NCBI GenBank assembly: GCA_046484625.1 | Contig: JAWOIO010000192.1 | Coordinates: 1,979 to 65,978, forward strand | Source: Acidimicrobiia bacterium | Lineage (GTDB): Bacteria > Actinomycetota > Acidimicrobiia > IMCC26256 > PALSA-555 | DNA length: 64,000 nucleotides | Reading direction: 5' to 3' | Shown: piece after piece, positions 1 through 64,000 of the stretch | How positions within the stretch are numbered: position 1 is the first letter of the stretch | Layout of the letters: each line of letters starts with the position of its first letter | The notes under the pieces: model-generated | The model's database searches: none | The model's input: the letters and a program-made list of their open reading frames with translations, nothing else | What the model was told of the DNA's origin: nothing | Program-made: the position numbers and the translations under genes

Positions 1-33
1 TGCGGGCGCTCTGCACCACGTGAGCGCGCGCGG

Positions 34-116
34 TGCCCGGGGAGGGATTCGAACCCTCATGCCCTTGCGAGCAGCGGATTTTGAGTCCGCCGTGTCTGCC
101 ATTCCACCACCCGGGC
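34..116 (-). tRNA. tRNA-Leu (anticodon CAA), type II with long variable arm, CCA not encoded
   Basis: Reverse complement folds as a cloverleaf: acceptor GCCCGGG/CCCGGGC, anticodon stem GCGGA/TCCGC with loop CTCAAAA, T-arm GAGGG-TTCGAAT-CCCTC, about 14-nt variable arm. Confidence 0.9.
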
Positions 117-143
117 GGGGTGGTCATTGTGGCATTGCGTACC

Positions 144-431
144 ATGACCGGCGTGTCGACCATCCTCGCCGCCGATGCCCTCAGCTGGGCTGTGGCGATT
201 GCGGTGGTGTCGGCAGTCGCGTTGGTCCTGATCATCGTGGCGCCCTGGCGCACGGTGCGCCGCGAGCCTCCGCTCGCCGACGAGATCGAAGCGCGGCTGC
301 TCCTCGGGGAGGACCCGGACGCGATCGACCGCGACCTCGCGGCACGCGACACGCCGCCGGCCCCGGTCACCGACCTGCACTCCTCCCCCGATCCCGACCG
401 CGGCCCCGACTCCGACGTCGGTTCCGACTGA
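144..431 (+). CDS. Small hypothetical membrane protein (one TM helix, acidic Pro/Asp-rich tail)
   Basis: Internal ATG of track ORF 33..431. Hydrophobic stretch LSWAVAIAVVSAVALVLIIVAPW, then a charged tail. The upstream part of the ORF overlaps the tRNA and is rejected. Confidence 0.35.
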   Translation: MTGVSTILAADALSWAVAIAVVSAVALVLIIVAPWRTVRREPPLADEIEARLLLGEDPDAIDRDLAARDTPPAPVTDLHSSPDPDRGPDSDVGSD

Positions 432-449
432 CCGGGGTCGGCCCCGGTC
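430..449. terminator. Perfect 8-bp GC hairpin between convergent genes
   Basis: GACCGGGG-tcgg-CCCCGGTC spans both stop codons (TGA 429..431 and TCA 448..450). Confidence 0.5.
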
Positions 450-876
450 AGGCGATCGCGAAGAGGATCCGGGCCTCGCAGGCCTTCTCGTCGCCGACCG
501 ACGCGCGCCCCTTGCCCCACCCGCCACGGGCCGACAGTCGCTCGAGCTCGACGTGGAGGGTGAGCGTGTCGCCCGGGACCACCAGGCGCCGCCAACGGAC
601 CTTCTCGACCCCGCCGAACAGGGGCAGCTTCCCGGCGTAGCGCTCGTCCGACAGCACCGCGATCGCCCCCGCCTGTGCGAGGGCCTCGAGCTGGATCACG
701 CCGGGGAAGACCGGATTGCCCGGGAAGTGCCCGGCGAGGAACGCCTCCTCCCCGGTGACCCGGTACCGGGCCTCGATCGAGACGCCCGCCTCGAACCCCA
801 CCACCTCGTCGACGAACCGGAACGGTGGGCGGTGCGGGAGCAGGGCCACGAGGTCGTCGGAGCTCGGAAGGGTCAT
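448..876 (-). CDS. fabZ: 3-hydroxyacyl-ACP dehydratase FabZ
   Basis: LPHRPPFRFVDEV, GHFPGNPVFPGVIQLEALAQ hot-dog motifs. 142 aa. Confidence 0.9.
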   Translation of the reverse strand: MTLPSSDDLVALLPHRPPFRFVDEVVGFEAGVSIEARYRVTGEEAFLAGHFPGNPVFPGVIQLEALAQAGAIAVLSDERYAGKLPLFGGVEKVRWRRLVVPGDTLTLHVELERLSARGGWGKGRASVGDEKACEARILFAIA

Positions 877-980
877 GGCCCGACGGTACCGCGCGGGCCG
901 ATGTTACCGACCGGTTGCGTGTAACCCTCTCCTACGGCCTCCGGTCCCACCAGAGGTACGAGCGGAGAGGGATCGTCCAC

Positions 981-1895
981 GTGGGCATCGCAATCGTGTT
1001 CCCCGGCCAGGGGACCCAGGCGCCGGGAATGGGCGCGCCCTGGCGCGACCACGACGCCTGGTCGGTCGTGGAGCGCGCCGAGGCCGCGTTCGGTGAGCCA
1101 CTCGCCCACCTGGTCCTCGATGCGACCGCCGACGACCTCGCCCGCACTCGGGAAGCCCAGCTCGCGGTGCTCCTCACCTCGCTCATGGCATGGGAGGCCA
1201 TCCGCGATCGGGTGACGGCTCCGGTCGCGTTCGCGGGTCACTCGCTCGGCCAGGTCACCTCGCTGATCGCATCCGGCGCACTCGACCTCGACGCCGGGGT
1301 CCGGTTCGCGGCCCGTCGTGCCGAGCTCACCCAGGCCGCGGCCGATGCCCACCCCGGCCGGATGGCGGCGCTGCTCGGCGCGACCGTCGAGCAGGCCGAG
1401 GCAGCCTGCGAGGCGGCGCCCGACGCGTGCTGGGTCGCGAACGACAACGCGCCCGGGCAGGTCGTGATCGCCGGGACCCCCGTTGGCGTCGAGGCCGGCA
1501 GCGTCCGGGCCAAGGAGCTCGGCGTGAAGCGCGCGACACCGTTGAAGGTGGGCGGCGCGTTCCACACCCCCCTCATGAGCGATGCCGCCGCCGCGCTCCC
1601 GGCCGTCCTCGCCGACATGACGTTCTCGGCTCCCGTCGCACCCGTCGTCTCCAACCACGATGCCGTCGCCTACGATGACACCGACGGCTGGCGCGCCCGC
1701 CTCGCGACGCACGTGACGCAGCCGGTGCGCTGGCGGGCCACGATGTCGACGCTCGTCGATCGCGGCGCGACCTCCTTCCTGGAGGTCGGCCACGGCTCGA
1801 TGCTCGCCGGACTCGCGAAGCGAGCCGTCCCCGACACCCCCGTGCGCGGCATCGCGACACCCGACGACTGCTCACTCTTGGAAGAGGTCCACTGA
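981..1895 (+). CDS. fabD: Malonyl-CoA:ACP transacylase FabD
   Basis: GTG start within ORF 825..1895. FPGQGTQ, GHSLGQ, AFHTPLM motifs. The upstream part of the ORF overlaps fabZ antisense. Confidence 0.9.
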   Translation: MGIAIVFPGQGTQAPGMGAPWRDHDAWSVVERAEAAFGEPLAHLVLDATADDLARTREAQLAVLLTSLMAWEAIRDRVTAPVAFAGHSLGQVTSLIASGALDLDAGVRFAARRAELTQAAADAHPGRMAALLGATVEQAEAACEAAPDACWVANDNAPGQVVIAGTPVGVEAGSVRAKELGVKRATPLKVGGAFHTPLMSDAAAALPAVLADMTFSAPVAPVVSNHDAVAYDDTDGWRARLATHVTQPVRWRATMSTLVDRGATSFLEVGHGSMLAGLAKRAVPDTPVRGIATPDDCSLLEEVH

Positions 1896-1896
1896 C

Positions 1897-2157
1897 ATGG
1901 AAGCCCTGCTCGACCACGGCGAAGGACTGCTGGTCCCGGAGAGGATGATCGTCGCGCCGACGGTCGGCACCTTCCGCGCCGTCCCACTCGACGAGGGCGC
2001 GCCGCTCGCCGTGGGCCAGACTGTGGGGATGGTCGACGGCCCCGGCACCTCCACCCCGGTGGCCAGCCCGTTCCGAGGGCACCTGGTCGGCGTGCTGGTC
2101 CACCCCGGCGAGCGCATCCGGGAAGGTCAGCCCATCGCCTGGCTCCGCGTCGCGTGA
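1897..2157 (+). CDS. Biotinyl/lipoyl-domain-like small protein lacking the modifiable lysine (BCCP-like)
   Basis: 86 aa. APTVGTF...VGQTVGMV...GHLVGVLV...GERIREGQPIAWL matches the BCCP hybrid-barrel pattern, but the EAMKM motif is replaced by DGPGTSTP. Starts 1 nt after the fabD stop, with GAAGAGG upstream. Confidence 0.65.
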   Translation: MEALLDHGEGLLVPERMIVAPTVGTFRAVPLDEGAPLAVGQTVGMVDGPGTSTPVASPFRGHLVGVLVHPGERIREGQPIAWLRVA

Positions 2158-2176
2158 GCAGGGGCACGACGAACTG

Positions 2177-3163
2177 ATGCGCGCCTGTATCGCCGGGTGG
2201 GGCACTGCCGTCCCGGAGGGGCGACTCACCAACCACGACCTCGAGCAACGGGTCGAGACCAGCGACGACTGGATCGTCGAGCGCACCGGGATCCGGGAGC
2301 GCAGGATCGCCGCACCCGCTGAGACCACCGCGAGCCTGGCGATCGAGGCCGGGACGGCGGCGATCAAGCAGGCGGGGATCACCCCCGACGAGGTCGACCT
2401 GCTCATCGTGGCGACGGCAACGCCGGAGCAGCCGATCCCCCACACCGGCGCGTTCGTGGGTGACGGCCTCGGCCTCAACTGTGGCTCGTTCGACCTGGCT
2501 GCGGGCTGCGCCGGCTTCGTGTACGAGCTCGTGACCGGCGCCGCGCTGCTGACGTCCGGCAACCTCCGGCACGTCCTCGTGATCGGCGCCGAGACGCTGT
2601 CACGCATCGTCGACCCCACCGACCGGGGCACCTGCATTCTCTTCGGCGACGGGGCCGCGGCCGTGGTCCTCGAGCCCGGCGACGACGAATCGACCGGGCT
2701 CCTCGCCTGGGATCTCGGGTGCGACGGCTCCGCGACCGGGCTGCTGGAGATCCCCGCCGGTGGCAGCCGGCTCCCCACGACCTCCGCCACGATCGCCGAG
2801 GGTCAGCAGTTCATCAAGATGCAGGGCCAGGAGGTCTTCCGGCGCGCGGTACGCGCCGTCGTGAACTCCGCGAAGTCGGCGCTCGATCGCGCCGGAGTGG
2901 CGGCGGCCGACGTCGACCACTTCGTCCCCCACCAGGCCAACCTCAGGATCATCGAGGCGGCCGCGGACCGCCTCGAGATCCCGTCGGGGCGCACCGTGGT
3001 GAACATCGACCAGTACGGGAACACCTCCGCCGCGTCGATCCCCCTTGCCCTCGCCGAAGCCGCGGATTCGGGTCGGATCGTCGACGGTGACCTCGTCCTG
3101 TTGAGCGGCTTCGGGGCCGGGATGACCTGGGGCAGCGCGGTCCTGCGTTGGGGCCGCGCGTGA
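2177..3163 (+). CDS. fabH: 3-oxoacyl-ACP synthase III FabH
   Basis: N-terminal G.G..VP...L.N.DLE, SDDWIVERTGIRERR, active-site-region AAGCAGF, HQAN, GNTSAAS. Confidence 0.9.
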   Translation: MRACIAGWGTAVPEGRLTNHDLEQRVETSDDWIVERTGIRERRIAAPAETTASLAIEAGTAAIKQAGITPDEVDLLIVATATPEQPIPHTGAFVGDGLGLNCGSFDLAAGCAGFVYELVTGAALLTSGNLRHVLVIGAETLSRIVDPTDRGTCILFGDGAAAVVLEPGDDESTGLLAWDLGCDGSATGLLEIPAGGSRLPTTSATIAEGQQFIKMQGQEVFRRAVRAVVNSAKSALDRAGVAAADVDHFVPHQANLRIIEAAADRLEIPSGRTVVNIDQYGNTSAASIPLALAEAADSGRIVDGDLVLLSGFGAGMTWGSAVLRWGRA

Positions 3164-3900
3164 GCCGAACGGCACTCGTGACCGGCGCGTCCCGCGGCAT
3201 CGGGCGCGCGATCGCTGTCGCGCTCGGCACGAGCGGGCACCGTGTGGCGGTGGGCTTCGCGAGCGACCACGACGGCGCCACCATCACCGCCGACACGATC
3301 GCGAGCGCCGGTGGCGAGTCGGCTGTCGTGCACATCGACGTCGCCGACGTTGACTCGGTCGATGCTGCGTTCACCGAGATCGAGGAGGCGTTCGGGCCCG
3401 TCACGGTGCTGGTCAACAACGCCGGCGTCACTGCCGACGGACTCGTCGCCCGCATGAGCGACGAGCAGTGGGGCCAGGTGCTCACGACGAACCTCACCGG
3501 CGCGTTCCACACGATCCGGCGGGCGACGCCCAAGATGATGCGGGCCCGGGGCGGCCGGATCGTGAACGTCTCGTCGGTCAGCGGCCTGATGGGCGCTCCC
3601 GGCCAGGCAAACTACGCTTCGGCGAAGGCCGGTCTCGTGGGCCTCACCAGGGCACTCGCCCGCGAGCTGGCACCACGTAACATCACCTGCAACATCGTGG
3701 CTCCGGGGCCTATCGTGACGGCGATGACCGAGACGATGCCCCCGGAGTGGCGCAGCGCCATGGAGATGACGGTCCCGCTGGGTCGACTCGGCACCCCCGA
3801 GGAGGTCGCAGCAGCCGTCGATTTCCTCTGCACCGACGCCGCGGGCTACGTCACCGGGGCGATCATCCCGGTCGACGGCGGCCTCGGCATGGGGCACTGA
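3160..3900 (+). CDS. fabG: 3-oxoacyl-ACP reductase FabG (SDR)
   Basis: TALVTGASRGIGRAIA, NNAG, YASAKAG catalytic motif. GTG at 3160 overlaps the fabH stop (GTGA). The track alternative start is 3148. Confidence 0.9.
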   Translation: MSRTALVTGASRGIGRAIAVALGTSGHRVAVGFASDHDGATITADTIASAGGESAVVHIDVADVDSVDAAFTEIEEAFGPVTVLVNNAGVTADGLVARMSDEQWGQVLTTNLTGAFHTIRRATPKMMRARGGRIVNVSSVSGLMGAPGQANYASAKAGLVGLTRALARELAPRNITCNIVAPGPIVTAMTETMPPEWRSAMEMTVPLGRLGTPEEVAAAVDFLCTDAAGYVTGAIIPVDGGLGMGH

Positions 3901-3981
3901 GCACCCACCGCGACGGGGCGGCGCGCACCGGCGCGGACCACTGACGATCATCGACCCCCACAAGCCGAAGGAGCACACCGG

Positions 3982-4230
3982 ATGGAACGTGACGAGGCAC
4001 TCACCGCACTGCGGGAGGTGGCCGTCGAGGTCCTCAGCGTCGAGCCCGACGTCGTGACCGAGGACGCCCGGTTCAAGGAGGATCTCGATGCCGACAGCCT
4101 CGACCTCGTCGAGCTGGTGATGGGCCTCGAGGAGCGGTTCGACATCTCGGTCCCCGAAGAGGACCTCGAGGGTGTCGCCACCGTCGGCCACGCCGTCGAC
4201 CTCGTGATGAACAAGGTCGCCGCGAAGTAA
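3982..4230 (+). CDS. acpP: Acyl carrier protein
   Basis: [19 protein letters not shown] phosphopantetheine-Ser motif, 82 aa, GAAGGAG RBS. Confidence 0.95.
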
Positions 4231-5477
4231 TGAGCGAGCTGCTCGACCACGCTGGTCGTCCGCGCGTCGCCGTCACCGGCATCGGGGTCAAGGCCCCGGC
4301 CGGCAACGACGTCACGACGCTGTGGGCCAACGTGCGAGCAGGGCGGTCGATGGCACGCGAGATCGAGCAGTTCGACCCCTCGGACCTCGCGGTTCGCTTC
4401 GCCTGCGAGGTCCGCGACTTCGACCCGGTCGAGTACTTCGGGCCCAAGGAGGTGCGCCGCCAGGACCGGGTGACGCACTTCGGGTTCGCGGCCGCGGTCG
4501 ACGCGGTCACCGACGCCGGCGAGCTCGGCGCTGACCCGAGCCGGTGCGCCGTCATCGCATCCACGGGTGTCGGCGGGCTCAACACGCTCCAGGAGAACGT
4601 GACCAACTTCCTGCAGAAGGGCGCGAACCGGGTGAGCCCGTTCTTCGTCCCCATGCTGATGCCCAACGCGACGGCAGGCGCGATCTCCATCCACTTCGGC
4701 TTCACCGGCGTGTCCATGTGCGTCTCGACGGCCTGCGCGGCCGGGGCGAACGCCATCGGCGAGGGCGTCCGGATGATCCGCGACAGCTCCGCCGACGTCG
4801 TGGTCGCGGGCGGCACCGAGGCGTTCACGTCCGTCACTGTCGCGGCGTTCGCCCGCATGGGCGCGCTCAGCACTCGCAACGACGCCCCAGAGCTCGCCTC
4901 CCGACCGTTCGACGCCGACCGGGACGGCTTCGTCATGGCCGAGGGTTCGGCGTTCTTCGTGCTCGAGTCCCTGGCGCGCGCCCGCGAGCGCGATGCAACG
5001 GTGTACGGCGAGGTGGCCGGCTACGGACGCAACTCCGACGCGTTCCACATCACGGCCCCCTCTCCCGGCGGGGTCGGCGCTGCGACCTGCATGCAGCAGG
5101 CGATCGAGGACGCCGGCCTCACCCCGGCCGACATCGGACACATCAATGCGCACGGCACCTCCACGCCGCTCAACGACGCCGCCGAGACCGAGGCCATCCA
5201 CAAGGTGTTCGGCGACCCAGCACCGCCGGTCACCGGGAGCAAGGGCGTGCTCGGTCACATGGTCGGTGCCGCGGGTGCCGTCGAGGCCGTCATCGCGCTG
5301 CTCTCGATCGCCGATGGCGTCGTCCCGCCCACCGCGAACTTCGAACGCCCCAGCGAAGACGCCGCGCTCGACGTGGTCGCGGGCGACGTCCGTGAGGTGG
5401 GAGCGAAGCCGGTCGTGTCGAACTCGTTCGGGTTCGGTGGGCACAACGCCTCGCTGGTGCTGACACCCACGGCGTGA
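4230..5477 (+). CDS. fabF: 3-oxoacyl-ACP synthase II (KAS II, FabF/KasA-like)
   Basis: TACAAGA active-site Cys region, HGTSTPLND, NSFGFGGHNASLV. TAATG overlap with acpP. Confidence 0.95.
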   Translation: MSELLDHAGRPRVAVTGIGVKAPAGNDVTTLWANVRAGRSMAREIEQFDPSDLAVRFACEVRDFDPVEYFGPKEVRRQDRVTHFGFAAAVDAVTDAGELGADPSRCAVIASTGVGGLNTLQENVTNFLQKGANRVSPFFVPMLMPNATAGAISIHFGFTGVSMCVSTACAAGANAIGEGVRMIRDSSADVVVAGGTEAFTSVTVAAFARMGALSTRNDAPELASRPFDADRDGFVMAEGSAFFVLESLARARERDATVYGEVAGYGRNSDAFHITAPSPGGVGAATCMQQAIEDAGLTPADIGHINAHGTSTPLNDAAETEAIHKVFGDPAPPVTGSKGVLGHMVGAAGAVEAVIALLSIADGVVPPTANFERPSEDAALDVVAGDVREVGAKPVVSNSFGFGGHNASLVLTPTA

Positions 5478-6856
5478 CCAACCACCGTCCGTCCACGCCC
5501 ATCGCTGCCCGTCGCAGCGAGGCGGCGACGGCGGCGCTCAACGACCACAACGGGCGACCGGTCGTCGAGTTCGACATCCGCGGTGGCAAGCACGTCGGCG
5601 CCATCGGTCCTCCGGAGGGACGCACCCTCGCAAGCGCGATCCGGCGCGCGTCCGAGGTGGGCGCCCCGGTGTTCGGCACGATTGCGTCCTCCGGCGCCGA
5701 CGTCACCGAAGGGGTCGCGTCGCTGCACGCCTGGGGCGAGGTCGCACGCGCGATGGCCGACGCGTCGGGCGTCGTCCCCGTCGTGCTGCTCGTCGTGGGT
5801 CCCTGCGTGTCGGGTCCGGCACTCCTGCTCGGGCTCGCCGACGTCGTGGTGATGACCGAGGACTCGTTCGCCTACGTCACCGGGCCGGACACCGTGCGCT
5901 CGTTCACCGGGATCGACGTCGACAGCCGGTCGCTCGGCGGTGCACCGCTCCACGCGACCCGCAGCGGTGTCTCGGCTGCCGTGGTCGCCGACGAGGCCGA
6001 AGGGCGGGAGCTCGTGCGGGCGCTCCTCGACTACCTCCCGTCGAACCACCTCGACGACCCGCCACGCTGGACCACCGACGACCCGGTCGACCGCCCCTGC
6101 ACCCGTGCCGCGACCGCGGTCCCGGCGCGGTCGAACGCCGCCTACGACGTGCGGATCGTCGTCGAGGACGTGCTCGACGCCGCCTCGTTCCTCGAGCTGC
6201 GTCCCCAGCACGCCTCGAACCTCGTCACCGGACTCGGCCGCCTCGACGGCAGGACCGTCGGGATCGTCGCGAACCAGCCTCATCAGCGCGCGGGGACGAT
6301 CGACATCGAGGCCTCCGAGAAGGCGGCGCGGTTCGTCCAGTGGTGCGACTGCTTCAACATCGCGCTGATCACGTTCGTCGACACCCCGGGCTTCGAGCCC
6401 GGCAAGGACCTCGAGTGGCGGGGCATGATCCGCCACGGCGCCGAGCTCGTGTACGCATACGCGAATGCCACGGTCCCCCGACTGTGTCTGGTGCTGCGCA
6501 AGGCCTACGGCGGCGCGTACATCGTCATGGACTCCAAGGGGCTCGGCAACGACTGGTGCGGTGCGTGGCCGTCCGCCGAGATCGCGGTGATGGGAGCGCC
6601 CGGCGCGGTGGGGATCCTGCACGGTCGGCACCTGCGGGACATCGAGGACCCCGACGAGCGCCTCCGGGAGCGGGCAGCCCTCGAGCACGAGTACGAGGAT
6701 CGTTTCGCCAACCCGTACGTCGCCGCCGAATGGGGATTCGTGGACGACGTCCTCCCGGCGTCGGAGACACGACGGGTGCTCGCCAGCGCGCTCGACCGCC
6801 TCTCCACCAAGCGCGAGATGGGTCCGAGGCGCCGCCACGGCAACACGCCCTTGTAG
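5474..6856 (+). CDS. Acyl-CoA carboxylase carboxyltransferase beta subunit (AccD6-like)
   Basis: 460 aa with two crotonase-like CT halves. GPCVSGPALLLGLAD, FVDTPGF.PG...E..G.IRHGA, AYGGAYIVM. GTGA overlap with fabF. Position after KAS mirrors the mycobacterial FAS-II operon. Confidence 0.85.
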   Translation: MTNHRPSTPIAARRSEAATAALNDHNGRPVVEFDIRGGKHVGAIGPPEGRTLASAIRRASEVGAPVFGTIASSGADVTEGVASLHAWGEVARAMADASGVVPVVLLVVGPCVSGPALLLGLADVVVMTEDSFAYVTGPDTVRSFTGIDVDSRSLGGAPLHATRSGVSAAVVADEAEGRELVRALLDYLPSNHLDDPPRWTTDDPVDRPCTRAATAVPARSNAAYDVRIVVEDVLDAASFLELRPQHASNLVTGLGRLDGRTVGIVANQPHQRAGTIDIEASEKAARFVQWCDCFNIALITFVDTPGFEPGKDLEWRGMIRHGAELVYAYANATVPRLCLVLRKAYGGAYIVMDSKGLGNDWCGAWPSAEIAVMGAPGAVGILHGRHLRDIEDPDERLRERAALEHEYEDRFANPYVAAEWGFVDDVLPASETRRVLASALDRLSTKREMGPRRRHGNTPL

Positions 6857-6909
6857 GGACCGCCCGCCGCGCGCGCCACCGATAGGATCGCCGGGCCTTG
6901 GGAGGAACC

Positions 6910-7665
6910 ATGCTGCTCGACGGGAAACGCATTCTGGTCACCGGCGTCCTGAACGACGCGTCGATCGCGTTCACGGTGGCCCGCCGAGCCCAGGAAGAGG
7001 GCGCCGAGGTCGTCCTCACGTCGTTCGGACGGGTCATGCGGCTCACCGAGCGCACCGCCAAGCGGCTCCCCACCGAACCCACGGTCGTCGAGCTCGACGT
7101 GAGCAACCCCGACGACCTCGACGCGCTCGCCGAGCGCGTCGGTGGTCACCTCGACGGCGTGCTCCACGCCATCGGGTTCGCGCCCGAGTCCTGCCTCGGG
7201 GGCGGGTTCCTCACGGCGCCGTGGGAAGACGTCGCGGTGGCGCTCCAGGTCTCGGCGTACTCGCTGAAGGCCCTCGGCGTCGCCGCGCTCCCGCTCATGA
7301 GCCCGGGCGGCTCGATCGTCGGGCTCGACTTCGACAACACCCAGGCCTGGCCGGTCTACGACTGGATGGGCGTCGCCAAGTCGGCGTTCGAGTCCACCGC
7401 CCGGTACCTGGCTCGCGACCTCGGTCCCAAGGGGGTCCGGGTCAACCTCGTCGCCGCGGGCCCCATCCGCACGATGGCGGCGAAGAGCATCCCCGGCTTC
7501 GAGGCGTTCGAGGAGGTGTGGACCCAGCGGGCACCGCTCGGTTGGGACATCCGGGATCCCGAGCCGGTCGCGAACGCATGTGTGGCACTGTTCTCGGACC
7601 TCTTCCCCGCCACGACGGGTGAGATGCTCCACGTCGACGGCGGCTTCCACGCCGTCGGCGCCTGA
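6910..7665 (+). CDS. fabI: Enoyl-ACP reductase (NADH), FabI/InhA type
   Basis: GKRILVTGV.NDASIAF, Y..MGVAKSALE catalytic region. ATG at 6910 is preceded by GGAGGA. The track ORF starts at 6898. Confidence 0.9.
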   Translation: MLLDGKRILVTGVLNDASIAFTVARRAQEEGAEVVLTSFGRVMRLTERTAKRLPTEPTVVELDVSNPDDLDALAERVGGHLDGVLHAIGFAPESCLGGGFLTAPWEDVAVALQVSAYSLKALGVAALPLMSPGGSIVGLDFDNTQAWPVYDWMGVAKSAFESTARYLARDLGPKGVRVNLVAAGPIRTMAAKSIPGFEAFEEVWTQRAPLGWDIRDPEPVANACVALFSDLFPATTGEMLHVDGGFHAVGA

Positions 7666-7682
7666 ACTCCTCTGGAGGGACC

Positions 7683-8096
7683 ATGAAGGACCTGACGACC
7701 GACGAGCGACTCGCCCAGATCCCTCTCTTCGCCGGACTCTCGAAGAAGGAGCTCGCCGCCGTGTCGGGCCTCGCCACCCGCCTGGACCTGCCGGCCGGCA
7801 AGGAGCTCACCAAGCAGGGCGAGACCGGCAACGAGTTCCTGATCATCCTCGACGGTGAGGTCGACGTGATCATCGACGGCAACGTGGTCGCGACCAGGGG
7901 CTCCGGTGACTACTTCGGCGAGATCGCCCTGCTCTCCGAGCGGCCGCGCACTGCGACCGTCGTGGCGAAGACCCCGATCGCGATCGAGGTGATCGGCCGG
8001 CGTGAGTTCCGCGCCCTCGTCGACGACCAACCCGCCATCGAGGCCCAGCTCCGGGCGGTCATGGCCGAGCGACTCGACGCCGACGACCTCGACTGA
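7683..8096 (+). CDS. Stand-alone cyclic-nucleotide-binding domain protein
   Basis: 137 aa. GETGNEFLIILDGEV...GDYFGEIALL....RTATVVA is a typical cNMP-binding beta-roll. No HTH or other output domain. Confidence 0.8.
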   Translation: MKDLTTDERLAQIPLFAGLSKKELAAVSGLATRLDLPAGKELTKQGETGNEFLIILDGEVDVIIDGNVVATRGSGDYFGEIALLSERPRTATVVAKTPIAIEVIGRREFRALVDDQPAIEAQLRAVMAERLDADDLD

Positions 8097-8129
8097 TCGG
8101 CGCGCCACTCGCCCGCTCGGGTCTGCCAC

Positions 8130-8594
8130 TCAGGCCTCGAGGACGTCGGTGACCTTCGGGACGGTGTCCTTCGGGCTCACCTTGGTGAAGGCGCCGGCGA
8201 TCTTCCCCGATGCGTCGACGACGAACGCCGATCGGACGATCCCCATGTACTTCTTGCCGTACATGGACTTCTCGCCCCAGACGCCCCACTTCTCGGCGAT
8301 GGCGTGGTCCTCGTCGGCGAGCAGTGGGAACCCGAGGTCGTACTTCTCGTCGAACTTCTTCTGCTTCGCGGGTGGGTCGGGGCTGATGCCGAGCACGACC
8401 GTCTTGAGCTTCTTGAAGTCGGGCATCGCATCGCGCAGCGCGCACGACTGTGTCGTGCACCCCGGGGTGTCGGCCTTCGGGTAGAAGTACACGACGACGG
8501 GTTTGCCCTTGAAGTCCGACAGCTTGACCTTCTTGCCCCGTTGGTCGACCAGGGTGAACGCGGGTGCGCGCTTCCCCACCTCGAGCTGGGCCAC
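8130..8594 (-). CDS. bcp: Peroxiredoxin Bcp (thiol peroxidase)
   Basis: VVVYFYPKADTPGCTTQSC peroxidatic Cys motif. 154 aa. Confidence 0.9.
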   Translation of the reverse strand: MAQLEVGKRAPAFTLVDQRGKKVKLSDFKGKPVVVYFYPKADTPGCTTQSCALRDAMPDFKKLKTVVLGISPDPPAKQKKFDEKYDLGFPLLADEDHAIAEKWGVWGEKSMYGKKYMGIVRSAFVVDASGKIAGAFTKVSPKDTVPKVTDVLEA

Positions 8595-8635
8595 TCAGAT
8601 GCTCCTCTCGTCGTGATCTCGTAGTGTGACACGCC

Positions 8636-9421
8636 ATGAGCAATGCATTCGACGGCTTCACCGCGAGCGACTTCTCCCACGACGGCATCACCCGCCCGGT
8701 GTACGCGGGCGGCACCGGGCCGGCGGTGATCGTCATCCACGAGGTCCCGGGCCTCCACCCGGGCGTGATCGACTTCGGCCGCCGCGTCGTCGACCGCGGC
8801 TTCCACGTGCGGATGCCCTCGCTCTTCGGTACGCCGGGCAAGCCGTTCGGCGCGGTGTACTCGATGCGCTCGATGGTCTCCGGATGCGTGGCGAAGGAGT
8901 TCAGCTCGTGGGCGCTCGACCGCACGAGCCCGATCTCGTCGTGGCTGCGGGCACTCGCCGCCGACGCCCACGAGGCGTGCGGCGGGCCGGGCGTCGGCGC
9001 GGTCGGGATGTGCTTCACGGGAGGCTTCGCGCTCGGGATGATGCTCGACGAGCGGATGCAGGCGCCGGTCCTCAGCCAGCCGTCCCTCCCCTTCGCGGTG
9101 GGCAAACGCCGGAAGGCGTCGGTGGGGATCAGCGACGCCGACCTCGAGGCGCTCAGCGGACGCGCGGCGGCCGGAGCGTGCGTGATGGGGCTGCGCTTCA
9201 CCGGGGATCCGCTCGTCCCGGCGGCTCGGTTCGCCACCTTGCGCGACGCGCTCGGCGACGGCTTCATCGCGGTCGAGATCGACTCGTCGAAGGGGAACCC
9301 GCACGGGATCAAGCGGACGGCGCACTCGGTGCTCACGCTCGACCTCGTCGACGAGCCGGGGCACCCGACCCACGACGCGCTCGAGCGGGTGCTCACGTTC
9401 TTCGACGACCGGCTCCGCTGA
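8636..9421 (+). CDS. Dienelactone hydrolase family protein
   Basis: PAVIVIHEVPGL, GAVGMCFTGGFAL nucleophile-Cys region. 261 aa. Confidence 0.75.
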   Translation: MSNAFDGFTASDFSHDGITRPVYAGGTGPAVIVIHEVPGLHPGVIDFGRRVVDRGFHVRMPSLFGTPGKPFGAVYSMRSMVSGCVAKEFSSWALDRTSPISSWLRALAADAHEACGGPGVGAVGMCFTGGFALGMMLDERMQAPVLSQPSLPFAVGKRRKASVGISDADLEALSGRAAAGACVMGLRFTGDPLVPAARFATLRDALGDGFIAVEIDSSKGNPHGIKRTAHSVLTLDLVDEPGHPTHDALERVLTFFDDRLR

Positions 9422-9439
9422 GCAGATCGACCGACGCCG

Positions 9440-10408
9440 TCAGACCGTGACGACGACCTTCCCCCTGACCTGGCCATCTTCGAGTGCGCGGATCGCATCG
9501 GCCGCTTCGGCCAGGGGGTAGGTGCGCTCGACAACCGGCGTCAGGGTCCCGGCCGCGAGCATCCCGGCCAGCACGGCGATGTCCTCGCCGAGCTCCTTCG
9601 AGACGAACGCCCGCAGGTGCTGACCGATGAGCGGTGACCACAGCGCCGCCCAGAGGTTGCGCTGGAGCCCACCGACCCAGGGGCCACCTTCCTCGCCCCC
9701 GACGATGACCAACGTCCCCGTCGGGGTGAGCACCCGGCGCAGCGCTCGCAACGTCCGGTTCCCCGCGATGTCGATCACGACGTCGTACCGCACCCCACCC
9801 TCGACGATGTCGTCGCGTGTGTAGTCCACGACGTGGTCGGCGCCGATCGAGCGGACCAGGTCCAGCTTCGCCGTGCTGCACACGCCGGTGACCTCGGCTC
9901 CGGCGCCCTTGGCGATCTGCACCGCGAAGGTCCCGACACCCCCGGCCGCGCCGATCACCAGCACCGACTGGCCGAACCGGACCTTGCCGACGTCGCGCAC
10001 CGCCTGCAGGGCGGTCAGGCCCGAGATCGCCACTGCCGCCGCCTGCTCGAACGACGTCCCCTCGGGTTTCCGGACCAGCTTCTCGGCGGGCGCGACTGCG
10101 AGCTCCGCGTAGGTCCCCGTGCCGATCCCGAAGACCTCGTCGCCCGGCGCGAACCCACTCACACGCGTCCCGACCCGTTCGACGACCCCGGCGACATCCA
10201 TCCCCGGGACCCGGATGCGCGGTCGACGGACCCCGAACATGGGCCGGGCGACGTACGGCCGGCCGACCATCATGTGCCAGACCCCGCGATCGACCCCCGC
10301 AGCGCGCACCCGCAGCAGCACTTCACCGGCGCCCGGCTCGGGGGCCGCGACCTCGTCGAGCCGGAGCACGTCGGCCGAGCCGTAGGTGTCGTGGACGATC
10401 GCCTTCAC
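9440..10408 (-). CDS. NADPH:quinone oxidoreductase / zinc-type alcohol dehydrogenase family
   Basis: Internal GTG start (VKAIVHDTYG...) of track ORF 9440..10750. GAAGGVGTFAVQIAK Rossmann motif. The start overlaps the stop of the upstream HIT-like gene. Confidence 0.85.
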   Translation of the reverse strand: MKAIVHDTYGSADVLRLDEVAAPEPGAGEVLLRVRAAGVDRGVWHMMVGRPYVARPMFGVRRPRIRVPGMDVAGVVERVGTRVSGFAPGDEVFGIGTGTYAELAVAPAEKLVRKPEGTSFEQAAAVAISGLTALQAVRDVGKVRFGQSVLVIGAAGGVGTFAVQIAKGAGAEVTGVCSTAKLDLVRSIGADHVVDYTRDDIVEGGVRYDVVIDIAGNRTLRALRRVLTPTGTLVIVGGEEGGPWVGGLQRNLWAALWSPLIGQHLRAFVSKELGEDIAVLAGMLAAGTLTPVVERTYPLAEAADAIRALEDGQVRGKVVVTV

Positions 10409-10725
10409 GGCGTGCGCCGCGCCAGCCCGTGGCCGAAGAAGCCACCCTTTGGTCGGGCATGCGCGTGGTAGTGGTCGGGGATCTGACGCATGTTGTCGTC
10501 GACGTAGTGCTCGAAGGTGAAGTGCACCTCCACGACGGCGGCCAGCTGCACGTGCATGTGGGCGCGCTCCGACTCGGGCGGCTCGGTTCCGTGGCCGCGC
10601 CACACGACCATCGGCACCGCGCAGATCTCGCACTCGGCGATCCAGCAGACGTCGTCCTCGTGGTACCACGGCGTGATGCGGGCGGCCTCGCAGAGGTCGC
10701 AGTCGTCCGAGAACGGTCGGGTCAT
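10405..10725 (-). CDS. Small HIT-family-like protein with CxxC pairs
   Basis: 106 aa. N-terminal CDLC...YHEDD...CEIC, and a histidine-triad-like DHYHAHARP near the C-terminus. 4-nt overlaps with both trpA and the downstream oxidoreductase. Confidence 0.6.
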   Translation of the reverse strand: MTRPFSDDCDLCEAARITPWYHEDDVCWIAECEICAVPMVVWRGHGTEPPESERAHMHVQLAAVVEVHFTFEHYVDDNMRQIPDHYHAHARPKGGFFGHGLARRTP

Positions 10726-11492
10726 CGGTCCAGTGCCTCTCTGAGCTCACGGACGAACGCGTGCGCGCCGTCGGGGCCCTCGCCGCGCAGCAGCCGGGCG
10801 ATCAACGCGCTCCCCACGATCACGCCGTCGGCATGGCCCGACGCCTCGACTGCCTGCTCGGCGTTCGAGATCCCCACCCCGAGCAGCACCGGGAGATCGG
10901 TGGCCGCCTTGAGCCGTCGCCCCATCTCCCCCGCCCGCGTGGCCAGCTCGGCGCGTTCCCCCGTGACGCCCAGGAGCGAGACGCCGTAGACGAACCCGCG
11001 CGACCGGGCACAGATCGCGGCGAGGCGATCCGGCGGGGTGGTCGGCGCGGCGAGCAGGACGGTCTCGATCCCCTCGGCGTCGGCGGCATCGGACCATCCG
11101 TCGAGCTCGTCGAGCGGGAGGTCGGGCACGATGGCGCCGTCGATCCCGGACGCCGCGAGCGTCGCGGCGAATCGCTCGTGGCCGGCGTGGTGCACCGGGT
11201 TGTAGTACGTCATCACCACGAGCGGGACCCCGACGTCGAGGTCCGCAGCCTCGGCGACGATGCTGCCTGGTGTCGCGCCGATGTCGAGCGCCCTTTGCGA
11301 CGCCTCCTGCACGGTCCGTCCGTCCATCACGGGATCGGAGAACGGGATCCCGATCTCGACCGCGTCCGCGCCGGCATCGGCCACAGCCCGCACGACATCG
11401 AGCCAGTCGCCCCCGAGACCGCCGGTCACGTACGGGACGAGCAGCTTGGCGCCCGCGGCCCGCTTCGCTCGAAGCGACTCCTCGAGCCTCAT
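10722..11492 (-). CDS. trpA: Tryptophan synthase alpha chain
   Basis: LVPYVTGG, EIGIPFSDPVMDG, GFVYGVSLLGVTG. Confidence 0.95.
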   Translation of the reverse strand: MRLEESLRAKRAAGAKLLVPYVTGGLGGDWLDVVRAVADAGADAVEIGIPFSDPVMDGRTVQEASQRALDIGATPGSIVAEAADLDVGVPLVVMTYYNPVHHAGHERFAATLAASGIDGAIVPDLPLDELDGWSDAADAEGIETVLLAAPTTPPDRLAAICARSRGFVYGVSLLGVTGERAELATRAGEMGRRLKAATDLPVLLGVGISNAEQAVEASGHADGVIVGSALIARLLRGEGPDGAHAFVRELREALDR

Positions 11493-11496
11493 CGCG

Positions 11497-12729
11497 TCAT
11501 CCGTTGAGCCTCTCGCCGGTGAGGCGCTCGGCGACGTACGCGGCGTCCTTGTCGCCGCGCCCGGAGAGCGTCACGAGCACCGACGATCCGCTCGGCACCG
11601 CGTGTCCGCTCTCGCGCGCCAGCCAGCCGATCGCGTGCGCGGGCTCCAGTGCCGGCACGATCCCCTCGGTCTCGGCGAGGAGCTGGAAGCCCGCGATCGC
11701 CTCGTCGTCGGTCGCCGACACGTACTCGGCGCGACCCGATGCCGCGAGCGCAGCGTGCTCGGGACCAACGCCCGGGTAGTCGAGGCCGGCGCTGATCGAA
11801 TGCGCCTCGAGGATCTGGCCGTCCTCGTCCTGGAGGAAGAGGGACTTCGCTCCGTGCAGCACGCCGGGCACCCCGCGCTCCAGCGACGCACCGTGCTTCC
11901 CCGACTCGAGCCCGAGCCCCGCTGCCTCGACGCCGACGAGCGTCGCGTCGGTCTCGAGAAAGCCTGCGAACGTCCCCATCGCGTTCGACCCGCCACCCAC
12001 GCACGCGACCACGTAGTCGGGGTCGGCTCCGAGCATTCGGCGCGTCTGCTCGCGTGCTTCGTCGCCGACGACGCGTTGGAGCTCGCGCACGATCCAGGGG
12101 TACGGGTGCGGACCGACGACCGACCCGATGCAGTAGTGGGTCGACTCGACGCTGGCAACCCAGTCGCGCAGCGCCTCGTTGATCGCGTCCTTCAGCGTCG
12201 CGCTACCGGACTCGGCGGGCACCACCTCGGCGCCGAGGAGCTGCATGCGCCAGACGTTGAGCTCCTGGCGCTCCACGTCGACGGCACCCATGAAGACCGT
12301 GCAGTCGAGACCGAAGAGCGCGGCGGCCGTAGCCGTCGCGACACCGTGCTGGCCGGCACCGGTCTCCGCGATCACCCGGTGCTTCCCCATCCGCCGGGTG
12401 AGCAGGGCCTGACCCAGCACGTTGTTGATCTTGTGGGAGCCGGTGTGGGTGAGGTCCTCGCGCTTCAGGAACACCCGCAGGCCGAGCCGCTCCGAGAGCC
12501 GGCGGCATTCGGTGACGGGCGTCGGACGGCCGGCGTAGGTCGTGAGCAGCTGGTCGAGCTCGGCCCGGAACTCGGTCGACGCCCACGCGGTACGGAACTC
12601 GGCCTCGAGCTCGACGAGCGCCGGCACGAGCGTCTCGGGGACGAAGCGGCCTCCGAAATCGCCGAAGCGTCCCAGACCGGCCGGCTCCGGGCCGACGGTG
12701 GTGGGGACGGTCGTCCCGCGTGCGGTCAT
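11497..12729 (-). CDS. trpB: Tryptophan synthase beta chain
   Basis: [24 protein letters not shown] (PLP Lys), GGGSNAMG. Confidence 0.95.
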
Positions 12730-12790
12730 GCGGTGCTCCTGCGTCGACTGGGTGCTCGATGATACGGCTGCGTCTCGCCCACACCCCCGG

Positions 12791-13492
12791 TCAGGGCGGC
12801 AGCGGCTCCGATCGGACCTCGTCGACCTCCCAGTCGTAGGGCTCGGCGTCGGCGGGCACCCAGCCGTCGGATTCCGTCTCGGCGCCCGCCTCGCGCGCCT
12901 CCTCGAGGAAGCGCGCCAGCTTGCGGGCGTCCTTGCGACCGGAGCCCGGCTCGGTCTCGACCCCGGTCGCGACGTCGACGCCCCACGGGCGGACCCGTCG
13001 GATCGCGGCCCCGACGTTCTCGGGGGTCAGCCCGCCGGCGAGGAGGAGCCGGGTGCCGGCGGGCGCGCCCTCGGCGAGCGCCCAGTCGAAGAGCTCGCCA
13101 CTCCCGGGGACCTCGCCGTCGAGGAGGACGACGTCTGCGGGACCACGCGCGCTGGCGCCGATGGCGGGGTCACCGGCCCGGAAACCCTGGATCAGGAACG
13201 GCACCCGGGCCCGGATCCAGCGCGCTTCCGACTGGGGCTCCCGGCCGTGCAGCTGCGCGCCTTTGAGCCCGAGGCCGTTCACGATCTCGGCCACCCGTTC
13301 GGGCCGCTCGTCGCGAAAGACCCCAATCGTCAGGGCTTCGGGGGGCAGACGCCGCACCACGTCGCGCGCGTCGTTCACCGTGACCTGGCGGGGGCTGCCG
13401 GGGACGAAGTTGAGCCCGATCGCATCGGCGCCGAGGGCCACCGCGAGCAGCGCATCCTCCTCGTTCGTGACCCCGCAGATCTTCACGAACAT
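12791..13492 (-). CDS. trpF: Phosphoribosylanthranilate isomerase TrpF with acidic C-terminal extension
   Basis: Internal ATG ([14 protein letters not shown]...) of ORF 12791..13771. [26 protein letters not shown]. About 25 extra acidic residues at the C-terminus. Confidence 0.85.
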
Positions 13493-13550
13493 GCGTACGA
13501 CGGTATCGGAAAGCGCCCTCGGCACTGTGGCCGATACCATCGGCGCCGCC

Positions 13551-14543
13551 ATGTCGAGCGCCGTGTCCGACGCCAAGACCGTCCCGGCGCCTGCGCCGAC
13601 CCGGCGACCGCTGCTGCCAGCCGGGGCGCTCGCCGGCAGCCGACGCTGGCTCGCGCTCTCGGGGTTCGTCGCCGCCTCGGCGATCGTCGTCCTGGCACTG
13701 GGTGAGATCCCGTCCCGGCCGTACATCCTGTTCTGGCTGATCGGGCTGGCCTGGGTGCTCTGCTGGCGCAACGACCACCCGGTGGCCCGGGTCGTGTTCG
13801 ACTGGCTACCGGTGCTCGTGATCGCGGCCGGCTACGACCTCGTCCGCAGCCGCGCCGTGGACCTGGTCCCTCGCGCCGTCACCGATCCGCAGCTCCAGGT
13901 CGACGAGTTCCTCTTCGGTGGGGTCGTCCCGACGATCCGACTCCAGGACTGGCTCGTCGATGCCGGCACGCCGCACTGGTGGGACTACCCCGTCTGGGTG
14001 ATGTACCTCTCGCACTTCGTCGTCACCCCGGCCGTCGCGGTCTGGCTCTACCTGCGCCACCGCGAATGGTTCCACCGCTACGCGATCCTGATCCTCGGCG
14101 TCTGCCTCGCCGGGTTCGCGACGTATTTCATCCTCCCGGCCGTGCCTCCCTGGCTCGCCAGCCGCGACGGCGCGCTGGCTCCCACCACGCGGGTGGTGCA
14201 CGCGGTGTGGGACAGCATCGGCATCGACTCGGCGTCGAAGATCTTCGATGGCGACGCGAGGCTCGCGAACCCCGTCGCGGCGCTCCCGTCGCTCCACGCG
14301 GCGTGGCCGCTCATGACGTTGCTGTTCCTGTGGCGCAAGGTCGGGCGGTGGCGCTGGCTCCTGGTGGCATACAACGCCGCGATGGTGTTCGTGCTCGTCT
14401 ACGGCGCCGAGCACTACTTCAGCGACATCCTCATGGGCTGGGTCTACGTGATCGTCATCTACCTCGTCGTGAACCGTCTCGCCGACGACCGCCTCGCCGA
14501 CGACCGCCTCGCTCGCATGCAGGGGCGAACCGACCCGTCGTGA
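13551..14543 (+). CDS. PAP2-superfamily integral membrane protein (inositolphosphotransferase/AUR1-like PAP2_C type)
   Basis: Multiple TM helices. PSLHAAW and GAEHYFSDILMG motifs. Start uncertain (ATG 13551 or 13491). C-terminal RLADD repeats. Confidence 0.75.
   Translation: MSSAVSDAKTVPAPAPTRRPLLPAGALAGSRRWLALSGFVAASAIVVLALGEIPSRPYILFWLIGLAWVLCWRNDHPVARVVFDWLPVLVIAAGYDLVRSRAVDLVPRAVTDPQLQVDEFLFGGVVPTIRLQDWLVDAGTPHWWDYPVWVMYLSHFVVTPAVAVWLYLRHREWFHRYAILILGVCLAGFATYFILPAVPPWLASRDGALAPTTRVVHAVWDSIGIDSASKIFDGDARLANPVAALPSLHAAWPLMTLLFLWRKVGRWRWLLVAYNAAMVFVLVYGAEHYFSDILMGWVYVIVIYLVVNRLADDRLADDRLARMQGRTDPS
14475..14513 (+). repeat. In-frame 15-bp tandem repeat (2.6 copies) encoding RLADD-RLADD-RLA
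   Basis: CGTCTCGCCGACGAC / CGCCTCGCCGACGAC / CGCCTCGCT, read directly. Confidence 0.9.
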
Positions 14544-15319
14544 GTAGCCCGCTCGTCGTCTACGAGCGGGACGGCCACATCGCGACGATCTCGTATCACC
14601 GCCCCGAGCGCCTCAACGCGATCAATGGCGCGATGCGCGGCGACCTCAACGCAGCGTGGGAGCGGTTCCGGGCCGACGACGACGCGTGGGTCGCGATCAT
14701 CACCGGCACGGGGCGAGCGTTCTGCGTCGGCGCCGACCTGGCCGACGGGGCCGGCTCGGCCGGGACGTGGCCCGGATCGTTCTGGGAGATCCCGACGGTC
14801 AACTCGTTCGAGTCGGGCCTCGAGGTCTGGAAGCCCACGATCGCGGCGGTGAACGGCTACTGCCTGGGGTACGGCCTCACGATGGCGGCGGCGTGCGACT
14901 TCGTGCTCGCGGCCGACGACGCCCAGTTCGGCATGCCCGAGGTGCGCCTCGGCGTCCCCACCATCGTCGGCGCGATGCGTCTCCCCGCCCGGATCCGCAT
15001 GCAGGACGCACTCGAGGTGCTGCTCACGGGCGATCGCATCGACGCAGCGCGGGCCCACGAGATCGGACTCGCGCTCCGGGTCGTCCCGCGCGAGGACCTG
15101 TTGGTGGAGGCCCGCCGGCTCGCCGAGCGCCTCTGCCAGGGCGCGCCCCTGGCCGTCCGAGCGGTGAACGAGATGGCCCACCGCGGTCGACACGTCCCGT
15201 GGGAGGACGCCGTCCGGATGGGTGAGGCGATGCGACGCCTCGTGCTCGCGAGCGACGACGCCCAGGAAGGCCGCCGGGCGGCAGCCGAAGGACGCGATCC
15301 GCGCTGGTCGGGGCACTGA
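14540..15319 (+). CDS. Enoyl-CoA hydratase/isomerase (crotonase) family
   Basis: GTG start overlapping the PAP2 stop (GTGA). RPERLNAI, ITGTGRAFCVGADL, GYCLGYGL. Confidence 0.85.
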   Translation: MSSPLVVYERDGHIATISYHRPERLNAINGAMRGDLNAAWERFRADDDAWVAIITGTGRAFCVGADLADGAGSAGTWPGSFWEIPTVNSFESGLEVWKPTIAAVNGYCLGYGLTMAAACDFVLAADDAQFGMPEVRLGVPTIVGAMRLPARIRMQDALEVLLTGDRIDAARAHEIGLALRVVPREDLLVEARRLAERLCQGAPLAVRAVNEMAHRGRHVPWEDAVRMGEAMRRLVLASDDAQEGRRAAAEGRDPRWSGH

Positions 15320-15343
15320 GTCCGCGCTGGTCGGGGCACTGAG
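15298..15343 (+). repeat. Perfect 23-bp tandem duplication including the crotonase stop codon
   Basis: TCCGCGCTGGTCGGGGCACTGAG occurs twice back to back (15298..15320 and 15321..15343). Confidence 0.95.
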
Positions 15344-15349
15344 CCCGGC

Positions 15350-15396
15350 TTCTCGGCACGCTGATGGTTGCAGAGCAACACTCAGCGTGCCGAGAA
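15350..15396. terminator. Long bidirectional hairpin between convergent crotonase and trpC genes
   Basis: 15-bp perfect arms TTCTCGGCACGCTGA / TCAGCGTGCCGAGAA plus an inner 5-bp stem GTTGC/GCAAC with an AGA loop. The right arm overlaps the trpC stop. Confidence 0.6.
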
Positions 15397-16191
15397 CGGG
15401 AGGGCGGCGAGCTCGCGAGCCAGTGCCTCGGGATCATCGGAACGGACGAGGGCCTCACCGACGAGCACCGCGTCGAATCCCGCGGCGCCCATACGCCGTG
15501 CGTCGTCGACGGAGCGGATCGCGCTCTCGGCGACTGCCACCACGTCGTTCGGCAACGACCCACCGAGACGCTCGGCCCGCGACCGGTCCTCCTCGAACGT
15601 CGTGAGGTCACGAGCGTTGATCCCGATGATCGAGGCGCCGACCTCGAGGGCCCGTTCGACCTCTCGCTCGTCGTGGGCTTCCACCAACACGTCGAGCGTC
15701 AGGTCACGCGCGAGCGAGAGCAGATCTGCGAGCAGTGCGTCGTCCGGGATGGCGGCGACGATGAGCAGGATTGCATCGGCCCCGATCCCCCGCGCCTCGT
15801 ACACCTGATCGGGGTCGATCGTGAAGTCCTTGCGGAGGATCGGCGTTGCGCTCGTGGCATCGCGCGCGGCCTGGAGATCGGCGACCGACCCGCCGAAGAA
15901 CGGGCCGTCCGTCAGCACCGACAGGCACGCGGCGCCACCCCGCTCGTAGTCCCCCGCGAACCGGGCGGGATCGAGGTCGGGTGCGAGCTCACCCTTCGAG
16001 GGCGAACGACGCTTGATCTCGGCGATCACGCCGAGGGACCCCAGCCCCCTCCGCTTGCGGAGTGCCGCCTCGAACCCCCGCGTCGGGGGGCTCGCGAGCG
16101 CGGCCTTCCGGATCGCGTCCCGCGCCTGCGGCTGGTGGAGCAGCGTGACCTCGTCGCGCTTCGTGGCGAGGATCTCGTCGAGCACGCTCAT
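15382..16191 (-). CDS. trpC: Indole-3-glycerol-phosphate synthase
   Basis: Internal ATG (MSVLDEILATKRDEV) of ORF 15382..16320. IAEIKRRSPSKG, ILRKDF, VAESAI. Confidence 0.9.
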   Translation of the reverse strand: MSVLDEILATKRDEVTLLHQPQARDAIRKAALASPPTRGFEAALRKRRGLGSLGVIAEIKRRSPSKGELAPDLDPARFAGDYERGGAACLSVLTDGPFFGGSVADLQAARDATSATPILRKDFTIDPDQVYEARGIGADAILLIVAAIPDDALLADLLSLARDLTLDVLVEAHDEREVERALEVGASIIGINARDLTTFEEDRSRAERLGGSLPNDVVAVAESAIRSVDDARRMGAAGFDAVLVGEALVRSDDPEALARELAALPFSAR

Positions 16192-16240
16192 GCGGGCGCA
16201 AGTGTGCCAGACCGGCTCAGCCCTTCTACGCTCCCTTCCC

Positions 16241-17422
16241 ATGACGACAGCCTTTCCCGATGGCTTCCTCTGGGGTACGGCCACGGCCGCGCACCAGGTG
16301 GAGGGCTCCAACTGGAACAACGACTGGTGGGCGTGGGAACACGCACCGGGGACGCCGTGCGTCGAGCCGTCCGGCGACGCCTGCGACCACTACTGGCGGT
16401 ACGAGGAGGATCTCGACATCCTCGCCGGTCTCGGGTTCGGCGCCTATCGGTTCTCGCTCGAGTGGTCCCGGATCGAACCCGAGGAGGGCGAGTTCTCGCG
16501 CGCGCAGCTCGACCACTACGCCCGCGTGCTCGACGCCTGCGCCGCGCGGGGACTCGTGCCGGTGGTGACGTTCCACCATTTCACCACCCCTCGCTGGGCC
16601 GTCGTCGACGGCGGCTGGACCGACCCCACGACCGCCGAGCGCTTCGCCCGCTTCTGCGAGCACGCGACCGCTGCCCTCGGCGACCGCATCGGCATGGCCT
16701 GCACGATCAACGAGCCCAACGTGGTCTCGACCATCGGGTACCTCGTCGGCGCGTTCCCTCCCGGCCACACCCAGGATCTCGACGGCTTCGTGCGTGCCAC
16801 CGAGGTGCTCGTCGATGCACATCGCCGCTCGTACGACGCGATCAAGAGCGGACCCGGGGACTTCCCCGTGGGACTCACCTTGTCGATGAGCGACTGGGGT
16901 GCCGAAGAAGGCGCCGAGGACAAGATCGCCGAGTACCGGGCGCACCACGAGGACGTCTACCTCGAGGCCGCACGCGGTGACGACTACTTCGGCGTGCAGG
17001 CGTACTCACGCACCCGGGTCGGCAACGACGGGATCCTCGGCCCGGAGCCGGGGGTCGAGGTGCTCCCGATGGGCTACGAGTACTGGCCGCGGGCTGCCGA
17101 GGCCTCGATCCGGCATGCCGCGGAGGTGGCCCAGGTCCCGCTCTACGTCACCGAGAACGGGATCGGCACCGACGACGACGAGCAGCGGATCCGGTACCTG
17201 CAGGAGTCGCTCGCCGGTGTCGCGGCGACCATCGCCGACGGGATCGACGTCCGCGGCTACTTCCAGTGGTCCCTGCTCGACAACTTCGAGTGGGCGTTCG
17301 GCTACCAGATGCGCTTCGGGATCGTCGGCGTCGACCGGCAGACCCAGGTGCGGACCACGAAGCCGAGCGCCGCCTGGATGTCGGAGGTGGTGCGGACGAA
17401 CCGGATCGCCACCTCCGGCTGA
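16241..17422 (+). CDS. Glycoside hydrolase family 1 beta-glucosidase
   Basis: Internal ATG (MTTAFPDGFLWGTATAAHQVEG). TINEPN acid/base and YVTENG nucleophile motifs, DNFEW. 393 aa, somewhat short for GH1. Confidence 0.85.
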   Translation: MTTAFPDGFLWGTATAAHQVEGSNWNNDWWAWEHAPGTPCVEPSGDACDHYWRYEEDLDILAGLGFGAYRFSLEWSRIEPEEGEFSRAQLDHYARVLDACAARGLVPVVTFHHFTTPRWAVVDGGWTDPTTAERFARFCEHATAALGDRIGMACTINEPNVVSTIGYLVGAFPPGHTQDLDGFVRATEVLVDAHRRSYDAIKSGPGDFPVGLTLSMSDWGAEEGAEDKIAEYRAHHEDVYLEAARGDDYFGVQAYSRTRVGNDGILGPEPGVEVLPMGYEYWPRAAEASIRHAAEVAQVPLYVTENGIGTDDDEQRIRYLQESLAGVAATIADGIDVRGYFQWSLLDNFEWAFGYQMRFGIVGVDRQTQVRTTKPSAAWMSEVVRTNRIATSG

Positions 17423-17644
17423 TCCGGACCTCACATTCCGCTCACGTTCACCCCGCCCCGCGGGACCCCCAGCCGGAAGATCGGGACCGGGATCGGGCTG
17501 GCCGTCGTCCGGGAGCTCACGAGCGCGATGGGCGGCGAGGTCTCGTGCGAGCCGCGGGAACCGAGCGGCACCCGGTTCGTCGTCAGGATCCCGGCAGCGC
17601 CTGGAGTCGCGCCGGAACCTCACCATCGCCCCAGCGAAGGCTGA
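17423..17644 (+). pseudogene. Orphan C-terminal remnant of a sensor histidine kinase (HATPase_c G2 box onward)
   Basis: The frame directly after the GH1 stop reads ...RKIGTGIGLAVVRELTSAMGGEVSCEPREPSGTRFVVRIP. No start, no HisKA domain, no N/G1 boxes. The 3' end overlaps ygfZ. Confidence 0.55.
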
Positions 17645-18527
17645 CCTCCGCCGGCGGCTCGACCTCCCGTCGCACCATGGCGAGCGCTACCGCCCGGTGC
17701 TCGCCCGGGAGGGCCGCGATGCTCGTCACGACGCCACGCTCGGTGTCGTCGACGACCACTGCGGCGCCGGCGGGTGGAACGAGGTCACCGTCGACCCGCA
17801 ACCCCCGGAGGTGCCGGTTGACGTGCCCGCGCGTGTCGATCCGACACACGAGCTCTTGTCCGAGGAAGCAACCTTTGGTGAACGAGACCGCCTCGCGCTC
17901 CAAGAACGCCTCCTGGGGGATGGTGCGCTCGTCCACGTCGACCCCGAGACGCGGGACGCCGGCCTCGATCCGGGCCGCTTCGTACGCACCCGGGGCGAAC
18001 GGCTCGACGCCGGCCCGCAGCAACCCGTCGCGGACGTCGTCGAGCGCGTCGAGCGGCCCCAACACGTCGGCCCCCGCGACTCCCGGCCATGCCGCCCGCA
18101 CCACCCGCATCCCGCGGTCCGGCGCGCGCCCCCACGCCAGATGGGAGTGGACGGCCTCCGGGAGGTCGATCCCCGCGAGGGCGGCGACCCGGGCCCCGGC
18201 CTCCCGGCCGCGCACCTCGAGGACCCCCCATCGCGTGCTCCGGTCCTCGAGCTCGACGTCGACCCGGATGCGATAGCGACCGAGCTGCTCGGCCAACACG
18301 GGCCCGAACCCGGGCTCGCAGTCGAGCCACCACTCGTCACCGACTCGCAGCGCCCGGAAGTCGACGACGAGCTTCCCCTGGGGCGTGAGGAGGAGTGAGC
18401 GCGCCCCACTGCCGTCCGGGATCGGGTCCAGGTCCTGGGAGACGATGCTCTGCAGGAAGGTCGTCGCGTCGGCGCCGCCGACGCGAACCATCCCCTGGTC
18501 GGGTCGGGTCGCGAAGTGCGTCGTCAT
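17583..18527 (-). CDS. ygfZ: Folate-binding YgfZ/GcvT-family protein
   Basis: GADATTFLQSIVSQD, LLLTPQGKL, and C-terminal FTKGCFLGQE (KGC[FY]xGQE motif). Confidence 0.8.
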   Translation of the reverse strand: MTTHFATRPDQGMVRVGGADATTFLQSIVSQDLDPIPDGSGARSLLLTPQGKLVVDFRALRVGDEWWLDCEPGFGPVLAEQLGRYRIRVDVELEDRSTRWGVLEVRGREAGARVAALAGIDLPEAVHSHLAWGRAPDRGMRVVRAAWPGVAGADVLGPLDALDDVRDGLLRAGVEPFAPGAYEAARIEAGVPRLGVDVDERTIPQEAFLEREAVSFTKGCFLGQELVCRIDTRGHVNRHLRGLRVDGDLVPPAGAAVVVDDTERGVVTSIAALPGEHRAVALAMVRREVEPPAEVSLRWGDGEVPARLQALPGS

Positions 18528-18575
18528 GGTCGACGCATCATGCCCGTTCCCCGGCCGGCGCGCGTCGCGGCCGCA

Positions 18576-20138
18576 TCAGGTCCTGCTGAGCCGACGGGAC
18601 GCGGCTGCAGCGGAGAGGAGCGCCTTGGCCTTGTTGCGGCACTCGAGGTCCTCGTCGGCCGGGTCGGAGTCGGCGACGATCCCGGCACCAGCCGAGACAC
18701 TCGCCTTCCCGTCTCGAAAGACCATGGTCCGGATCGCGATGGCGGTGTCGAGGTTGCCCGAGAAGTCGACGTAGCCCACGACCCCGGCGTACGGGCCGCG
18801 CTTCACCGGCTCCAGCTCGTCGATGATCTGCATCGCACGCACCTTCGGCGCCCCGCTCACCGTGCCCGCCGGGAACGTGGCGCGCAGGACGTCGACCGCG
18901 CTCCGGCCGTCGGCGAGGTCCCCCGACGCCTGGCTCGTGATGTGCATCACGTGGGAGTAGCGCTCCAGGCTCATGAGCTCGTCGACGCGCTCCGTCCCGA
19001 AGCGGACCACGCGACCGATGTCGTTGCGGGCCAGGTCGACGAGCATGACGTGCTCAGCCCGCTCCTTCGGGTTCTCCATGAGCTCGGCGCCGAGACGTCG
19101 ATCGTGCTCGTCGGTGCGGCCGCGGAACCGGGTCCCGGCGATCGGGCGGATGATCACCCGCCCGTCGAGGACCTGCACCATCGGCTCCGGCGAGGACCCC
19201 ACGAGCGTCGCCTCCGGATGGCGCACCAGGTACATGTACGGCGATGGGTTGACCTGGCGGAGCACGCGGTAGACGTCGAACGGATCGAGATTCTCACCGA
19301 CGTCGAACCGCTGGGCGAGCACGACCTGGAAGATGTCGCCGGCCAAGATGTGCTCGCGCGCGACCAGGACGGCATCTCGGTACGCATCACCGGCCATCGA
19401 GGACACGACGTCGGGCAGGTCTGCCACATCGTCGCCGGGCGGCGGGACCGGGTCGTACGCGAGCGGCTGGGCCAGCGCCGCGACCCGATCATCGAGGAGC
19501 CGCACCGCGCGGTCGTACGCCGCGTCGATCGCTCCTTCCGCCTTGGCGCTGTCCGGCTCGCCGCGGTCCGGGGCGTCGCCGGATCCCGTCAGGTAGACGT
19601 TCTCGATGAGGGCCAAACGTTGACGGAAGTGGTCGAACGCGGTCACGTGCCCGGTGAGTGAGAGCACGGCGTCGGGAGACCCGCGATCGTCCGAGGGCGC
19701 GGCGGGCAGGTGCTCGATCTCCCGGACGACGTCGTAGCCGAGGTAGCCGACGATCCCGCCGTGGAACGGGGGGAGCTCGGGGATCACCGGTGCGCGATGG
19801 AGGTCGAGCAGCGATTCGAGGGCGGCGAGCGCGCCCGCATCGCGCGGGACGCCGGCCGGCAGATCGCCCTCGACCTCGATCGTGCGCCCCCGGACCACGA
19901 GCGTGCACGACGGGTCGCGTCCGAGGAAGGAGAACCGTCCCCAGCGCTCCGCGTGCTCTACCGACTCGAGCAGGAACCCTGCGGCCGCGTCGGCCTTGGC
20001 GCCGACGAGCTTCATGAAGGCCGACACGGGCGTCTCGAGGTCGGCGAGCACCTCGCGCCACACCGGGACCACGGTGTGGTCCCGCGCGAGGGATCGGAAG
20101 TCGTCGCGGCTGGGCCGGACCGGCGCCGCCCGGCTCAC
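18576..20138 (-). CDS. trpE: Anthranilate synthase component I
   Basis: [48 protein letters not shown] 20138 gives a GTGA overlap with the hisI stop. The track start is 20183. Confidence 0.9.
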
Positions 20139-20530
20139 CGGAGACCGGGCTCGGCGCCGCTCCCGAACGAGCGGAAGAAGCACGACCGCTCACCGGTGTG
20201 GCATGCGCCCCGTCCCTCCTGCTCCACGACGAGCAGCACCGTGTCGCCGTCGCAGTCGTAGGCGGCGTCACGCAGCCACTGCCGGTCGCCGGACGTGTCG
20301 CCCTTGCGCCACAGCTCCCGACGGCTCCGGCTCCAGAACACGGTGCGACCCTCCGCAAGCGTCCGCCGCAACGCGTCCTCGTTCATCCACGCCAGCATGA
20401 GCACCTGCCCGGTGGCCTGCTCCTGGACGATCGCCGGGATCAGCCCGTCGTCGTTCCAGCGGATCGCAGCGAGCTCTTCGGGAGTGACGTCGACCGGCGT
20501 CGCCTCGGGGGGCGTGGTGGCGGGGCTCAT
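20135..20530 (-). CDS. hisI: Phosphoribosyl-AMP cyclohydrolase
   Basis: [36 protein letters not shown]...G.ACHTG..SCF. Confidence 0.9.
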
Positions 20531-20647
20531 GAGTCCGCGATCGTACCCGTACGGCTTCTCGGCTCGACCGGAGTTCGATGCGGGTGGAAAGCGTTCCCGG
20601 CGTCGGAAGGCGCCCTACCGGCTCCCGGGGCGCGAGACTGCTCGGCC

Positions 20648-22861
20648 ATGCCCGAAGTGCGTCCACCGCTCGCACCCCGACGCCCGACCGTGCTCCGGAC
20701 ACACGGCGACGAGCGCATCGACGAGTGGTACTGGCTGCGCGAACGCGACGATCCCGAGGTCCTCGCCTACCTCCGGGCCGAGAACGAGTTCGCGCAGGCC
20801 GGCCTCGCCCACACCGAGGACCTGCAGCGCGCCATCTTCGACGAGATCAAGGCTCGGGTCGTGGAGACCGACGCGTCGGCTCCCGTTCGTCGTGGCGACC
20901 ACGAGTACTTCACACGCACGGTGGAGGGCCTCGAGTACTCGGTGCACTGCCGGCGCCCGATCGGAAGCGAGTCCGCGCCCGACCCGCGGCGGCCACCCGG
21001 GGCGACACCCGGCGAAGAGGTCCTCCTCGACGAGAACGCGCTGGCGGCCGGCTCGCCGTATTTCGCGCTCCGGAACCTCGCGCTGTCGCCGGGCCACACC
21101 CTGCTCGCACATGCGGTCGACCTCGACGGCGGCGAGCGGGCGACGCTCCGGTTCCGCGACCTCTCGACGGGTGAGGATCTCGACGACGAGGTCCCTGACA
21201 CCTACTACGGGATCGCCTGGGCGAACGACGACCGCACCGTCTTCTACGTGCGGCCCGACGCCGCGATGCGACCGTGGCAGGTGTGGCGCCACATGCTCGG
21301 GACGGCCGCGACCGACGACTCGCTCGTCTTCGAGGAGCCGGACGAACGGTTCTCGGTGCACATCTCGCGGGCGCGCACCGGCCGCTTCCTGCTCATCGGG
21401 AGCCACTCGAAGGTCACCAGCGAGGTGCTCCTCGTCGACGCCGACGCACCGACGGATCCGCCGGTCGTCGTCAGCCCGAGGACCACCGGCATCGAGTACC
21501 ACGTCGAGCACCACCATCCCGGGCGCGGGCACCCCGGGAGCGGGCACCCCGGGAGCGGGCACCCCGGGCGCGGGCCCGACGTCCTCTATCTCGTGACGAA
21601 CGAGGGTGGGGCAGAGAACTTCCGGCTCGCGGTCACCGACGTCGCCGCGATCATGGCGGGAGACGTCGGGCCGACCCACTGGCGGGAGGTCGTGCCCCAC
21701 CGGCCCGACGTACGCCTGGAGGCCGTCGACGCGTTCGCGGACTGCCTCGTGCTGTCCGAGCGCTCGGCCGGGCTCGAGCACCTCCGCGTGCTCCCGCTCG
21801 ATGGAGACCGAGAGCACATCGTCGAGCTCCCGGACGACGTGTACTCGGTCTGGGTCGGCCCCAACCCCGAGTACGAGACGGCCGTCCTGCGCATCGGGTA
21901 CACGTCACTCGTGTTGCCGCCGACGGACTTCGACGTCTCGCTCACGGACGGCACCCGCACCGTAGTGAAGACGCAGCCCGTGCAGGGCTACGACCCCGCC
22001 GACTACGAGACGCATCGCCACTGGGTCGACGCGCCCGACGGCGCGCAGATCCCTCTCTCGCTGGTCCACCGGCGCGACCTCCCTCCCGGGGCACCGTTCC
22101 TCCTGAACGGCTACGGCGCGTACGAGGTCTCGCTCGATCCGATGTTCGCCGTGACCCGGGTCAGCCTCCTGGAGCGCGGCATCGGCTTCGCGATCGCGCA
22201 CGTACGAGGAGGCGGTGAGCTCGGCCGTGCGTGGTACGAGGGCGGCCGCCTCGGGAACAAGCGCAACACCTTCACCGACTTCGTGGCGTGCGCGCAGCAC
22301 CTCGTGGACCGCGGGATCACGCGCCCGGACCGCCTGGCCGCGTCCGGCGGCAGCGCGGGCGGGCTCCTCATGGGCGCGGTGGCGAACCTGCGCCCCGACC
22401 TCTTCCGGGCGATCGTGGCCGAGGTCCCGTTCGTCGACTGCCTCACGACGATCCTCGACCCGTCGCTCCCGCTGACGATCACCGAATGGGACGAGTGGGG
22501 CGACCCGGTGCGCAGTCGAGAGATGTACGCCTACATCAAGGGGTACGCGCCCTACGACAACGTCGTGGCTCAGGACTACCCGGCGCTCCTCGTCACCGGC
22601 GGGCTCAACGACCCGCGCGTGCAGTACTGGGAGCCCGCGAAGTGGGTCGCCAAGCTGCGAGTGACGGCAACCGGTGACCGACCCGTCTACCTCAAGACCG
22701 AGCTCGACGCCGGCCACCACGGTCCGAGCGGCCGGTACGGGGCGTGGCGCGAACGGGCTCTCGTCCTGGCGTTCGTGATCGACCAGATCGCTCACGACGG
22801 TGCAGGAACGACCGGTCGCGCGCCGGGTCAGGCGCCGAGCGGCAAGATCGCCGCGAGCTGA
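20648..22861 (+). CDS. ptrB: Oligopeptidase B / prolyl oligopeptidase family S9A
   Basis: Internal ATG (MPEVRPPLAPRRP...HGDERIDEWYWLR). GGSAGGLLMG nucleophile motif, catalytic Asp/His region GLNDPRV...AGHHG. 737 aa. Confidence 0.9.
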   Translation: MPEVRPPLAPRRPTVLRTHGDERIDEWYWLRERDDPEVLAYLRAENEFAQAGLAHTEDLQRAIFDEIKARVVETDASAPVRRGDHEYFTRTVEGLEYSVHCRRPIGSESAPDPRRPPGATPGEEVLLDENALAAGSPYFALRNLALSPGHTLLAHAVDLDGGERATLRFRDLSTGEDLDDEVPDTYYGIAWANDDRTVFYVRPDAAMRPWQVWRHMLGTAATDDSLVFEEPDERFSVHISRARTGRFLLIGSHSKVTSEVLLVDADAPTDPPVVVSPRTTGIEYHVEHHHPGRGHPGSGHPGSGHPGRGPDVLYLVTNEGGAENFRLAVTDVAAIMAGDVGPTHWREVVPHRPDVRLEAVDAFADCLVLSERSAGLEHLRVLPLDGDREHIVELPDDVYSVWVGPNPEYETAVLRIGYTSLVLPPTDFDVSLTDGTRTVVKTQPVQGYDPADYETHRHWVDAPDGAQIPLSLVHRRDLPPGAPFLLNGYGAYEVSLDPMFAVTRVSLLERGIGFAIAHVRGGGELGRAWYEGGRLGNKRNTFTDFVACAQHLVDRGITRPDRLAASGGSAGGLLMGAVANLRPDLFRAIVAEVPFVDCLTTILDPSLPLTITEWDEWGDPVRSREMYAYIKGYAPYDNVVAQDYPALLVTGGLNDPRVQYWEPAKWVAKLRVTATGDRPVYLKTELDAGHHGPSGRYGAWRERALVLAFVIDQIAHDGAGTTGRAPGQAPSGKIAAS
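21515..21574 (+). repeat. In-frame 15-bp tandem repeat x4 encoding HPGRG-HPGSG-HPGSG-HPGRG inside ptrB
   Basis: CATCCCGGGCGCGGG / CACCCCGGGAGCGGG x2 / CACCCCGGGCGCGGG, read directly. Confidence 0.9.
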
Positions 22862-23688
22862 CGGCTCTGCGCCAGCAGCGTTCCGTCGGCGGCCCAGACC
22901 TCGCCGTCCTCCTCGAGGAACCCCCCGGCCGACACGTTGGTGCGGAACACCGCGAGGAGGAAGTCCTCGGGACCGATCCCGGGGTGGGGCAGTCCGGCCC
23001 GGAAGTGCACCGTCAGATCGACTGTCGGCACGACCATGGGGACCGGTGCGCGCGAGAACACCGGCGGGATCCACGCGTCGGTGACCGCCGCGAGCACAGG
23101 GGCGTCGAACGGCTGCGGCTCCTCCAGACGGATCCACCCCCCACCGATCGCCGCGGGTGACGGCGCACCACCGGTCCACGGCCGTTCACCGATCGCCCAA
23201 CGGGTGTCCCAGCGCCGCGCGATCGGAGGCGCATCGGCCGGCACGGTCTCGGCGGCAATCGTCGCCGGATCGGCGACCTCGGGCCGCACGAGGTCGCAGA
23301 ACTCGGGCCCCGGTCGCGGCGTGGAGAATGCAGCCACTCCGAGCGCGATGAGGCGATCGCCCTGCTCGACTCGAGCCGTGCACGTCGTCAGCGAGCGACC
23401 GCGCCGTTCGACATTCGTGGCGATGGTGATCACTCCCGCCTCGGGAGGTGCGACGAAGTGGGTCGTCAACGAGCGCGGCGCCCGGTCGGCATCGGCGACG
23501 GTCTCGCCGAGCGCCCGGAGGATGATCGCGGCCAGGTAGCCGCCGTTCGGGCCCCGGGCGACCCACCACGCCTCGTCGACCCGCGCTTCGAAGAAGGCGT
23601 GGGCACGCTCCGCCCCGGATCCCCCGGCCTCGGAGTCGGGGTGGGCGACGGGCGTGACGGCGGTGTCGCGTCGGAACCGGGTCGGCAC
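22828..23688 (-). CDS. Acyl-CoA thioesterase (TesB-like double hot-dog family)
   Basis: 286 aa. GPNGGYLAAI, RSLTTHF. Pattern typical of thioesterase-like superfamily proteins. Convergent 34-bp overlap with ptrB. Confidence 0.7.
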   Translation of the reverse strand: MPTRFRRDTAVTPVAHPDSEAGGSGAERAHAFFEARVDEAWWVARGPNGGYLAAIILRALGETVADADRAPRSLTTHFVAPPEAGVITIATNVERRGRSLTTCTARVEQGDRLIALGVAAFSTPRPGPEFCDLVRPEVADPATIAAETVPADAPPIARRWDTRWAIGERPWTGGAPSPAAIGGGWIRLEEPQPFDAPVLAAVTDAWIPPVFSRAPVPMVVPTVDLTVHFRAGLPHPGIGPEDFLLAVFRTNVSAGGFLEEDGEVWAADGTLLAQSRQLAAILPLGA

Positions 23689-23755
23689 GGCGGGTCACCC
23701 TACCGGCCGGAGCCCCCGCGATCGGCCGCCCGGGCCAGCACTTAGGCTCGGCGCC

Positions 23756-24406
23756 GTGATCGAGCGCCTGGAGCTCCCGTCGAGCGACGGCGTCGTGCTC
23801 GAGGCGGAGCTGGCGACGTCGACGGTGGCCGAGCGCGCCGCGATGGTCCTGTGCCATCCGCACCCGCAGTTCGGCGGCACCATGCGCTCGCTCGTGATCT
23901 CGGAGCTGTTCGGTGCGCTGCCCGCGGCCGGGGTGACGTGCCTTCGGTTCAACTTCCGCGGTGTCGAGTCGAGCACCGGTGCCTACGACGAGGGACGAGG
24001 CGAGCGCGACGACACGCATACGGCCGTCCGTGCGCTCGCCGGAACGAGCGATGCTCCGCTCGTTCTCACGGGGTGGTCGTTCGGGGCCGACATGGCCCTG
24101 TCGGTGCGCGACGATCAGATCGTCGGGTGGTTGGCGATCGCGCCACCCCTGCACTTCGCGTCCGAGCTGGACGCACTCGCGGGCGACCCCCGTCCGAAGC
24201 ACCTGGCCCTCGCCGAGCACGACGAGTTCCGCGCGCCCGCCGAGATCCTCGAGCAGACGGAGGGATGGGCTTCCACGACCGTCGAGGTCGTCCCCGGCGC
24301 GAGCCACTTCTTCGTCGGACGGACGGATCGGCTCGTGGCGGCCGCTCAGGAGTTCGTCGAGCGGGTCGCCCCGACCGAGAGCCCGGGAACTCAGCCGATA
24401 CGCTGA
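23756..24406 (+). CDS. Alpha/beta hydrolase (small serine hydrolase)
   Basis: Internal GTG (VIERLELPSSDG...). CHPHPQFGG, FNFRGV, GWSFGA nucleophile elbow, C-terminal His region. Confidence 0.7.
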   Translation: MIERLELPSSDGVVLEAELATSTVAERAAMVLCHPHPQFGGTMRSLVISELFGALPAAGVTCLRFNFRGVESSTGAYDEGRGERDDTHTAVRALAGTSDAPLVLTGWSFGADMALSVRDDQIVGWLAIAPPLHFASELDALAGDPRPKHLALAEHDEFRAPAEILEQTEGWASTTVEVVPGASHFFVGRTDRLVAAAQEFVERVAPTESPGTQPIR

Positions 24407-24409
24407 TCG

Positions 24410-24438
24410 GGCCGCGCCGCGACGCCTGTTGCGCGGCC
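24410..24438 (+). terminator. GC hairpin after the hydrolase gene
   Basis: GGCCGCGC - 13 nt - GCGCGGCC, starting 4 nt after the stop. No U-tract. Confidence 0.35.
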
Positions 24439-24473
24439 TGGTCGGCGAACCGCCACGACCGAGGACTCCCCCC

Positions 24474-26441
24474 ATGCCCCGAACCGAGGCCCTGGCCACT
24501 GGACGCGGCTCCACCCAGGCGCTCCCCTCTACCTTCGGCTTCAAGCCGGCCCTCGACGGGCTGCGGGCCGTGGCGGTCGGCTCCGTCATCGCCTTCCACT
24601 TCGGCGCCGACGGCTTCCAGGGCGGGTTCCTCGGCGTCGACACCTTCTTCGTCCTCTCGGGCTACCTCATCACCTCCCTGTTGCTCACCGAGTGGGGGCG
24701 GACGTCCACGATCGACTTCCTCGCGTTCTGGATCCGACGCGCGCGGCGGCTCCTGCCGGCGCTGTTCATCGTCCTGATCGCGATCGCGATCTGGGCTCGG
24801 CTCGACGTCAACACCGACCGTCTCGGTGACTTCCGGGCCGACCTGCTCTGGACGACGTTCTACGGCGCCAACTGGCACTTCATCGGCTCCGGCGAGTCCT
24901 ACTTCGACCTCTTCAGTGACGCGTCGCCCCTTCGACACGCATGGTCGTTGGCCATCGAGGAGCAGTTCTACCTGTTCTGGCCGCTGATCACGTTCGGATG
25001 CCTCCGGCTGGCCCGGGGACGAACCCGCGTCCTGACCACCGTGTGCGTCGGAGGGATCATCGCGTCATCGTTCGCGATGATCGTGCTCTACGAGAGCGGC
25101 GATCCGTCACGCGCCTACTACGGGACGGACAGTCGCGCGAGCCAGCTCCTCGTCGGCGCGTTGCTAGCGATCGTGCTCACCCGATGGGCACCGCGGGCGC
25201 GGAGCGCGCAGGTCGGCGTCCAGGCGGCCGGCATCGTCGGCGCGGCGTTCTGCCTGTGGGCATTCACGAGCGTCAACGACCGCGACTCGTGGATGTACCA
25301 CGGCGGGTTCCTGCTCTTCGCGGTCGCAACCGCGGCGGTGATCGTCGCGATCATCCAGCCCGAGCGTGGACCGCTCGCGCGACTGCTGTCGATCCGGCCG
25401 GTTCGCTGGATCGGCCAGGTGTCGTACGGGCTGTACTTGTGGCACTGGCCGGTGCAGGTCGCGCTGTCCGAGCCACGCACCGGCCTCTCGGGATGGGACC
25501 TCGCGCTCCTCCGCCTCGCGGTGACCTTCGCGGCGGCGACGCTCTCCTACTACCTGGTCGAGCTCCCCATCCGCCACGGCGAGCTCAAGGGACGCGTCGC
25601 CCGTACCGCGACCCCGCTCGGCTTCGTCGCGGTCACCGTCGTCATCCTCGTCTCGACGGCCGCCGCGACGACCCCACCGGAGTTCCTCACCGCGAACCCG
25701 AACGAGGTGATCTCGACGCCCTCGGCCACCGGTAAAGATCTGCCGCCGAGCGGGTCGCCCGAGGCCGAGCTCGGGACCGTGCTGCTCGTCGGAGACTCGA
25801 TCGCAGCATCGGTCGGGGACGGGCTCGGTGCCGAGGCGGCGACCCGCGGCATCCCTTTCCAAGCCGCGACACGCCCAGGATGCGGGATGGTCACCGGCAT
25901 CCCGGCGCTCCCTGACGGAACCGAGATCGCGTGGGGCCCCGCGTGCGCCGAGGGCACGCCCGGATACCTCGCGGACGCGGTCGCCGCGAGCGACCCCGAC
26001 ACCATCCTCTGGCTGAGCACCTGGGAGACCTCGGATCGGATCGTCGGCGGGAGGTTCTACGAGTTCGGGACGCCCGAAGCCGACCGGATGCTCCTCGAGC
26101 GGATGGAGGAGTCGTATCGCGTGCTCGCCGAGTCAGGAGCGTCGATCGTGATGGTCGCCAACACCCCGCGCGCGGCCGAGAGCGAGGTCCTCGTCCGCGA
26201 CCCCGAACAGGAGCGCGACTACCTGCACCTGAACGCGCTGTACCGGCAGTTCGCAGACGCCCACCCGGACTCGGTCCGGGTGCTGGATCTCTCCGCGATC
26301 GTCTGCCCGGGCGGCGTCCCGTGCCCCGCGGACGTCGGCGGAGTCCGCCCCCGTCCCCGCGACGGCGGGCACTTCGAGGGCGACGGCCCGGCCTGGATCG
26401 CTCCGAGGTTGTTCGACGCGCTCGTAGAGTCGAAGCCCTAG
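24474..26441 (+). CDS. OafA/YrhL-type acyltransferase-3 membrane domain fused to SGNH hydrolase domain
   Basis: Internal ATG. LDGLRAVAV..V...H, FFVLSGYLIT, about 10 TM helices, then LLVGDSIA...RPRDGGHF in the SGNH part. 655 aa. Confidence 0.85.
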   Translation: MPRTEALATGRGSTQALPSTFGFKPALDGLRAVAVGSVIAFHFGADGFQGGFLGVDTFFVLSGYLITSLLLTEWGRTSTIDFLAFWIRRARRLLPALFIVLIAIAIWARLDVNTDRLGDFRADLLWTTFYGANWHFIGSGESYFDLFSDASPLRHAWSLAIEEQFYLFWPLITFGCLRLARGRTRVLTTVCVGGIIASSFAMIVLYESGDPSRAYYGTDSRASQLLVGALLAIVLTRWAPRARSAQVGVQAAGIVGAAFCLWAFTSVNDRDSWMYHGGFLLFAVATAAVIVAIIQPERGPLARLLSIRPVRWIGQVSYGLYLWHWPVQVALSEPRTGLSGWDLALLRLAVTFAAATLSYYLVELPIRHGELKGRVARTATPLGFVAVTVVILVSTAAATTPPEFLTANPNEVISTPSATGKDLPPSGSPEAELGTVLLVGDSIAASVGDGLGAEAATRGIPFQAATRPGCGMVTGIPALPDGTEIAWGPACAEGTPGYLADAVAASDPDTILWLSTWETSDRIVGGRFYEFGTPEADRMLLERMEESYRVLAESGASIVMVANTPRAAESEVLVRDPEQERDYLHLNALYRQFADAHPDSVRVLDLSAIVCPGGVPCPADVGGVRPRPRDGGHFEGDGPAWIAPRLFDALVESKP

Positions 26442-26662
26442 GTCGACGCGCTCGAGGTCTTCATCAGGCCGATCCGGTCGAGAAATGCTCCGCGCCGCTC
26501 GACGACGCTGCGCCACTGCACGAGATCGTTGTCGAAGTGCGCGCGATCACCCTCTTCGTATGCGTGCTCGAGCTCGTCGAACGCGGCATCCTCCGCGTCC
26601 AACAGCTCCCGGTAGCGCCGGAAGAACCCCTCGTCCAGGTGCTCGGCATCGGTCATCGCCAC
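26438..26662 (-). CDS. Small acidic hypothetical protein (74 aa)
   Basis: GAGGAGG SD 5 nt upstream of the ATG. Non-artefactual composition (E/D/F/H-rich). Lies immediately downstream of hisA. Confidence 0.45.
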   Translation of the reverse strand: MAMTDAEHLDEGFFRRYRELLDAEDAAFDELEHAYEEGDRAHFDNDLVQWRSVVERRGAFLDRIGLMKTSSAST

Positions 26663-26762
26663 CTCCTCGTCACCGGCAGCACCGCCACGGTGCCACCACC
26701 CGGAAGGTACCCGAGCTGGGGCCCCCTGTCAGCAGAGCGCCGCGGCCGGCCCGGAACGGCCC

Positions 26763-27491
26763 TCATTCCAGCGCCGCGAGCGCCTCCCCGAGGGTGAAGC
26801 GCTGCTCGTAGATGGCCTTGCCGACGATGACGCCGGCGAGGCGGCGGTCACCGATCGCCAGGTCCGCGAGGGCCCGGAGGTCGGCGAGCGACCCGACGCC
26901 CCCGCTCGCGATGACGGGAACCGTCGTGGCCTCCAGCACCGCCCGCAGCTGGTCGAGGTCGGGACCCACGAGCATCCCGTCGCGAGCGATCTCCGTCACG
27001 ACCAGCGCGGCGACCCCGAAGCCGGCGAAGCGCGCCGCGAGGTCAAGGAGGTCGTGACCGCTCCCCTCGGTCCAGCCGCGCACGGCCACCTCACGGCCCC
27101 GGGCGTCCAACCCGACCGCGATCGCGCCCGGATGGAACGAGCACAGCGCATCCACGAGCTCCGGGTCCTCCACCGCGGCCGTCCCTACGACAACCCGCGC
27201 GGCACCGCAGCGGAGCAGCGCGCCCGCCGCCTCGACGCTCCGAACCCCGCCCCCGACCTGGATCGAGCACGGAACGGCCGCGGCGATCGCCTCGACGACC
27301 GCGAGGTTCGCCGGCTCACCCGTCCGCGCGGCGTCGAGGTCGACCACATGGATCCACTCGGTCCCGGCGGCGGCGAACGCCCGCGCGACGGCGATCGGAT
27401 CGTCGTCGTACACCCTCTCGCGCGCGAAGTCGCCTTGCTCGAGCCGGACCGCGCGACCGGCTCGTACGTCGATCGCCGGGTACACCTGCAC
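26763..27491 (-). CDS. hisA: ProFAR isomerase HisA (PriA-like)
   Basis: YPAIDV..G..VRL.QGD, HVVDLDAA, QVGGGVRS, VIASGGV. Confidence 0.9.
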   Translation of the reverse strand: MQVYPAIDVRAGRAVRLEQGDFARERVYDDDPIAVARAFAAAGTEWIHVVDLDAARTGEPANLAVVEAIAAAVPCSIQVGGGVRSVEAAGALLRCGAARVVVGTAAVEDPELVDALCSFHPGAIAVGLDARGREVAVRGWTEGSGHDLLDLAARFAGFGVAALVVTEIARDGMLVGPDLDQLRAVLEATTVPVIASGGVGSLADLRALADLAIGDRRLAGVIVGKAIYEQRFTLGEALAALE

Positions 27492-27508
27492 GAATCAGGC
27501 CCCCACGG

Positions 27509-28102
27509 TCAGAGGGTGCCCTTGGTGCTCGGGATCCCCGTGCTCTCGATCCGCACGGCGTCACGAAGCGCGACGGCTGCCCCCTTGAACGACGCCTCGA
27601 TCACGTGGTGGCCGTTGCGACCCGTGATCGAGCGCAGGTGCAGCGTGATCGCGGCGGCGACGGTGAACGCGCGCCAGAACTCCTCGCAGAGCTGGACGTC
27701 GAAGGTCCCGATCCACTCGACCACGGGATCGACCTCGTACACGAGGAACGGTCGTCCGGAAAGATCGAGGGACACCTGGACGAGCGCCTCGTCGAGCGGC
27801 ACGGACGACGAGGCGAACCGTCGCACTCCGGCCTTGTCACCCAGCGCGGTGGCGAGCGCCTCCCCGAGTGCGATCCCCACGTCCTCGACCGTGTGGTGGA
27901 GGTCGATCTCGAGGTCGCCGTCCGCCTCGATGTCGAGATCGAAGTGGGCGTGCTTCCCGAGCTGCTCCAGCATGTGATCGAAGAACGGGATCCCGGTGCG
28001 CGCCCGGGCCCGGCCCGCTCCGTCCAGGTCGACCTTCACCGAGATGGTGGTCTCCTTGGTGGAGCGCGTGATCTCGCCCGAACGTCTCGTTGCGGCACTC
28101 AT
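27509..28102 (-). CDS. hisB: Imidazoleglycerol-phosphate dehydratase
   Basis: Internal ATG (MSAATRRSGEITRSTKET). GIPFFDHML, DLHHTVED, GRNGHH..EA.FK. ATGA overlap with hisC. Confidence 0.95.
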   Translation of the reverse strand: MSAATRRSGEITRSTKETTISVKVDLDGAGRARARTGIPFFDHMLEQLGKHAHFDLDIEADGDLEIDLHHTVEDVGIALGEALATALGDKAGVRRFASSSVPLDEALVQVSLDLSGRPFLVYEVDPVVEWIGTFDVQLCEEFWRAFTVAAAITLHLRSITGRNGHHVIEASFKGAAVALRDAVRIESTGIPSTKGTL

Positions 28103-29187
28103 GGGGCTCCGCTCTCGTCGAGCGCGCCGCGCAAGGCGGCGAGCATCCGATCGTCTTCGTCGGGCGTCCCGACGGTGATGCGCAGACAGTCGTCGAGCCG
28201 CGGCCATCGGCTGAAGTCGCGGACCAGCACGCCGTGCGCGACCAGCCGGTCCCACACGGCACGTCCGTCGCCGTCGAGGCGTACGAGGACGAAGTTCGCC
28301 CCGGACGGGTAGACGGTGAGCCCGGGCAACCGGTGCAGCTCTTCGACGAGGCGCGTGCGCTCGGCGACGAGGGTCTCGACCCGGCTTCGCATCTCCACAT
28401 CGAAGCGGAGTGCCGTGAGGCCGGCGAGCTGGGTCGGGGCCGACAGGTGGTACGGGAGGACGACCTTCTCGAGCTCCGCGATCACCGACGTCGGACCCAC
28501 GGCGAAGCCGAGGCGCACGGCTGCGAGCGACCACACCTTCGAGTAGGTGCGCACGACGACCAACGGGACGTCGTCGGCGACGAGCTCGAGCGCGCTCCAG
28601 TCGGAGAACTCGCCGTACGCCTCGTCGACGACGAGGAGCCCCGGACCGTGGTCGATCACGGAGGTCAGGAGCGCCTCGACGGTCGCTCGGGGAGAGGTCG
28701 TCCCCGTCGGGTTGTTCGGACTGCACAGCAGGACGACGGACGGCCGCTCGGCCCCGATGAGGATCCCGGCCTCCGTCGGGGAGACCGAGAAGTCGCTGGC
28801 ACGCTCACCCACGACGACGGTCGTCCCGGTGATGCGGGCGATGTGACTGTGCAGGGCGTAGGTCGGCTCGAACACGGCGACGCGTCGGCCGGCACCGCCG
28901 TAGGTGAGCAGCACGGTCTGCAGGACCTCGTTGGACCCGTTGGCGCAGAAGACCCGCTCGGGCGGGTGACCGAGTGTCGCGCCCATCGCTCTCCTGAGGT
29001 CGGTTGCAGCCCGGTCGGGGTAACGGTGCAGGGGGATCGTGCGCTGGGCCTCGACCCAGGCGTCGAGGAACGCCGGCGGTGGCGGGTAGGGGCTCTCGTT
29101 GGTGTTGAGGCGCACCTCCACGTCGAGCTGCGGAGAGTGGTATCCGGACAGCTCCGTGAGGTCGGCCCTCGGCTGCGGGAGGCTCAT
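28099..29187 (-). CDS. hisC: Histidinol-phosphate aminotransferase
   Basis: Internal ATG (MSLPQPRADL...). LNTNESPYPP, CSPNNPTG, RTYSKVWSLA (PLP Lys). ATGA overlap with hisD. Confidence 0.9.
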   Translation of the reverse strand: MSLPQPRADLTELSGYHSPQLDVEVRLNTNESPYPPPPAFLDAWVEAQRTIPLHRYPDRAATDLRRAMGATLGHPPERVFCANGSNEVLQTVLLTYGGAGRRVAVFEPTYALHSHIARITGTTVVVGERASDFSVSPTEAGILIGAERPSVVLLCSPNNPTGTTSPRATVEALLTSVIDHGPGLLVVDEAYGEFSDWSALELVADDVPLVVVRTYSKVWSLAAVRLGFAVGPTSVIAELEKVVLPYHLSAPTQLAGLTALRFDVEMRSRVETLVAERTRLVEELHRLPGLTVYPSGANFVLVRLDGDGRAVWDRLVAHGVLVRDFSRWPRLDDCLRITVGTPDEDDRMLAALRGALDESGAP

Positions 29188-30512
29188 GACCCCTCCTGGG
29201 GATTGGGCGCCGTCCTGAGCGCGATGGATCGGGCGTGCTCGACGAGCCCTTCCGCGATCGCAAGTGTCCGCACGTACGGCCCGACCCGCGCGAGCCCTGG
29301 CGCGTCCAGGGTCACGATGTGGATGTGCTTGCGGAAGTCGTCGACGCGCAATGCGCTCGCGAAGCGTGCCGTCCGACCGGTGGGCAGCACGTGGTTCGCG
29401 CCCGCGACGTAGTCGCCGACCGCGACCGGAGCCCATTCCCCACAGAAGACCGCACCGGCGTTGCGCACCGCCGGGACGAGTGCCTCCGGTCCAGCGGTCA
29501 TCAGCTGGAGATGCTCGGGCGCGAGGACGTTGACGACGGCCATCGCCTGCTCGGCGTCGTCGACGAGCACCGTCCGACCGGTCTGTGTGAGCGTCGACTC
29601 GAGGTCAGGCCGACCAGCCGAGTCCGCCAACAGGGTCGCGATCTGGGCGTCGACCGCGTCGGCGACGGCGGGCTCCCACGTGACCAGCACCGCGGCTCCG
29701 TCGGGCCCGTGCTCGGCCTGGGCGAGCAGGTCCACGCCCACCAGCCGCGCGCCGACCGTCCCGTCGGCCACGATCACCACCTCCGACGGCCCGGCGAGCG
29801 ACTCGATGCCGACGATCCCCGCAACCTCGCGCTTGGCGGCCGCGACGTACGCGTTCCCGGGGCCCACGATCACGTCCACCGGACGGATCGACTCGGTCCC
29901 GTACGCGAGCGCGCCGATCGCCTGCGCCCCCCCGACCCGGTACACCTCGTCGACACCGGCGATCGCCGCCGCCGCGAGCGCGGCCGTGGGAACCGCGCCG
30001 TCGGGGCCCGGCGGCACACAGAGCGCGATCTCGGGGACGCCCGCAACCCGCGCCGGCACGGCCGTCATGAGCACCGACGATGGGTAGCTCGCCCTCCCAC
30101 CCGGCGCGTAGCAGCCCGCGCGATCGACCGGGACCACCACCTCGCGCAGAGCGATCCCATCCCCCTCCATCCGCACCTCGACCGTCGTCTGGAGCCGGTG
30201 GTACGCGACGATCTCGCCGTGCGCGTACTCGAGCGCCTCTCGGAGGTCGGTCGGGATGCGCTCGAGCGCCGCCCGGACCACCTCGTTCGGGACCCGGACC
30301 GTGTCGATGCGACACCCGTCGAAGCGCTCAGTGAGCTCCACGAGGGCCCGGTCCCCGTCGCGCCGCACCGCATCGAGCACGTCGCGCACGGCGGCACGGA
30401 CTTCGGCGTCGTTCGACGAGCCGCTGCCCGAGTCGTGCCGGGCCAGGGCCGCGGCGAGATCGCCGTCGAAGCCGCGAAGGTCGAGTCGCGAGAGCATGGG
30501 AGGCGCGCTCAT
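29184..30512 (-). CDS. hisD: Histidinol dehydrogenase
   Basis: Start ATG 30512 or 30497. GGAQAIGALAYGT, AGPSEV, QAEHGPD, APEHL, GDY.AG.NHVLPT. Confidence 0.9.
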   Translation of the reverse strand: MSAPPMLSRLDLRGFDGDLAAALARHDSGSGSSNDAEVRAAVRDVLDAVRRDGDRALVELTERFDGCRIDTVRVPNEVVRAALERIPTDLREALEYAHGEIVAYHRLQTTVEVRMEGDGIALREVVVPVDRAGCYAPGGRASYPSSVLMTAVPARVAGVPEIALCVPPGPDGAVPTAALAAAAIAGVDEVYRVGGAQAIGALAYGTESIRPVDVIVGPGNAYVAAAKREVAGIVGIESLAGPSEVVIVADGTVGARLVGVDLLAQAEHGPDGAAVLVTWEPAVADAVDAQIATLLADSAGRPDLESTLTQTGRTVLVDDAEQAMAVVNVLAPEHLQLMTAGPEALVPAVRNAGAVFCGEWAPVAVGDYVAGANHVLPTGRTARFASALRVDDFRKHIHIVTLDAPGLARVGPYVRTLAIAEGLVEHARSIALRTAPNPQEGS

Positions 30513-30581
30513 CGTACCCGTGGCGACGCCGGATCCAGGTTCGAATTGCCCCGCGCGCCTTCGTGGGTCAGGCTCGCGCGC

Positions 30582-30782
30582 GTGAGCGACTCCGATCTCG
30601 CCGAGCTCTCGACCCTGCGGTCGCAGATCGAGGAGCTCACACGCCGAGTCCTCTCCGTCGCGATGCGCTACGACGACTCGCCCGACTCGGCGATCGCCGC
30701 CGACCTGTTCGCCGTCGAGCGGTCGTTGCTCTCGGCCCGTCGATCCCTCGATCGGGCCGGAGCGCACCTCACCCAGAGCTGA
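30582..30782 (+). CDS. Small helical hypothetical protein (66 aa)
   Basis: The tail of track ORF 29235..30782 has normal composition (VSDSDLAELSTLRSQIEELTRRVLS...), unlike the antisense part over hisD. GTG start. Divergent from hisD. Confidence 0.4.
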   Translation: MSDSDLAELSTLRSQIEELTRRVLSVAMRYDDSPDSAIAADLFAVERSLLSARRSLDRAGAHLTQS

Positions 30783-30800
30783 CCCGCGCCGCTCGACCGT

Positions 30801-31454
30801 TCACACCTTGAAGGCCGACGGACACGTGTCCGCGAGCATGCAGTCGCCGCAGCGGGGCTTGCGCGCCGCGCACACCGCCCGCCCGTGCAGGATCATCCGG
30901 AGTGAGAACGCGCCCCGCTCCTCGGCCGGCACCAGGTCGTTCAGGTCGCGCTCGGCTCTCACCGCGTCGGTCTCACTGGTGAGACGGAGCAAACGCGCGA
31001 TCCGTCCGACGTGGGTGTCGACGGGGAGCCCCGGGAGGCCGAATGCCACGGACCGGATCACATTCGCGGTCTTGCGGCCGACGCCCGGCAACGAGACCAG
31101 GTCGGCGAGCTCCCGCGGGACCTCCCCGGCGAAGCGCTCCTCGAGGCCATGGGCCATGCCGAGCAGGTTCTTGGCCTTCGACCGGAAGAAGCCCGTCGAG
31201 TGGATCAGCTGCTCGAGCTCCTCGGGGTCGGCGTCGGCGAGATCAGCCGCGTTCGGGTAGCGCGCGAAGAGCTCGGGCGTCACCCGGTTGACCATCTCGT
31301 CGGTGCACTGCGCCGAGAGGATCGTCGCGACCAGCAGCTGGAACGGGGAGCCGTGCTCCAGCGCGCAGAGGTCGACCGCCGTCCCCGGGTACTCGGCGGC
31401 AAGGCGCTCGCGCACCGTGTCAGCCCGCGCCCGGGCTCCTCGGGGCTTGGCCAT
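30801..31454 (-). CDS. nth: Endonuclease III
   Basis: HhH-GPD LPGVGRKTANV, catalytic DTHV, C-terminal 4Fe-4S cluster C-x6-C-x2-C-x5-C. Confidence 0.95.
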   Translation of the reverse strand: MAKPRGARARADTVRERLAAEYPGTAVDLCALEHGSPFQLLVATILSAQCTDEMVNRVTPELFARYPNAADLADADPEELEQLIHSTGFFRSKAKNLLGMAHGLEERFAGEVPRELADLVSLPGVGRKTANVIRSVAFGLPGLPVDTHVGRIARLLRLTSETDAVRAERDLNDLVPAEERGAFSLRMILHGRAVCAARKPRCGDCMLADTCPSAFKV

Positions 31455-31554
31455 CCGGGCACCCTAACGAACGCCTGGCGATCGGCTGCCCGAACCCGCG
31501 GCCGAGCACACCCACGGCGGCGGCACCGCATCAGACGGCCGGTAGCCTCGACGC

Positions 31555-32472
31555 GTGACCGAGCAGCAGATCCACCGCCCGGTCGACGACGACACCCTCG
31601 CCGCGCTCCGCGACTTCACGACGTCGGTCGGGAGCACGCTCGGTTACCCGGCCGTGGGCGACCGCGTGTGGCGCGACCATGCCGCCACGCCCGCCGACTC
31701 CGCGATCGTCACCGCGACCGACGACGACGCGCTCGTAGGAGTCCTCCACCTCGGTGCCGCGGATGCCGACGGCGTCGTCACCGGGTCGCTCGTCGTCGCT
31801 CCGTCCTCGCGCGGCCGAGGCGTCGAGTCCGATCTCGTGCAGGTAGCGCTCGGCGACCTCCGCGGCGGCGGCTGCGTCCGTCTCGAGTACTGGGTCTTCG
31901 GCGACGCCGGCGACGCCGACTCCCCGTCGGGTCCGCCGGTGCGTGCGCTCCACGAGATGCGGGTGACGATCCCGCTCACGGGTGCCGACGCCGCACCGGC
32001 CTGGCCCGAAGGGACCCGGGTCCGACCGTTCGAGCCCGGCGCCGACGACGACGCCTGGCTGGCGGTCAACGACCGCGCGTTCGCCCACGACCCCGACCAG
32101 GGCGGGTGGACTCCCGACGTGCTCCGCCAGCGGGTCGCGGAACCGTGGTTCGACCCCGCCGGCTTCCTCCTCGTCGAGGACGCCGAAGGGCTCGCCGGGT
32201 TCTGCTGGACCAAGGTGCACCCGCCCACGCCGCCGTTCGACCCCGAGCCCGTCGGCGAGATCTACGTGATCGCGGTCGACCCCGGTCGCCAGGGCACGGG
32301 GCTCGGGCGCGCGCTCGTGGTCGCGGGCCTGGAGTGGTTGGCCGGGCAGGGCATCACGACCGGGATGCTGTTCGTCGACGCGGGGAATGCGCCCGCGGTC
32401 GCGTTGTACGAGGCGCTCGGGTTCGTCGCGACCCGGACCGACCGCCTGTTCGCACGCGCGGTGGGGGGCTGA
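31555..32472 (+). CDS. mshD: Mycothiol synthase (mycothiol acetyltransferase) MshD
   Basis: Two GNAT halves. WLAVNDRAFAHDPDQGGWT, EPWFDPAGFLL, GEIYVIAVDP..QG.GLGRAL, LFVDA.N..A..LYE.LGF. Confidence 0.85.
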   Translation: MTEQQIHRPVDDDTLAALRDFTTSVGSTLGYPAVGDRVWRDHAATPADSAIVTATDDDALVGVLHLGAADADGVVTGSLVVAPSSRGRGVESDLVQVALGDLRGGGCVRLEYWVFGDAGDADSPSGPPVRALHEMRVTIPLTGADAAPAWPEGTRVRPFEPGADDDAWLAVNDRAFAHDPDQGGWTPDVLRQRVAEPWFDPAGFLLVEDAEGLAGFCWTKVHPPTPPFDPEPVGEIYVIAVDPGRQGTGLGRALVVAGLEWLAGQGITTGMLFVDAGNAPAVALYEALGFVATRTDRLFARAVGG

Positions 32473-32477
32473 CCGCG

Positions 32478-33542
32478 ATGAGCCACTCGCGCTACGGCAT
32501 CTCACACGACGAGCTCGAGGCGCTCGTCGCAGAGCTCGGCGAGCCTCGGTACCGCGCCGACCAGGTCTGGAGCGCGCTGTACCGGCCGATCCCGATCGAG
32601 GACGAGACCGCGCTCCCCCGCTCGCTGCGCACCCGTCTCGCCGAGGCGCTCCCGCTCGGCCTCGCCTCGGTGGTGGAGGCGACGTCGTCGGACGAGCTCA
32701 CCACGAAGTGGCTCTTCGCCGCCGGTGCCGACTCCGCCCAGGTCGAGACCGTGCTCATGCGTTCGGCCGATCGCGCGAGCGTGTGCGTCTCGTCGCAGGC
32801 GGGCTGCGCGATGGGGTGCACGTTCTGCGCGACCGGTCAGGCGGGGCTGGAGCGCCACCTCGACGTGGGCGAGATCGTGGAGCAGGCGGTGCGCGCGGCC
32901 CTGGCGTCGCCCCAACGGGTCACGAACGTGGTCTTCATGGGGATGGGCGAACCGCTCGCGAACTACGACCCCGTGTGGGCGGCGGTGGAGCGCATCCACG
33001 GCGCGCTCGGCTTGTCGGCCCGGAAGATCACGATCAGCACCGTCGGCGTCGTCCCCGGGATGCGTCGCCTCGCCGAAGAGGACCTCCCGGTGACGCTCGC
33101 GGTGTCGCTGCACGCACCGAACGACGAACTGCGCTCGCAGCTCGTGCCCCTCAACCGCCGCTACCCGATCGCCGACATCCTCGACGCCGCTGCCGAGGTC
33201 GCCGGATCCCGCGGTCGGCGGGTCACGTTCGAGTACGCGTGCATCGCCGGCACCAACGACTCACCGGCCCTGGGGCGCTCCCTCGGACGCCTGCTCCGCG
33301 CCTGGCCGGGCGTCGGCGGTGCTCACGTGAACCTCATCCCCCTCAACTCCACCGACGAGTTCGGCGGTCGCGCCGCGTCGCCGAGACGTATCAAGGACTT
33401 CGCGGCCGAGCTCGAGGCCGCCGGTGTCAGAACGACGGTACGGCGCAACCGGGGCGTCGACATCGATGCCGCGTGTGGCCAGCTGCGCACTCGGCACCTG
33501 GCACCGGATCCGGTGGCCCGTTCGACCACAATGGACGAGTGA
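32478..33542 (+). CDS. rlmN: 23S rRNA/tRNA A2503/A37 C2-methyltransferase RlmN (radical SAM)
   Basis: Internal ATG. RADQVW, CVSSQAGCAMGCTFCATG, MGMGEPL.N, ISTVG, CGQL. Confidence 0.9.
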   Translation: MSHSRYGISHDELEALVAELGEPRYRADQVWSALYRPIPIEDETALPRSLRTRLAEALPLGLASVVEATSSDELTTKWLFAAGADSAQVETVLMRSADRASVCVSSQAGCAMGCTFCATGQAGLERHLDVGEIVEQAVRAALASPQRVTNVVFMGMGEPLANYDPVWAAVERIHGALGLSARKITISTVGVVPGMRRLAEEDLPVTLAVSLHAPNDELRSQLVPLNRRYPIADILDAAAEVAGSRGRRVTFEYACIAGTNDSPALGRSLGRLLRAWPGVGGAHVNLIPLNSTDEFGGRAASPRRIKDFAAELEAAGVRTTVRRNRGVDIDAACGQLRTRHLAPDPVARSTTMDE

Positions 33543-33898
33543 ACGAGCGCCGGTTCCTCAACCAGTTCCAGCCGCAGACCCTCGTGATCGGCACGATGCT
33601 GTGCTACCTCGACGCCGCGTTCGGGCTCCTGTTCGGCATCGTGTCGAGCTCGCTGCTCCTCGGGCTGATCACCATCGTCGGGCTCGCCGCCGGCGGCTAC
33701 GGGATCGCGAACGAGAAGCGCTGGGGCTATCTCGTCGCGGTCGGTTCCGCGTGCCTCCAGGTCCTGATGCTGATCGCGGTTGCCGGCAGCGACGTGCTCG
33801 GCTTCCCGCTGATCCTCACCTTCGTCTTCGACGGTGCACTCGTCGCCCTGCTGCTGCACCCCGAGAGTCGCGAGTACCAGCGCATCTGGTTCCGCTGA
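33539..33898 (+). CDS. Small integral membrane protein (about 4 TM)
   Basis: GTG overlapping the rlmN stop (GTGA). Hydrophobic segments throughout. 119 aa. Confidence 0.6.
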   Translation: MNERRFLNQFQPQTLVIGTMLCYLDAAFGLLFGIVSSSLLLGLITIVGLAAGGYGIANEKRWGYLVAVGSACLQVLMLIAVAGSDVLGFPLILTFVFDGALVALLLHPESREYQRIWFR

Positions 33899-33906
33899 GT
33901 CGCCCG

Positions 33907-35487
33907 ATGACGCGCAGTGCCGACGCCCTCGTCGCCGACCTCGAGGCCCGGCTCCGCCCGGTCGAGATCGAGCTCGCAGAAGCCTGGTGGGAGTCCAACA
34001 CCCGGTCCTCCCCCGCGGCCGAGGCGCGTCGGACGGCAGCCGACCTGGCCCGTCGGACGGCGCTCTCGGACCCAACTGCGTTTGCCGAGCTCGCCGAAGC
34101 GCGCGCCTCGTCGATCGACGACCCTCAGGTGCGCCGGCAGGTGGAGGTGCTGCACGACCTCCTCCTCCCGCATCAGGTCCCGGAGGACCTCCGACGCGCG
34201 ATGGTCGAGCTCGAGACCCGCGTGGAAGCCACGTTCAACACGTTCCGGGGCGAGCTCGACGGCGCCCGGGTCGACGACAACGCGATCCTCGAGATCCTGC
34301 GCACGAGCGACGACGCCGCGCTCCGGCGACGCGCCTGGGAGACGAGCAAGCAGGTAGGAGCCGCGGTGGCCGACGATGTCCGCACCCTCGCCCGGCTCCG
34401 GAACGAAGCCGCCCGGACGCTCGGCTACCGCGACCACTTCGCGCTCTCTCTCGCCACCGACGAGCTCGACGAGGACCGCCTCTTCGCGACACTTGCCGAG
34501 GTCGACGCGCACACTGCCGACGCGTTCGCGGAGTGGAAGCACGTCCTCGACGCCACGCTCGCAGCACGGTTCGGCTGCGCGGTCGGCGACCTCCGCCCAT
34601 GGCACCTCGACGATCCGTTCTTCCAGGACCCGCCCGTCGCCGGATCCGTCGACCTCGACCCCCTGTTCGAGGCCGTCGACCTCGAGGCGATCACGCTCGC
34701 GACCTACGACGGCATCGGCCTCGACGTGCGGCCCGTCCTCGAACGCAGCGACCTGTACGCACGGGAGGGCAAGAGCCAGCACGCGTTCTGCATCGACATC
34801 GACCGCACCGGGGACGTGCGCGTCCTCTGCAACATCGAGCGCAACGAGCGTTGGGCCGACACGATGCTGCACGAGTTCGGGCACGCGATCTACGACCGCG
34901 AGGTCAGCACCGACCTCCCCTGGCTCCTGCGCGGCCCCGCGCACGCACTCACGACCGAGGGCGTTGCGATGCTCTTCGGTCGACTCGTCCGCGACCCGCA
35001 GTGGCTGGGCGGGGTCGCCGGGGTGCTTCCGGACTCGCTGGCCGGTGTCGCCGACGCGCTTGCCGGCGCTCGACGGAGCGCGCTGCTCGTCTTCGCGAGG
35101 TGGGTCCTCGTCATGACCCACTTCGAGCAGCGGCTCTACGCCGATCCCGACGGCGACCTCGACGGGATCTGGTGGGAGCTCGTCGAGCGGTTCCAGCTCG
35201 TCCGCCGACCCGACGGGCGTGCAGCACCCGACTGGGCCGCCAAGGTCCACCTGGCGGTCGCGCCCGTCTACTACCAGAACTACCTCTACGGAGAGCTCGT
35301 CGCGTCGCAGCTCTCGGCCGCGCTCACGAAACGAGCGGGCGGGATCGTGGATCGCCCCGAGGCCGGTCGTTGGCTCGCAGAGGCGTTCTTCTCGGGAGGC
35401 GCCACCCTCCGGTGGGACGACCTCGTCACGGCGGCAACTGGCGAGCCACTGACCGCACGGCACCTCGCCGCCGAGCTGGGCGCCTGA
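33907..35487 (+). CDS. Zinc metallopeptidase, M3/M2-clan (HEFGH)
   Basis: Internal ATG (MTRSADALVADLE...). MLHEFGHAIYD zinc motif. 526 aa helical protein with oligoendopeptidase-like layout. Confidence 0.7.
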   Translation: MTRSADALVADLEARLRPVEIELAEAWWESNTRSSPAAEARRTAADLARRTALSDPTAFAELAEARASSIDDPQVRRQVEVLHDLLLPHQVPEDLRRAMVELETRVEATFNTFRGELDGARVDDNAILEILRTSDDAALRRRAWETSKQVGAAVADDVRTLARLRNEAARTLGYRDHFALSLATDELDEDRLFATLAEVDAHTADAFAEWKHVLDATLAARFGCAVGDLRPWHLDDPFFQDPPVAGSVDLDPLFEAVDLEAITLATYDGIGLDVRPVLERSDLYAREGKSQHAFCIDIDRTGDVRVLCNIERNERWADTMLHEFGHAIYDREVSTDLPWLLRGPAHALTTEGVAMLFGRLVRDPQWLGGVAGVLPDSLAGVADALAGARRSALLVFARWVLVMTHFEQRLYADPDGDLDGIWWELVERFQLVRRPDGRAAPDWAAKVHLAVAPVYYQNYLYGELVASQLSAALTKRAGGIVDRPEAGRWLAEAFFSGGATLRWDDLVTAATGEPLTARHLAAELGA

Positions 35488-35499
35488 GGGGTCCGGGCC

Positions 35500-36684
35500 A
35501 TGTGTGACACGTTGTGCCTGATCGGCGGCGGGAGGACCTTGTTCGCGAAGAACTCCAACCGTCCCCAGGACGAGACCCAGGTCGTCGAGCGACACCCGCG
35601 CCGCGCCACTGGTGGCTCGCTCCGCACGACCCACATCGAGATCGAGGACGCCGGCGCGCACGCGCTGATCGGCTCGCGCCTGGCCTGGATGTGGGGGTTC
35701 GAGCACGGCGTGAACGAGCACGGTGTCGCCATCGGGAACGAACGGATCTTCACGGTGGCCGACCCGTTGGCCGCGGCACCCGGCTTGACGGGGATGGACC
35801 TCGTGCGACTCGGGCTGGAGCGCGCAACCAGTGCCGATGCCGCCCTCGACGTGATGACCGGGCTCATCGAACGCCACGGCCAGGGCGGTTCGGGCGCTGA
35901 GCACGCGAACGACCCGTACTGGTCGTCGTTCATCATCGCCGACCGGCACGGCGCATGGGTGCTGGAGACCTCCGATCGCGAATGGGTCGCGCAGTCGGTC
36001 ACCGGCGGCGCCGCGATCTCGAACCGGGTGACGCTCGGAACCGAGTGGACGCGTGGCTCGTCGGGGATCGCGCCCGGGGCCGACTGGTCGACGCGGCTGG
36101 ACCCGGGGGTGCCGACCGAGCCGTCCGACGTCCGCCTCGCGGTGACGGGCGCATGCGCGTCGGAGATGCCGACACGGACGGCGCCCGCCGACGTCGTGAC
36201 CGCGCTGCGCCACCACGGGTCCGGGTCCTGGGGTCGCCCCGGTGACGATCCGGCGAACGTCGACCCGCCCCCGCCGCCGGGTGCGCCCGGATGGGACGGC
36301 TTCACCGTCTGCTGGCACGTCCGCACCGTGGAGTCGACGATGAGCTCCATGATCGTGGAGCTGCCCGAGGATCCCGACGCACCGCTCCGGCACTGGATCG
36401 CCCTCGGGAGCCCCTGCGTGAGCATCTACGTCCCCGGCTTCGGGATGGAGACCGTCCCGCCGGCGCTGGCCGAACCCGCCACCTGGCAGCGGTTCGTCCG
36501 GCTGCGCGACCGTGTCGAGGCCGACGGTCGCGCACTCGCGGCGATCCGCGCCGAGCTGGGCCCCGTCGAGAATGAGCTCTGGGAGCAGGCCGAGGTGGTT
36601 GCCGGCGATCCAGCAGCGTGGTCGGGGTACTCCCACGCGGCATGGCGCTCCGTCGACGCCGCGCTCACCCGCGTCGGCGTCTGA
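35500..36684 (+). CDS. Peptidase C69 / secernin-like Ntn hydrolase
   Basis: N-terminal MCDT (Cys2 nucleophile), LFAKNSNRPQDETQVV, resembling secernin/dipeptidase A. Confidence 0.7.
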   Translation: MCDTLCLIGGGRTLFAKNSNRPQDETQVVERHPRRATGGSLRTTHIEIEDAGAHALIGSRLAWMWGFEHGVNEHGVAIGNERIFTVADPLAAAPGLTGMDLVRLGLERATSADAALDVMTGLIERHGQGGSGAEHANDPYWSSFIIADRHGAWVLETSDREWVAQSVTGGAAISNRVTLGTEWTRGSSGIAPGADWSTRLDPGVPTEPSDVRLAVTGACASEMPTRTAPADVVTALRHHGSGSWGRPGDDPANVDPPPPPGAPGWDGFTVCWHVRTVESTMSSMIVELPEDPDAPLRHWIALGSPCVSIYVPGFGMETVPPALAEPATWQRFVRLRDRVEADGRALAAIRAELGPVENELWEQAEVVAGDPAAWSGYSHAAWRSVDAALTRVGV

Positions 36685-36710
36685 CGCCCCCGCCAGGTAC
36701 GGTCCCCGAC

Positions 36711-38363
36711 GTGGAGTACAACCTCGCAGACCTGTTCGAGAAGGTCGTCGACACCGTGCCCGAACGTGAGGCGCTCGTGTGCGGCGATCGCCGGCTGACC
36801 TTCGCGGAGGTCGAAGCGCGCGCGAACCGCCTCGCCCACGCGTTCGCCGACCTCGGCGTGGGGGCCGGCGACCACGTGGCGCTCTACCTCCGCAACGGCA
36901 CCGAGTACCTCGAGGGCATGCTCGCCGCGTTCAAGCTGCGGGCCGTGCCCGTCAACGTCAACTTCCGCTACGTCGAAGACGAGCTGCGGTACCTCCTCGA
37001 CAACAGCGACGCCAAGGTGGTCCTCTTCGACCTGGAGTTCGCGCCCAAGCTCGCCCACCTGCGCACCGACCTCCCGGACCTTGCCGGGTACCTGGCGGTC
37101 GCGCCCCGCGGCAGTGCGAGCGTCGATCCCGACATCGCCGGCGCCATCGCCGCGCTCGGTGCCGTCGACTACGAGGACGCGCTCGCCGGCGCGTCACCGG
37201 CGCGCGACTTCGGGCCTCGGTCCGCCGACGACCTCTACATCCTGTACACCGGCGGGACCACGGGGATGCCCAAGGGCGTCATGTGGCGCCACGAGGACAT
37301 CTTCTTCGGCGCCTTCGGCGGCGGCGGGATCGGCGACCCGATCTCGACCCCCGAGGAGATCGCGGCCCGGGCCGAGGCCGGAACCACCCGCTGCTTCCCC
37401 GCGTGCCCGTTCATGCACGGCACGGCGCACTGGATGGCGTTCCAGTCCCTGCTCACCGGTGGCGCCGTCGTGATCGACACCGAGCACCACCTCGACCCCA
37501 CCCACGTCTGGGAGCTGGTCGCTCGGGAGCACGTCAACTTCCTCGTCATCGTCGGCGACGCGATGGGTCGCCCGCTCGTCGAGGCGATCGAGCACCTCGA
37601 CCCCGAGGTCGACCTGTCGGGCCTCACCATCTTGTTGTCGGGTGGGGCGATCCTGTCGCCGCCGGTCAAGCGCCAGCTCGCCGCTCGGCTGCCGTCCACG
37701 ATGGTGATCGACGGCATCGGCTCCTCGGAGGCCGGCGGGCAGGGCCAGATGCTCGCCACCAAGGACGGGGAGATCCCGTCGCAGCCGCGCTTCGCGATGG
37801 GGCCCCAGAACACCGTCCTGGACGACGACCTTCGCCCTGCCGCGCCCGGCGAGGTGGGGAAGCTGGCCCGGTCGGGTCACATCCCGCTCGGCTACTACAA
37901 GGACGAGGAGAAGTCGGCCACGACGTTCCCGGTCGTCGACGGGGTGCGCTGGTCGATCCCGGGCGACCACGCCCGCATCGAGTCCGACGGCACGATCACG
38001 GTGCTCGGCCGGGGCTCCGTGTCGATCAACACCGGCGGGGAGAAGGTCTACCCCGAAGAGGTCGAGGGAGCCCTGAAGTCGCACGACGACGTCTTCGACG
38101 CCGTGGTGGTCGGGGTACCCGACCAGCGATGGGGCGAGCGCGTCGTCGCGGTGATCCAACCTCGCGCCGGCGCGACCCCCACGCTCACCGACCTCGACGG
38201 GCACGTGCGCGAGCACATTGCGGGCTACAAGACGCCGCGCGACGTGGTGCTCGTGGACGCGGTCGTCCGGTCCCCGTCGGGGAAGCCCGACTACCGCTGG
38301 GCGAAGACGGTCGCGATGCAGCACGTCCTCCCGCGCGACCCCGACGCCGTTCCCGCGCCCTGA
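36711..38363 (+). CDS. AMP-dependent acyl-CoA synthetase/ligase (FadD-like)
   Basis: Internal GTG ([11 protein letters not shown]...). [15 protein letters not shown]-binding motif, [28 protein letters not shown]. Confidence 0.85.
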
Positions 38364-38377
38364 GGGCGCGCGCCGCG

Positions 38378-40402
<2,025 letters not shown>

Positions 40403-40409
40403 CGCGACT

Positions 40410-40466
40410 CAGCGTTCTGGCGTCAGATCCTGCTGCTATGCAGCAACTACCGACGCAAGAACGCTG
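40410..40466. terminator. 57-nt imperfect hairpin between convergent genes
   Basis: 27-nt arms pairing 9+5+6 bp (CAGCGTTCT..GCGTC..TGCTGC / GCAGCA..GACGC..AGAACGCTG), loop TAT. Confidence 0.55.
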
Positions 40467-41126
40467 TCAGGGCTGGAGGCCGTCGGCGAGGTGCTCGGCC
40501 ATGGCCCAGCCGTAGCAGATCATCGCCTCGCCCTTGGCGGGCTCGATCGCGCCCACGAAGTCGGCGGCGGCCTTGCCCCCGAGCTTCACGTGCCTGGTGT
40601 CGAACACCGGCTCGGTCGCCTTGCCCTTCTTCACCTTGAACGAGTGGTCGTCGTAGCGCGCGTCGCAGCCGAAGCGGCGGGCGAGGCGACGGCCCCAGGC
40701 GCGCTCTTCGCCGTTGGGGTCGTACTTGGGGCGGGGACAGGCATCGTCGAGCACCCCGAACTGGGAATAGGCCGCGGGGTGGGCGATCCGACCTGCCACC
40801 AGGACGTCCTCGTCCGGGAACGAGATCGCGGCCCGCCGGTAGAGCTCGCCCACGAGGCCCTCGAGGGTCACTCGCGCGGTGCGGGCCTTGCGGACCCCAC
40901 CGAGCCCCCAGAGGATGCAGGGCGTCCCACCGATGCGCTCCAACGAACCGAACAGGAACCCCTGGAGCTCTTCGTCGACGGAGGCGATCGTCACGAGTGG
41001 GAACTGCTCGACTGCGGCGTCGAGGTGCTCGTCGGCGAGTGGGAGCCCGATCGTCTGGACGAACTGGCCGAACTCATCGAGCTCGGCGGGCTTCAGGGAG
41101 ACTGAATCACGCGATTCAACTGCCAT
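40467..41126 (-). CDS. Hypothetical protein (219 aa), no recognisable motif
   Basis: Balanced amino-acid composition, clear ORF, flanked by a terminator hairpin. Function not assignable by eye. Confidence 0.55.
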   Translation of the reverse strand: MAVESRDSVSLKPAELDEFGQFVQTIGLPLADEHLDAAVEQFPLVTIASVDEELQGFLFGSLERIGGTPCILWGLGGVRKARTARVTLEGLVGELYRRAAISFPDEDVLVAGRIAHPAAYSQFGVLDDACPRPKYDPNGEERAWGRRLARRFGCDARYDDHSFKVKKGKATEPVFDTRHVKLGGKAAADFVGAIEPAKGEAMICYGWAMAEHLADGLQP

Positions 41127-41182
41127 CAGGTCTCCATTGTGGCCGATGGGGTCCGCGAGAGGCCAGTCGGTAGGATCGCGGC

Positions 41183-41737
41183 GTGCGCCGCTCTCTGCTC
41201 GTGTTCATCGCCGCGTCCAGCGTGCTCGCTGCCGCGTGCAGCGGTGCGACGGGCACCGGTGGTGGTTCCGACACCGGCGAGGGGCGCTCCGACGCCCCTG
41301 AGGCTGCCCCCGCACCGGCCGCGAACGAGGCCACGACGCTCGACTTCACCGCACCCGCCGTCGACGGGGGCACCGTCCGTGGCGCGGACTACGCCGGCGA
41401 CGCCCTCGCGATCTGGTTCTGGGCGCCCTGGTGAAGCACGTGCAACCGGGAGGCCCCCGGGGTCGCGCAGGTGGCGCGGCAGTTCCAGGACCGAGTGGCG
41501 ATCATCGGCTTCGCGGGCCGTGACGACCTCGAACCGATGCGTGCGTTCGTCGACCGCTACGACTTCGGGTTCGTCCCACACGCCGTCGACGCCGACGGGA
41601 GCCTCTGGTCGGCGTTCGGTGTCCGGGGCCAACCCGCCTGGGTCTTCGTCGGGGCCGACGGCTCCCGAGAGGTCGTCTACGGGGCGGTCACCGAGGAGGA
41701 CCTCATCCGCCGGCTCGAGGCGCTCGAGGCCGCCTGA
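41183..41737 (+). CDS. TlpA/ResA-like thioredoxin-fold lipoprotein interrupted by in-frame TGA at the first Cys of CxxC (candidate UxxC selenoprotein, or nonsense pseudogene)
   Basis: Track ORFs 41183..41434 and 41471..41737 share a frame. Lipobox LAAC. FWAPW-TGA-STC-NREAP, then GVRGQPAWVFV (cis-Pro region). Fold signature is intact on both sides of the TGA. Confidence 0.6.
41446..41478 (+). promoter_or_regulatory. Two adjacent GC hairpins 11 and 29 nt downstream of the in-frame UGA (candidate bacterial SECIS)
   Basis: CCGGG-AGGCC-CCCGG (41446..41460) and CGCGC-AGGTG-GCGCG (41464..41478). G-rich apical loops. Confidence 0.3.
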
Positions 41738-41738
41738 G

Positions 41739-42551
41739 TCACTCGACCACGGTCCGCTCCAGCGAGGGGTCCGCGGGCGGGATCCGGGGATCGATGGCCG
41801 TCAGGGTCTCCACGAGCAGGGTCTCCACGGCGACGTCGCGGACCCACTTCCGGTCGGCCGGCACCACGTACCATGGCGCCTCCCCCGTCGAGGTCTCGGT
41901 GATGACCTCCTCGTAGAGGTCCTGGTACTCGTCCCACTGCTTGCGGACGTCGAGGTCCGCCGCCTTGAACTTCCAGTTCTTCACCGGGTCGTCGACGCGC
42001 TCCTGGAGGCGCACGCGCTGCTCGTCCTTGGAGATGTGGAGGAAGACCTTCACGACGGTCGTCCCCTCCTCGGTGAGCATGCGCTCGAACTCACGCAGGT
42101 GGCGGTAGCGCTGCCGGCAGCGGTCTCGGTCGACCACGCCGATCATGCGGGCGGCAAGCACATCCTCGTAGTGCGACCGGTTGAACACCCCGAGCATCCC
42201 GCGCGGCGGGCACTCGGCGTGGACACGCCAGAGGTAGTCCTGGGCCCGCTCGGTCTCGGTCGGCGCCTTGAAGCTGGCGACGCGACACCCCTGGGGGTTC
42301 AACCCGGACAGCACCCGGCGGATCGTGCCGTCCTTGCCCGCGGTGTCCATCCCCTGGAGGACGAGGAGCACGGAGCGCTTCCCCTCGGCCCAGAGCAGTT
42401 CGTGCAGCTCCTCCAGCTCCTCACCGAGACCGTCGCGCCGCGCGGCAGCCTCCGCCTTGTCCTCCAGCCCGAGCTTGTCGCGCGCGTTGCGGGAGGCCAG
42501 CCCCGCGGCGACCCCGGGCTTGACCCGCATCGCGTCGACCATCTCGTCCAT
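41739..42551 (-). CDS. ppk2: Polyphosphate kinase 2 (PPK2) family
   Basis: Internal ATG (MDEMVDAMRV...). LVLQGMDTAGKDG Walker A, FNRSHYEDVL, ISK.EQ..R...R..DP.K.WKF, W.Y.VPAD.KW. Confidence 0.9.
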   Translation of the reverse strand: MDEMVDAMRVKPGVAAGLASRNARDKLGLEDKAEAAARRDGLGEELEELHELLWAEGKRSVLLVLQGMDTAGKDGTIRRVLSGLNPQGCRVASFKAPTETERAQDYLWRVHAECPPRGMLGVFNRSHYEDVLAARMIGVVDRDRCRQRYRHLREFERMLTEEGTTVVKVFLHISKDEQRVRLQERVDDPVKNWKFKAADLDVRKQWDEYQDLYEEVITETSTGEAPWYVVPADRKWVRDVAVETLLVETLTAIDPRIPPADPSLERTVVE

Positions 42552-42614
42552 CGGGGGCGCTCCCTCTCCGTCGACTCGGCAACCGTCTCGGCGAGCGACG
42601 CTAGCGTCACGGCC

Positions 42615-42854
42615 GTGGCGCCCGACGTGAACCTGCTCGACGGCGGTGCGGAGACCACCCGCACGGTGATCGGGTTCGGCACGCACTTCTGCCTTGGTGC
42701 GTCGCTTGCGCGGCTCGAGATCCGGGTGATGTTCGAGGAGCTGCTCCGCCGCGTCCCCGACATGGAGGTTGCGCCAGGTGCCGAGCCGACGAAGGTGCCG
42801 TCGGTGTTCGCGTGTGCCTACGACGCGATCCCGGTGCAGTTCACGCCTTGCTGA
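42615..42854 (+). pseudogene. Cytochrome P450 remnant (I-helix fragment fused to heme-binding loop and C-terminus)
   Basis: LLDGGAETTRTVI (I-helix-like) is followed directly by GFGTHFCLGASLARLEIRVMFEELLRRVP...VQFTP. About 80 aa in total. Compare the intact P450 at 44117..45394. Confidence 0.6.
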
Positions 42855-43158
42855 AGCGGTCCGAGGCGCGCTCGTAGCACCAGATCGCGGCCGCGAGCAG
42901 CGCGAGCCCGACCAGGATCACGATGATCGCTGCGAGCCCGCCACCGATCCCCCACGACGAGCGGGCGGAGTCGGCAAGGCAGGTACCTCCTTGCTTCCCG
43001 ATGAGCGGTCCGAACGCACGGAGCGCGATGGTCTCGCAGTCGGAGGAGATCGTCCCGACGAGGATCGATATCCCCGACCAGGCCCAGAGGAGTCCGGTGA
43101 TCGTCAGCCAGGCGATGCCGACCCCGACGGCCACCCGAGTCAGCCAGCCCTCCCGCAC
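42841..43158 (-). CDS. Small membrane protein (3 TM)
   Basis: 105 aa with hydrophobic helices. Last gene downstream of the P450 and SGNH genes on the same strand. Confidence 0.5.
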   Translation of the reverse strand: MREGWLTRVAVGVGIAWLTITGLLWAWSGISILVGTISSDCETIALRAFGPLIGKQGGTCLADSARSSWGIGGGLAAIIVILVGLALLAAAIWCYERASDRFSKA

Positions 43159-43244
43159 GAGCGCTCCGATCCCTGGACGTCCTGTTGTTGCTGCGAGGCA
43201 CGCTATCGACGGTCGCCCTCACCTGTCGAGGGCCGGCGTCGAGA

Positions 43245-44120
43245 TCACGAGAGCCGGTTGGCGGCGGTGACGACCGCGTCGAGGAGCTCCGGGGTCACGA
43301 GTGCGGCACCCTCGGGTGAGAAGTGTCCACCGTCTCTCGGGCGGAGCTCGACGTCGCCGATGACCGTCGGGCACGACCCGCCGGGACAGACGATCGACGA
43401 GAGTCGGACCACGGTCACCATGTCGGCGTGGCGCGCGGCGACCCGCGCCAGGAACCGCTCGTACTGGCGCACGTCCTGGGCGTACTGAAACCCTTCGGGG
43501 GTCAGCGCTTGGATCCAGTCGGCCGGCGGCGCATGGGCGACGACGACGACGCTCCGGACACCGGCCGACTCCAACGCATCGAGCGCACGCAACCACAGGT
43601 CGAAGGTGGCGGCCTCCCATTCCGGTGTCCCGAACGCGAGGTTCTCGTCGCCGAGGAGCAAGCCCGCGATCTCCCACGACGACAGGATCACCGCAACTTG
43701 CGCGTCGCCGAGCTCGTCATCGAGCACCCGCCGTTCGAGTGACTCGCAGTCCGTCGGTCCGATCACCGTCCCGTCAGGGGCTGTCGGTCGCCCCTCGAGG
43801 ACCCGGCAACCGATCTTGGGTGCGTTGACCCAGGAGAGGCCACGTGCCGACGCGAGCTCCGCCATCGGGTCCGCGAGGTTCGACGCGACGGAGTCGCCGG
43901 TGAACCAGTAGCGCTCGAACGGCGGGGGGAGCGGTGGGGGGAGCGTTGTCGTGGGAACGGTCACCGGCTGGAACGGGCGACGCGAGGCGCTCCGAGCGCT
44001 GTCACCGCCACCATCGACGGCCCACAGCCCCGCTCCCACCGCGAGGACGAGCAGCAGCAGGATGCCGGCGATCGCGACCGTGCGTCGGCGTCCCGCACGC
44101 CTGCGCGCGCGGCGGATCAC
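43245..44120 (-). CDS. Membrane-anchored SGNH/GDSL-type hydrolase domain protein
   Basis: N-terminal Arg-rich segment plus a TM anchor. WFTGDSVA (GDS block), C-terminal RPRDGGHF (DxxH block). Resembles the C-terminal domain of the OafA-like protein at 24474..26441. ATGA overlap with the P450. Confidence 0.7.
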   Translation of the reverse strand: MIRRARRRAGRRRTVAIAGILLLLVLAVGAGLWAVDGGGDSARSASRRPFQPVTVPTTTLPPPLPPPFERYWFTGDSVASNLADPMAELASARGLSWVNAPKIGCRVLEGRPTAPDGTVIGPTDCESLERRVLDDELGDAQVAVILSSWEIAGLLLGDENLAFGTPEWEAATFDLWLRALDALESAGVRSVVVVAHAPPADWIQALTPEGFQYAQDVRQYERFLARVAARHADMVTVVRLSSIVCPGGSCPTVIGDVELRPRDGGHFSPEGAALVTPELLDAVVTAANRLS

Positions 44121-45394
44121 CCTGTGCGTCGTGGAACGACCGGCGTGAACGTCGCGGGCATGCGCTTGATGCCGTTGATGAAGTTGGACTGGAGGTAGGC
44201 CGGCTCGCCGCTGATCTGGAGGTCGGGCAGCCGGGTGAGCAGCTCCTCGAACATGACCTTGATCTCGCGCCGGGCGAGGTGGGCGCCGAGGCAGAAGTGC
44301 GGGCCACCGCCCCCGAAGCCGAGGTGCTCGTTGGGGTCACGACGCAGGTCGAAGGCGTAGGGGTCGTCGAACACGCGCGGGTCGCGGTTTGCCGTCCCGT
44401 ACCAGATCGCGACCTTCTCGCCTTCCTTGATCGTCTGGCCGTTGATCTCGGTCTCGGCGGTCGCGCACGTCCGCCGGAAGTGGATCACCGGGGTGGACCA
44501 GCGGATGATCTCCTCGACCGCGGTGGGCGCGAGGCCCTCGAAGTCCTCGAGCCACGAGGCGCGCTGGTCGGGATGGTTCGTGAGCGCCAGCATCCCGTGG
44601 CTGATCGCGTTGCGGGTGGTCTCGTTCCCCGCGACCACGAGCAGGACGAAGAACGAGCCGAACTCCTCCGGGGTGAGGCTGTGCCCTTCGACCTCGGCCT
44701 GCGCGATCTTCGTGGTGATGTCGTCGCGCGGGTTCTTCAGCCGATCGGCCCGCAGCTCCTGGGCGTAGCGCCACAGCTCCTGGGACGCGGCGAACGCCGC
44801 TGCGATGTCGCCGCCGTAGTCGGGGTCGGCGGCGCCGAGCACGATGTTCGTGTTGTCGTAGATGTAGCGGTAGTCGGACTCGGGGATCCCCATCATGTCG
44901 CAGATGATCTGCAGTGGCAGGGCCGCCGCGACCTCGTCGACGAAGTCGCACTCGCCCTTCTCGGCGATCGCGTCGACGATGGCGCGGGCACGCTCGTGGA
45001 CGCCCGCCTCGAGCGACGCGACCTGGCTCGGGGTGAAGCCACGGTTGACGATCAGGCGGAACCGCGTGTGGCGGGGCGGGTCCATGTTGATCATCGACCC
45101 GAGGTACTCGTAGACCTCCGGGGGGAAGTCGGGGATGTTCGTGCCCTTGCCCGAGATGAACAGGTCGGGGTGGCGGCTCACGTGCTGCACGTCGGCGTGG
45201 CGCGTGACCATCCAGTACCCGGGGCCCGGCACGATCCCCGCGATCTCGGGCTCGGTGTGCCAGGAGACCGGGCGCTCCTCCTGGAGCTTGGCGAGCATCC
45301 CCGGGATGTCGTCCCGGGACCAGAGCGCCATGTTGCCGAAGTCGATGTCGTCGACCGCGAGGTCCGTGGTGGGTGTCGTGGCCATCGGCGACAC
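44117..45394 (-). CDS. Cytochrome P450 (CYP124/125/142-like architecture)
   Basis: AGNETT I-helix, EEIIRW (ExxR), FGGGGPHFCLGAHLAR heme-Cys loop. GTG start. 425 aa. Confidence 0.9.
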   Translation of the reverse strand: MSPMATTPTTDLAVDDIDFGNMALWSRDDIPGMLAKLQEERPVSWHTEPEIAGIVPGPGYWMVTRHADVQHVSRHPDLFISGKGTNIPDFPPEVYEYLGSMINMDPPRHTRFRLIVNRGFTPSQVASLEAGVHERARAIVDAIAEKGECDFVDEVAAALPLQIICDMMGIPESDYRYIYDNTNIVLGAADPDYGGDIAAAFAASQELWRYAQELRADRLKNPRDDITTKIAQAEVEGHSLTPEEFGSFFVLLVVAGNETTRNAISHGMLALTNHPDQRASWLEDFEGLAPTAVEEIIRWSTPVIHFRRTCATAETEINGQTIKEGEKVAIWYGTANRDPRVFDDPYAFDLRRDPNEHLGFGGGGPHFCLGAHLARREIKVMFEELLTRLPDLQISGEPAYLQSNFINGIKRMPATFTPVVPRRTG

Positions 45395-45435
45395 TCTAGA
45401 GATCGTCAGCGCCCCGCGGGGCGGTTCCTGCGAAC

Positions 45436-45513
45436 TTCTCGTGACCGATTCGGCCCCCGTGTGGGTTCTGGTGACCAGATCGGCCGCGTCGAGGGCCTAT
45501 CACGTCACCAGAA
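45436..45513. promoter_or_regulatory. Three copies of a 20-bp motif (two direct at 30-bp spacing, one inverted) in the P450/lhr divergent intergenic region
   Basis: TTCTCGTGACCGATTCGGCC (45436), TTCTGGTGACCAGATCGGCC (45466), and GGCCTATCACGTCACCAGAA (45494), whose reverse complement matches copy 2 at 17 of 20 positions. Copy 2 contains the palindrome TCTGGT-G-ACCAGA. Confidence 0.45.
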
Positions 45514-45559
45514 CGGGTTGGCCGTCGAAGGTGTCGTACCCAGGGGCCAGAATGGGCCG

Positions 45560-48500
45560 GTGACCTCGCTCGGGACCCGGCCCCCCGCCGCCGGCCAGCT
45601 CCGACTCGGCGACCCCCGCGCGGACCAGGATCTCGAGCCCGACGTCCCGGACGCCGGCTTCCACCCCGCCGTCGCCGAGTGGTTCCGGCGCCGCTTCCCC
45701 GACGGTCCCACCGAGCCCCAGGAGCGGGGCTGGCCCCACATCGCGGCCGGCACCGACACGCTCATCGCGGCGCCCACCGGGTCCGGGAAGACACTGGCCG
45801 GGTTCCTCGTGTGCATCGATCGCCTGTACCGGGCGCATACCCGAGGCGAGGAGGTCGCCGACGTCGCCCGGGTGGTCTACGTCTCACCGCTGAAGGCGTT
45901 GGCCGTCGACATCGCCGAGAACCTCACCGGTCCCTTGCGCGAGATCGCCGAGATCGCCGCCGAGCTCGGAGTCGACGCGCCCGACGTGCGAGTCGCGGTG
46001 CGCACCGGGGACACCCCGGCGTCGCAACGGGCCGGGATGCTGCGCCACCCCCCGAGCTTCGTCGTCACCACTCCGGAGTCGCTGTACCTGCTCGTCACGA
46101 GCGCGAAGAGCCGTGAGATGCTGCGCACCGTCGACACGGTCATCGTCGACGAGATCCACGCCGTCGCCCGCGACAAGCGCGGCGCGCACCTCGCGCTCAC
46201 CCTCGAACGGCTCGAGGCCCTCTGCGACGTGCGTCCGGTCCGCGTGGGCCTGTCCGCGACCCAGCGCCCGATCGAGACCGTGGCCCGCCTGCTCGTCGGC
46301 GCGCGCCCGCTCCCGGCGATCGTCGACGCCGGGCACCTGCGCGACCTCGACGTGGCGATCGAGCTCCCCGACGGCGAGCTCGAGGCCGTGATCTCGGCCG
46401 AGCAGATGGCCGATGTCCTCGACCGCATCGCCGCCCTCGTCGGCGAGCACCACACCACGCTCGTCTTCGTCAACACCCGCCGGATGGCCGAGCGCATCGC
46501 GCACCAGCTCGGCGAGCGGATCGGCGACGACGTCGTTGCTGCGCACCACGGCAGCCTCTCGAAGGAGCGCCGCCACCGGATCGAGGGGCGCCTCCGTGCC
46601 GGCGACCTCAAGGCCCTCGTCGCGACCGCGTCCCTCGAGCTGGGCATCGACATCGGCCCGGTGGAGCTCGTCTGCCAGATCGGCTCGCCGCGCAGCATCG
46701 CCACGTTCCTGCAGCGGGTGGGCCGGTCGAACCACAGCCGGGCCGGCACCCCGAAGGGCCGCCTCTACCCCCTCACGCGCGACGAGCTCGTCGAGTGCAC
46801 TGCCCTGCTCGCGGCCGTCCACGCGGGACGTCTCGACGCGATCGTGCCGTCGCGCGAACCGCTCGACATCGCGGTCCAGCACGTCGTCGCCGAGGCGGCC
46901 GCCCGCGAGTGGCGCACCGACGACCTCTTCGCACTCGTCCGCCGGGCCGCGCCCTACACCGAGCTCACGCGAGAGCGCTTCGACGAGATCATCGACCTGG
47001 CTTCGAACGGCATCCAGACCGGCCGGGGCCGCCGCGGTGCGTACGTCTTCCACGACGCGGTGAACGGCGAGGTCCGGGGGCGCAAGAGCGCCCGCATCGC
47101 GGCCACCACCTCCGGGGGCGCGATCCCCGAGACCGGCGACTACCGGGTCGTCATGGAGCCCGACGACACGTTCATCGGCACCGTGAACGAGGACTGGGCC
47201 GTCGAGTCGATGGCCGGCGACATCTTCCTCCTCGGCACCCACTCCTGGCAGATCCGACGCGTCGAGGCCGGCGTGGTCCGGGTGCGCGACGCCGGCACGG
47301 CCGCGCCCACGATCCCGTTCTGGATGGGCGAGGCACCCGCCCGCACCGCCGAGCTCTCGGCCGAGGTCTCCGAGCTGCGTCGCCGGGTCGACGAGATGCT
47401 CGACGCGAACGACCCGGACGGCGCCCGCGCCTGGCTCCGCGAGTCGGCAGGCGTCAGCGCCGACGCCGCCGCGATGATCGTCGACTACCTCGCGGTCTCC
47501 CGTGCCGCGCTCGGCGCCATGCCCACCCAGGACCGCATCGTCCTCGAGCGGTTCTTCGACGAGACCGGTGGGATGCAGCTCGTGATCCACTCCCCCTACG
47601 GAGGACGGATCAACCGTGCCCTGGGGCTCGCGCTGCGCAAGAAGTTCTGTCGCACCTTCAACTTCGAGCTCCAGGCCGCGGCGAGCGACGACGCGATCGT
47701 GCTCTCGCTCGGCCCCCACCACAGCTTCCCGCTGGAGGAAGTCCCTCGCTACGTCACCAGCGCCGGGGTCGAGGAGACGCTGCGCCAGGCGATCCTCGAC
47801 TCGCCGATGTTCCTCTCACGCTGGCGTTGGAACCTCAACCGCTCGCTCGTGGTGCTCCGGTTCCGCAACGGTCGACGGAACCCGCCGCCGATCCAGCGGA
47901 TGGAGTCGGACGATCTCATGGCCGCGGTGTTCCCGCAAGCGGCGGCCTGCCAGGAGAACATCACCGGCCCGATCGAGATCCCCGATCACCTCCTGGTGCG
48001 CCAGACCATCGCCGACACCCTCCACGAGGCGCTCGACGTCGACGGCGTCCGCGATCTGCTCGTGGGCCTCGAGTCCGGGGCCGTCGCGACGCACTGCGTC
48101 GACACGACCGAGCCATCGGTGCTCGCCCACGAGATCCTCACCGCTCGGCCGTACGCGTTCCTCGACGACGAGGAGCTCCAGAACCGCCGGACCAACGCGG
48201 TCACGCTGCGTCGCGGGCTCTCGGTCGATCTCGCCTCGATCGGGGTGCTCGACCCCGAGGCCGTCGACCGGGTGCACGCCGAGATCACGCCCGAGCCCGC
48301 GACCGCCGACGACCTCCACGACCTCGTGGCGTCCCTCGTCTGTACGCCGGCGCGACCCGAGTGGGCCGCGCTGTGGTCCGAGCTCGTCGAGCGCGGCCGG
48401 GGCCAGGTGCTCGACGTCGACCGCGCCCGCCGATGGTGCACCACCGAGCAGGTCGACGCGGCCCGAGGGGCGCTCGCCGGAGACGACGACGCGCTCATCC

Positions 48501-49816
48501 GTCTCACGCGCGGCCACCTCGAGATCGCGGGCATCACCACCGTCGAGGAGCTGAGTGACCAGCTCGCGATCGCGCCGACGCGGCTCGCGATCGCGCTCGC
48601 GGTGCTCGAGCAGGAGGGAACCGCCCTCCAGGGCCGGTACCGACCCGGCGCCGAAGGACCCGAGTGGGTGGCCCGCCGGCTGCTCGCCCGGATGCACTCG
48701 TACTCGCGCGGCGCGCGGCGCGAGCGGATCGAGCCCGCAACCGCCCAGGACCTCATGCGCTTCCTGCTCCGGTGGCAGCACATCGCGCCCGGAACCCAGC
48801 TCGACGGCACGGCCGGGCTCGTCTCCGTGATCGAGCAGCTCCAGGGCCACGAGGCGCCGGCCGTCGCGTGGGAACCGGAGCTGCTCACCGCCCGGATGCG
48901 CCGGTACGACCCGTCGTGGCTCGACCGGCTCTGCCACGAGGGCCAGGTGGCATGGCTGCGCCTCACCCCCCGCGCCCGGGACGACGCCGACGGCCCGTCG
49001 GGTGCCCCGTCGAAGGCGACCCCCATCACCGTCGTCTTCCGCGACGACCTGCCGTGGTTGCTCGAGGCCGCCCGCGGCGACGCACCGCCCGCCGAGCCCA
49101 CCGTCGGCGCCACCAGCGAGGTCATCGAGACGTTGCGCGCCAGGGGCGCGTGCTTCGCGGGTGATCTCGCCGACGCGACGCGCCGACTCCCCGAGGACAT
49201 CGAGCGCGCGCTCTGGGACGGCGTCGCACGCGGGCTCGTCACCAGCGACGGGTTCGCCTCGATCCGGGCGCGCATGGCCGGCCGACGACGCGCCGACGAC
49301 GCTCGACGGCTGTCGAGGCTCGTCCGGGGCGGCCGCGGCCCGGGTGTGGCGCCGGGGCGTTGGTCGCTCGTCGACGCCCAGAGCCACGACCGGCCGAGCC
49401 GCGACCGGCCGAGCCACGACCGAGAGGAGCTCGCCGAGGCCGTCGCCGAGCAGCTCCTGAACCGCTGGGGCGTCGTGTTCCGCGACCTCGCCGTGCGTGA
49501 CTCGCTGCGGGTCCCGTGGCGCGAGGTGCAGTGGGCGCTGCGGCGGCTCGAGGACCGGGGCCTGGTGCGCGGGGGCCGGTTCGCGACCGGGTTCACCGGC
49601 GAGCAGTACGCGCTCCCGGCGGCCGTCGAGCAGCTCACGCACGTCCGCAAGCAGCCCCGTACCGGGGAGCGGGTCACCGTGAACGCGGCCGACCCGCTCA
49701 ACCTCGTGGGGCCCATCGTGCCCGGACCGACCGTGCCGTCGGTCCGCACGCGGACCGTCACCTACGTCGACGGCGCCGCCACCGACACCCTGGAGGCCCT
49801 GCCCGGCAAAGGGTGA
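45560..49816 (+). CDS. lhr: Lhr-type large ATP-dependent DNA helicase
   Basis: GTG start within ORF 43934..49816. APTGSGKT, VDEIH, SATQ, DEAD/DEAH-box and helicase C motifs, long Lhr-type C-terminal region. 1418 aa. Confidence 0.9.
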   Translation: MTSLGTRPPAAGQLRLGDPRADQDLEPDVPDAGFHPAVAEWFRRRFPDGPTEPQERGWPHIAAGTDTLIAAPTGSGKTLAGFLVCIDRLYRAHTRGEEVADVARVVYVSPLKALAVDIAENLTGPLREIAEIAAELGVDAPDVRVAVRTGDTPASQRAGMLRHPPSFVVTTPESLYLLVTSAKSREMLRTVDTVIVDEIHAVARDKRGAHLALTLERLEALCDVRPVRVGLSATQRPIETVARLLVGARPLPAIVDAGHLRDLDVAIELPDGELEAVISAEQMADVLDRIAALVGEHHTTLVFVNTRRMAERIAHQLGERIGDDVVAAHHGSLSKERRHRIEGRLRAGDLKALVATASLELGIDIGPVELVCQIGSPRSIATFLQRVGRSNHSRAGTPKGRLYPLTRDELVECTALLAAVHAGRLDAIVPSREPLDIAVQHVVAEAAAREWRTDDLFALVRRAAPYTELTRERFDEIIDLASNGIQTGRGRRGAYVFHDAVNGEVRGRKSARIAATTSGGAIPETGDYRVVMEPDDTFIGTVNEDWAVESMAGDIFLLGTHSWQIRRVEAGVVRVRDAGTAAPTIPFWMGEAPARTAELSAEVSELRRRVDEMLDANDPDGARAWLRESAGVSADAAAMIVDYLAVSRAALGAMPTQDRIVLERFFDETGGMQLVIHSPYGGRINRALGLALRKKFCRTFNFELQAAASDDAIVLSLGPHHSFPLEEVPRYVTSAGVEETLRQAILDSPMFLSRWRWNLNRSLVVLRFRNGRRNPPPIQRMESDDLMAAVFPQAAACQENITGPIEIPDHLLVRQTIADTLHEALDVDGVRDLLVGLESGAVATHCVDTTEPSVLAHEILTARPYAFLDDEELQNRRTNAVTLRRGLSVDLASIGVLDPEAVDRVHAEITPEPATADDLHDLVASLVCTPARPEWAALWSELVERGRGQVLDVDRARRWCTTEQVDAARGALAGDDDALIRLTRGHLEIAGITTVEELSDQLAIAPTRLAIALAVLEQEGTALQGRYRPGAEGPEWVARRLLARMHSYSRGARRERIEPATAQDLMRFLLRWQHIAPGTQLDGTAGLVSVIEQLQGHEAPAVAWEPELLTARMRRYDPSWLDRLCHEGQVAWLRLTPRARDDADGPSGAPSKATPITVVFRDDLPWLLEAARGDAPPAEPTVGATSEVIETLRARGACFAGDLADATRRLPEDIERALWDGVARGLVTSDGFASIRARMAGRRRADDARRLSRLVRGGRGPGVAPGRWSLVDAQSHDRPSRDRPSHDREELAEAVAEQLLNRWGVVFRDLAVRDSLRVPWREVQWALRRLEDRGLVRGGRFATGFTGEQYALPAAVEQLTHVRKQPRTGERVTVNAADPLNLVGPIVPGPTVPSVRTRTVTYVDGAATDTLEALPGKG
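49381..49421 (+). repeat. In-frame 15-bp tandem repeat (about 2.7 copies) encoding SHDRP-SRDRP-SHDR in the lhr C-terminal region
   Basis: GAGCCACGACCGGCC / GAGCCGCGACCGGCC / GAGCCACGACC, read directly. Confidence 0.9.
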
Positions 49817-50028
49817 GCCCCGGCCTCGTCGGGACTCGCTCCGACTACTGCCCGAGGCCCGCTGGGCGGCTGCGACGCTCACCGCCGCATTGGGAGCCAC
49901 TCCCGGTCGGTCCAGTGGTCAACTCGCCCGGATTCGCCACGCTCAGTGGCTCATACCACGGAGAGCGTTCTACACTGCCGCTCTGGGCGCCACGGCTCAC
50001 CGAGCCGGGCGGGGAGGTTGGCACGGCG

Positions 50029-50961
50029 ATGGCCGGGCCGCGAGTGATCGGGTCTGACGACGCGGGATCCGGCGCGCCTGCTCCGGCGTCCGCACGGACG
50101 GCGGACTTTGTCCCGAGCGGTCGCTCCAACAACAACGGCGACCCCGACGGCAACGGCCACCCCAACGGCACCACGAACGGCAACGGCGCGGCTCCCACCG
50201 ACGCGGTCATCCGGGTGCTCCACCCCGACTCCCCGACCATCCCGGCCCCGCCCGGACCCGCGCAGCCGATCGCGTGGCTCGCACCCACGGACCCCTCGTT
50301 CGTCGTGTTCCGGGACGACCTGCGCGACGACCTCTACGACGACCTCCTCGACGACCTGGCCGACGACCTACGAGACGACCTCCGGGACGACCTCCGGGAC
50401 GACCTGCGTCAGGTTCTCCGGGTCGACCTGCGCCACGACCTCCGCCAGGATCTCCGAACCGACCTCGATGCGGACCTCGAGGACCTGCGCGAAGACCTGT
50501 ACGAGGAGATCGACGACCTCCGCGACGACGTGTTCCTGGACGGGGATGACAGGCCGGCGACCGTGCTCCCGGCGGCACACTTCCAGACCGGACCCGAGAC
50601 GGAGCGCGCCCGGGCCCACCGAGTCGCGTTCCTCGCGGCATCGGTGCTGACCCTCATGATGATCGCCGCGATCGTGCTCCTGTGGCAGCGCGCCGAAACC
50701 GCTCAGATCATCGCGGCGCGCCCGGAGGCGCCCGTCGTCGCCCCACCCGATCTCGACAACGCCATCGCCAACGTCGAGCGCCTCGACCAGCAACTCCTCG
50801 GGCTCCTCTCCGTCAGCGCATCACCCGCGGCGCCCAGCGATGTCGCGGTGCAGATCGAAGCGCTTCGCGTCGAGCTCGCCAGCGTGCGCGGATGCCTGCT
50901 GGCCGTGCGACGCGCGGTCGACGACGGCGTCGACACCGCGACGGCCATCGAGTACTGCTGA
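50029..50961 (+). CDS. Hypothetical single-pass membrane protein with N-terminal Asn/Gly-rich segment and long acidic DDLRx pentad-repeat region
   Basis: ATG preceded by GGGGAGG. About 20 consecutive 5-residue units (DDLRD, DDLYD, DDLLD, DDLAD...), TM helix VAFLAASVLTLMMIAAIVLLW, helical C-terminal ectodomain. Confidence 0.6.
   Translation: MAGPRVIGSDDAGSGAPAPASARTADFVPSGRSNNNGDPDGNGHPNGTTNGNGAAPTDAVIRVLHPDSPTIPAPPGPAQPIAWLAPTDPSFVVFRDDLRDDLYDDLLDDLADDLRDDLRDDLRDDLRQVLRVDLRHDLRQDLRTDLDADLEDLREDLYEEIDDLRDDVFLDGDDRPATVLPAAHFQTGPETERARAHRVAFLAASVLTLMMIAAIVLLWQRAETAQIIAARPEAPVVAPPDLDNAIANVERLDQQLLGLLSVSASPAAPSDVAVQIEALRVELASVRGCLLAVRRAVDDGVDTATAIEYC
50311..50530 (+). repeat. Degenerate 15-bp periodic coding repeat (GACGACCTNCGNGAC-like)
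   Basis: Units GACGACCTCCGG/GACGACCTGCGC recur. The region is stop-free in at least five reading frames (overlapping ORFs in three + frames and two - frames), which explains the overlapping track ORFs. Confidence 0.85.
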
Positions 50962-51009
50962 CCAGATCACCTCGGGGTCCGTCGACCCTGAACCGAGCCC
51001 GAACAGCCG

Positions 51010-52380
51010 CTACAAGTTGCCGCGACGCCACGGACCCCAGATCGCGTACGTCCGGCTCCTCGGCTCGTCGCCGGCGAGCTGCTCCGCGAGCGTGTTGGCG
51101 AACAGGTAGTCGCCGTCGGGGCTCCAGCACGCGCCGGCCCACTCCTTGGCGTCGACCAGGTTCAACGCGAAGTCGAAGACGACGCCGTCGCGGGTCAGTC
51201 CCTTGAGGTACTGGTCCGACATCGCCCGGCCGGGCAGCACGCGCGCCGTGTCCTCGCAGAGGACGGTGCCGCCTCGAGGCGAGACGACGATGTTGTCCGG
51301 GAACGACAGGATCGTCGGGTCGGGCGACTCGAACACCAGCGTCAGCGTCCCGCCCGCGTCGCCCTTCGGCCGGTAGGACCACACCTGACCGTGGAGGGCG
51401 TCGCCACCGTCGGTCGCGGTGAAGAAGACCCGACCGCGGTCGAACACCGTGCCCTCGGTGCGGCGGAAGATCGCCCCACCCCCGGCGATTCCCTCCTCGT
51501 ACACGGCCTTGCCCCCGAGGGGCGGGTCGGGCTCGGTGATGTCGACCCACTTCACCGGGAGCGCCGTGCCGACGGTCTGCCCGGTGCGAGTGTCGTAGCC
51601 GTCGGTCCCCCGCACCTTGAGCATCTGGAGGGTTCCCGCGGCGAGCTTCCCCTTGCGAGCCGGGACGAAGCGATAGAAGCCGGAGTCGCCCGCGTCCTCG
51701 GTCATGTAGACGATGCCGGTGCGCGGGTCGACGCACGCGGCCTCGTGGGTGAACCGCCCGAGCGCGGTGAGCGGCTCGGGATCGACCGGCCTGTTCGCGG
51801 CCGCAGGGACCTCGAACACGTACCCGTGGTTCGCGCCGAAGTCCGGGGTCCCCGCGGTGGTCTCTTCACAGCTGAGCCAGCTCTTCCATGGCGTGATCCC
51901 GCCCGCGCAGTTGGTGTGCGTGCCGCTCAAGCTGACGAAGTCGCGCACCACGCTCGGGATCCCGTCGCGATCGAACGCGATCTCGAGGGTGGTCGTCCTA
52001 CCGGGCGACAACGGGTCGTACGCCTTCGCGGCGTCGAGCGGTGGCGCCACCCCGGCACCGTCTCGCACCTCGTGGTTGCGGACGAGCCGGACGCGTCCCT
52101 TCTTCCCGGCGAAGCACCCCATCCCGTCGTGGGCGTTGGGGGTGATGTTCCCGTCGGTCATCGTGGAGCCCGCCACCCCGAAGACCGCGTACTCGAACCC
52201 CTTCGGGAGCGCGAGCCACTCGATCCCGCCGTCGACCCCGTCGGCCACCGACGTCGGGAGCGCCGGGGCGAGCGGGCCGTACTTCGACACTGCGGGTTGT
52301 GGTCGGACCGACGCACCCGCGAGGCTGCGCCCCAGCAGGCTCCCGAGGGAACCGGAGAGCCCGGCCCCGGCCGCCATCAT
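51010..52380 (-). CDS. phoX: PhoX-like / DUF839 beta-propeller phosphatase; true start probably upstream (to about 52422)
   Basis: NAHDGMGCF, NCAGGITPWKSWLSCEE, GYVFEV, RFTHEA, PDNI motifs of the PhoX family. In-frame upstream codons encode REIDRRRFLTGSA, a Tat motif, but contain no ATG/GTG/TTG. Confidence 0.8.
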   Translation of the reverse strand: MMAAGAGLSGSLGSLLGRSLAGASVRPQPAVSKYGPLAPALPTSVADGVDGGIEWLALPKGFEYAVFGVAGSTMTDGNITPNAHDGMGCFAGKKGRVRLVRNHEVRDGAGVAPPLDAAKAYDPLSPGRTTTLEIAFDRDGIPSVVRDFVSLSGTHTNCAGGITPWKSWLSCEETTAGTPDFGANHGYVFEVPAAANRPVDPEPLTALGRFTHEAACVDPRTGIVYMTEDAGDSGFYRFVPARKGKLAAGTLQMLKVRGTDGYDTRTGQTVGTALPVKWVDITEPDPPLGGKAVYEEGIAGGGAIFRRTEGTVFDRGRVFFTATDGGDALHGQVWSYRPKGDAGGTLTLVFESPDPTILSFPDNIVVSPRGGTVLCEDTARVLPGRAMSDQYLKGLTRDGVVFDFALNLVDAKEWAGACWSPDGDYLFANTLAEQLAGDEPRSRTYAIWGPWRRGNL

Positions 52381-52426
52381 CGCCGAACCCGTGAGGAACC
52401 TCCGGCGGTCGATCTCGCGCGTGCTG

Positions 52427-52579
52427 CTACCCCTTCGACGTGGTGGTCGTGGGCGGCTCGAACGACGTGCGCGACGGCGCGTCGTCGGCCAGCTGGAGTC
52501 CGGCGATCCCCGCGATCACCGCGATGCCGAGGCACGCGACGAGCACGGCCCGTCGTTTCGACCCCGACTCGTCCGGCAC
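52427..52579 (-). CDS. Possible 50-aa single-TM upstream ORF ending 4 nt before the putative PhoX non-canonical start
   Basis: GTG start. KRRAVLVACLGIAVIAGIAGL TM helix. It is the tail of an otherwise antisense track ORF. Weak support. Confidence 0.25.
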   Translation of the reverse strand: MPDESGSKRRAVLVACLGIAVIAGIAGLQLADDAPSRTSFEPPTTTTSKG

Positions 52580-52618
52580 GGCAGTCAGTATGGTCGCTGG
52601 CCTCGGTAGGGTCCGTGC

Positions 52619-53545
52619 ATGCCCTACACCACGGCCAGCATCCCCGACCTGCACGGCCGTGTCGCGGTCGTCACTGGCGCCAACGGAGGGTTGGGGCTGT
52701 CGACGGCAAAGGCCTTCGCCGGCGCCGGCGCCCATGTCGTGATGGCCGCCCGCGACCAGGCCAAGGCCGCCTCGGCCCGGGACGAGATCCTCACCGCCGT
52801 ACCCACCGCCTCGCTGGAAGTGGTCGAGCTCGATCTGGCGTCGCTCGCATCGGTCGAGCAGGGCGCGCGTAGCGTCCTGTCGTCGCACGAGGAGATCCAC
52901 GTGCTCGTGAACAACGCCGGCCTCATGGCGATGCCCGAACGCGCGACAGTCGACGGGTTCGAGATGCAGCTCGGCGTCAACCATCTCGGGCACTGGGCGC
53001 TGACCGCGCGGCTCATGCCCGCGCTGCTGCGGGCCGACGCCGCCCGCGTCGTCACGGTCACGAGCACCGCGCGACATCTGGGACGTGCCCTGCACGCCGA
53101 CAACCCCCATCTGCACGGACGGTACAAGCCGTGGCGGGCCTACGGGCAGTCGAAGCTCGCCAACTGGCACTTCGCGCTCGGTCTCCAACGGGAGTTCGAT
53201 CGGGTGGGGATCGCGGCCACGAGCCTCGTGGCCCACCCCGGCCTGACGAACACCGACCTCCAGGCCCGCACGGTGCGGGAGGGCGGCGGAGGCGCGGCCG
53301 CGGGGTTCTTCCACCGATTGACCGGCATGGCCGGCATGACCCCCGACCGCGGCGCCCTGCCCCAGATCCGAGCCGCGACCGACCCGTTGGCGAAGGGCGG
53401 CCAGCTCTACGCCCCGCGTTTCGTCAACCGCGGTGCCGCCGTCCGTCGTCCGGTGCTGCGCCGCCTCGGCCTGTCCCAGGCCATCGCGACCTTGTGGGCG
53501 GTCTCCGAACGAGAGACCGGGCTCGCCCTCGACATCTACGCGTGA
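52619..53545 (+). CDS. Short-chain dehydrogenase/reductase (retinol-dehydrogenase-like classical SDR)
   Basis: VAVVTGANGGLG, NNAG, Y.QSKLAN catalytic motif. 308 aa. Confidence 0.85.
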   Translation: MPYTTASIPDLHGRVAVVTGANGGLGLSTAKAFAGAGAHVVMAARDQAKAASARDEILTAVPTASLEVVELDLASLASVEQGARSVLSSHEEIHVLVNNAGLMAMPERATVDGFEMQLGVNHLGHWALTARLMPALLRADAARVVTVTSTARHLGRALHADNPHLHGRYKPWRAYGQSKLANWHFALGLQREFDRVGIAATSLVAHPGLTNTDLQARTVREGGGGAAAGFFHRLTGMAGMTPDRGALPQIRAATDPLAKGGQLYAPRFVNRGAAVRRPVLRRLGLSQAIATLWAVSERETGLALDIYA

Positions 53546-54273
53546 CGCCGCCCGCCGCGATCCCGCTCGCGCTCTGGACGACTCCGCGCAGCGTCTCCAC
53601 CGCGTTCGAACGGATGATGATGGAGCGCGGTGACCTGACCGTCCTCCACGAGCCGTTCTCCGAGCACTACTACTACGGCCCGGAGAAGCGCTCCGACCGA
53701 TACGACGACGTGCATCCCGAGGCGACACCTTCGCGGATCCTGGGCGCGATCCAGCGCGCGGGCGGCGGGCGGCGCGTCTTCCTCAAGGACATGGCGAGCC
53801 ACGTGCGAACGCTCGTGACCCCCGAATTCGTCGCGAAGTTCGAGCACTCGTTCCTCATCCGCGACCCTGCGTGGGCGCTCCCTTCACTCGAAGCGAAGTG
53901 GCCCGCCTTCTCCGACGAGGAAGCCGGCTACGGGGCGCTCGAAGACCTGGTGGACGCGGTGAGTGCATCGGGCAGGCACCCGGTCATCATCGACAGCTAC
54001 GACCTGCGCACGGACCCTACCGGGACCATCGCCGGCTATTGCGCCGCGGTGGGGATCCCGTTCCTCGCCGAGGCCCTGGAATGGTCCCCCGGGATGCCCG
54101 CGTCCTGGGAGACCTGGGAGGAGTGGCACCACGACGTCGCCGCGAGCGACGGCTTCCGCCCGCGCGCCCCGGGCCCACCGCCCGCCCTCGGACCACGCGC
54201 GGCCGCGGTGTACGACGACTGCCGCACCGTCTACGACCGCCTCTGGCCGAACCGGTTGCGGGCCACGCCCTGA
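53542..54273 (+). CDS. Sulfotransferase-like P-loop protein
   Basis: GTGA overlap with the SDR stop. LWTTPRSVSTAFERMM resembles the 5'-PSB loop of PAPS-dependent sulfotransferases. 243 aa. Confidence 0.5.
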   Translation: MTPPAAIPLALWTTPRSVSTAFERMMMERGDLTVLHEPFSEHYYYGPEKRSDRYDDVHPEATPSRILGAIQRAGGGRRVFLKDMASHVRTLVTPEFVAKFEHSFLIRDPAWALPSLEAKWPAFSDEEAGYGALEDLVDAVSASGRHPVIIDSYDLRTDPTGTIAGYCAAVGIPFLAEALEWSPGMPASWETWEEWHHDVAASDGFRPRAPGPPPALGPRAAAVYDDCRTVYDRLWPNRLRATP

Positions 54274-54289
54274 CCGGTCCGCCGACGAC

Positions 54290-56014
54290 TCAGCGAACCG
54301 ACGGGAGCGGCTCGTAGTCGGGTGCCACCTCGGCCGCGGGCCGCTCGTCGTAGAACGAGACCGCACCCTTCCGGACGAACGCCTTCGTCGGGCGCTTGGG
54401 CAGGTCGCCGGGGAGGTAGCGCTTGCCCCCGTCCACGTACTGGTACATCCCGGCTCCCTCGTCGCCGTTCTCGTCGACGCCCCGCTCCTTGGGGTCCCAC
54501 CAGATCTCGGTGACATCGTCGACCCCGTTCGTGTCCGGCTCGAGGTCCTTGGGCCAGATCTTCTTCTTGCCGTACCCGAGGGAGACCGTGGTGATGCCGC
54601 CGCGCGCCGTCGGTTCACTCTCGAGCAGTGTGTTGTAGAAGCGCTTCGGGGTCAGGTCGGGTCCCACGCCCTGCACGACCGAGTAGAAGACACCCGGCCA
54701 TGGCTGGATGAGCGGCACCTGCTCGTCCGCCGGAGGCCGCTCGCCCACGAACCAGTTGTAGAGGTGGTAGCCACCGCCGATCGTCGGGTCGGCCTTCGCG
54801 GCCGACTCGCTCATCCCGAACGCGTTGGCCCACTGCGCCTGGTCGTAGGTGCGCGCGAACGCGTTCGTGTCGACGAGCGCGACGCTCGAGATGATCCACT
54901 CCGGGAAGTACTCCTGGGCAGTGGCCTCCTGGGTGAAGTCCTTCGGTGCGATCGGGTCGGTCGCCATGATCACGCTGGTGATGCCGTTGACCTTCAGGCG
55001 GCCGATGATCGTCGCGGCCTGCTCCTGGATCGTGGCAGGGTCGAGCGTGTACGGGATGACGTCGGCGAGCTCCACGCCGTACTCGTCCTTCAGCTCGGCC
55101 TCGAAGCGCTCGGCGGTCTCCGTCGAGCTCTCGGAGGTCTCGATGTAGATCATCGCGAACTTGCGTTCGTCCTTCGCGAAGTCGGGTGAATGCGCGGCCT
55201 TGCGTCCGGCGAGCTGCTTGCCGATGTACTCGGCGAGCTGGATGCGGCTCTGCACCGCGCCCTTCCCGATGCCCAGCACATAGGGCGCGCGCTCCTTCGC
55301 GAACGCGTTGGTCACACCCCCGAGCGAGAGCCAGGGGATCCCGCGGGCCGCGAGCTCCTCGCCGAACTGCTCGCCCGCGAGGGTCGGATTGCCCCAGACC
55401 ATGAACGGCTTGATGTCCTCGGCGATCTGCGCGGCCTGCGCGCGCGCCTGGACGGCATCTGCGGAGCCACTCGAGTTCTCGACGACCACGAGCTCCACCG
55501 ACCGGCCGTAGGTCTCGTAGTAGGTCTCGTACATCGCCAGGAGCCCTTCCATCGTGGCGACCTGGTCGGCGTTCGTGTCGTCGTAGTTCAGCGGGCCCCG
55601 GATGTAGCGGAGGATGGCATCGTCGTTCTTGTCGAGGAACCACACGATCTTGATCGAGTCCTCGGTGACGCCCGTCGCGGTCTCCCCGCCGTTGTCGCCC
55701 GTGAACGGCGCGTGGCACTCGGCCGCGTAGAAGTAGGGAATGGCGACGGTCCCCCGCTCGGTGTCGCACCGGTCGCCCCAGTCGACGTCGACGCCGAGGT
55801 CCTCGGCGGTCGAGAACGACACGGCGTCCTCGCCCGGCACGGGATCACGGGCAACGCGCTGCCCCGCGGAGCCGGCCGTCGCCCCCGCGACCACCAACGC
55901 GCACGCGAGGAGGATCGCGATGATCGATGGCGACCGCCGCCGCGAGCGCCGGGTCCGGCCTCGACCCCGACCTGGCCCACCGCCGACGGTGTTCGCTGCA
56001 CCCGCGTCATTCAT
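54290..56014 (-). CDS. ABC transporter substrate-binding protein (Liv/amide-type PBP1), unusually long
   Basis: Arg-rich N-terminus plus a TM/signal segment (SIIAILLACALVVAGATAG), periplasmic-binding-protein fold pattern, about 570 aa. The start ATG 56014 overlaps the ATPase gene end. Confidence 0.75.
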   Translation of the reverse strand: MNDAGAANTVGGGPGRGRGRTRRSRRRSPSIIAILLACALVVAGATAGSAGQRVARDPVPGEDAVSFSTAEDLGVDVDWGDRCDTERGTVAIPYFYAAECHAPFTGDNGGETATGVTEDSIKIVWFLDKNDDAILRYIRGPLNYDDTNADQVATMEGLLAMYETYYETYGRSVELVVVENSSGSADAVQARAQAAQIAEDIKPFMVWGNPTLAGEQFGEELAARGIPWLSLGGVTNAFAKERAPYVLGIGKGAVQSRIQLAEYIGKQLAGRKAAHSPDFAKDERKFAMIYIETSESSTETAERFEAELKDEYGVELADVIPYTLDPATIQEQAATIIGRLKVNGITSVIMATDPIAPKDFTQEATAQEYFPEWIISSVALVDTNAFARTYDQAQWANAFGMSESAAKADPTIGGGYHLYNWFVGERPPADEQVPLIQPWPGVFYSVVQGVGPDLTPKRFYNTLLESEPTARGGITTVSLGYGKKKIWPKDLEPDTNGVDDVTEIWWDPKERGVDENGDEGAGMYQYVDGGKRYLPGDLPKRPTKAFVRKGAVSFYDERPAAEVAPDYEPLPSVR

Positions 56015-58979
56015 GCGATGACCCCCCTCGGTCCGAGGTGAGCATGCCACCTCGCGAGGCCCCGAGGTAGGACGCGATGACCTCGGGATGCTCGAGGACC
56101 TGCCGGGGTACGCCCGTGGCGACCACTCTGCCCTGGTCCATTGCGACCAGCCGGTCGGCGATGCCCGTGACGAGGGCCATGTCGTGCTCGACGATCACCA
56201 GGCTGGCACCGAGATCGTCCCGCACCCGCCGGAGGAGCGGTGCCAGCGCCTCCGTCTCGCGCTGCGCGATGCCGGTGGAGGGCTCGTCGAGCAGCACGAC
56301 GCTCGGGCCGTGCGCACAGACGCACGCCAGGTCGACGACCCGGCGGGATCCGGTCGACAGCTCCCGGAGGAACTTGGTCCGGAAGGCGTCGAGGCCGAAC
56401 ACGTCGATGATCTCCCCGGCCCGCAGCCCGATCTGGCGCTCGGAGACGGTGACGTTCGGGAGGTGCAGCGCAGCCGCGAGGACGCTGCGCACGCGCACCG
56501 ACCGTTCGAGCGCGACCGCGACGACCTCCTCGACGGTGAGGGCCGGGAACAGGCGGGCATCCTGGAACGACCGCCCGAGCCCGCGCCGGGCCCGCTGCGG
56601 CGCCGTCAGGCGCGTCAGGTCGTCGTCGCCGAGCATCACTCGGCCACCGTCGGCCGACGTGAACCCGGAGATCAGGTCCAGGAGGGTCGTCTTGCCCGCA
56701 CCGTTCGGGCCGATGATCCCGACGATCTCGCGGGGCGCGACCTCGATCGCGACGTCGTCGACGGCGACGATTCCCCCGAACCGACGGGTGAGCCCGACCG
56801 TTCGCAGCATGGGTCCGTCTGCACTCCCGCGCGATGCGACGGCGGCCACCTCGGCGGTCGTCGACCGCTGCTGCTCGGTCGCGTCACGGTTCAGCCGGAG
56901 CTCCGCGGCGGCCGCGCCGTCGAGGAAGACCGAACGCAGGACGTCGGGACGGTCGAGGAGGTCCTCCGTGCGGCCGTGGAACCGGATCTCACCCTTCTCC
57001 ATGAAGTACGCGGTCTCGGCCACCGCCAGCGCGATGTTCACCGACTGCTCGACGAGGATGATCGTGACACCGGACGCGTTCAGCTCGCGGATCACGTCGA
57101 GCAGCTGGTCGACGATCAGCGGCGCGAGCCCGAGCGACAGCTCGTCGATGCAGAGGAGTCGGGGTCTGCTCAAGAGCGCCATCCCGAGCGCGAGCATCTG
57201 CTGCTGGCCGCCCGAGAGGTTTGCCGCCGGCTCGGACTCACGGTCGCGCAGCTGCGGGAACAGCGCGAACACGCGCTCGACCGAGGAGGCGCTCGCATCC
57301 TCGTGACGAGTCATCCAGCGGGCGACCTCGAGGTTCTCCCCGACGGTGAGCGACGGGAAGATCCCGGCCCCGCCGGGCATCATCGTGACGCCCTTCGCCG
57401 CGACCTCGTCGGCCGGCGCGTAGGTGAGGTCGCGGCCGTCGAAGATGACCGCGCCGCGGTCCGGGTCGAGGAGGCCCGAGATGGTGCGCAGCAGCGTCGA
57501 CTTCCCGGCACCGTTCGTCCCGAGCAGCGCGACGATCGCGCCCTCCTCGACCTCCAGGTCGACGTCGAACAGCACCTGCACGTCGCCGTAGCTCACCTGA
57601 AGGCCGCGCACGAGCAGGATCTTCGACCGTCCGGCCTCGCGCTCCAGGCGTTCCTCCGAGAGCGCCATGCTCGTGCGCCAGACCTGCTGGATGTCGGCGG
57701 AGATGACCCAGCCCGCGCTCGAGATGATCAGCCCGCCCACGACCATGACGGGGACCATCACGAGCATCGCCGGGCGGAGGCCCCACTCGTCGCCGACCAC
57801 ACCGATCACGGGCAGGATCACGAGCCCCGGGATCACCCAGAGCGACGCGATCGAGAACCCCATCGCGCGCGCGCGCGCCGGGATCGCCAACGACAGGACC
57901 GCGAGGATCCCCGGGAGGAGGATCGCCAGGACGGCCGAGATGAGCCCGTTCACGAGCACGGCGAGGTAGACATTCGGGGCGAGCGCGAACAGGACGACGA
58001 GCCCACCCGCCGCGAACGACACGCCTGCCTGGAACTTGAGCACGAGACCGGGATCACGCTGCAGCAGGCGCGTCGCGATGCGTGCGCCGATCACCAGCCC
58101 GACGAGCTGCATCGGCTCCACGCCCGCAGCGACGAACCCGCGTGCTCGCTCGTCGAGGTCGTACACGTCCTCGTAGAGCAGGGCCGCGAGGGAGACGAAG
58201 CCGACGAACGAGACCGCGAGGAACGGCATCGCGTACCAGATGCGTCGCAGCGACTCGATCTTCCACATCATCCGCCAAGCCTCGGCGTAGGACGCGGGCT
58301 CCTCTTCGGTCGCGATGACGGCTTCCGACGCGCCCATCGCACGACGTTCCTGGTTCCCCCGCACGGGCTCGCGCATGCGCATGCCGAGGAAGATCAGGAC
58401 GACGGTCGGGATCGCGAAGACGATGAACGGCCAACGCCACCCGAACGAGAACGCCAGCAACCCGGCGATCAACGGTCCGAGGAACTGCCCCACCGAGTTC
58501 GCGGCGCGGTGGAACGAGTAGATCCGTGGGCGAATCGCCGGCTCGTAGTAGTCGGCGAGCAGCGAGTTGTGGACCGGGTCGTTCACTGCCCGTCCCACCC
58601 CTGAGCCGATCCGGAACACCACGAGCATCCACACCGCGGTTGAGAGCCCGGTCGCGAACGAGAAGATCGCCCAGAGGGTCGCCCCCGCGAGCGCAAGGTG
58701 CACGCGGTTGAGCCGGTCCGCGTAGTGCGCGATCGGCACCTGGAGCGCGAGGGAACCCACACCGACCACCGCGATCAACGTGAGAATTCCGCGGAGGTCG
58801 AGCCCGAACGCATCTCGGATCTCCGGCAGCAGGATCCCGAACGCCGTGCGGTCGAGCTCATCGACAGCGTTCAGGCCGAAGAGGATGAGCAACGGGTACA
58901 CCGGGCCCGTTCCCGTCAGCTCGTCGAGCCAGCGGATCGGGTGCCGCAACCCGTCGAGACCGCGTCGGAAGGTGTTCAT
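56007..58979 (-). CDS. Tri-domain fusion: MFS-like 12-TM domain + LivF-like ATPase + LivG-like ATPase
   Basis: 990 aa from ATG 58979 (ATGA overlap with the permease stop). MFS motif-A-like HYADRLNRVHL. NBD1 GTNGAGKST / LSGGQQQ / LLCIDELSLGLAP. NBD2 GPNGAGKTT / LSTGSRR / VVLLDEPSTGIA. Confidence 0.85.
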   Translation of the reverse strand: MNTFRRGLDGLRHPIRWLDELTGTGPVYPLLILFGLNAVDELDRTAFGILLPEIRDAFGLDLRGILTLIAVVGVGSLALQVPIAHYADRLNRVHLALAGATLWAIFSFATGLSTAVWMLVVFRIGSGVGRAVNDPVHNSLLADYYEPAIRPRIYSFHRAANSVGQFLGPLIAGLLAFSFGWRWPFIVFAIPTVVLIFLGMRMREPVRGNQERRAMGASEAVIATEEEPASYAEAWRMMWKIESLRRIWYAMPFLAVSFVGFVSLAALLYEDVYDLDERARGFVAAGVEPMQLVGLVIGARIATRLLQRDPGLVLKFQAGVSFAAGGLVVLFALAPNVYLAVLVNGLISAVLAILLPGILAVLSLAIPARARAMGFSIASLWVIPGLVILPVIGVVGDEWGLRPAMLVMVPVMVVGGLIISSAGWVISADIQQVWRTSMALSEERLEREAGRSKILLVRGLQVSYGDVQVLFDVDLEVEEGAIVALLGTNGAGKSTLLRTISGLLDPDRGAVIFDGRDLTYAPADEVAAKGVTMMPGGAGIFPSLTVGENLEVARWMTRHEDASASSVERVFALFPQLRDRESEPAANLSGGQQQMLALGMALLSRPRLLCIDELSLGLAPLIVDQLLDVIRELNASGVTIILVEQSVNIALAVAETAYFMEKGEIRFHGRTEDLLDRPDVLRSVFLDGAAAAELRLNRDATEQQRSTTAEVAAVASRGSADGPMLRTVGLTRRFGGIVAVDDVAIEVAPREIVGIIGPNGAGKTTLLDLISGFTSADGGRVMLGDDDLTRLTAPQRARRGLGRSFQDARLFPALTVEEVVAVALERSVRVRSVLAAALHLPNVTVSERQIGLRAGEIIDVFGLDAFRTKFLRELSTGSRRVVDLACVCAHGPSVVLLDEPSTGIAQRETEALAPLLRRVRDDLGASLVIVEHDMALVTGIADRLVAMDQGRVVATGVPRQVLEHPEVIASYLGASRGGMLTSDRGGSSHE

Positions 58980-61006
58980 TCGGCACTCCCGTCCGCGAGG
59001 AGGCTCGGGGACCGGATCCCGCGGCGTTTCGCGACCGACCGCAGCCACCGGTCGCGCAACCCGAATGCCAGCCCGCCGAGGCCAGCCGGGATGATGAGCA
59101 GCACCAAGAGCACGCCGAGCCCGGTCGAGAGGATCGCCCAGTCCCCGGGGAGGAACCACCGGCCCCCGAGGAAGTAGAGCGCACCGAGGACGCCGCCGAC
59201 GAGCGTCCCGAGTCCCCCGACCACCGCCACCGTGAACACGCTGATGCTCGCCTCGGGCGAGTAGCTGATCGGGTCGAACGCCTGTTGGTGGTAGGCGAAC
59301 AGGCCGCCGGCGAACGCGGCCACCGCACCGGAGATCGCGAACGCCGTGAGCTTGGCCCGGGTGGGGCTCACGCCGAACGACTGCGCAGCCTGCTCGTTCT
59401 CCCGCAGCGCGACGAGCACCCGGCCGGTGCGACTTCGTCGGATCCCCCGCAGCGCCACGACCACCACCAGCAGGCCGGCCGCGATCACGTAATAGATGCT
59501 CGTCGGTGACGAGAGGTCGATTCGCCCCAGCAGCGGAACCCGCTCGAAGCGGCCGTCCTCGACCCAGGAGAAGAACTCGTCGTTGAGGAGGTACTCGATC
59601 GTCGCGAGCGAGAACGCGAGCGTGGTGACGGCGAGGTACAGGCCCCGCAACCGCAGCGCAGGGAGGCCGACGACCACCGCCACCAACGCGCCAACGACGG
59701 TCGAGACCAGCAGCGACAGGAGGAGATCCGCTTCCCACTGCGTCGACATCTTGGCGGTGACCGCACTACCCCAGGCGACGAAGCCCATCTGACCGAGCGA
59801 GACCTGGCCGGCCCAGCCGGTGAGCACGATGATCGAGATCCCGATGATCGCGTAGATCCCCACCGCCGAAGCCTTGAGCGAATCCTCGGTGTTCAGCAGG
59901 TGCGGGAGCACGAGGACGGCCGCCACGATCGCGGCCCCGCCGAGGATGCGGACGGCTCGGACCTCCGGGACCCGGCGCAGCTCCGGTGGAACCGGCCGAA
60001 CCTCCTCGGCCGCCTGCCAGGTCGACGACTCGTCACGGTCGGCGCGGGTCACGGTGCGGCCGCGGAGCAGCAGGGTCACGATGACCACGAGCGCGAGCAC
60101 GGCCGGGGCGGTGGCCGTCGAGTTGGCCCCGAAGCTCACCGCGCTCTCCAGCACCCCCAACGCGATCGCCGAGGTGACGATTGCCGGCAGGTTGGTCATG
60201 CGTCCGAGCATCAGGGCCGCGAGGGCGCGCACCAGGACGAGCAGGCCGAGGGACGTCCCGATCGGCAAGCCGATGATCGATGCTCGGAGCCAGAGCCCGA
60301 GGAAGGACAACATCGCGGCGACGGCCCAGACGATCGTGTGCAGCCGCCGCACCGGGACGCCGAGCAACGACGCGCGGTCCGCACTGTCGGCTGCGGCGCG
60401 CACCGCGCTTCCGACGGCCGTCCGCCGGAGGAAGAACCCCACTGCGCCGATCGCAAGCAGGCCGACGACCCATGCCACGACGTAGTCCGCCTCGAGGATG
60501 AGCGGCCAGATCTTGACGCTGAAGTGGAGTCCCGGCGTGTCGATGCGCTGCGACGCCGCAGGGGCGTCCCAGAGCCCCGCGAGCAGGAAGGCGCCCGCCG
60601 CGAGGAGCTGCGCGAGCCCGATCGTCGCCACGGTGAGGATCAGCCGTGGGGCCCGGAAGAACCGCCGGATGATCGCGAGCTCGACCACGGCACCGAGCAG
60701 GATCGACGTGATGAGCCCGATGAGGAACCCGAGGAAGTAGTTGAAGCCCGAGAAGACGACGAGCATGACACCGAGGAGCCCGGGGACGAAGCCGAGGTCG
60801 GCCTGGGCGAAGTTCAGGATCCGATTGGCCCGGTAGACGAGCGCCATCCCCACCGCGATGAGCGCGGTGAGCAAGCCGATGGTCGCGCCACTGACGAGAA
60901 TCCCGGCCGGCGCACTGAAGAAGATCTGCTGGACCACGAGGATCACGACCGCGGGCCCGAACGTGTCGACCGCGGCATGCGACGTCAGTGCGCGGAGTCG
61001 ATCCAT
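58976..61006 (-). CDS. Fused LivH-LivM branched-chain-amino-acid-type ABC permease
   Basis: 676 aa. The N-terminal half is LivH-like (ALVYRANRILNFAQ) and the C-terminal half is LivM-like (GWAGQVSLGQMGF, ALRENEQAAQSFG). Confidence 0.85.
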   Translation of the reverse strand: MDRLRALTSHAAVDTFGPAVVILVVQQIFFSAPAGILVSGATIGLLTALIAVGMALVYRANRILNFAQADLGFVPGLLGVMLVVFSGFNYFLGFLIGLITSILLGAVVELAIIRRFFRAPRLILTVATIGLAQLLAAGAFLLAGLWDAPAASQRIDTPGLHFSVKIWPLILEADYVVAWVVGLLAIGAVGFFLRRTAVGSAVRAAADSADRASLLGVPVRRLHTIVWAVAAMLSFLGLWLRASIIGLPIGTSLGLLVLVRALAALMLGRMTNLPAIVTSAIALGVLESAVSFGANSTATAPAVLALVVIVTLLLRGRTVTRADRDESSTWQAAEEVRPVPPELRRVPEVRAVRILGGAAIVAAVLVLPHLLNTEDSLKASAVGIYAIIGISIIVLTGWAGQVSLGQMGFVAWGSAVTAKMSTQWEADLLLSLLVSTVVGALVAVVVGLPALRLRGLYLAVTTLAFSLATIEYLLNDEFFSWVEDGRFERVPLLGRIDLSSPTSIYYVIAAGLLVVVVALRGIRRSRTGRVLVALRENEQAAQSFGVSPTRAKLTAFAISGAVAAFAGGLFAYHQQAFDPISYSPEASISVFTVAVVGGLGTLVGGVLGALYFLGGRWFLPGDWAILSTGLGVLLVLLIIPAGLGGLAFGLRDRWLRSVAKRRGIRSPSLLADGSAE

Positions 61007-61133
61007 CCCTCACCGTTCATCCCAGCGTCCCCCGCCACGCCGCTGAGCCGCGGCTCGGTGGCGCACCGTAACCGACCGCGGCGCTCGGCGGCGCGGCATC
61101 AACCGGCCGGATCGGCGCTGCTACCGTCCGTCG

Positions 61134-62570
61134 ATGCGATCGGGACCCCCACCTTCTCGGGCCGGACAGGGTTCCCGGGCCGGACGGGCGGCGATCGTCG
61201 TCGTCACGCTGCTCGCGATCGGGATCCCTGCTTCGGGGCTTCCCGTCGGCGCAGCCGCGAGGGACCAGCCCGACGTTCGCTTCGCGCAGTACGACGGGTA
61301 CGCATCGCCCGGCACACCGGACGAGCTCAACAAGGTGGGCACGATCGAGATAGGCCCCAAGAACGCGAAGAACGTCCTCGTGTTCGTTCCGGGCACCTCG
61401 GCGAGCGCGGCGTACTACGTCCCGATCGCCCGGGACCTGGTCGAGGAGAACCCCGGCTGGCAGGTCTGGGCAGTGGAGCGCCGCGAGAACCTGCTCGAGG
61501 ACCACTCCGTGCTCGATGAGGTGAAGGCCGGGAAGGCCACACCGGAGGAGCTGTTCGAGTATTACCTGGGGTTCGTCACCGACCCGAGCATCACTGACCA
61601 CTACGAGTTCCTCGACGACGCGGACGTCGCGTACGCCAGGGACTGGGGCATGCGGGTGGCGGTCGAGGACCTCCGCCGTGTCGTCACCGCGGCGAAGACG
61701 CGGAGCGGCAAGGTCGTGATGGGTGGCCACTCGCTGGGCGCTTCGATCCTCACCGCGTACGCCACCTGGGACTTCGACGGCCGACCGGGTGCCGACGACC
61801 TGTCCGGCCTCGTCTTCATCGACGGTGGCAGCGGGCCGACGCCGATCTCGCCCGCAGAGGCCACCGCGTCCCTCGACGACCTCGAGGCCGGCACGCCCTG
61901 GCTCACGTTCGGCGGCATCGCGGCGCCTTACGCCGGCCTGTTCAACGCCGTGGGCTCGACGACCGTGCACGCGCGCCCTGACGAGCCGTCGACGCTCCAG
62001 GACTGGGTCGCGCTCCCCGCGAACCTCAAGGCTCCGGTGGCCGCGACAAGCCTTGCCTCGTACGGGTTCGCGCTCGACGTGGCGACCTCACCGCCCGCGC
62101 TCGCCGCAGCACACGCCCACCTCGGGGAGCTCGACACCACTACCGAGCCGGCGGGATGGGATCGCGCCGGCGCGCTCACGCCGGTCCCGCGCTACGCCAA
62201 CATGTTCTCGGGAACTGGCCTCCCCGGCCACGACGGCACCGCGTGGTATCACCCGCTACGCCTGACGATCGACAGCGGCGCCGTCGCCGCCGGCAATGCA
62301 AACCCCGCGCAGCAGATCCTCGACCTCGACGCGACCCACGGCTCCGACCTGTCGAAGAAGCTCCTCGTCTACGCGTTCGGCGCGTCACTCGGAGGCCAGC
62401 GCGTGCTCGACGCCGCACAGAACCTCGCAGATCAGTCGTCCATCCCGGCGAGCCGGCTGACGCTCGTAGACCGCATCGACACGTACGCTCACAACGACTT
62501 CGCCGGAGCAAGCCCCGAGAACGACTTCGTGGCGACGTTGACGCCCTTCCTCCGCGCGATCACGAAGTAG
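61134..62570 (+). CDS. Secreted alpha/beta hydrolase (lipase/esterase-like)
   Basis: N-terminal signal/TM (AAIVVVTLLAIGIPASG), GGHSLGA nucleophile elbow. 478 aa. Confidence 0.7.
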   Translation: MRSGPPPSRAGQGSRAGRAAIVVVTLLAIGIPASGLPVGAAARDQPDVRFAQYDGYASPGTPDELNKVGTIEIGPKNAKNVLVFVPGTSASAAYYVPIARDLVEENPGWQVWAVERRENLLEDHSVLDEVKAGKATPEELFEYYLGFVTDPSITDHYEFLDDADVAYARDWGMRVAVEDLRRVVTAAKTRSGKVVMGGHSLGASILTAYATWDFDGRPGADDLSGLVFIDGGSGPTPISPAEATASLDDLEAGTPWLTFGGIAAPYAGLFNAVGSTTVHARPDEPSTLQDWVALPANLKAPVAATSLASYGFALDVATSPPALAAAHAHLGELDTTTEPAGWDRAGALTPVPRYANMFSGTGLPGHDGTAWYHPLRLTIDSGAVAAGNANPAQQILDLDATHGSDLSKKLLVYAFGASLGGQRVLDAAQNLADQSSIPASRLTLVDRIDTYAHNDFAGASPENDFVATLTPFLRAITK

Positions 62571-62761
62571 CCGCAGCGCCCGACGCCCAGCGCGTCAGGT
62601 CTCGGTGCCGCGCCGCGAGAGCACCGGCTCCTCGGTGGACGCGCTCACGTTGCGTCGTGGAGCCAGGGCGTGAGGGTGTCCCGGTGCAGCCGGCGGCCCT
62701 CCTCGGGTTCGGCGACGATCGGCGCGAAACCGGCGACGAGGAGCACGTCCATGTCGCGTGT

Positions 62762-63628
62762 CTAGCAGCGATAGAGACGCTCGGCGTTGCCGGCGAACAG
62801 CTTGTCGCGCGCCTCGCTCGTGAGATCCGCGGTCAGGCGATCGTAGGTGGAGTACAGCTCGTCGAAGGTCCCGTGCATGGCATCGACCGGGAAGTTGCTG
62901 GCGAACATGCACCGGTCGATGCCGAAGACGTCGAGGCAGTGCTCGATCCACGGACGGAACACCTCGGTGTCCATCGAGCGGAGCGGCATCGCGAGGCCGG
63001 AGAGCTTGCAATGGACGTTGTCGCCCAGCGATGCGAGCGCCGAGATCCCGGTCCTCCAGAGGTCGAGCTCGTCACGCGAGTCGCCCCTGGGCCAGCCGGC
63101 GTGCTCGACGACGACGGTGAGGTCGCCCCAGTCGGCCAGCGCGGCCGCCACGGCCTCCAGCTCGTCGGGGTGGTGCATCAGCTCGAAGATCAGCCCGCGC
63201 TCCTCGAGAGCACGCAGTACCTCGACCCTCGGCACGACGCCCGTCGCGGCACCCATCGGTCGGACGCCGCGGAAGCGGGGCGATTCCATCTGCGCATCGA
63301 GCAGGCGCACGGTGTCGGCCACCGGATCACCCGGCACGAAGCCTCCGATGATCGCATCGGGGTGCCCCGTCGCGCGCGCCAGATCGTCGAGCTCGCGGGT
63401 CTCGTCCCCCGAGTACGGTGCCGTCGCCGCGGCGACGTGGACGAACTTGACGACGTTCCAGCCCTCGGATTCCGCGAAGTAGGTGGACTGGTCGAAGCGG
63501 CGACTCATGCCCGAGATGTCGCCCATGTCGAGCTCGCGTTGGCCCGCGAGGTACGGGTACCAGTCGGCGCGGGCCGGGTCCCACAGGTGGATGTGGGCGT
63601 CGACGATGCGTTCGATCGGTGCGGACAT
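62762..63628 (-). CDS. Amidohydrolase-2 family metal-dependent hydrolase
   Basis: Internal ATG (MSAPIERIVDAHIHLWDP...). HxH metal motif, VVEHAGWP, FASNFPVD. Confidence 0.8.
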   Translation of the reverse strand: MSAPIERIVDAHIHLWDPARADWYPYLAGQRELDMGDISGMSRRFDQSTYFAESEGWNVVKFVHVAAATAPYSGDETRELDDLARATGHPDAIIGGFVPGDPVADTVRLLDAQMESPRFRGVRPMGAATGVVPRVEVLRALEERGLIFELMHHPDELEAVAAALADWGDLTVVVEHAGWPRGDSRDELDLWRTGISALASLGDNVHCKLSGLAMPLRSMDTEVFRPWIEHCLDVFGIDRCMFASNFPVDAMHGTFDELYSTYDRLTADLTSEARDKLFAGNAERLYRC

Positions 63629-63636
63629 CGCTGCTC

Positions 63637-64000
63637 CTACGGTTGCGGGCGCGGCATGCCGGTGACCATGGCGCGGAGGGCTCCATCCAGCCAGCCGGGC
63701 ACCTCCGGGCCGCCGAAGGAGATCGTCCCGCCGGGGTTCGGGTGGCTTCGCAGACCGAGCCACTCCGAGTCGACCGCGAGCTCCGCGCCCGACAGCGCGC
63801 TGGTGTCGGTGCCACGCACCAAGTAGGCGGCGAGCTCGGCAGCCGGTTGTCGCGCCGACGCGTGCGGGGCCTCGACGCTGATCGAGAACGCGTCGACCCG
63901 ATCCGCCGTCGCCGCGTGGGCGGCCCGGGCAAGCTGGCCCGTTGCCTGGGCCCGGCTCCGACCTCCCGCCGTCGTGGCATCGCCGATGGTGACGAGTCGG
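63637..64000 (-). CDS. 3' part of an unidentified CDS running off the window (possibly SDR-like C-terminus)
   Basis: The frame is open to the window edge. AELAAYLVRGTDTSALSGAELAVDSEW loosely resembles the SDR C-terminal ...S....TG..L.VDGG segment. Confidence 0.35.
   Translation of the reverse strand, partial: RLVTIGDATTAGGRSRAQATGQLARAAHAATADRVDAFSISVEAPHASARQPAAELAAYLVRGTDTSALSGAELAVDSEWLGLRSHPNPGGTISFGGPEVPGWLDGALRAMVTGMPRPQP

What the first reader, a model, noticed from the sequence alone, without database searches (positions are those of the whole stretch)
41183..41737. Candidate UxxC selenoprotein: TlpA-like lipoprotein with TGA at the catalytic Cys position
Two track ORFs are in the same frame, separated by one TGA (41432..41434). 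Read through, they give a 184-aa lipoprotein (signal plus lipobox LAAC) with an uninterrupted TlpA/ResA-type thioredoxin fold: ...ALAIWFWAPW-[TGA]-STC-NREAPGVAQVARQF...GFAGRDD...FVPHAVDADGSLWSAFGVRGQPAWVFV... The TGA falls exactly where the first Cys of WCxxC is expected, which is the classic site of Sec in thiol-oxidoreductase selenoproteins. Two GC hairpins with G-rich loops (AGGCC and AGGUG) start 11 and 29 nt downstream, within the spacing expected for bacterial SECIS elements. The competing explanation is a single C-to-A nonsense mutation of TGC. GC hairpins and open frames are also common in this genome, so the evidence is suggestive, not conclusive.
Basis: partly seen in the sequence, partly recalled or inferred. 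Interest (0 to 1): 0.8.

Follow-up and report, generated by a model that had tools for sequence, protein, structure and literature searches.

The report
Selenocysteine-containing DsbE/TlpA-like lipoprotein gene
The in-frame TGA is very probably a real selenocysteine codon in an exported thiol-disulfide oxidoreductase, kept with its RNA insertion signal in dozens of related bacteria, so it is a genuine but unsurprising new member of a known class of selenoproteins that gene callers routinely break in two.

Summary
Window 41183-41737 (+) is one frame with a single internal TGA (41432-41434) in W-[TGA]-S-T-C, and the read-through product is a TlpA/ResA/DsbE-type thioredoxin-fold lipoprotein.

The pseudogene alternative is refuted. 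The same TGA sits at the same column in 46 further sequences. These come from 30 species-representative MAGs, mostly Nitriliruptoria and Acidimicrobiia, and 16 metagenome contigs. Both halves stay in frame and are under purifying selection.

Every TGA-form has two adjacent hairpins right after the TGA (window 41446-41460 and 41462-41480). Cys-forms of the family (TGC/TGT) lack them. The hairpins are 93.5% paired across 45 sequences. Six of 12 pairs show compensatory double changes, some of which change an amino acid. Each hairpin fits the published bacterial SECIS consensus.

TGA is also the normal stop of these genes, so recoding is local.

The closest solved relatives are M. tuberculosis DsbF and DsbE. 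UxxC TlpA-like selenoproteins are already catalogued, but no NCBIfam model covers this clade and callers split the gene.

I could not test whether selA, selB, selC and selD are present in the source genome.

Verdict: real selenoprotein gene, a new member of a known kind, of moderate interest.

The parts
41169..41175 (+). Possible Shine-Dalgarno (GGTAGGA), 7 nt before the GTG start
   Evidence: Read from the sequence. Inferred only and not tested.
41183..41737 (+). Complete selenoprotein gene: 184 codons, GTG start, Sec codon 84, TGA stop. A monocistronic DsbE/DsbF/TlpA-like lipoprotein.
   Evidence: - Single frame.
- Pfam AhpC-TSA, Redoxin and Thioredoxin hits.
- PDB 3IOS at E 2e-30 and 1LU4 at E 1.5e-25.
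- Flanked by a divergent 219-aa ORF and a convergent PPK2 gene.
41183..41239 (+). Signal peptide with lipobox (MRRSLLVFIAASSVLAAA-C19)
   Evidence: Sequence. A lipobox-like motif lies 53-102 residues before the Sec in 40 of 47 TGA-forms. No signal-peptide predictor was run.
41432..41434 (+). In-frame TGA, read as selenocysteine (U84)
   Evidence: The same codon sits at the same column in L001-L003, in 30 genome loci and in 13 metagenome loci. It aligns to the first Cys of WCxxC in Cys-homologues and in DsbF/DsbE.
41432..41443 (+). U-S-T-C redox motif (UxxC); C87 is the resolving Cys
   Evidence: W83, C84 (=U) and C87 are invariant columns, and the two x residues vary freely.
41446..41460 (+). 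SECIS hairpin 1: CCGGG / loop AGGCC / CCCGG. The stem starts 11 nt after the UGA and the loop 16 nt after it.
   Evidence: - 96.4% paired in 45 sequences, with 2 pairs showing compensatory double changes (L006 CCAGG/CCUGG, L047 UCGGG/CCCGA).
- Arg codon is CGG in 39 of 39 TGA-forms and Pro codon is CCC in 44 of 46. Synonymous variation is confined to the loop.
- dG is -8.1 kcal/mol in the window.
41462..41480 (+). SECIS hairpin 2: GUCGCGC / loop AGGUG / GCGCGGC. The loop starts 34 nt after the UGA.
   Evidence: - Predicted independently by RNAalifold.
- 91.4% paired, with 4 of 7 pairs showing compensatory double changes. Pair 48-56 alone has 17 sequences changed on both sides.
- This region was not part of the search pattern.
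- dG is -11.3 kcal/mol in the window.
41633..41635 (+). Codon of the conserved cis-Pro (P151, GQPAW loop) of the thioredoxin fold
   Evidence: Invariant column in alignments A2 and A5; position. That it is cis is inferred from the fold family.
41735..41737 (+). Genuine stop codon, also TGA
   Evidence: TGA terminates 36 of 43 complete TGA-form genes, so TGA is not reassigned genome-wide.

Best explanation
**What it is.** Window 41183-41737 encodes one 184-residue exported lipoprotein of the TlpA/ResA/DsbE thioredoxin-fold family. Its closest solved relatives are M. tuberculosis DsbF and DsbE. The N-terminal, nucleophilic residue of the CxxC redox motif is selenocysteine (U84-S-T-C87).

**How the TGA is read.** The ribosome reaches UGA 41432-41434. 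The mRNA just downstream folds into two adjacent GC hairpins (41446-41460 and 41462-41480) with G-rich 5-nt loops. These act as the bacterial SECIS. SelB-GTP-Sec-tRNA(Sec) binds one of the loops and delivers Sec to the A site in competition with release factor 2, and translation continues to the real TGA stop at 41735.

**What the protein does.** It is exported, lipid-anchored at Cys19, and performs thiol-disulfide exchange outside the cytoplasmic membrane through a U84-C87 selenenylsulfide/selenol-thiol couple.

**Shown here:**
- the conserved TGA;
- coding constraint on both sides of it;
- two conserved, covarying hairpins specific to the TGA-forms;
- fold membership.

**Inferred:**
- that Sec is the residue inserted;
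- which hairpin SelB binds;
- export and lipidation;
- the direction of the redox reaction (oxidase or reductase) and its substrates.
For: 1. **Conserved TGA.** Three truncated 101-aa gene calls among the homologues (P0027, P0028, P0031) all start just after an upstream TGG-TGA-xxx-xxx-TGC in the same frame. A DNA-pattern scan of GTDB species genomes found 30 true family members with the same TGA. Most are Nitriliruptorales, Egibacteraceae, Euzebyales and Acidimicrobiia.
2. **Sec/Cys alternation.** A protein-pattern scan of metagenomes gave 13 TGA against 66 TGC/TGT at this column.
3. **Hairpins specific to TGA-forms.** Pairs kept are 5/5 and 6-7/7 in most TGA-forms, and lower only where hairpin 1 shifts register. 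Cys-forms keep 0-4/5 and 0-5/7. The 39-nt region folds at a median of -20 to -21.6 kcal/mol in TGA-forms against -13.6 in Cys-forms, at equal GC content (Mann-Whitney p 4e-6 and 6e-13).
4. **Covariation.**
   - 93.5% of cells are paired, against 39-53% when the partners are slid.
   - 6 of 12 pairs carry changes on both sides (27 cells).
   - 0 of 500 shuffles reach the observed value.
   - Some compensations change the protein (GCG to GAG, Ala to Glu) to match a synonymous GCG to GCU in the other arm.
5. **Codon choice.** Cys-forms with the same N-R-E-A-P peptide use CGC and have no hairpins.
6. **SECIS consensus.** Both hairpins meet the published bSECIS consensus in PMC13188914:
   - loop of 3-9 nt;
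   - stem of 4-16 bp;
   - G in the first two loop positions, followed by G or U;
   - 16-37 nt from the UGA (here 16 and 34);
   - dG at or below -7.5 kcal/mol.
7. **Purifying selection on both halves.** Window against L019: upstream pS 0.23 and pN 0.03; downstream outside the SECIS pS 0.17 and pN 0.03. Four other close pairs look similar.
8. **TGA is the ordinary stop** in 36 of 43 of these genes.
9. **An old clade.** 37 of 43 Sec-forms fall in one NJ clade, and every Sec-form's nearest neighbour is another Sec-form.
10. **Precedent.** The class Acidimicrobiia is known to contain Sec decoders (bioRxiv 10.64898/2026.04.03.716425). UxxC thioredoxin-fold selenoproteins are a known kind.
Against: - **No machinery seen.** No selA, selB, selD or tRNA-Sec was found in the 64-kb window or in about 700 kb of related loci. 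The source genome could not be searched.
- **No Rfam match** to any SECIS family. Bacterial SECIS elements are poorly represented in Rfam.
- **Not significant alone.** The hairpins are no more stable than shuffles of this GC-rich sequence.
- **Partial ascertainment bias.** Part of hairpin 1 was fixed by my search pattern in the genome set. The metagenome set and hairpin 2 are free of that bias.
- **No experimental evidence.** There is no proteomic or 75Se evidence.
Confidence: 0.9

Rival explanations
1. SECIS-directed recoding inserts cysteine or another residue, not selenocysteine. A SelB-like factor with a UCA-anticodon tRNA carrying Cys would give an ordinary CxxC protein from a TGA-containing gene.
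For: None of the sequence evidence (conserved TGA, hairpins) identifies the amino acid inserted. From my own knowledge, tRNA(Sec)-like tRNAs charged with Cys have been proposed in a few bacteria. The machinery could not be inspected here.
Against: UGA at the nucleophilic Cys of a thioredoxin-fold CxxC, alternating with Cys codons in homologues, is the standard signature of Sec (PMC1794560, PMC13188914). Cys could be encoded directly at no cost, as 66 relatives do. Long-term maintenance of a costly recoding signal therefore implies a benefit specific to Sec.
Confidence: 0.05
2. It is a pseudogene: a single TGC-to-TGA nonsense mutation inactivated a TlpA-like gene, and the hairpins are chance GC-rich structures.
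For: Folding of 41432-41500 is no better than shuffles (z +0.85). GC-rich hairpins are common at 71% GC. Gene callers split the gene.
Against: - The identical TGA is kept in 46 other sequences as little as about 40-55% identical in protein.
- No other frame disruption is seen, and pN is much lower than pS on both sides.
- The hairpins covary and occur only in TGA-forms.
Confidence: 0.02
3. It is a split gene. An 83-residue lipopeptide ends at the TGA, and a separate C-terminal protein starts at an internal start codon (GTG 41471 here).
For: Gene callers produce exactly such pairs (83 aa plus 80 aa in L120; 101-aa calls P0027, P0028 and P0031).
Against: - The codon before the second Cys is a start codon in only 6 of 47, and in the window it is ACG.
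- GTG 41471 lies in the loop of hairpin 2 and its position is variable.
- The C-terminal piece would lack a signal peptide and half of the thioredoxin fold, and the CxxC would be cut in two.
- The PDB alignment is continuous across the site.
Confidence: 0.02
4. TGA is reassigned genome-wide to a sense codon (for example Trp or Gly) in these organisms.
For: It would explain a conserved in-frame TGA without special machinery.
Against: The same genes end in TGA in 36 of 43 cases. The window is 71% GC, with TGA used as a stop by neighbouring genes. The hairpins would be unexplained.
Confidence: 0.01

Closest known systems
[quoted passage not shown]
   Same: TlpA/redoxin-type thioredoxin fold. Sec at the first position of UxxC. 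Cys-containing homologues are widespread. The SECIS lies inside the coding region immediately after the UGA.
   Different: Those families were described from marine metagenomes and Deltaproteobacteria. I could not retrieve their sequences to test identity with this clade. This clade is a DsbE/DsbF-like lipoprotein of high-GC Actinomycetota with the signature WFWAPW-U-xx-C-NREAPGV. It has no NCBIfam model.
Mycobacterium tuberculosis DsbF (Rv1677, PDB 3IOS) and DsbE/MPT53 (Rv2878c, PDB 1LU4)
   Same: Best solved relatives (E 2e-30 and 1.5e-25). They share domain length, the WFWAPWCxxC...EAP active-site context and the QPA cis-Pro loop. Both are secreted or lipoprotein forms in an actinobacterium.
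   Different: They carry Cys, not Sec, at the nucleophilic position, and have no SECIS. From my own knowledge they behave as oxidases in vitro. The redox direction of the Sec form is unknown.
E. coli fdhF/fdnG SECIS and the bSECISearch consensus
   Same: A hairpin begins 11 nt after the UGA, which from my own knowledge is the spacing of the minimal fdhF element. The apical loop is small with G followed by G or U. All four consensus constraints are met.
   Different: There are two tandem hairpins separated by one nucleotide, not one long bulged stem-loop. There is no sequence similarity to fdhF and no Rfam match. Which hairpin is the SelB ligand is unknown.
NCBIfam NF041054 'ResA-like WAxxUGC motif-containing protein'
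   Same: A ResA/TlpA-like selenoprotein with Sec in the redox motif after a W-A-x-x context.
   Different: It scores only 21 bits against a cut-off of 300. The motif is UGC rather than UxxC and the length is 354 aa. It is a different family.

Membership tests
Bacterial selenoprotein gene (Sec-UGA plus bSECIS) | In-frame UGA aligned with a catalytic Cys in homologues | tested here: met
   The TGA lies opposite the first Cys of WCxxC in P0001-P0008, in DsbF/DsbE and in 66 metagenome Cys-forms.
Bacterial selenoprotein gene (Sec-UGA plus bSECIS) | UGA conserved among orthologues, with coding constraint on both sides | tested here: met
   46 further TGA-forms. pN is much lower than pS upstream and downstream in close pairs.
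Bacterial selenoprotein gene (Sec-UGA plus bSECIS) | Stem-loop meeting the bSECIS consensus: 3-9 nt loop, 4-16 bp stem, G in the first two loop positions, 16-37 nt from the UGA, dG at or below -7.5 kcal/mol (PMC13188914) | tested here: met
   In the window:
- Hairpin 1: 5 bp stem, loop AGGCC, 16 nt from the UGA, -8.1 kcal/mol.
- Hairpin 2: 7 bp stem, loop AGGUG, 34 nt from the UGA, -11.3 kcal/mol.

Across 33 sequences, 31 meet the energy limit for hairpin 1 and 27 for hairpin 2.
Bacterial selenoprotein gene (Sec-UGA plus bSECIS) | RNA structure supported by covariation and absent from Cys-forms | tested here: met
   (6 of 12 pairs compensatory; 0 of 500 shuffles). Searches show that Cys-forms lack it.
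Bacterial selenoprotein gene (Sec-UGA plus bSECIS) | selA, selB, selD and tRNA-Sec present in the same genome | not testable with these tools
Sec machinery is reported in another order of Acidimicrobiia.
Bacterial selenoprotein gene (Sec-UGA plus bSECIS) | Selenium shown in the protein | not testable with these tools
   Needs 75Se labelling or mass spectrometry.
TlpA/ResA/DsbE-like thioredoxin-fold oxidoreductases (Pfam AhpC-TSA/Redoxin; cd02966) | Domain match above the curated threshold, continuous across the active site | tested here: met
   AhpC-TSA 54 bits (cut-off 26), Redoxin 40.4 (26.6), Thioredoxin_8 34.5 (27). The best NCBIfam hit is the ResA subfamily, but at 56 bits it is below its cut-off of 170.
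TlpA/ResA/DsbE-like thioredoxin-fold oxidoreductases (Pfam AhpC-TSA/Redoxin; cd02966) | W-C-x-x-C redox motif and conserved cis-Pro loop | tested here: met
   W83, U84 (C in homologues), C87 and P151 are invariant columns. The first Cys is replaced by Sec.
TlpA/ResA/DsbE-like thioredoxin-fold oxidoreductases (Pfam AhpC-TSA/Redoxin; cd02966) | Extracytoplasmic location (signal peptide or membrane anchor) | tested here: inconclusive
   An N-terminal hydrophobic segment plus an AAAC lipobox is read from the sequence, and a lipobox-like motif occurs in 40 of 47 relatives. No dedicated predictor and no experiment.
Mycobacterial DsbE/DsbF (MPT53) subfamily | Full-domain sequence similarity to the solved members | tested here: met
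   3IOS at E 2e-30 (residues 52-182) and 1LU4 at E 1.5e-25.
Mycobacterial DsbE/DsbF (MPT53) subfamily | Disulfide oxidase activity | not testable with these tools
   A biochemical property.
Curated NCBIfam selenoprotein models (e.g. NF041054 WAxxUGC ResA-like) | Score above the model's cut-off | tested here: not met
   21.1 bits against 300. No selenoprotein-specific model is matched.
Rfam SECIS families | Covariance-model match | tested here: not met
   No match at gathering score in the window, and none at E up to 10 in 41380-41560.

The most novel reading that the evidence does not exclude
This may be a selenoprotein clade that has not yet been catalogued. It would be a Sec form of the actinobacterial DsbE/DsbF secreted lipoprotein, maintained for a long time across Nitriliruptoria and many Acidimicrobiia, which are largely aerobic soil, saline and alkaline lineages.

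Three consequences would follow:
- these classes are unrecognised Sec decoders;
- their cell-envelope thiol-disulfide chemistry depends on selenium;
- their SelB recognises an unusual tandem-hairpin SECIS, whose second hairpin forces amino-acid changes in helix alpha-1 of the enzyme.
Probability: 0.4. Interest if true: 0.5.

Novelty: new member of a known kind. Interest (0 to 1): 0.4.

Why it matters
- **Annotation.** Every gene caller seen here breaks this gene into two fragments or calls only the C-terminal 101 residues. No NCBIfam model rescues it. A widespread envelope redox enzyme is therefore missing or marked broken in dozens of Actinomycetota MAGs. A profile plus the covariance model of the two hairpins would fix that.
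- **Biology.** It places a selenoenzyme on the outer face of the membrane of high-GC, largely aerobic actinobacteria. It also flags Nitriliruptoria and Acidimicrobiia as probable users of selenocysteine.
- **RNA-protein dual constraint.** Compensatory RNA changes are paid for with Ala-to-Glu replacements in the protein. This offers a natural two-hairpin SECIS for asking what actinobacterial SelB recognises.
- **Limits.** The kind of protein (a UxxC thioredoxin-fold selenoprotein) is well known, so this does not change current understanding.

Tried and rejected
- **Single-sequence folding of 41432-41500.** No better than shuffles, so it is not usable as evidence.
- **Rfam.** No SECIS match at gathering score or at E up to 10.
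- **Sec machinery search.**
  - ARAGORN on the window and 33 loci, then on all 120 sequences, found no tRNA-Sec.
  - This is uninformative because the sample is tiny.
  - I decided against spending the remaining large protein searches on E. coli Sel probes. The word-based candidate step recovers mainly close relatives (36 hits from 1588 candidates). It would not have linked a hit to the right genome.
- **Odd tRNA call.** The 100-nt 'tRNA-Gly' in L022 next to the gene looked like a possible mis-called tRNA-Sec. Its sequence is ordinary coding DNA.
- **Conserved neighbours or operon partners.** None. The best neighbour cluster occurs in 6 of 33 loci and is an Lhr-type helicase region. The window neighbours are an unknown 219-aa ORF, PPK2, a DUF255 thioredoxin-domain protein and an SGNH protein.
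- **Second selenoprotein in the window.**
  - A scan for in-frame TGAs with coding signal on both sides gave two sites (35485 +, 18578 -) that look like ordinary stop-then-next-gene junctions. That scan's filters also failed to flag the finding's own TGA, so it was not sensitive.
  - Covariance model R1 of the two hairpins found only the finding itself (67 bits). The next hit, at 16822-16870 (-), scores 15 bits, and the minus-strand ORF that spans it (16226-16948) reads through without a stop.
- **All-pairs pN/pS.** Synonymous sites are saturated for most pairs, so only the closest pairs are informative.
- **RNAalifold's alternative pairing.** It paired the upstream TGGGC with the hairpin 1 region. 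No pair there shows a change on both sides, so I rejected it in favour of hairpin 1.
Full report
**1. The observation**

Window 41183-41737 (+) is a single reading frame. It starts at GTG 41183, ends at TGA 41735-41737, and is interrupted once by TGA 41432-41434. The two mechanical ORFs (41183-41434, 83 aa; 41471-41737, 88 aa) are in the same frame.

With the TGA read as Cys, the 184-residue product passes Pfam gathering thresholds for AhpC-TSA, Redoxin, Thioredoxin_8 and Thioredoxin. Its best NCBIfam similarity is to ResA, DsbE and TlpA models, all below their family cut-offs.

The context is IWFWAPW-[TGA]-S-T-C-NREAPGV.

- CCGGG-AGGCC-CCCGG at 41446-41460;
- GUCGCGC-AGGUG-GCGCGGC at 41462-41480.

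On this sequence alone they mean nothing. The 69 nt after the TGA fold no better than dinucleotide shuffles (z +0.85), there is no Rfam match, and the window is 71% GC.

**2. The TGA is conserved, so this is not a private mutation**

The homology search returned full-length WCxxC homologues at 40-51% identity. It also returned three 101-residue proteins beginning MCNREAPGVAQ. Their contigs (L001-L003) each carry TGG-TGA-xxx-xxx-TGC immediately upstream, with the N-terminal lipoprotein half open in the same frame.

- **Genome scan.** An exact-pattern scan of one genome per GTDB species (TGGTGANNNNNNTGYAAYNNNGARGCNCCNGG) gave 31 loci, of which 30 are true family members.
  - They come from MAGs of Nitriliruptorales, Egibacteraceae, Euzebyales, Acidimicrobiia and Ilumatobacteraceae.
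  - Single cases are labelled Planctomycetota and Myxococcota, and two are labelled Acidobacteriota.
  - L019 (an Acidimicrobiia MAG) is the closest relative of the window, so the window is most likely from Acidimicrobiia.
- **Metagenome scan.** A protein-pattern scan, which does not fix the nucleotides, returned 80 loci. At this column 13 have TGA, 50 TGC and 16 TGT.
- **Tree.** In a neighbour-joining tree, 37 of 43 Sec-forms fall in one clade of 38. Every Sec-form's nearest neighbour is another Sec-form, although identities inside the clade fall to about 45-55%.
- **Stop codon usage.** 36 of 43 complete TGA-form genes also terminate in TGA, so the codon is not reassigned.
- **Internal starts.** Only 6 of 47 have a start codon just before the second Cys. 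This argues against two separate products.
- **Selection.** In the closest pairs both halves are under purifying selection. For the window against L019, the 35 codons before the TGA give pS 0.23 and pN 0.03. The codons after the hairpin region give pS 0.17 and pN 0.03. Four other close pairs look similar. More distant pairs are saturated at synonymous sites.

**3. The hairpins are real RNA structure and belong to the TGA-forms**

In alignments of 33 and then 45 distinct TGA-forms there are no gaps from the TGA to the end of hairpin 2.

- **Pairing and covariation.**
  - The two-hairpin structure is 93.5% paired, against 39-53% when the 3' partners are slid by 1-3 columns.
  - 6 of 12 pairs have changes on both sides (27 cells).
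  - No shuffle out of 500 reaches the observed covariation (the 33-sequence version is).
  - RNAalifold predicts hairpin 2 on its own.
- **Where variation falls.** Synonymous variation is confined to the loops (Glu GAG/GAA; Ala GCU/GCC/GCA/GCG). Stem codons are frozen: Arg is CGG in 39 of 39 and Pro is CCC in 44 of 46.
- **Protein-changing compensation.** GCG to GCU in the 5' arm is matched by GCG to GAG (Ala to Glu) in the 3' arm in 14 sequences. Other lineages show CGAGC/GCUCG, CGCAC/GUGCG and CGUGC/GCACG.
- **Hairpin 1 compensations.** There are two independent cases: CCAGG/CCUGG in L006 and UCGGG/CCCGA in L047.
- **Cys-forms lack both hairpins.**
  - Those with the very same N-R-E-A-P peptide use CGC.
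  - Across 61 distinct Cys-forms the region folds at a median of -13.6 kcal/mol, against -20.3 and -21.6 for Sec-forms, at equal GC content (p 4e-6 for the unbiased metagenome set).
- **Fit to the consensus.** Each hairpin satisfies the published bacterial SECIS consensus. That consensus requires a 3-9 nt loop, a 4-16 bp stem, G in the first two loop positions usually followed by G or U, 16-37 nt between UGA and loop, and dG at or below -7.5 kcal/mol (PMC13188914). The values here are 16 nt and -8.1 kcal/mol for hairpin 1, and 34 nt and -11.3 kcal/mol for hairpin 2.
- **Caveat.** My genome pattern fixed part of hairpin 1 but left the Arg codon and the Pro third position free. Hairpin 2 and the metagenome set were not constrained.

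**4. What the protein is**

The closest solved structures by sequence are M. tuberculosis DsbF (3IOS, E 2e-30, residues 52-182) and DsbE/MPT53 (1LU4, E 1.5e-25). Pneumococcal thioredoxin-family lipoproteins, CycY and ResA follow.

- W83, the U/C column, C87, E90, P92, D136 and the cis-Pro P151 are invariant across Sec- and Cys-forms.
- A lipobox-like motif precedes the domain in 40 of 47 TGA-forms.
- The gene is monocistronic in the window, between a divergent 219-aa ORF of unknown family and a convergent PPK2 gene.
- A DUF255 thioredoxin-domain gene lies 0.8 kb upstream.
- No neighbour is conserved across the family, so the redox partner is unknown.

**5. Mechanism**

- **Shown:** a conserved UGA at the nucleophilic position of a thioredoxin-fold redox motif, coding constraint on both sides of it, and a covarying RNA element directly downstream that occurs only with the UGA.
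- **Inferred from established knowledge of bacterial Sec insertion:** SelB-GTP-Sec-tRNA(Sec) binds the apical loop of one hairpin as the ribosome approaches the UGA and inserts Sec. Without selenium, the product would be the 83-residue truncated lipopeptide.
- **Open:** which hairpin is the SelB ligand.
  - Hairpin 1 has the 11-nt spacing that, from my own knowledge, the minimal E. coli fdhF element needs. It is also the only one retained in the most distant member (L006).
  - Hairpin 2 has the stronger covariation and a loop (A-G-G/U-U-N) resembling the GGU of the fdhF loop.
  - The two may stack into one unit, since they are one nucleotide apart.
- **Protein function:** the mature lipoprotein would cycle between selenolate/thiol and a U84-C87 selenenylsulfide, exchanging with substrate disulfides or thiols at the outer face of the membrane. 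The direction of the reaction and the substrates are unknown.

**6. What could not be settled**

No selA, selB, selD or tRNA-Sec lies in the window or in about 700 kb of fetched loci. That is expected by chance, and whole genomes were out of reach.

At class level, a 2026 preprint reports complete Sec machinery in all 84 complete Actinomarina genomes, which belong to Acidimicrobiia. Actinobacteria have long been known as a selenoprotein-rich phylum (PMC1794560). I found no paper on selenocysteine in Nitriliruptoria or Ilumatobacter. No experimental evidence exists.

**7. Comparison with what is known, and novelty**

UxxC selenoproteins of the thioredoxin fold are well catalogued. [quoted passage not shown] The kind is therefore known.

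I could not obtain their representative sequences, so this clade may or may not already be included. What I can say:
- No curated NCBIfam model reaches its cut-off. The nearest selenoprotein model, NF041054 (WAxxUGC), scores 21 bits against 300.
- None of the 36 database hits is a full-length read-through of a TGA-form.
- Gene callers split the gene in every source examined.

I file it as a new member of a known kind.

**8. Verdict**

The gene is a selenoprotein gene with about 0.9 confidence. The pseudogene, split-gene and codon-reassignment rivals are contradicted by the comparative data. The only live alternative is recoding that inserts something other than Sec. Interest is moderate. The finding is solid, useful for annotation and for SECIS biology in Actinomycetota, but not surprising to a selenoprotein specialist.

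Noticed in passing
L043:2376-2765 (metagenome contig Ga0163144_10053005): This is the only Cys-form (TGT) nested inside the Sec clade in the NJ tree. It still keeps 5 of 7 pairs of hairpin 2. It looks like a recent Sec-to-Cys reversion with a decaying SECIS.
   Followed up: partly
L006:2155-2232 (-) and downstream (Planctomycetota MAG CAZYLP010000216.1): A distant TGA-form (FFATW-U-GPC-NQEAPG) with a 250-residue Lys/Ala-rich C-terminal extension. It keeps only hairpin 1, with a compensatory CCAGG/CCUGG change. Together with L011 (Myxococcota) and L015/L020 (labelled Acidobacteriota), it suggests horizontal transfer or mis-binning.
   Followed up: partly
window 38378-40402 (+): A 674-residue DUF255/Thioredox_DsbH thioredoxin-domain protein (Pfam E 1.6e-76) lies 0.8 kb upstream of the finding, making it a second thiol-redox gene nearby. 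The mechanical ORF 36779-40402 (1207 aa) greatly over-extends it, as is typical for 71% GC DNA.
   Followed up: partly
window 41739-42686 (-): A polyphosphate kinase 2 (PPK2) gene converges on the selenoprotein gene. One base (41738) lies between the end of the selenoprotein gene's stop codon (41737) and the PPK2 ORF (41739), so there is no room for a terminator between them.
   Followed up: no
L120:882-1436 (Logan SRR34723212_287984); proteins P0027, P0028, P0031: Public gene calls split this gene into an 83-aa and an 80-aa fragment, or keep only a 101-aa C-terminal piece starting at a GTG just before the second Cys. This is a systematic mis-annotation of the family.
   Followed up: yes
window 43934-49816 (+); also L017, L021, L024: An Lhr-type DEAD/DEAH helicase gene lies 0.3-2.6 kb downstream of the selenoprotein gene in the window and in a few Nitriliruptorales loci. 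This is weak synteny with no obvious functional link. Family assignment is by eye from the translation and was not tested.
   Followed up: no
L022:2568-2667 (-): ARAGORN reports a 100-nt 'tRNA-Gly (gcc)' 0.9 kb from the gene. The sequence looks like ordinary coding DNA, so this is probably a false positive and not a tRNA-Sec.
   Followed up: partly
window 16822-16870 (-): This is the second-best match to the covariance model of the two hairpins (15 bits, rough E 0.016). The minus-strand ORF spanning it (16226-16948) reads through without a stop, and a 538-aa ORF lies on the + strand (15364-16980). I regard it as a chance match.
   Followed up: yes
window 32-116 (-): tRNA-Leu (CAA), the only tRNA and the only Rfam match in the window.
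   Followed up: no

Follow-up and report, generated by a model that had tools for sequence, protein, structure and literature searches.

The locus lies in a window of 64,000 nucleotides of DNA from an Acidimicrobiia bacterium and comprises three coupled genes on the minus strand, the features of which are listed in Table 1. The central gene is a single ORF of 990 amino acids (ATG at 58979, TGA at 56007–56009), in which a 12-helix MFS domain is followed by a helical tether, a LivF-like NBD (NBD1), a disordered linker and a LivG-like NBD (NBD2). The extent given for this ORF in the initial annotation was correct: the minus-strand frame is open throughout, without internal stops. A reading of the same positions on the plus strand was rejected, its translation being riddled with stops. 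The fusion gene overlaps at its start with the stop of the upstream LivH-LivM gene (ATGA) and at its stop with the beginning of the binding-protein gene. A protein 100% identical to the fusion (P0001) is already present at NCBI under the name 'MAG: MFS transporter [Acidimicrobiia bacterium]'. A scan of the operon for promoters and terminators gave nothing above chance.

Table 1. Genes and domains of the operon, with positions in the window and the evidence for each.
Feature	Positions	Strand	Evidence
Fused LivH-LivM permease, 676 aa	58976..61006	-	two BPD_transp_2 stretches, 181 bits
Fusion ORF: MFS + LivF-like NBD + LivG-like NBD	56007..58979	-	open frame; Pfam and NCBIfam domains
MFS domain, residues 25–425, 12 predicted TM helices, Spinster/DHA-like	57705..58907	-	MFS_1, AlphaFold2, HnSpns alignment, invariant residues
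Tether, residues 426–452	57624..57704	-	AlphaFold2 helix, invariant residues, dN/dS 0.019
NBD1, LivF/UrtE-like, residues 453–690	56910..57623	-	1JI0 match, NCBIfam
Inter-NBD linker, residues 691–722	56814..56909	-	AlphaFold2 disorder, low identity, dN/dS 0.64
NBD2, LivG-like, residues 723–975	56055..56813	-	NF008449, BCA_ABC_TP_C, invariant residues, LptB alignment
Substrate-binding protein, 574 aa	54290..56014	-	AlphaFold2 and Foldseek fold match; start overlaps fusion stop (ATGAATGA)

Scanning of the 990-aa protein with Pfam returned MFS_1 in two stretches (142.8 bits, cut-off 33.4), ABC_tran (PF00005) in two stretches (192.4 bits summed) and BCA_ABC_TP_C at residues 951–974 (25.8 bits, cut-off 25.5). 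With NCBIfam, residues 456–688 were matched as UrtE/LivF and residues 723–974 as LivG/UrtD, the LivG profile NF008449 covering the whole of the latter stretch. The order proposed earlier, with a LivF-like and then a LivG-like NBD behind the MFS domain, is borne out by both profile sets. The N-terminal domain scores far above the MFS_1 threshold, and its description as a complete MFS domain is upheld by this score and by the 12 TM helices that AlphaFold2 predicts with a pLDDT of about 90.

The 676-aa gene contains two BPD_transp_2 stretches and is therefore a fused LivH-LivM; NCBIfam assigns its N-terminal half to LivH/UrtB and its C-terminal half to LivM/UrtC. Because this permease is translationally coupled to the fusion gene, as had been noted, the transporter already has its canonical TMDs, both of which are supplied by LivH-LivM. 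The 574-aa protein gave no sequence match in Pfam, NCBIfam or the PDB. Its AlphaFold2 model (pLDDT 89.5, pTM 0.86) was submitted to Foldseek, where LivJ (4gnr) and other LivJ-type binding proteins were the top matches (E about 1e-13). The predicted fold is that of LivJ (type I), supplemented by beta elements at both the N- and the C-terminus, and the N-terminal 54 residues form a signal or anchor region; some homologues of the protein match PF13458. With LivH-LivM, the LivF/LivG-like NBDs and a binding protein of LivJ fold, the set of parts of a HAAT-family (Liv-type) ABC importer is complete.

The system shares with HAAT importers (TC 3.A.1.4; LivJ/K-LivHMGF, UrtABCDE) the pair of LivF- and LivG-like NBDs with a BCA_ABC_TP_C tail, the BPD_transp_2 permeases, the LivJ-fold binding protein and the operon layout. 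It departs from them in that the two permeases are fused together, the two NBDs are fused together, a whole MFS transporter precedes LivF, the Q-loop Glu of LivF is replaced by Gly, and the binding protein, which exceeds the usual length by about 200 aa, is missed by sequence models. The permease and ATPase scores fall below the NCBIfam equivalog cut-offs for LivF, LivG, UrtB and UrtC, and the system is therefore classed as a member of the HAAT family and not as an orthologue. Assignment as a urea transporter (UrtABCDE) was rejected: the UrtE score of 303 exceeds its cut-off of 286 but sums both NBDs, the remaining profiles stay below theirs (UrtD 295 against 304, UrtB 66 against 250, UrtC 84 against 296), and no UrtA match was obtained for the 574-aa binding protein.

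In the AlphaFold2 model, the MFS domain is built of 12 long helices spanning residues 28–424, with a loop at residues 200–241 (pLDDT about 90), in agreement with the hydropathy profile. With two six-helix halves around a central cytoplasmic loop and a C-terminus that runs into the cytoplasmic NBDs, the model conforms to the MFS topology, in which both termini are cytoplasmic. The motif-A-like stretch HYADRLNRVHL pointed out earlier was located at residues 85–95; D88, R89 and R92 within it, together with R123 of motif B, do not vary among 21 divergent fusions or among 64 close relatives. D143, with which a DYY motif (143–145) opens, and P205, R207 and G208 of the motif REPxRG (REPVRG in the window, residues 203–208) are likewise invariant in the divergent set of 21, at least 80% of which also keep Y144 and Y145.

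The known transporters that the domain resembles most are the Spinster family (TC 2.A.1.49; Hyphomonas HnSpns, 6E8J; human SPNS1/2) and the DHA exporters EmrB, EfpA and QacA. Its best PDB sequence match is HnSpns (6e8j, E = 2.9e-12, aligned over residues 28–180 only), with EmrB and EfpA scoring nearly as well; solved structures in general align by sequence with the N-terminal half of the domain only. HnSpns and the window protein have in common 'DRT' in TM1, 'ADRxNRV' (motif A), 'FRxG' (motif B), 'DYYxP' after TM4 and 'REPxRG' after TM6. The stretch 'GQFLGPLIAGLL' (residues 164–175), in which all close relatives keep G168 and P169, looks by eye only like antiporter motif C (GxxxGPxxGG, TM5). 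The closest solved relatives (HnSpns, EmrB, Spns1, EfpA and QacA) are exporters or lipid transporters, and in sequence the domain resembles Spinster-type and DHA-type exporters. Known Spinster proteins stand alone, whereas the MFS domain of the window is covalently joined to ABC ATPases. No substrate is known for bacterial Spinster-like proteins.

The MFS domain and NBD1 are connected in the AlphaFold2 model by one helix (residues 426–448, pLDDT 85–89), which extends TM12 as far as the first strand of NBD1 (E453). Residues D429, I430, Q432, V433 and W434 of this tether are invariant among close relatives; the D-I motif behind TM12 is also present in free MFS relatives. The initial annotation had ascribed Walker A, signature and Walker B motifs to each NBD, and this held: Walker A and a Walker B with the catalytic Glu occur in both (GTNGAGKST and IDE613 in NBD1, GPNGAGKTT and LDE899 in NBD2), and each has a signature, LSGGQ in NBD1 and the deviant LSTGS in NBD2. 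NBD1 has Gln645 as its switch residue; NBD2 contains Q806, H932 and the C-terminal BCA_ABC_TP_C motif. The linker between them is of low confidence in the model (pLDDT below 50 for residues 684–720) and poorly conserved (mean identity 0.11).

The Q-loop residue of an ABC ATPase normally couples the NBD to the TMD. In NBD1 the corresponding position (Glu/Gln) is occupied by G536, PGG standing in place of the PEG of 1JI0 (E = 5e-59), and PGG was found in 78 of 82 NBD1 sequences of the fusion type. The comparison was made with 1JI0 and general knowledge of LivF as reference; non-MFS LivF genes of Acidimicrobiia, which would serve as a control, did not occur among the collected loci. As read from the motifs, the NBD partnered with the MFS domain is specifically altered by loss of the Q-loop Glu/Gln. 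The importer has one consensus ATP site, made up of the P-loop, Q806, E899 and H932 of NBD2 and the LSGGQ signature of NBD1. Its other, deviant site combines the P-loop of NBD1 with LSTGS of NBD2, has Gln where the switch His is expected, and is devoid of the Q-loop Glu/Gln. The best structural matches to the NBD1-NBD2 part are DppD and OppD of M. tuberculosis (PDB 8WDB, 8J5Q), in which both NBDs also lie in one chain; these belong, however, to the peptide/Opp-type ABC family, and their chain contains no membrane domain.

Matches to the system were obtained in 295 species genomes, and the three-gene operon was present in all of the 80 related loci fetched from these, with a LivH-LivM homologue directly upstream and a binding-protein homologue downstream of the fusion wherever the contigs reach. 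Ilumatobacter nonamiensis, which has been isolated in culture, carries the same operon as well (BAOL01000012). The domains are shared by more than 120 clusters of proteins of 965–1041 aa, and fused forms persist down to about 30–35% identity of the MFS domain. The position of LivG is less fixed: it is separate in one locus (L085) and fused to LivH-LivM in another (L086). The MFS-LivF junction is thus the constant element, and LivG varies in placement (on LivF, separate, or on the permease). Free MFS genes also occur in liv contexts, namely as a paralogue beside the fusion gene within the liv operon of locus L089 and as a gene overlapping the end of the LivG-like gene in L091; the association of MFS with liv genes is therefore independent of the covalent bond. 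Close free homologues of the MFS domain exist as stand-alone transporters, and some free relatives adjoin genes for MarR or an ABC exporter, a setting common among efflux pumps. A neighbour-joining tree of MFS domains, made to trace whether the fusion had one origin or several, had short internal branches, with the architectures interleaved.

Ratios of dN/dS were determined for the window against locus L001, the only informative pair because synonymous sites are saturated in the distant orthologues. The following values were obtained for this pair: tether 0.019, MFS domain 0.036, NBD1 0.092, NBD2 0.138 and inter-NBD linker 0.64. These ratios indicate that the MFS domain is more constrained than the NBDs and is functional rather than decaying. 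A structural or regulatory role of the membrane domain would also be in keeping with such strong constraint.

The three coupled genes are tentatively proposed, as the preferred reading but one that could well turn out otherwise, to encode a hybrid complex: a binding-protein-dependent ABC importer that carries a working secondary transporter on the ATPase of its deviant site. An intact MFS domain of Spinster/DHA-like type is joined to the N-terminus of the deviant-site NBD by the helix extending TM12, and it would act as a rocker-switch, presumably proton-driven secondary transporter, not as an inert anchor. It would be held in a 1:1 ratio next to the LivHM membrane domain, and its cycle would therefore be coupled to that of the importer's ATPase, physically and probably also in function. 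It may handle the importer's own compound or one connected with it in metabolism; the direction would most probably be export or antiport, judged solely by resemblance to the closest relatives.

This hybrid complex was weighed against other accounts of the same genes. That the MFS domain was joined to livF/livG by a frameshift, a misassembly or a gene-calling error has a negligible probability. Some relatives do have assembly frameshifts (P0122, P0123 and P0127, with out-of-frame Arg/Pro-rich tails), but the frame is continuous in the window, the fusion recurs in the isolate genome and in 80 independent loci that stem from many different studies, some on contigs longer than 1 Mb, and the helix at the junction is both conserved and subject to purifying selection. 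A frameshift or stop between an MFS gene and the ATPase genes, one of the doubts attached to the initial annotation, is excluded by these loci, the isolate and the selection across the junction; the architecture proved to be present in other genomes, and the fusion is genuine and old. The initial annotation had also left room for the domain being just a membrane tether. In such an arrangement the MFS fold would merely hold LivF-LivG at the membrane or stabilise the LivHM assembly, as a passive anchor or scaffold in the manner of the TMD0 of ABCC. The importer already possesses a full TMD set, the lineage is prone to subunit fusion (LivH-LivM, LivF-LivG, LivHM-LivG), and no substrate could be assigned to the MFS domain. 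This role is nevertheless unlikely: motifs A and B of the conformational switch are invariant, the dN/dS of the MFS domain (0.036) lies below that of both NBDs, the second, free MFS paralogue in L089 could serve no purpose as an anchor, and close free homologues occur as stand-alone transporters. The TMD0 of ABCC/SUR and TAP is an extra N-terminal membrane domain besides the core TMDs, a small bundle of four to five helices without a transporter fold, whereas here a complete and constrained 12-TM transporter is placed on the NBD subunit of an importer.

A sensor or 'transceptor', in which the MFS domain binds the substrate on the cytoplasmic or the external side and gates NBD dimerisation through a rigid tether (trans-inhibition or substrate-dependent activation), is rather unlikely as well. 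The short, helical and highly constrained tether leads directly from TM12 to NBD1, and NBD1 is part of the deviant, probably regulatory ATP site; NBDs of ABC importers with regulatory domains (e.g., MalK, MetN, ModC) and MFS-like sensors (e.g., UhpC) are known. Against this, no sensor-specific feature was identified, every motif for a full transport cycle is kept, and the free relatives resemble ordinary transporters. Quite improbable is an MFS domain driven by ATP, in which closure of the NBDs would pull on TM12 through the tether and so power or gate a secondary-transporter fold, as a covalent analogue of ArsA-ArsB. The order MFS-NBD matches that of ABC half-transporters, the unit that never varies is MFS-LivF, whereas LivG may sit on the permease, and NBD1 is devoid of the Q-loop residue that normally couples NBD to TMD. 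MFS proteins, however, have no coupling helix of the kind found in ABC TMDs, and the constant presence of the LivHM permease and the binding protein implies that both NBDs dock in the canonical way. The arsenite pump ArsA-ArsB sets a precedent for the physical pairing of an ATPase with a fold of the secondary-carrier kind; there the ATPase is not of the ABC type, the carrier does not belong to the MFS, and the two associate non-covalently. In a further, likewise improbable variant, the MFS domain would be driven mechanically or allosterically: ATP-dependent closure of the NBD dimer would be passed on from the LivF domain without its Q-loop residue along the conserved TM12 helix, and one NBD pair would run two pathways, import through LivHM and export or flipping through the MFS domain. 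In a related variant, the unusually large binding proteins, and the second MFS paralogue present in some operons, would serve the MFS domain, which would then be a binding-protein-dependent MFS transporter.

No transporter superfamilies are larger than those of the ABC (primary) and MFS (secondary) transporters, and the mechanisms of the two are normally regarded as distinct. Full-text literature searches turned up no account of an MFS domain fused to an ABC ATPase, consistent with the earlier impression of an undescribed architecture; the family is abundant in sequence databases under automatic names. Designations such as 'MFS transporter' and 'branched-chain amino acid transport ATP-binding protein' mask a distinct family that deserves a name of its own. 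A covalent union of an MFS domain with the ATPase of an ABC importer that is both conserved and under selection implies a selective advantage of physical coupling, and the loss of the Q-loop residue in the attached NBD, along with the spread across a whole bacterial class, points to mechanistic cross-talk and not to mere co-expression. Such cross-talk could amount to a new form of transporter regulation, a device for coupling import and export, or control of an MFS transporter by ATP; were the ATP-driven mechanism to apply, a secondary-transporter fold would have become a primary, ATP-gated one. Work on this cross-talk would also open a first route to the function of Spinster-like proteins in bacteria, and the occurrence of the system in the cultured I. 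nonamiensis makes it experimentally accessible.

The gene neighbourhoods were compared by ORF clustering across the 80 loci, and no coherent substrate pathway was found in them. Lipid-related observations comprise the Spinster-like MFS domain, a fatty-acid binding protein (4n03) among the fold matches and acyl-CoA genes near locus L088; a lipid or fatty-acid theme for the substrate was judged too weak to claim. Recurrent neighbours were a hexapeptide transferase (21 loci) and a TetR gene (15 loci), together with genes for a luciferase-like oxidoreductase, PAC2, DUF4097, an alpha/beta hydrolase, an AMP-binding ligase and a beta-lactamase-family esterase.

The initial annotation had proposed that a 990-aa open reading frame joins an MFS domain to LivF- and LivG-like ATPases (NBD1 and NBD2). 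Its extent is correct, and the fusion gene lies on the minus strand: translation of the plus strand is riddled with stops, whereas on the minus strand an uninterrupted frame leads from an ATG at 58979 to a TGA at 56007-56009. In keeping with the proposed coupling, the upstream gene's stop and the start codon of the fusion overlap as ATGA; at the other end, the fusion stop and the ATG of the binding-protein gene downstream overlap as ATGAATGA. The three minus-strand genes are thus translationally coupled. All three have the GC3 pattern of real genes (window G+C 71%). The upstream gene indeed encodes a separate fused permease (LivHM, 676 aa) with two BPD_transp_2 domains, a LivH/UrtB-like half preceding a LivM/UrtC-like half. 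By the domain content of its three genes, the operon is a complete Liv/HAAT-type importer with one additional 12-TM MFS domain. Judged by sequence, the ABC half belongs to the HAAT family as a divergent member; an Urt identity was rejected, the UrtB, UrtC and UrtD scores lying below their NCBIfam cut-offs.

Pfam assigned the N-terminal domain of the fusion to MFS_1 (142.8 bits, cut-off 33.4), followed by ABC_tran twice and, at residues 951-974, BCA_ABC_TP_C, and NCBIfam gave the expected order of the ATPases (residues 456-688 LivF/UrtE, 723-974 LivG/UrtD). In the AlphaFold2 model (pLDDT 83.3, pTM 0.67), 12 TM helices are predicted within residues 28-424 (pLDDT about 90), helix 426-448 (the tether) runs unbroken from TM12 to the first strand of NBD1, and a disordered linker at 684-720 parts NBD1 from NBD2. 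With Foldseek, the ATPase part matched only tandem-NBD chains in the PDB (M. tuberculosis DppD and OppD), and no chain combining MFS and NBD was present among the best PDB matches listed.

Sequence searches of Pfam, NCBIfam and the PDB left the binding protein (574 aa) unmatched. The best Foldseek hits to its confident AlphaFold2 model (pLDDT 89.5, pTM 0.86) were LivJ and further binding proteins of LivJ type, 9-15% identical. Some of its homologues match PF13458; most database homologues carry the name 'hypothetical protein'. Two cysteines (C83 and C100) are invariant, and the fold is extended by a beta-rich region at the N-terminus and by about 100 aa of beta structure at the C-terminus.

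The MFS half, which belongs to the MFS superfamily, gave its best PDB alignment with HnSpns, a bacterial Spinster homologue (6E8J, E = 2.9e-12), followed by EmrB, SPNS1, EfpA and QacA. The TM1 'DRT', motif A 'ADRxNRV', motif B 'FRxG', 'DYYxP' and 'REPxRG' are common to the domain, HnSpns and SPNS1. As sequence alignment covers only the N-terminal half, the domain is probably Spinster-like, and membership of the Spinster family no more than likely. When 20 divergent fusions with 30-64% identity in the MFS domain were aligned to the window protein, D88, R89 and R92 of motif A, R123 of motif B, D143 (first residue of DYY), P205, R207 and G208 of REPxRG, and R280, G281, P367, R369, R371 and D429 were invariant, and at least 80% of the sequences kept Y144 and Y145. 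Identity to the window residue averaged 0.41 (MFS), 0.57 (NBD1), 0.54 (NBD2) and 0.11 (inter-NBD linker). Values of dN/dS were obtained from the comparison with locus L001, the sole orthologue pair with unsaturated synonymous sites (dS about 0.65): 0.036 for the MFS domain, 0.019 for the tether, 0.092 for NBD1, 0.138 for NBD2 and 0.64 for the inter-NBD linker. The MFS domain and the tether are the most constrained regions of the protein, which argues against a decaying domain or a merely hydrophobic anchor.

The two ATPase sites differ. The P-loop of NBD2 is canonical, Q806, E899 and H932 are present, and the partner of NBD2 is the canonical NBD1 signature LSGGQ; the signature facing NBD1 is the deviant LSTGS of NBD2 (LSGGE in LptB). 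The switch position of NBD1 is Gln645, as in the LivF homologue 1JI0, and the Q-loop acid/amide is missing ('MMPGGAGIF' versus 'LVPEGRRIF' in 1JI0). The Q-loop residue serves gamma-phosphate sensing and contacts the coupling helix of the TMD. PGG was found in 78 of 82 fusion-type NBD1 sequences, and SFQD is kept in every NBD2. This confinement of Q-loop loss to the MFS-bearing NBD, as judged against 1JI0, is suggestive of co-adaptation, more so than any other feature.

An erroneous joining of an MFS gene to ATPase genes can be practically dismissed. An identical protein is deposited at NCBI ('MAG: MFS transporter [Acidimicrobiia bacterium]'), at least 120 clusters of 62-89% identity have the same domains and length (965-1041 aa), the order LivHM, fusion, large binding protein was found in 80/80 loci fetched (11 of them with two or three tandem binding-protein genes), and the cultured isolate Ilumatobacter nonamiensis, an experimentally accessible host, carries the same operon (706, 989 and 623 aa). 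When one genome per GTDB species was scanned, relatives turned up in 295 genomes, almost all Acidimicrobiia (Microthrixaceae, Ilumatobacter, Aquihabitans and many MAGs). The fusion is confirmed as a real, conserved transporter architecture, and the reading given in the initial annotation is supported.

As to its function, the MFS domain is intact, strongly constrained and Spinster/DHA-like, and a short conserved helix tethers it to the NBD with the deviant site. With a tether of about 23 helix residues, and with NBD1 having to dock under LivHM, the MFS domain would sit beside the LivHM membrane domain. We tentatively favour a hybrid primary-plus-secondary complex, in which an active MFS transporter would be tied to the ABC importer. 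It would probably export or exchange the importer's compound or a related one, a direction suggested by the MFS relatives and a putative, partial antiporter motif C. Foldseek's nearest folds to the binding protein have amino acids, aromatic acids or fatty acids as ligands, and the gene neighbourhoods of related loci gave no substrate clue. A passive scaffold is rather unlikely, since the MFS domain and tether have the lowest dN/dS in the protein; a sensor or gating domain is also unlikely, and an ATP-driven or ATP-gated MFS domain decidedly improbable. Only ATP control of the MFS domain, or its use of the binding protein, would make the system categorically new if demonstrated.

The architecture is apparently undescribed, as first supposed: full-text literature searches returned no MFS-ABC NBD fusion, and in the databases queried the family appears only under automatic names ('MFS transporter' or an IMG dual COG label). 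Conceptual precedents are ArsAB (carrier and ATPase), the TMD0 domains of ABCC and TAP, and the regulatory domains on MalK, MetN and ModC, none of which joins MFS to ABC NBDs. Nor does a further precedent, the sensor-kinase-MFS family, another MFS fusion type (listed in PMC3924187).

The MFS domain alone was searched against 1.84 billion representative proteins, giving 377 representatives at E <= 1e-30. The best 150 of these comprised MFS-LivF-LivG (18), MFS-LivF (12), free MFS (32), partial or frameshifted proteins (16) and fragments (72). Several public relatives of the fusion (P0122, P0123, P0127 and P0131) finish in long stretches that are out of frame and rich in Arg, Pro and Ser, a sign of assembly frameshifts; in one, the last residues are 'GRASCRERV', which we take for a recurring tail of chimeric or contaminant origin. 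Entries of this kind make 'MFS plus one NBD' architectures look more numerous than they are. Locus L085 contains binding protein, LivHM, MFS-LivF and a separate LivG, and L086 (also L087) has a permuted architecture, a 712-aa MFS-LivF followed by a LivH-LivM-LivG triple fusion (BPD_transp_2 twice, then ABC_tran from residue 711); the MFS-LivF junction is thus constant and the position of LivG varies. In L089, two binding proteins, LivHM and a free 460-aa MFS (P0163) precede MFS-LivF-LivG, every junction overlapping by 4 nt; this lineage uses two MFS modules. In L091 (short contig, partial operon), the start of a free MFS gene (P0153) lies 4 nt inside the 3' end of another gene, and that 3' end is LivG-like (53% identity with fusion residues 799-973). 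These free genes in liv operons make the MFS-Liv association independent of a covalent bond. Outside liv operons, several free relatives adjoin MarR and an ABC exporter, patatin, a BTAD regulator or glyoxalase; the family also includes ordinary stand-alone transporters. Architectures were interleaved in a poorly resolved NJ tree of MFS domains.

Coordinates of the operon, its neighbours and the variant loci
Feature	Location	Strand	Remarks
1960-aa ORF	window 43934-49816	+	GC3 0.86, coding-like
425-aa ORF	window 44117-45394	-	GC3 0.96; opposite strand, inside span of 1960-aa ORF
PhoX alkaline phosphatase	window 51010-52380	-	flanking gene
SDR oxidoreductase	window 52619-53545	+	flanking gene
Binding protein	window 54290-56014	-	operon
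MFS-LivF-LivG fusion	window 56007-58979	-	operon
LivHM	window 58976-61006	-	operon
478-aa protein	window 61134-62570	+	divergent from operon
Amidohydro_2 protein	window 62762-63763	-	flanking gene
MFS-LivF and triple fusion	L086 6477-10987		
Operon with free MFS and fusion	L089 3827-10286		
Free MFS and LivG-like 3' end	L091 1-1934		

The 478-aa protein was matched by neither Pfam nor NCBIfam; it carries a signal-like segment at its N-terminus and the nucleophile-elbow motif GHSLG (GxSxG), and may be a secreted alpha/beta-hydrolase or lipase. The SDR oxidoreductase gene is also adjacent in L001 (an 89% orthologous locus), and in L086 the MFS-LivF variant likewise has an Amidohydro_2 gene nearby.
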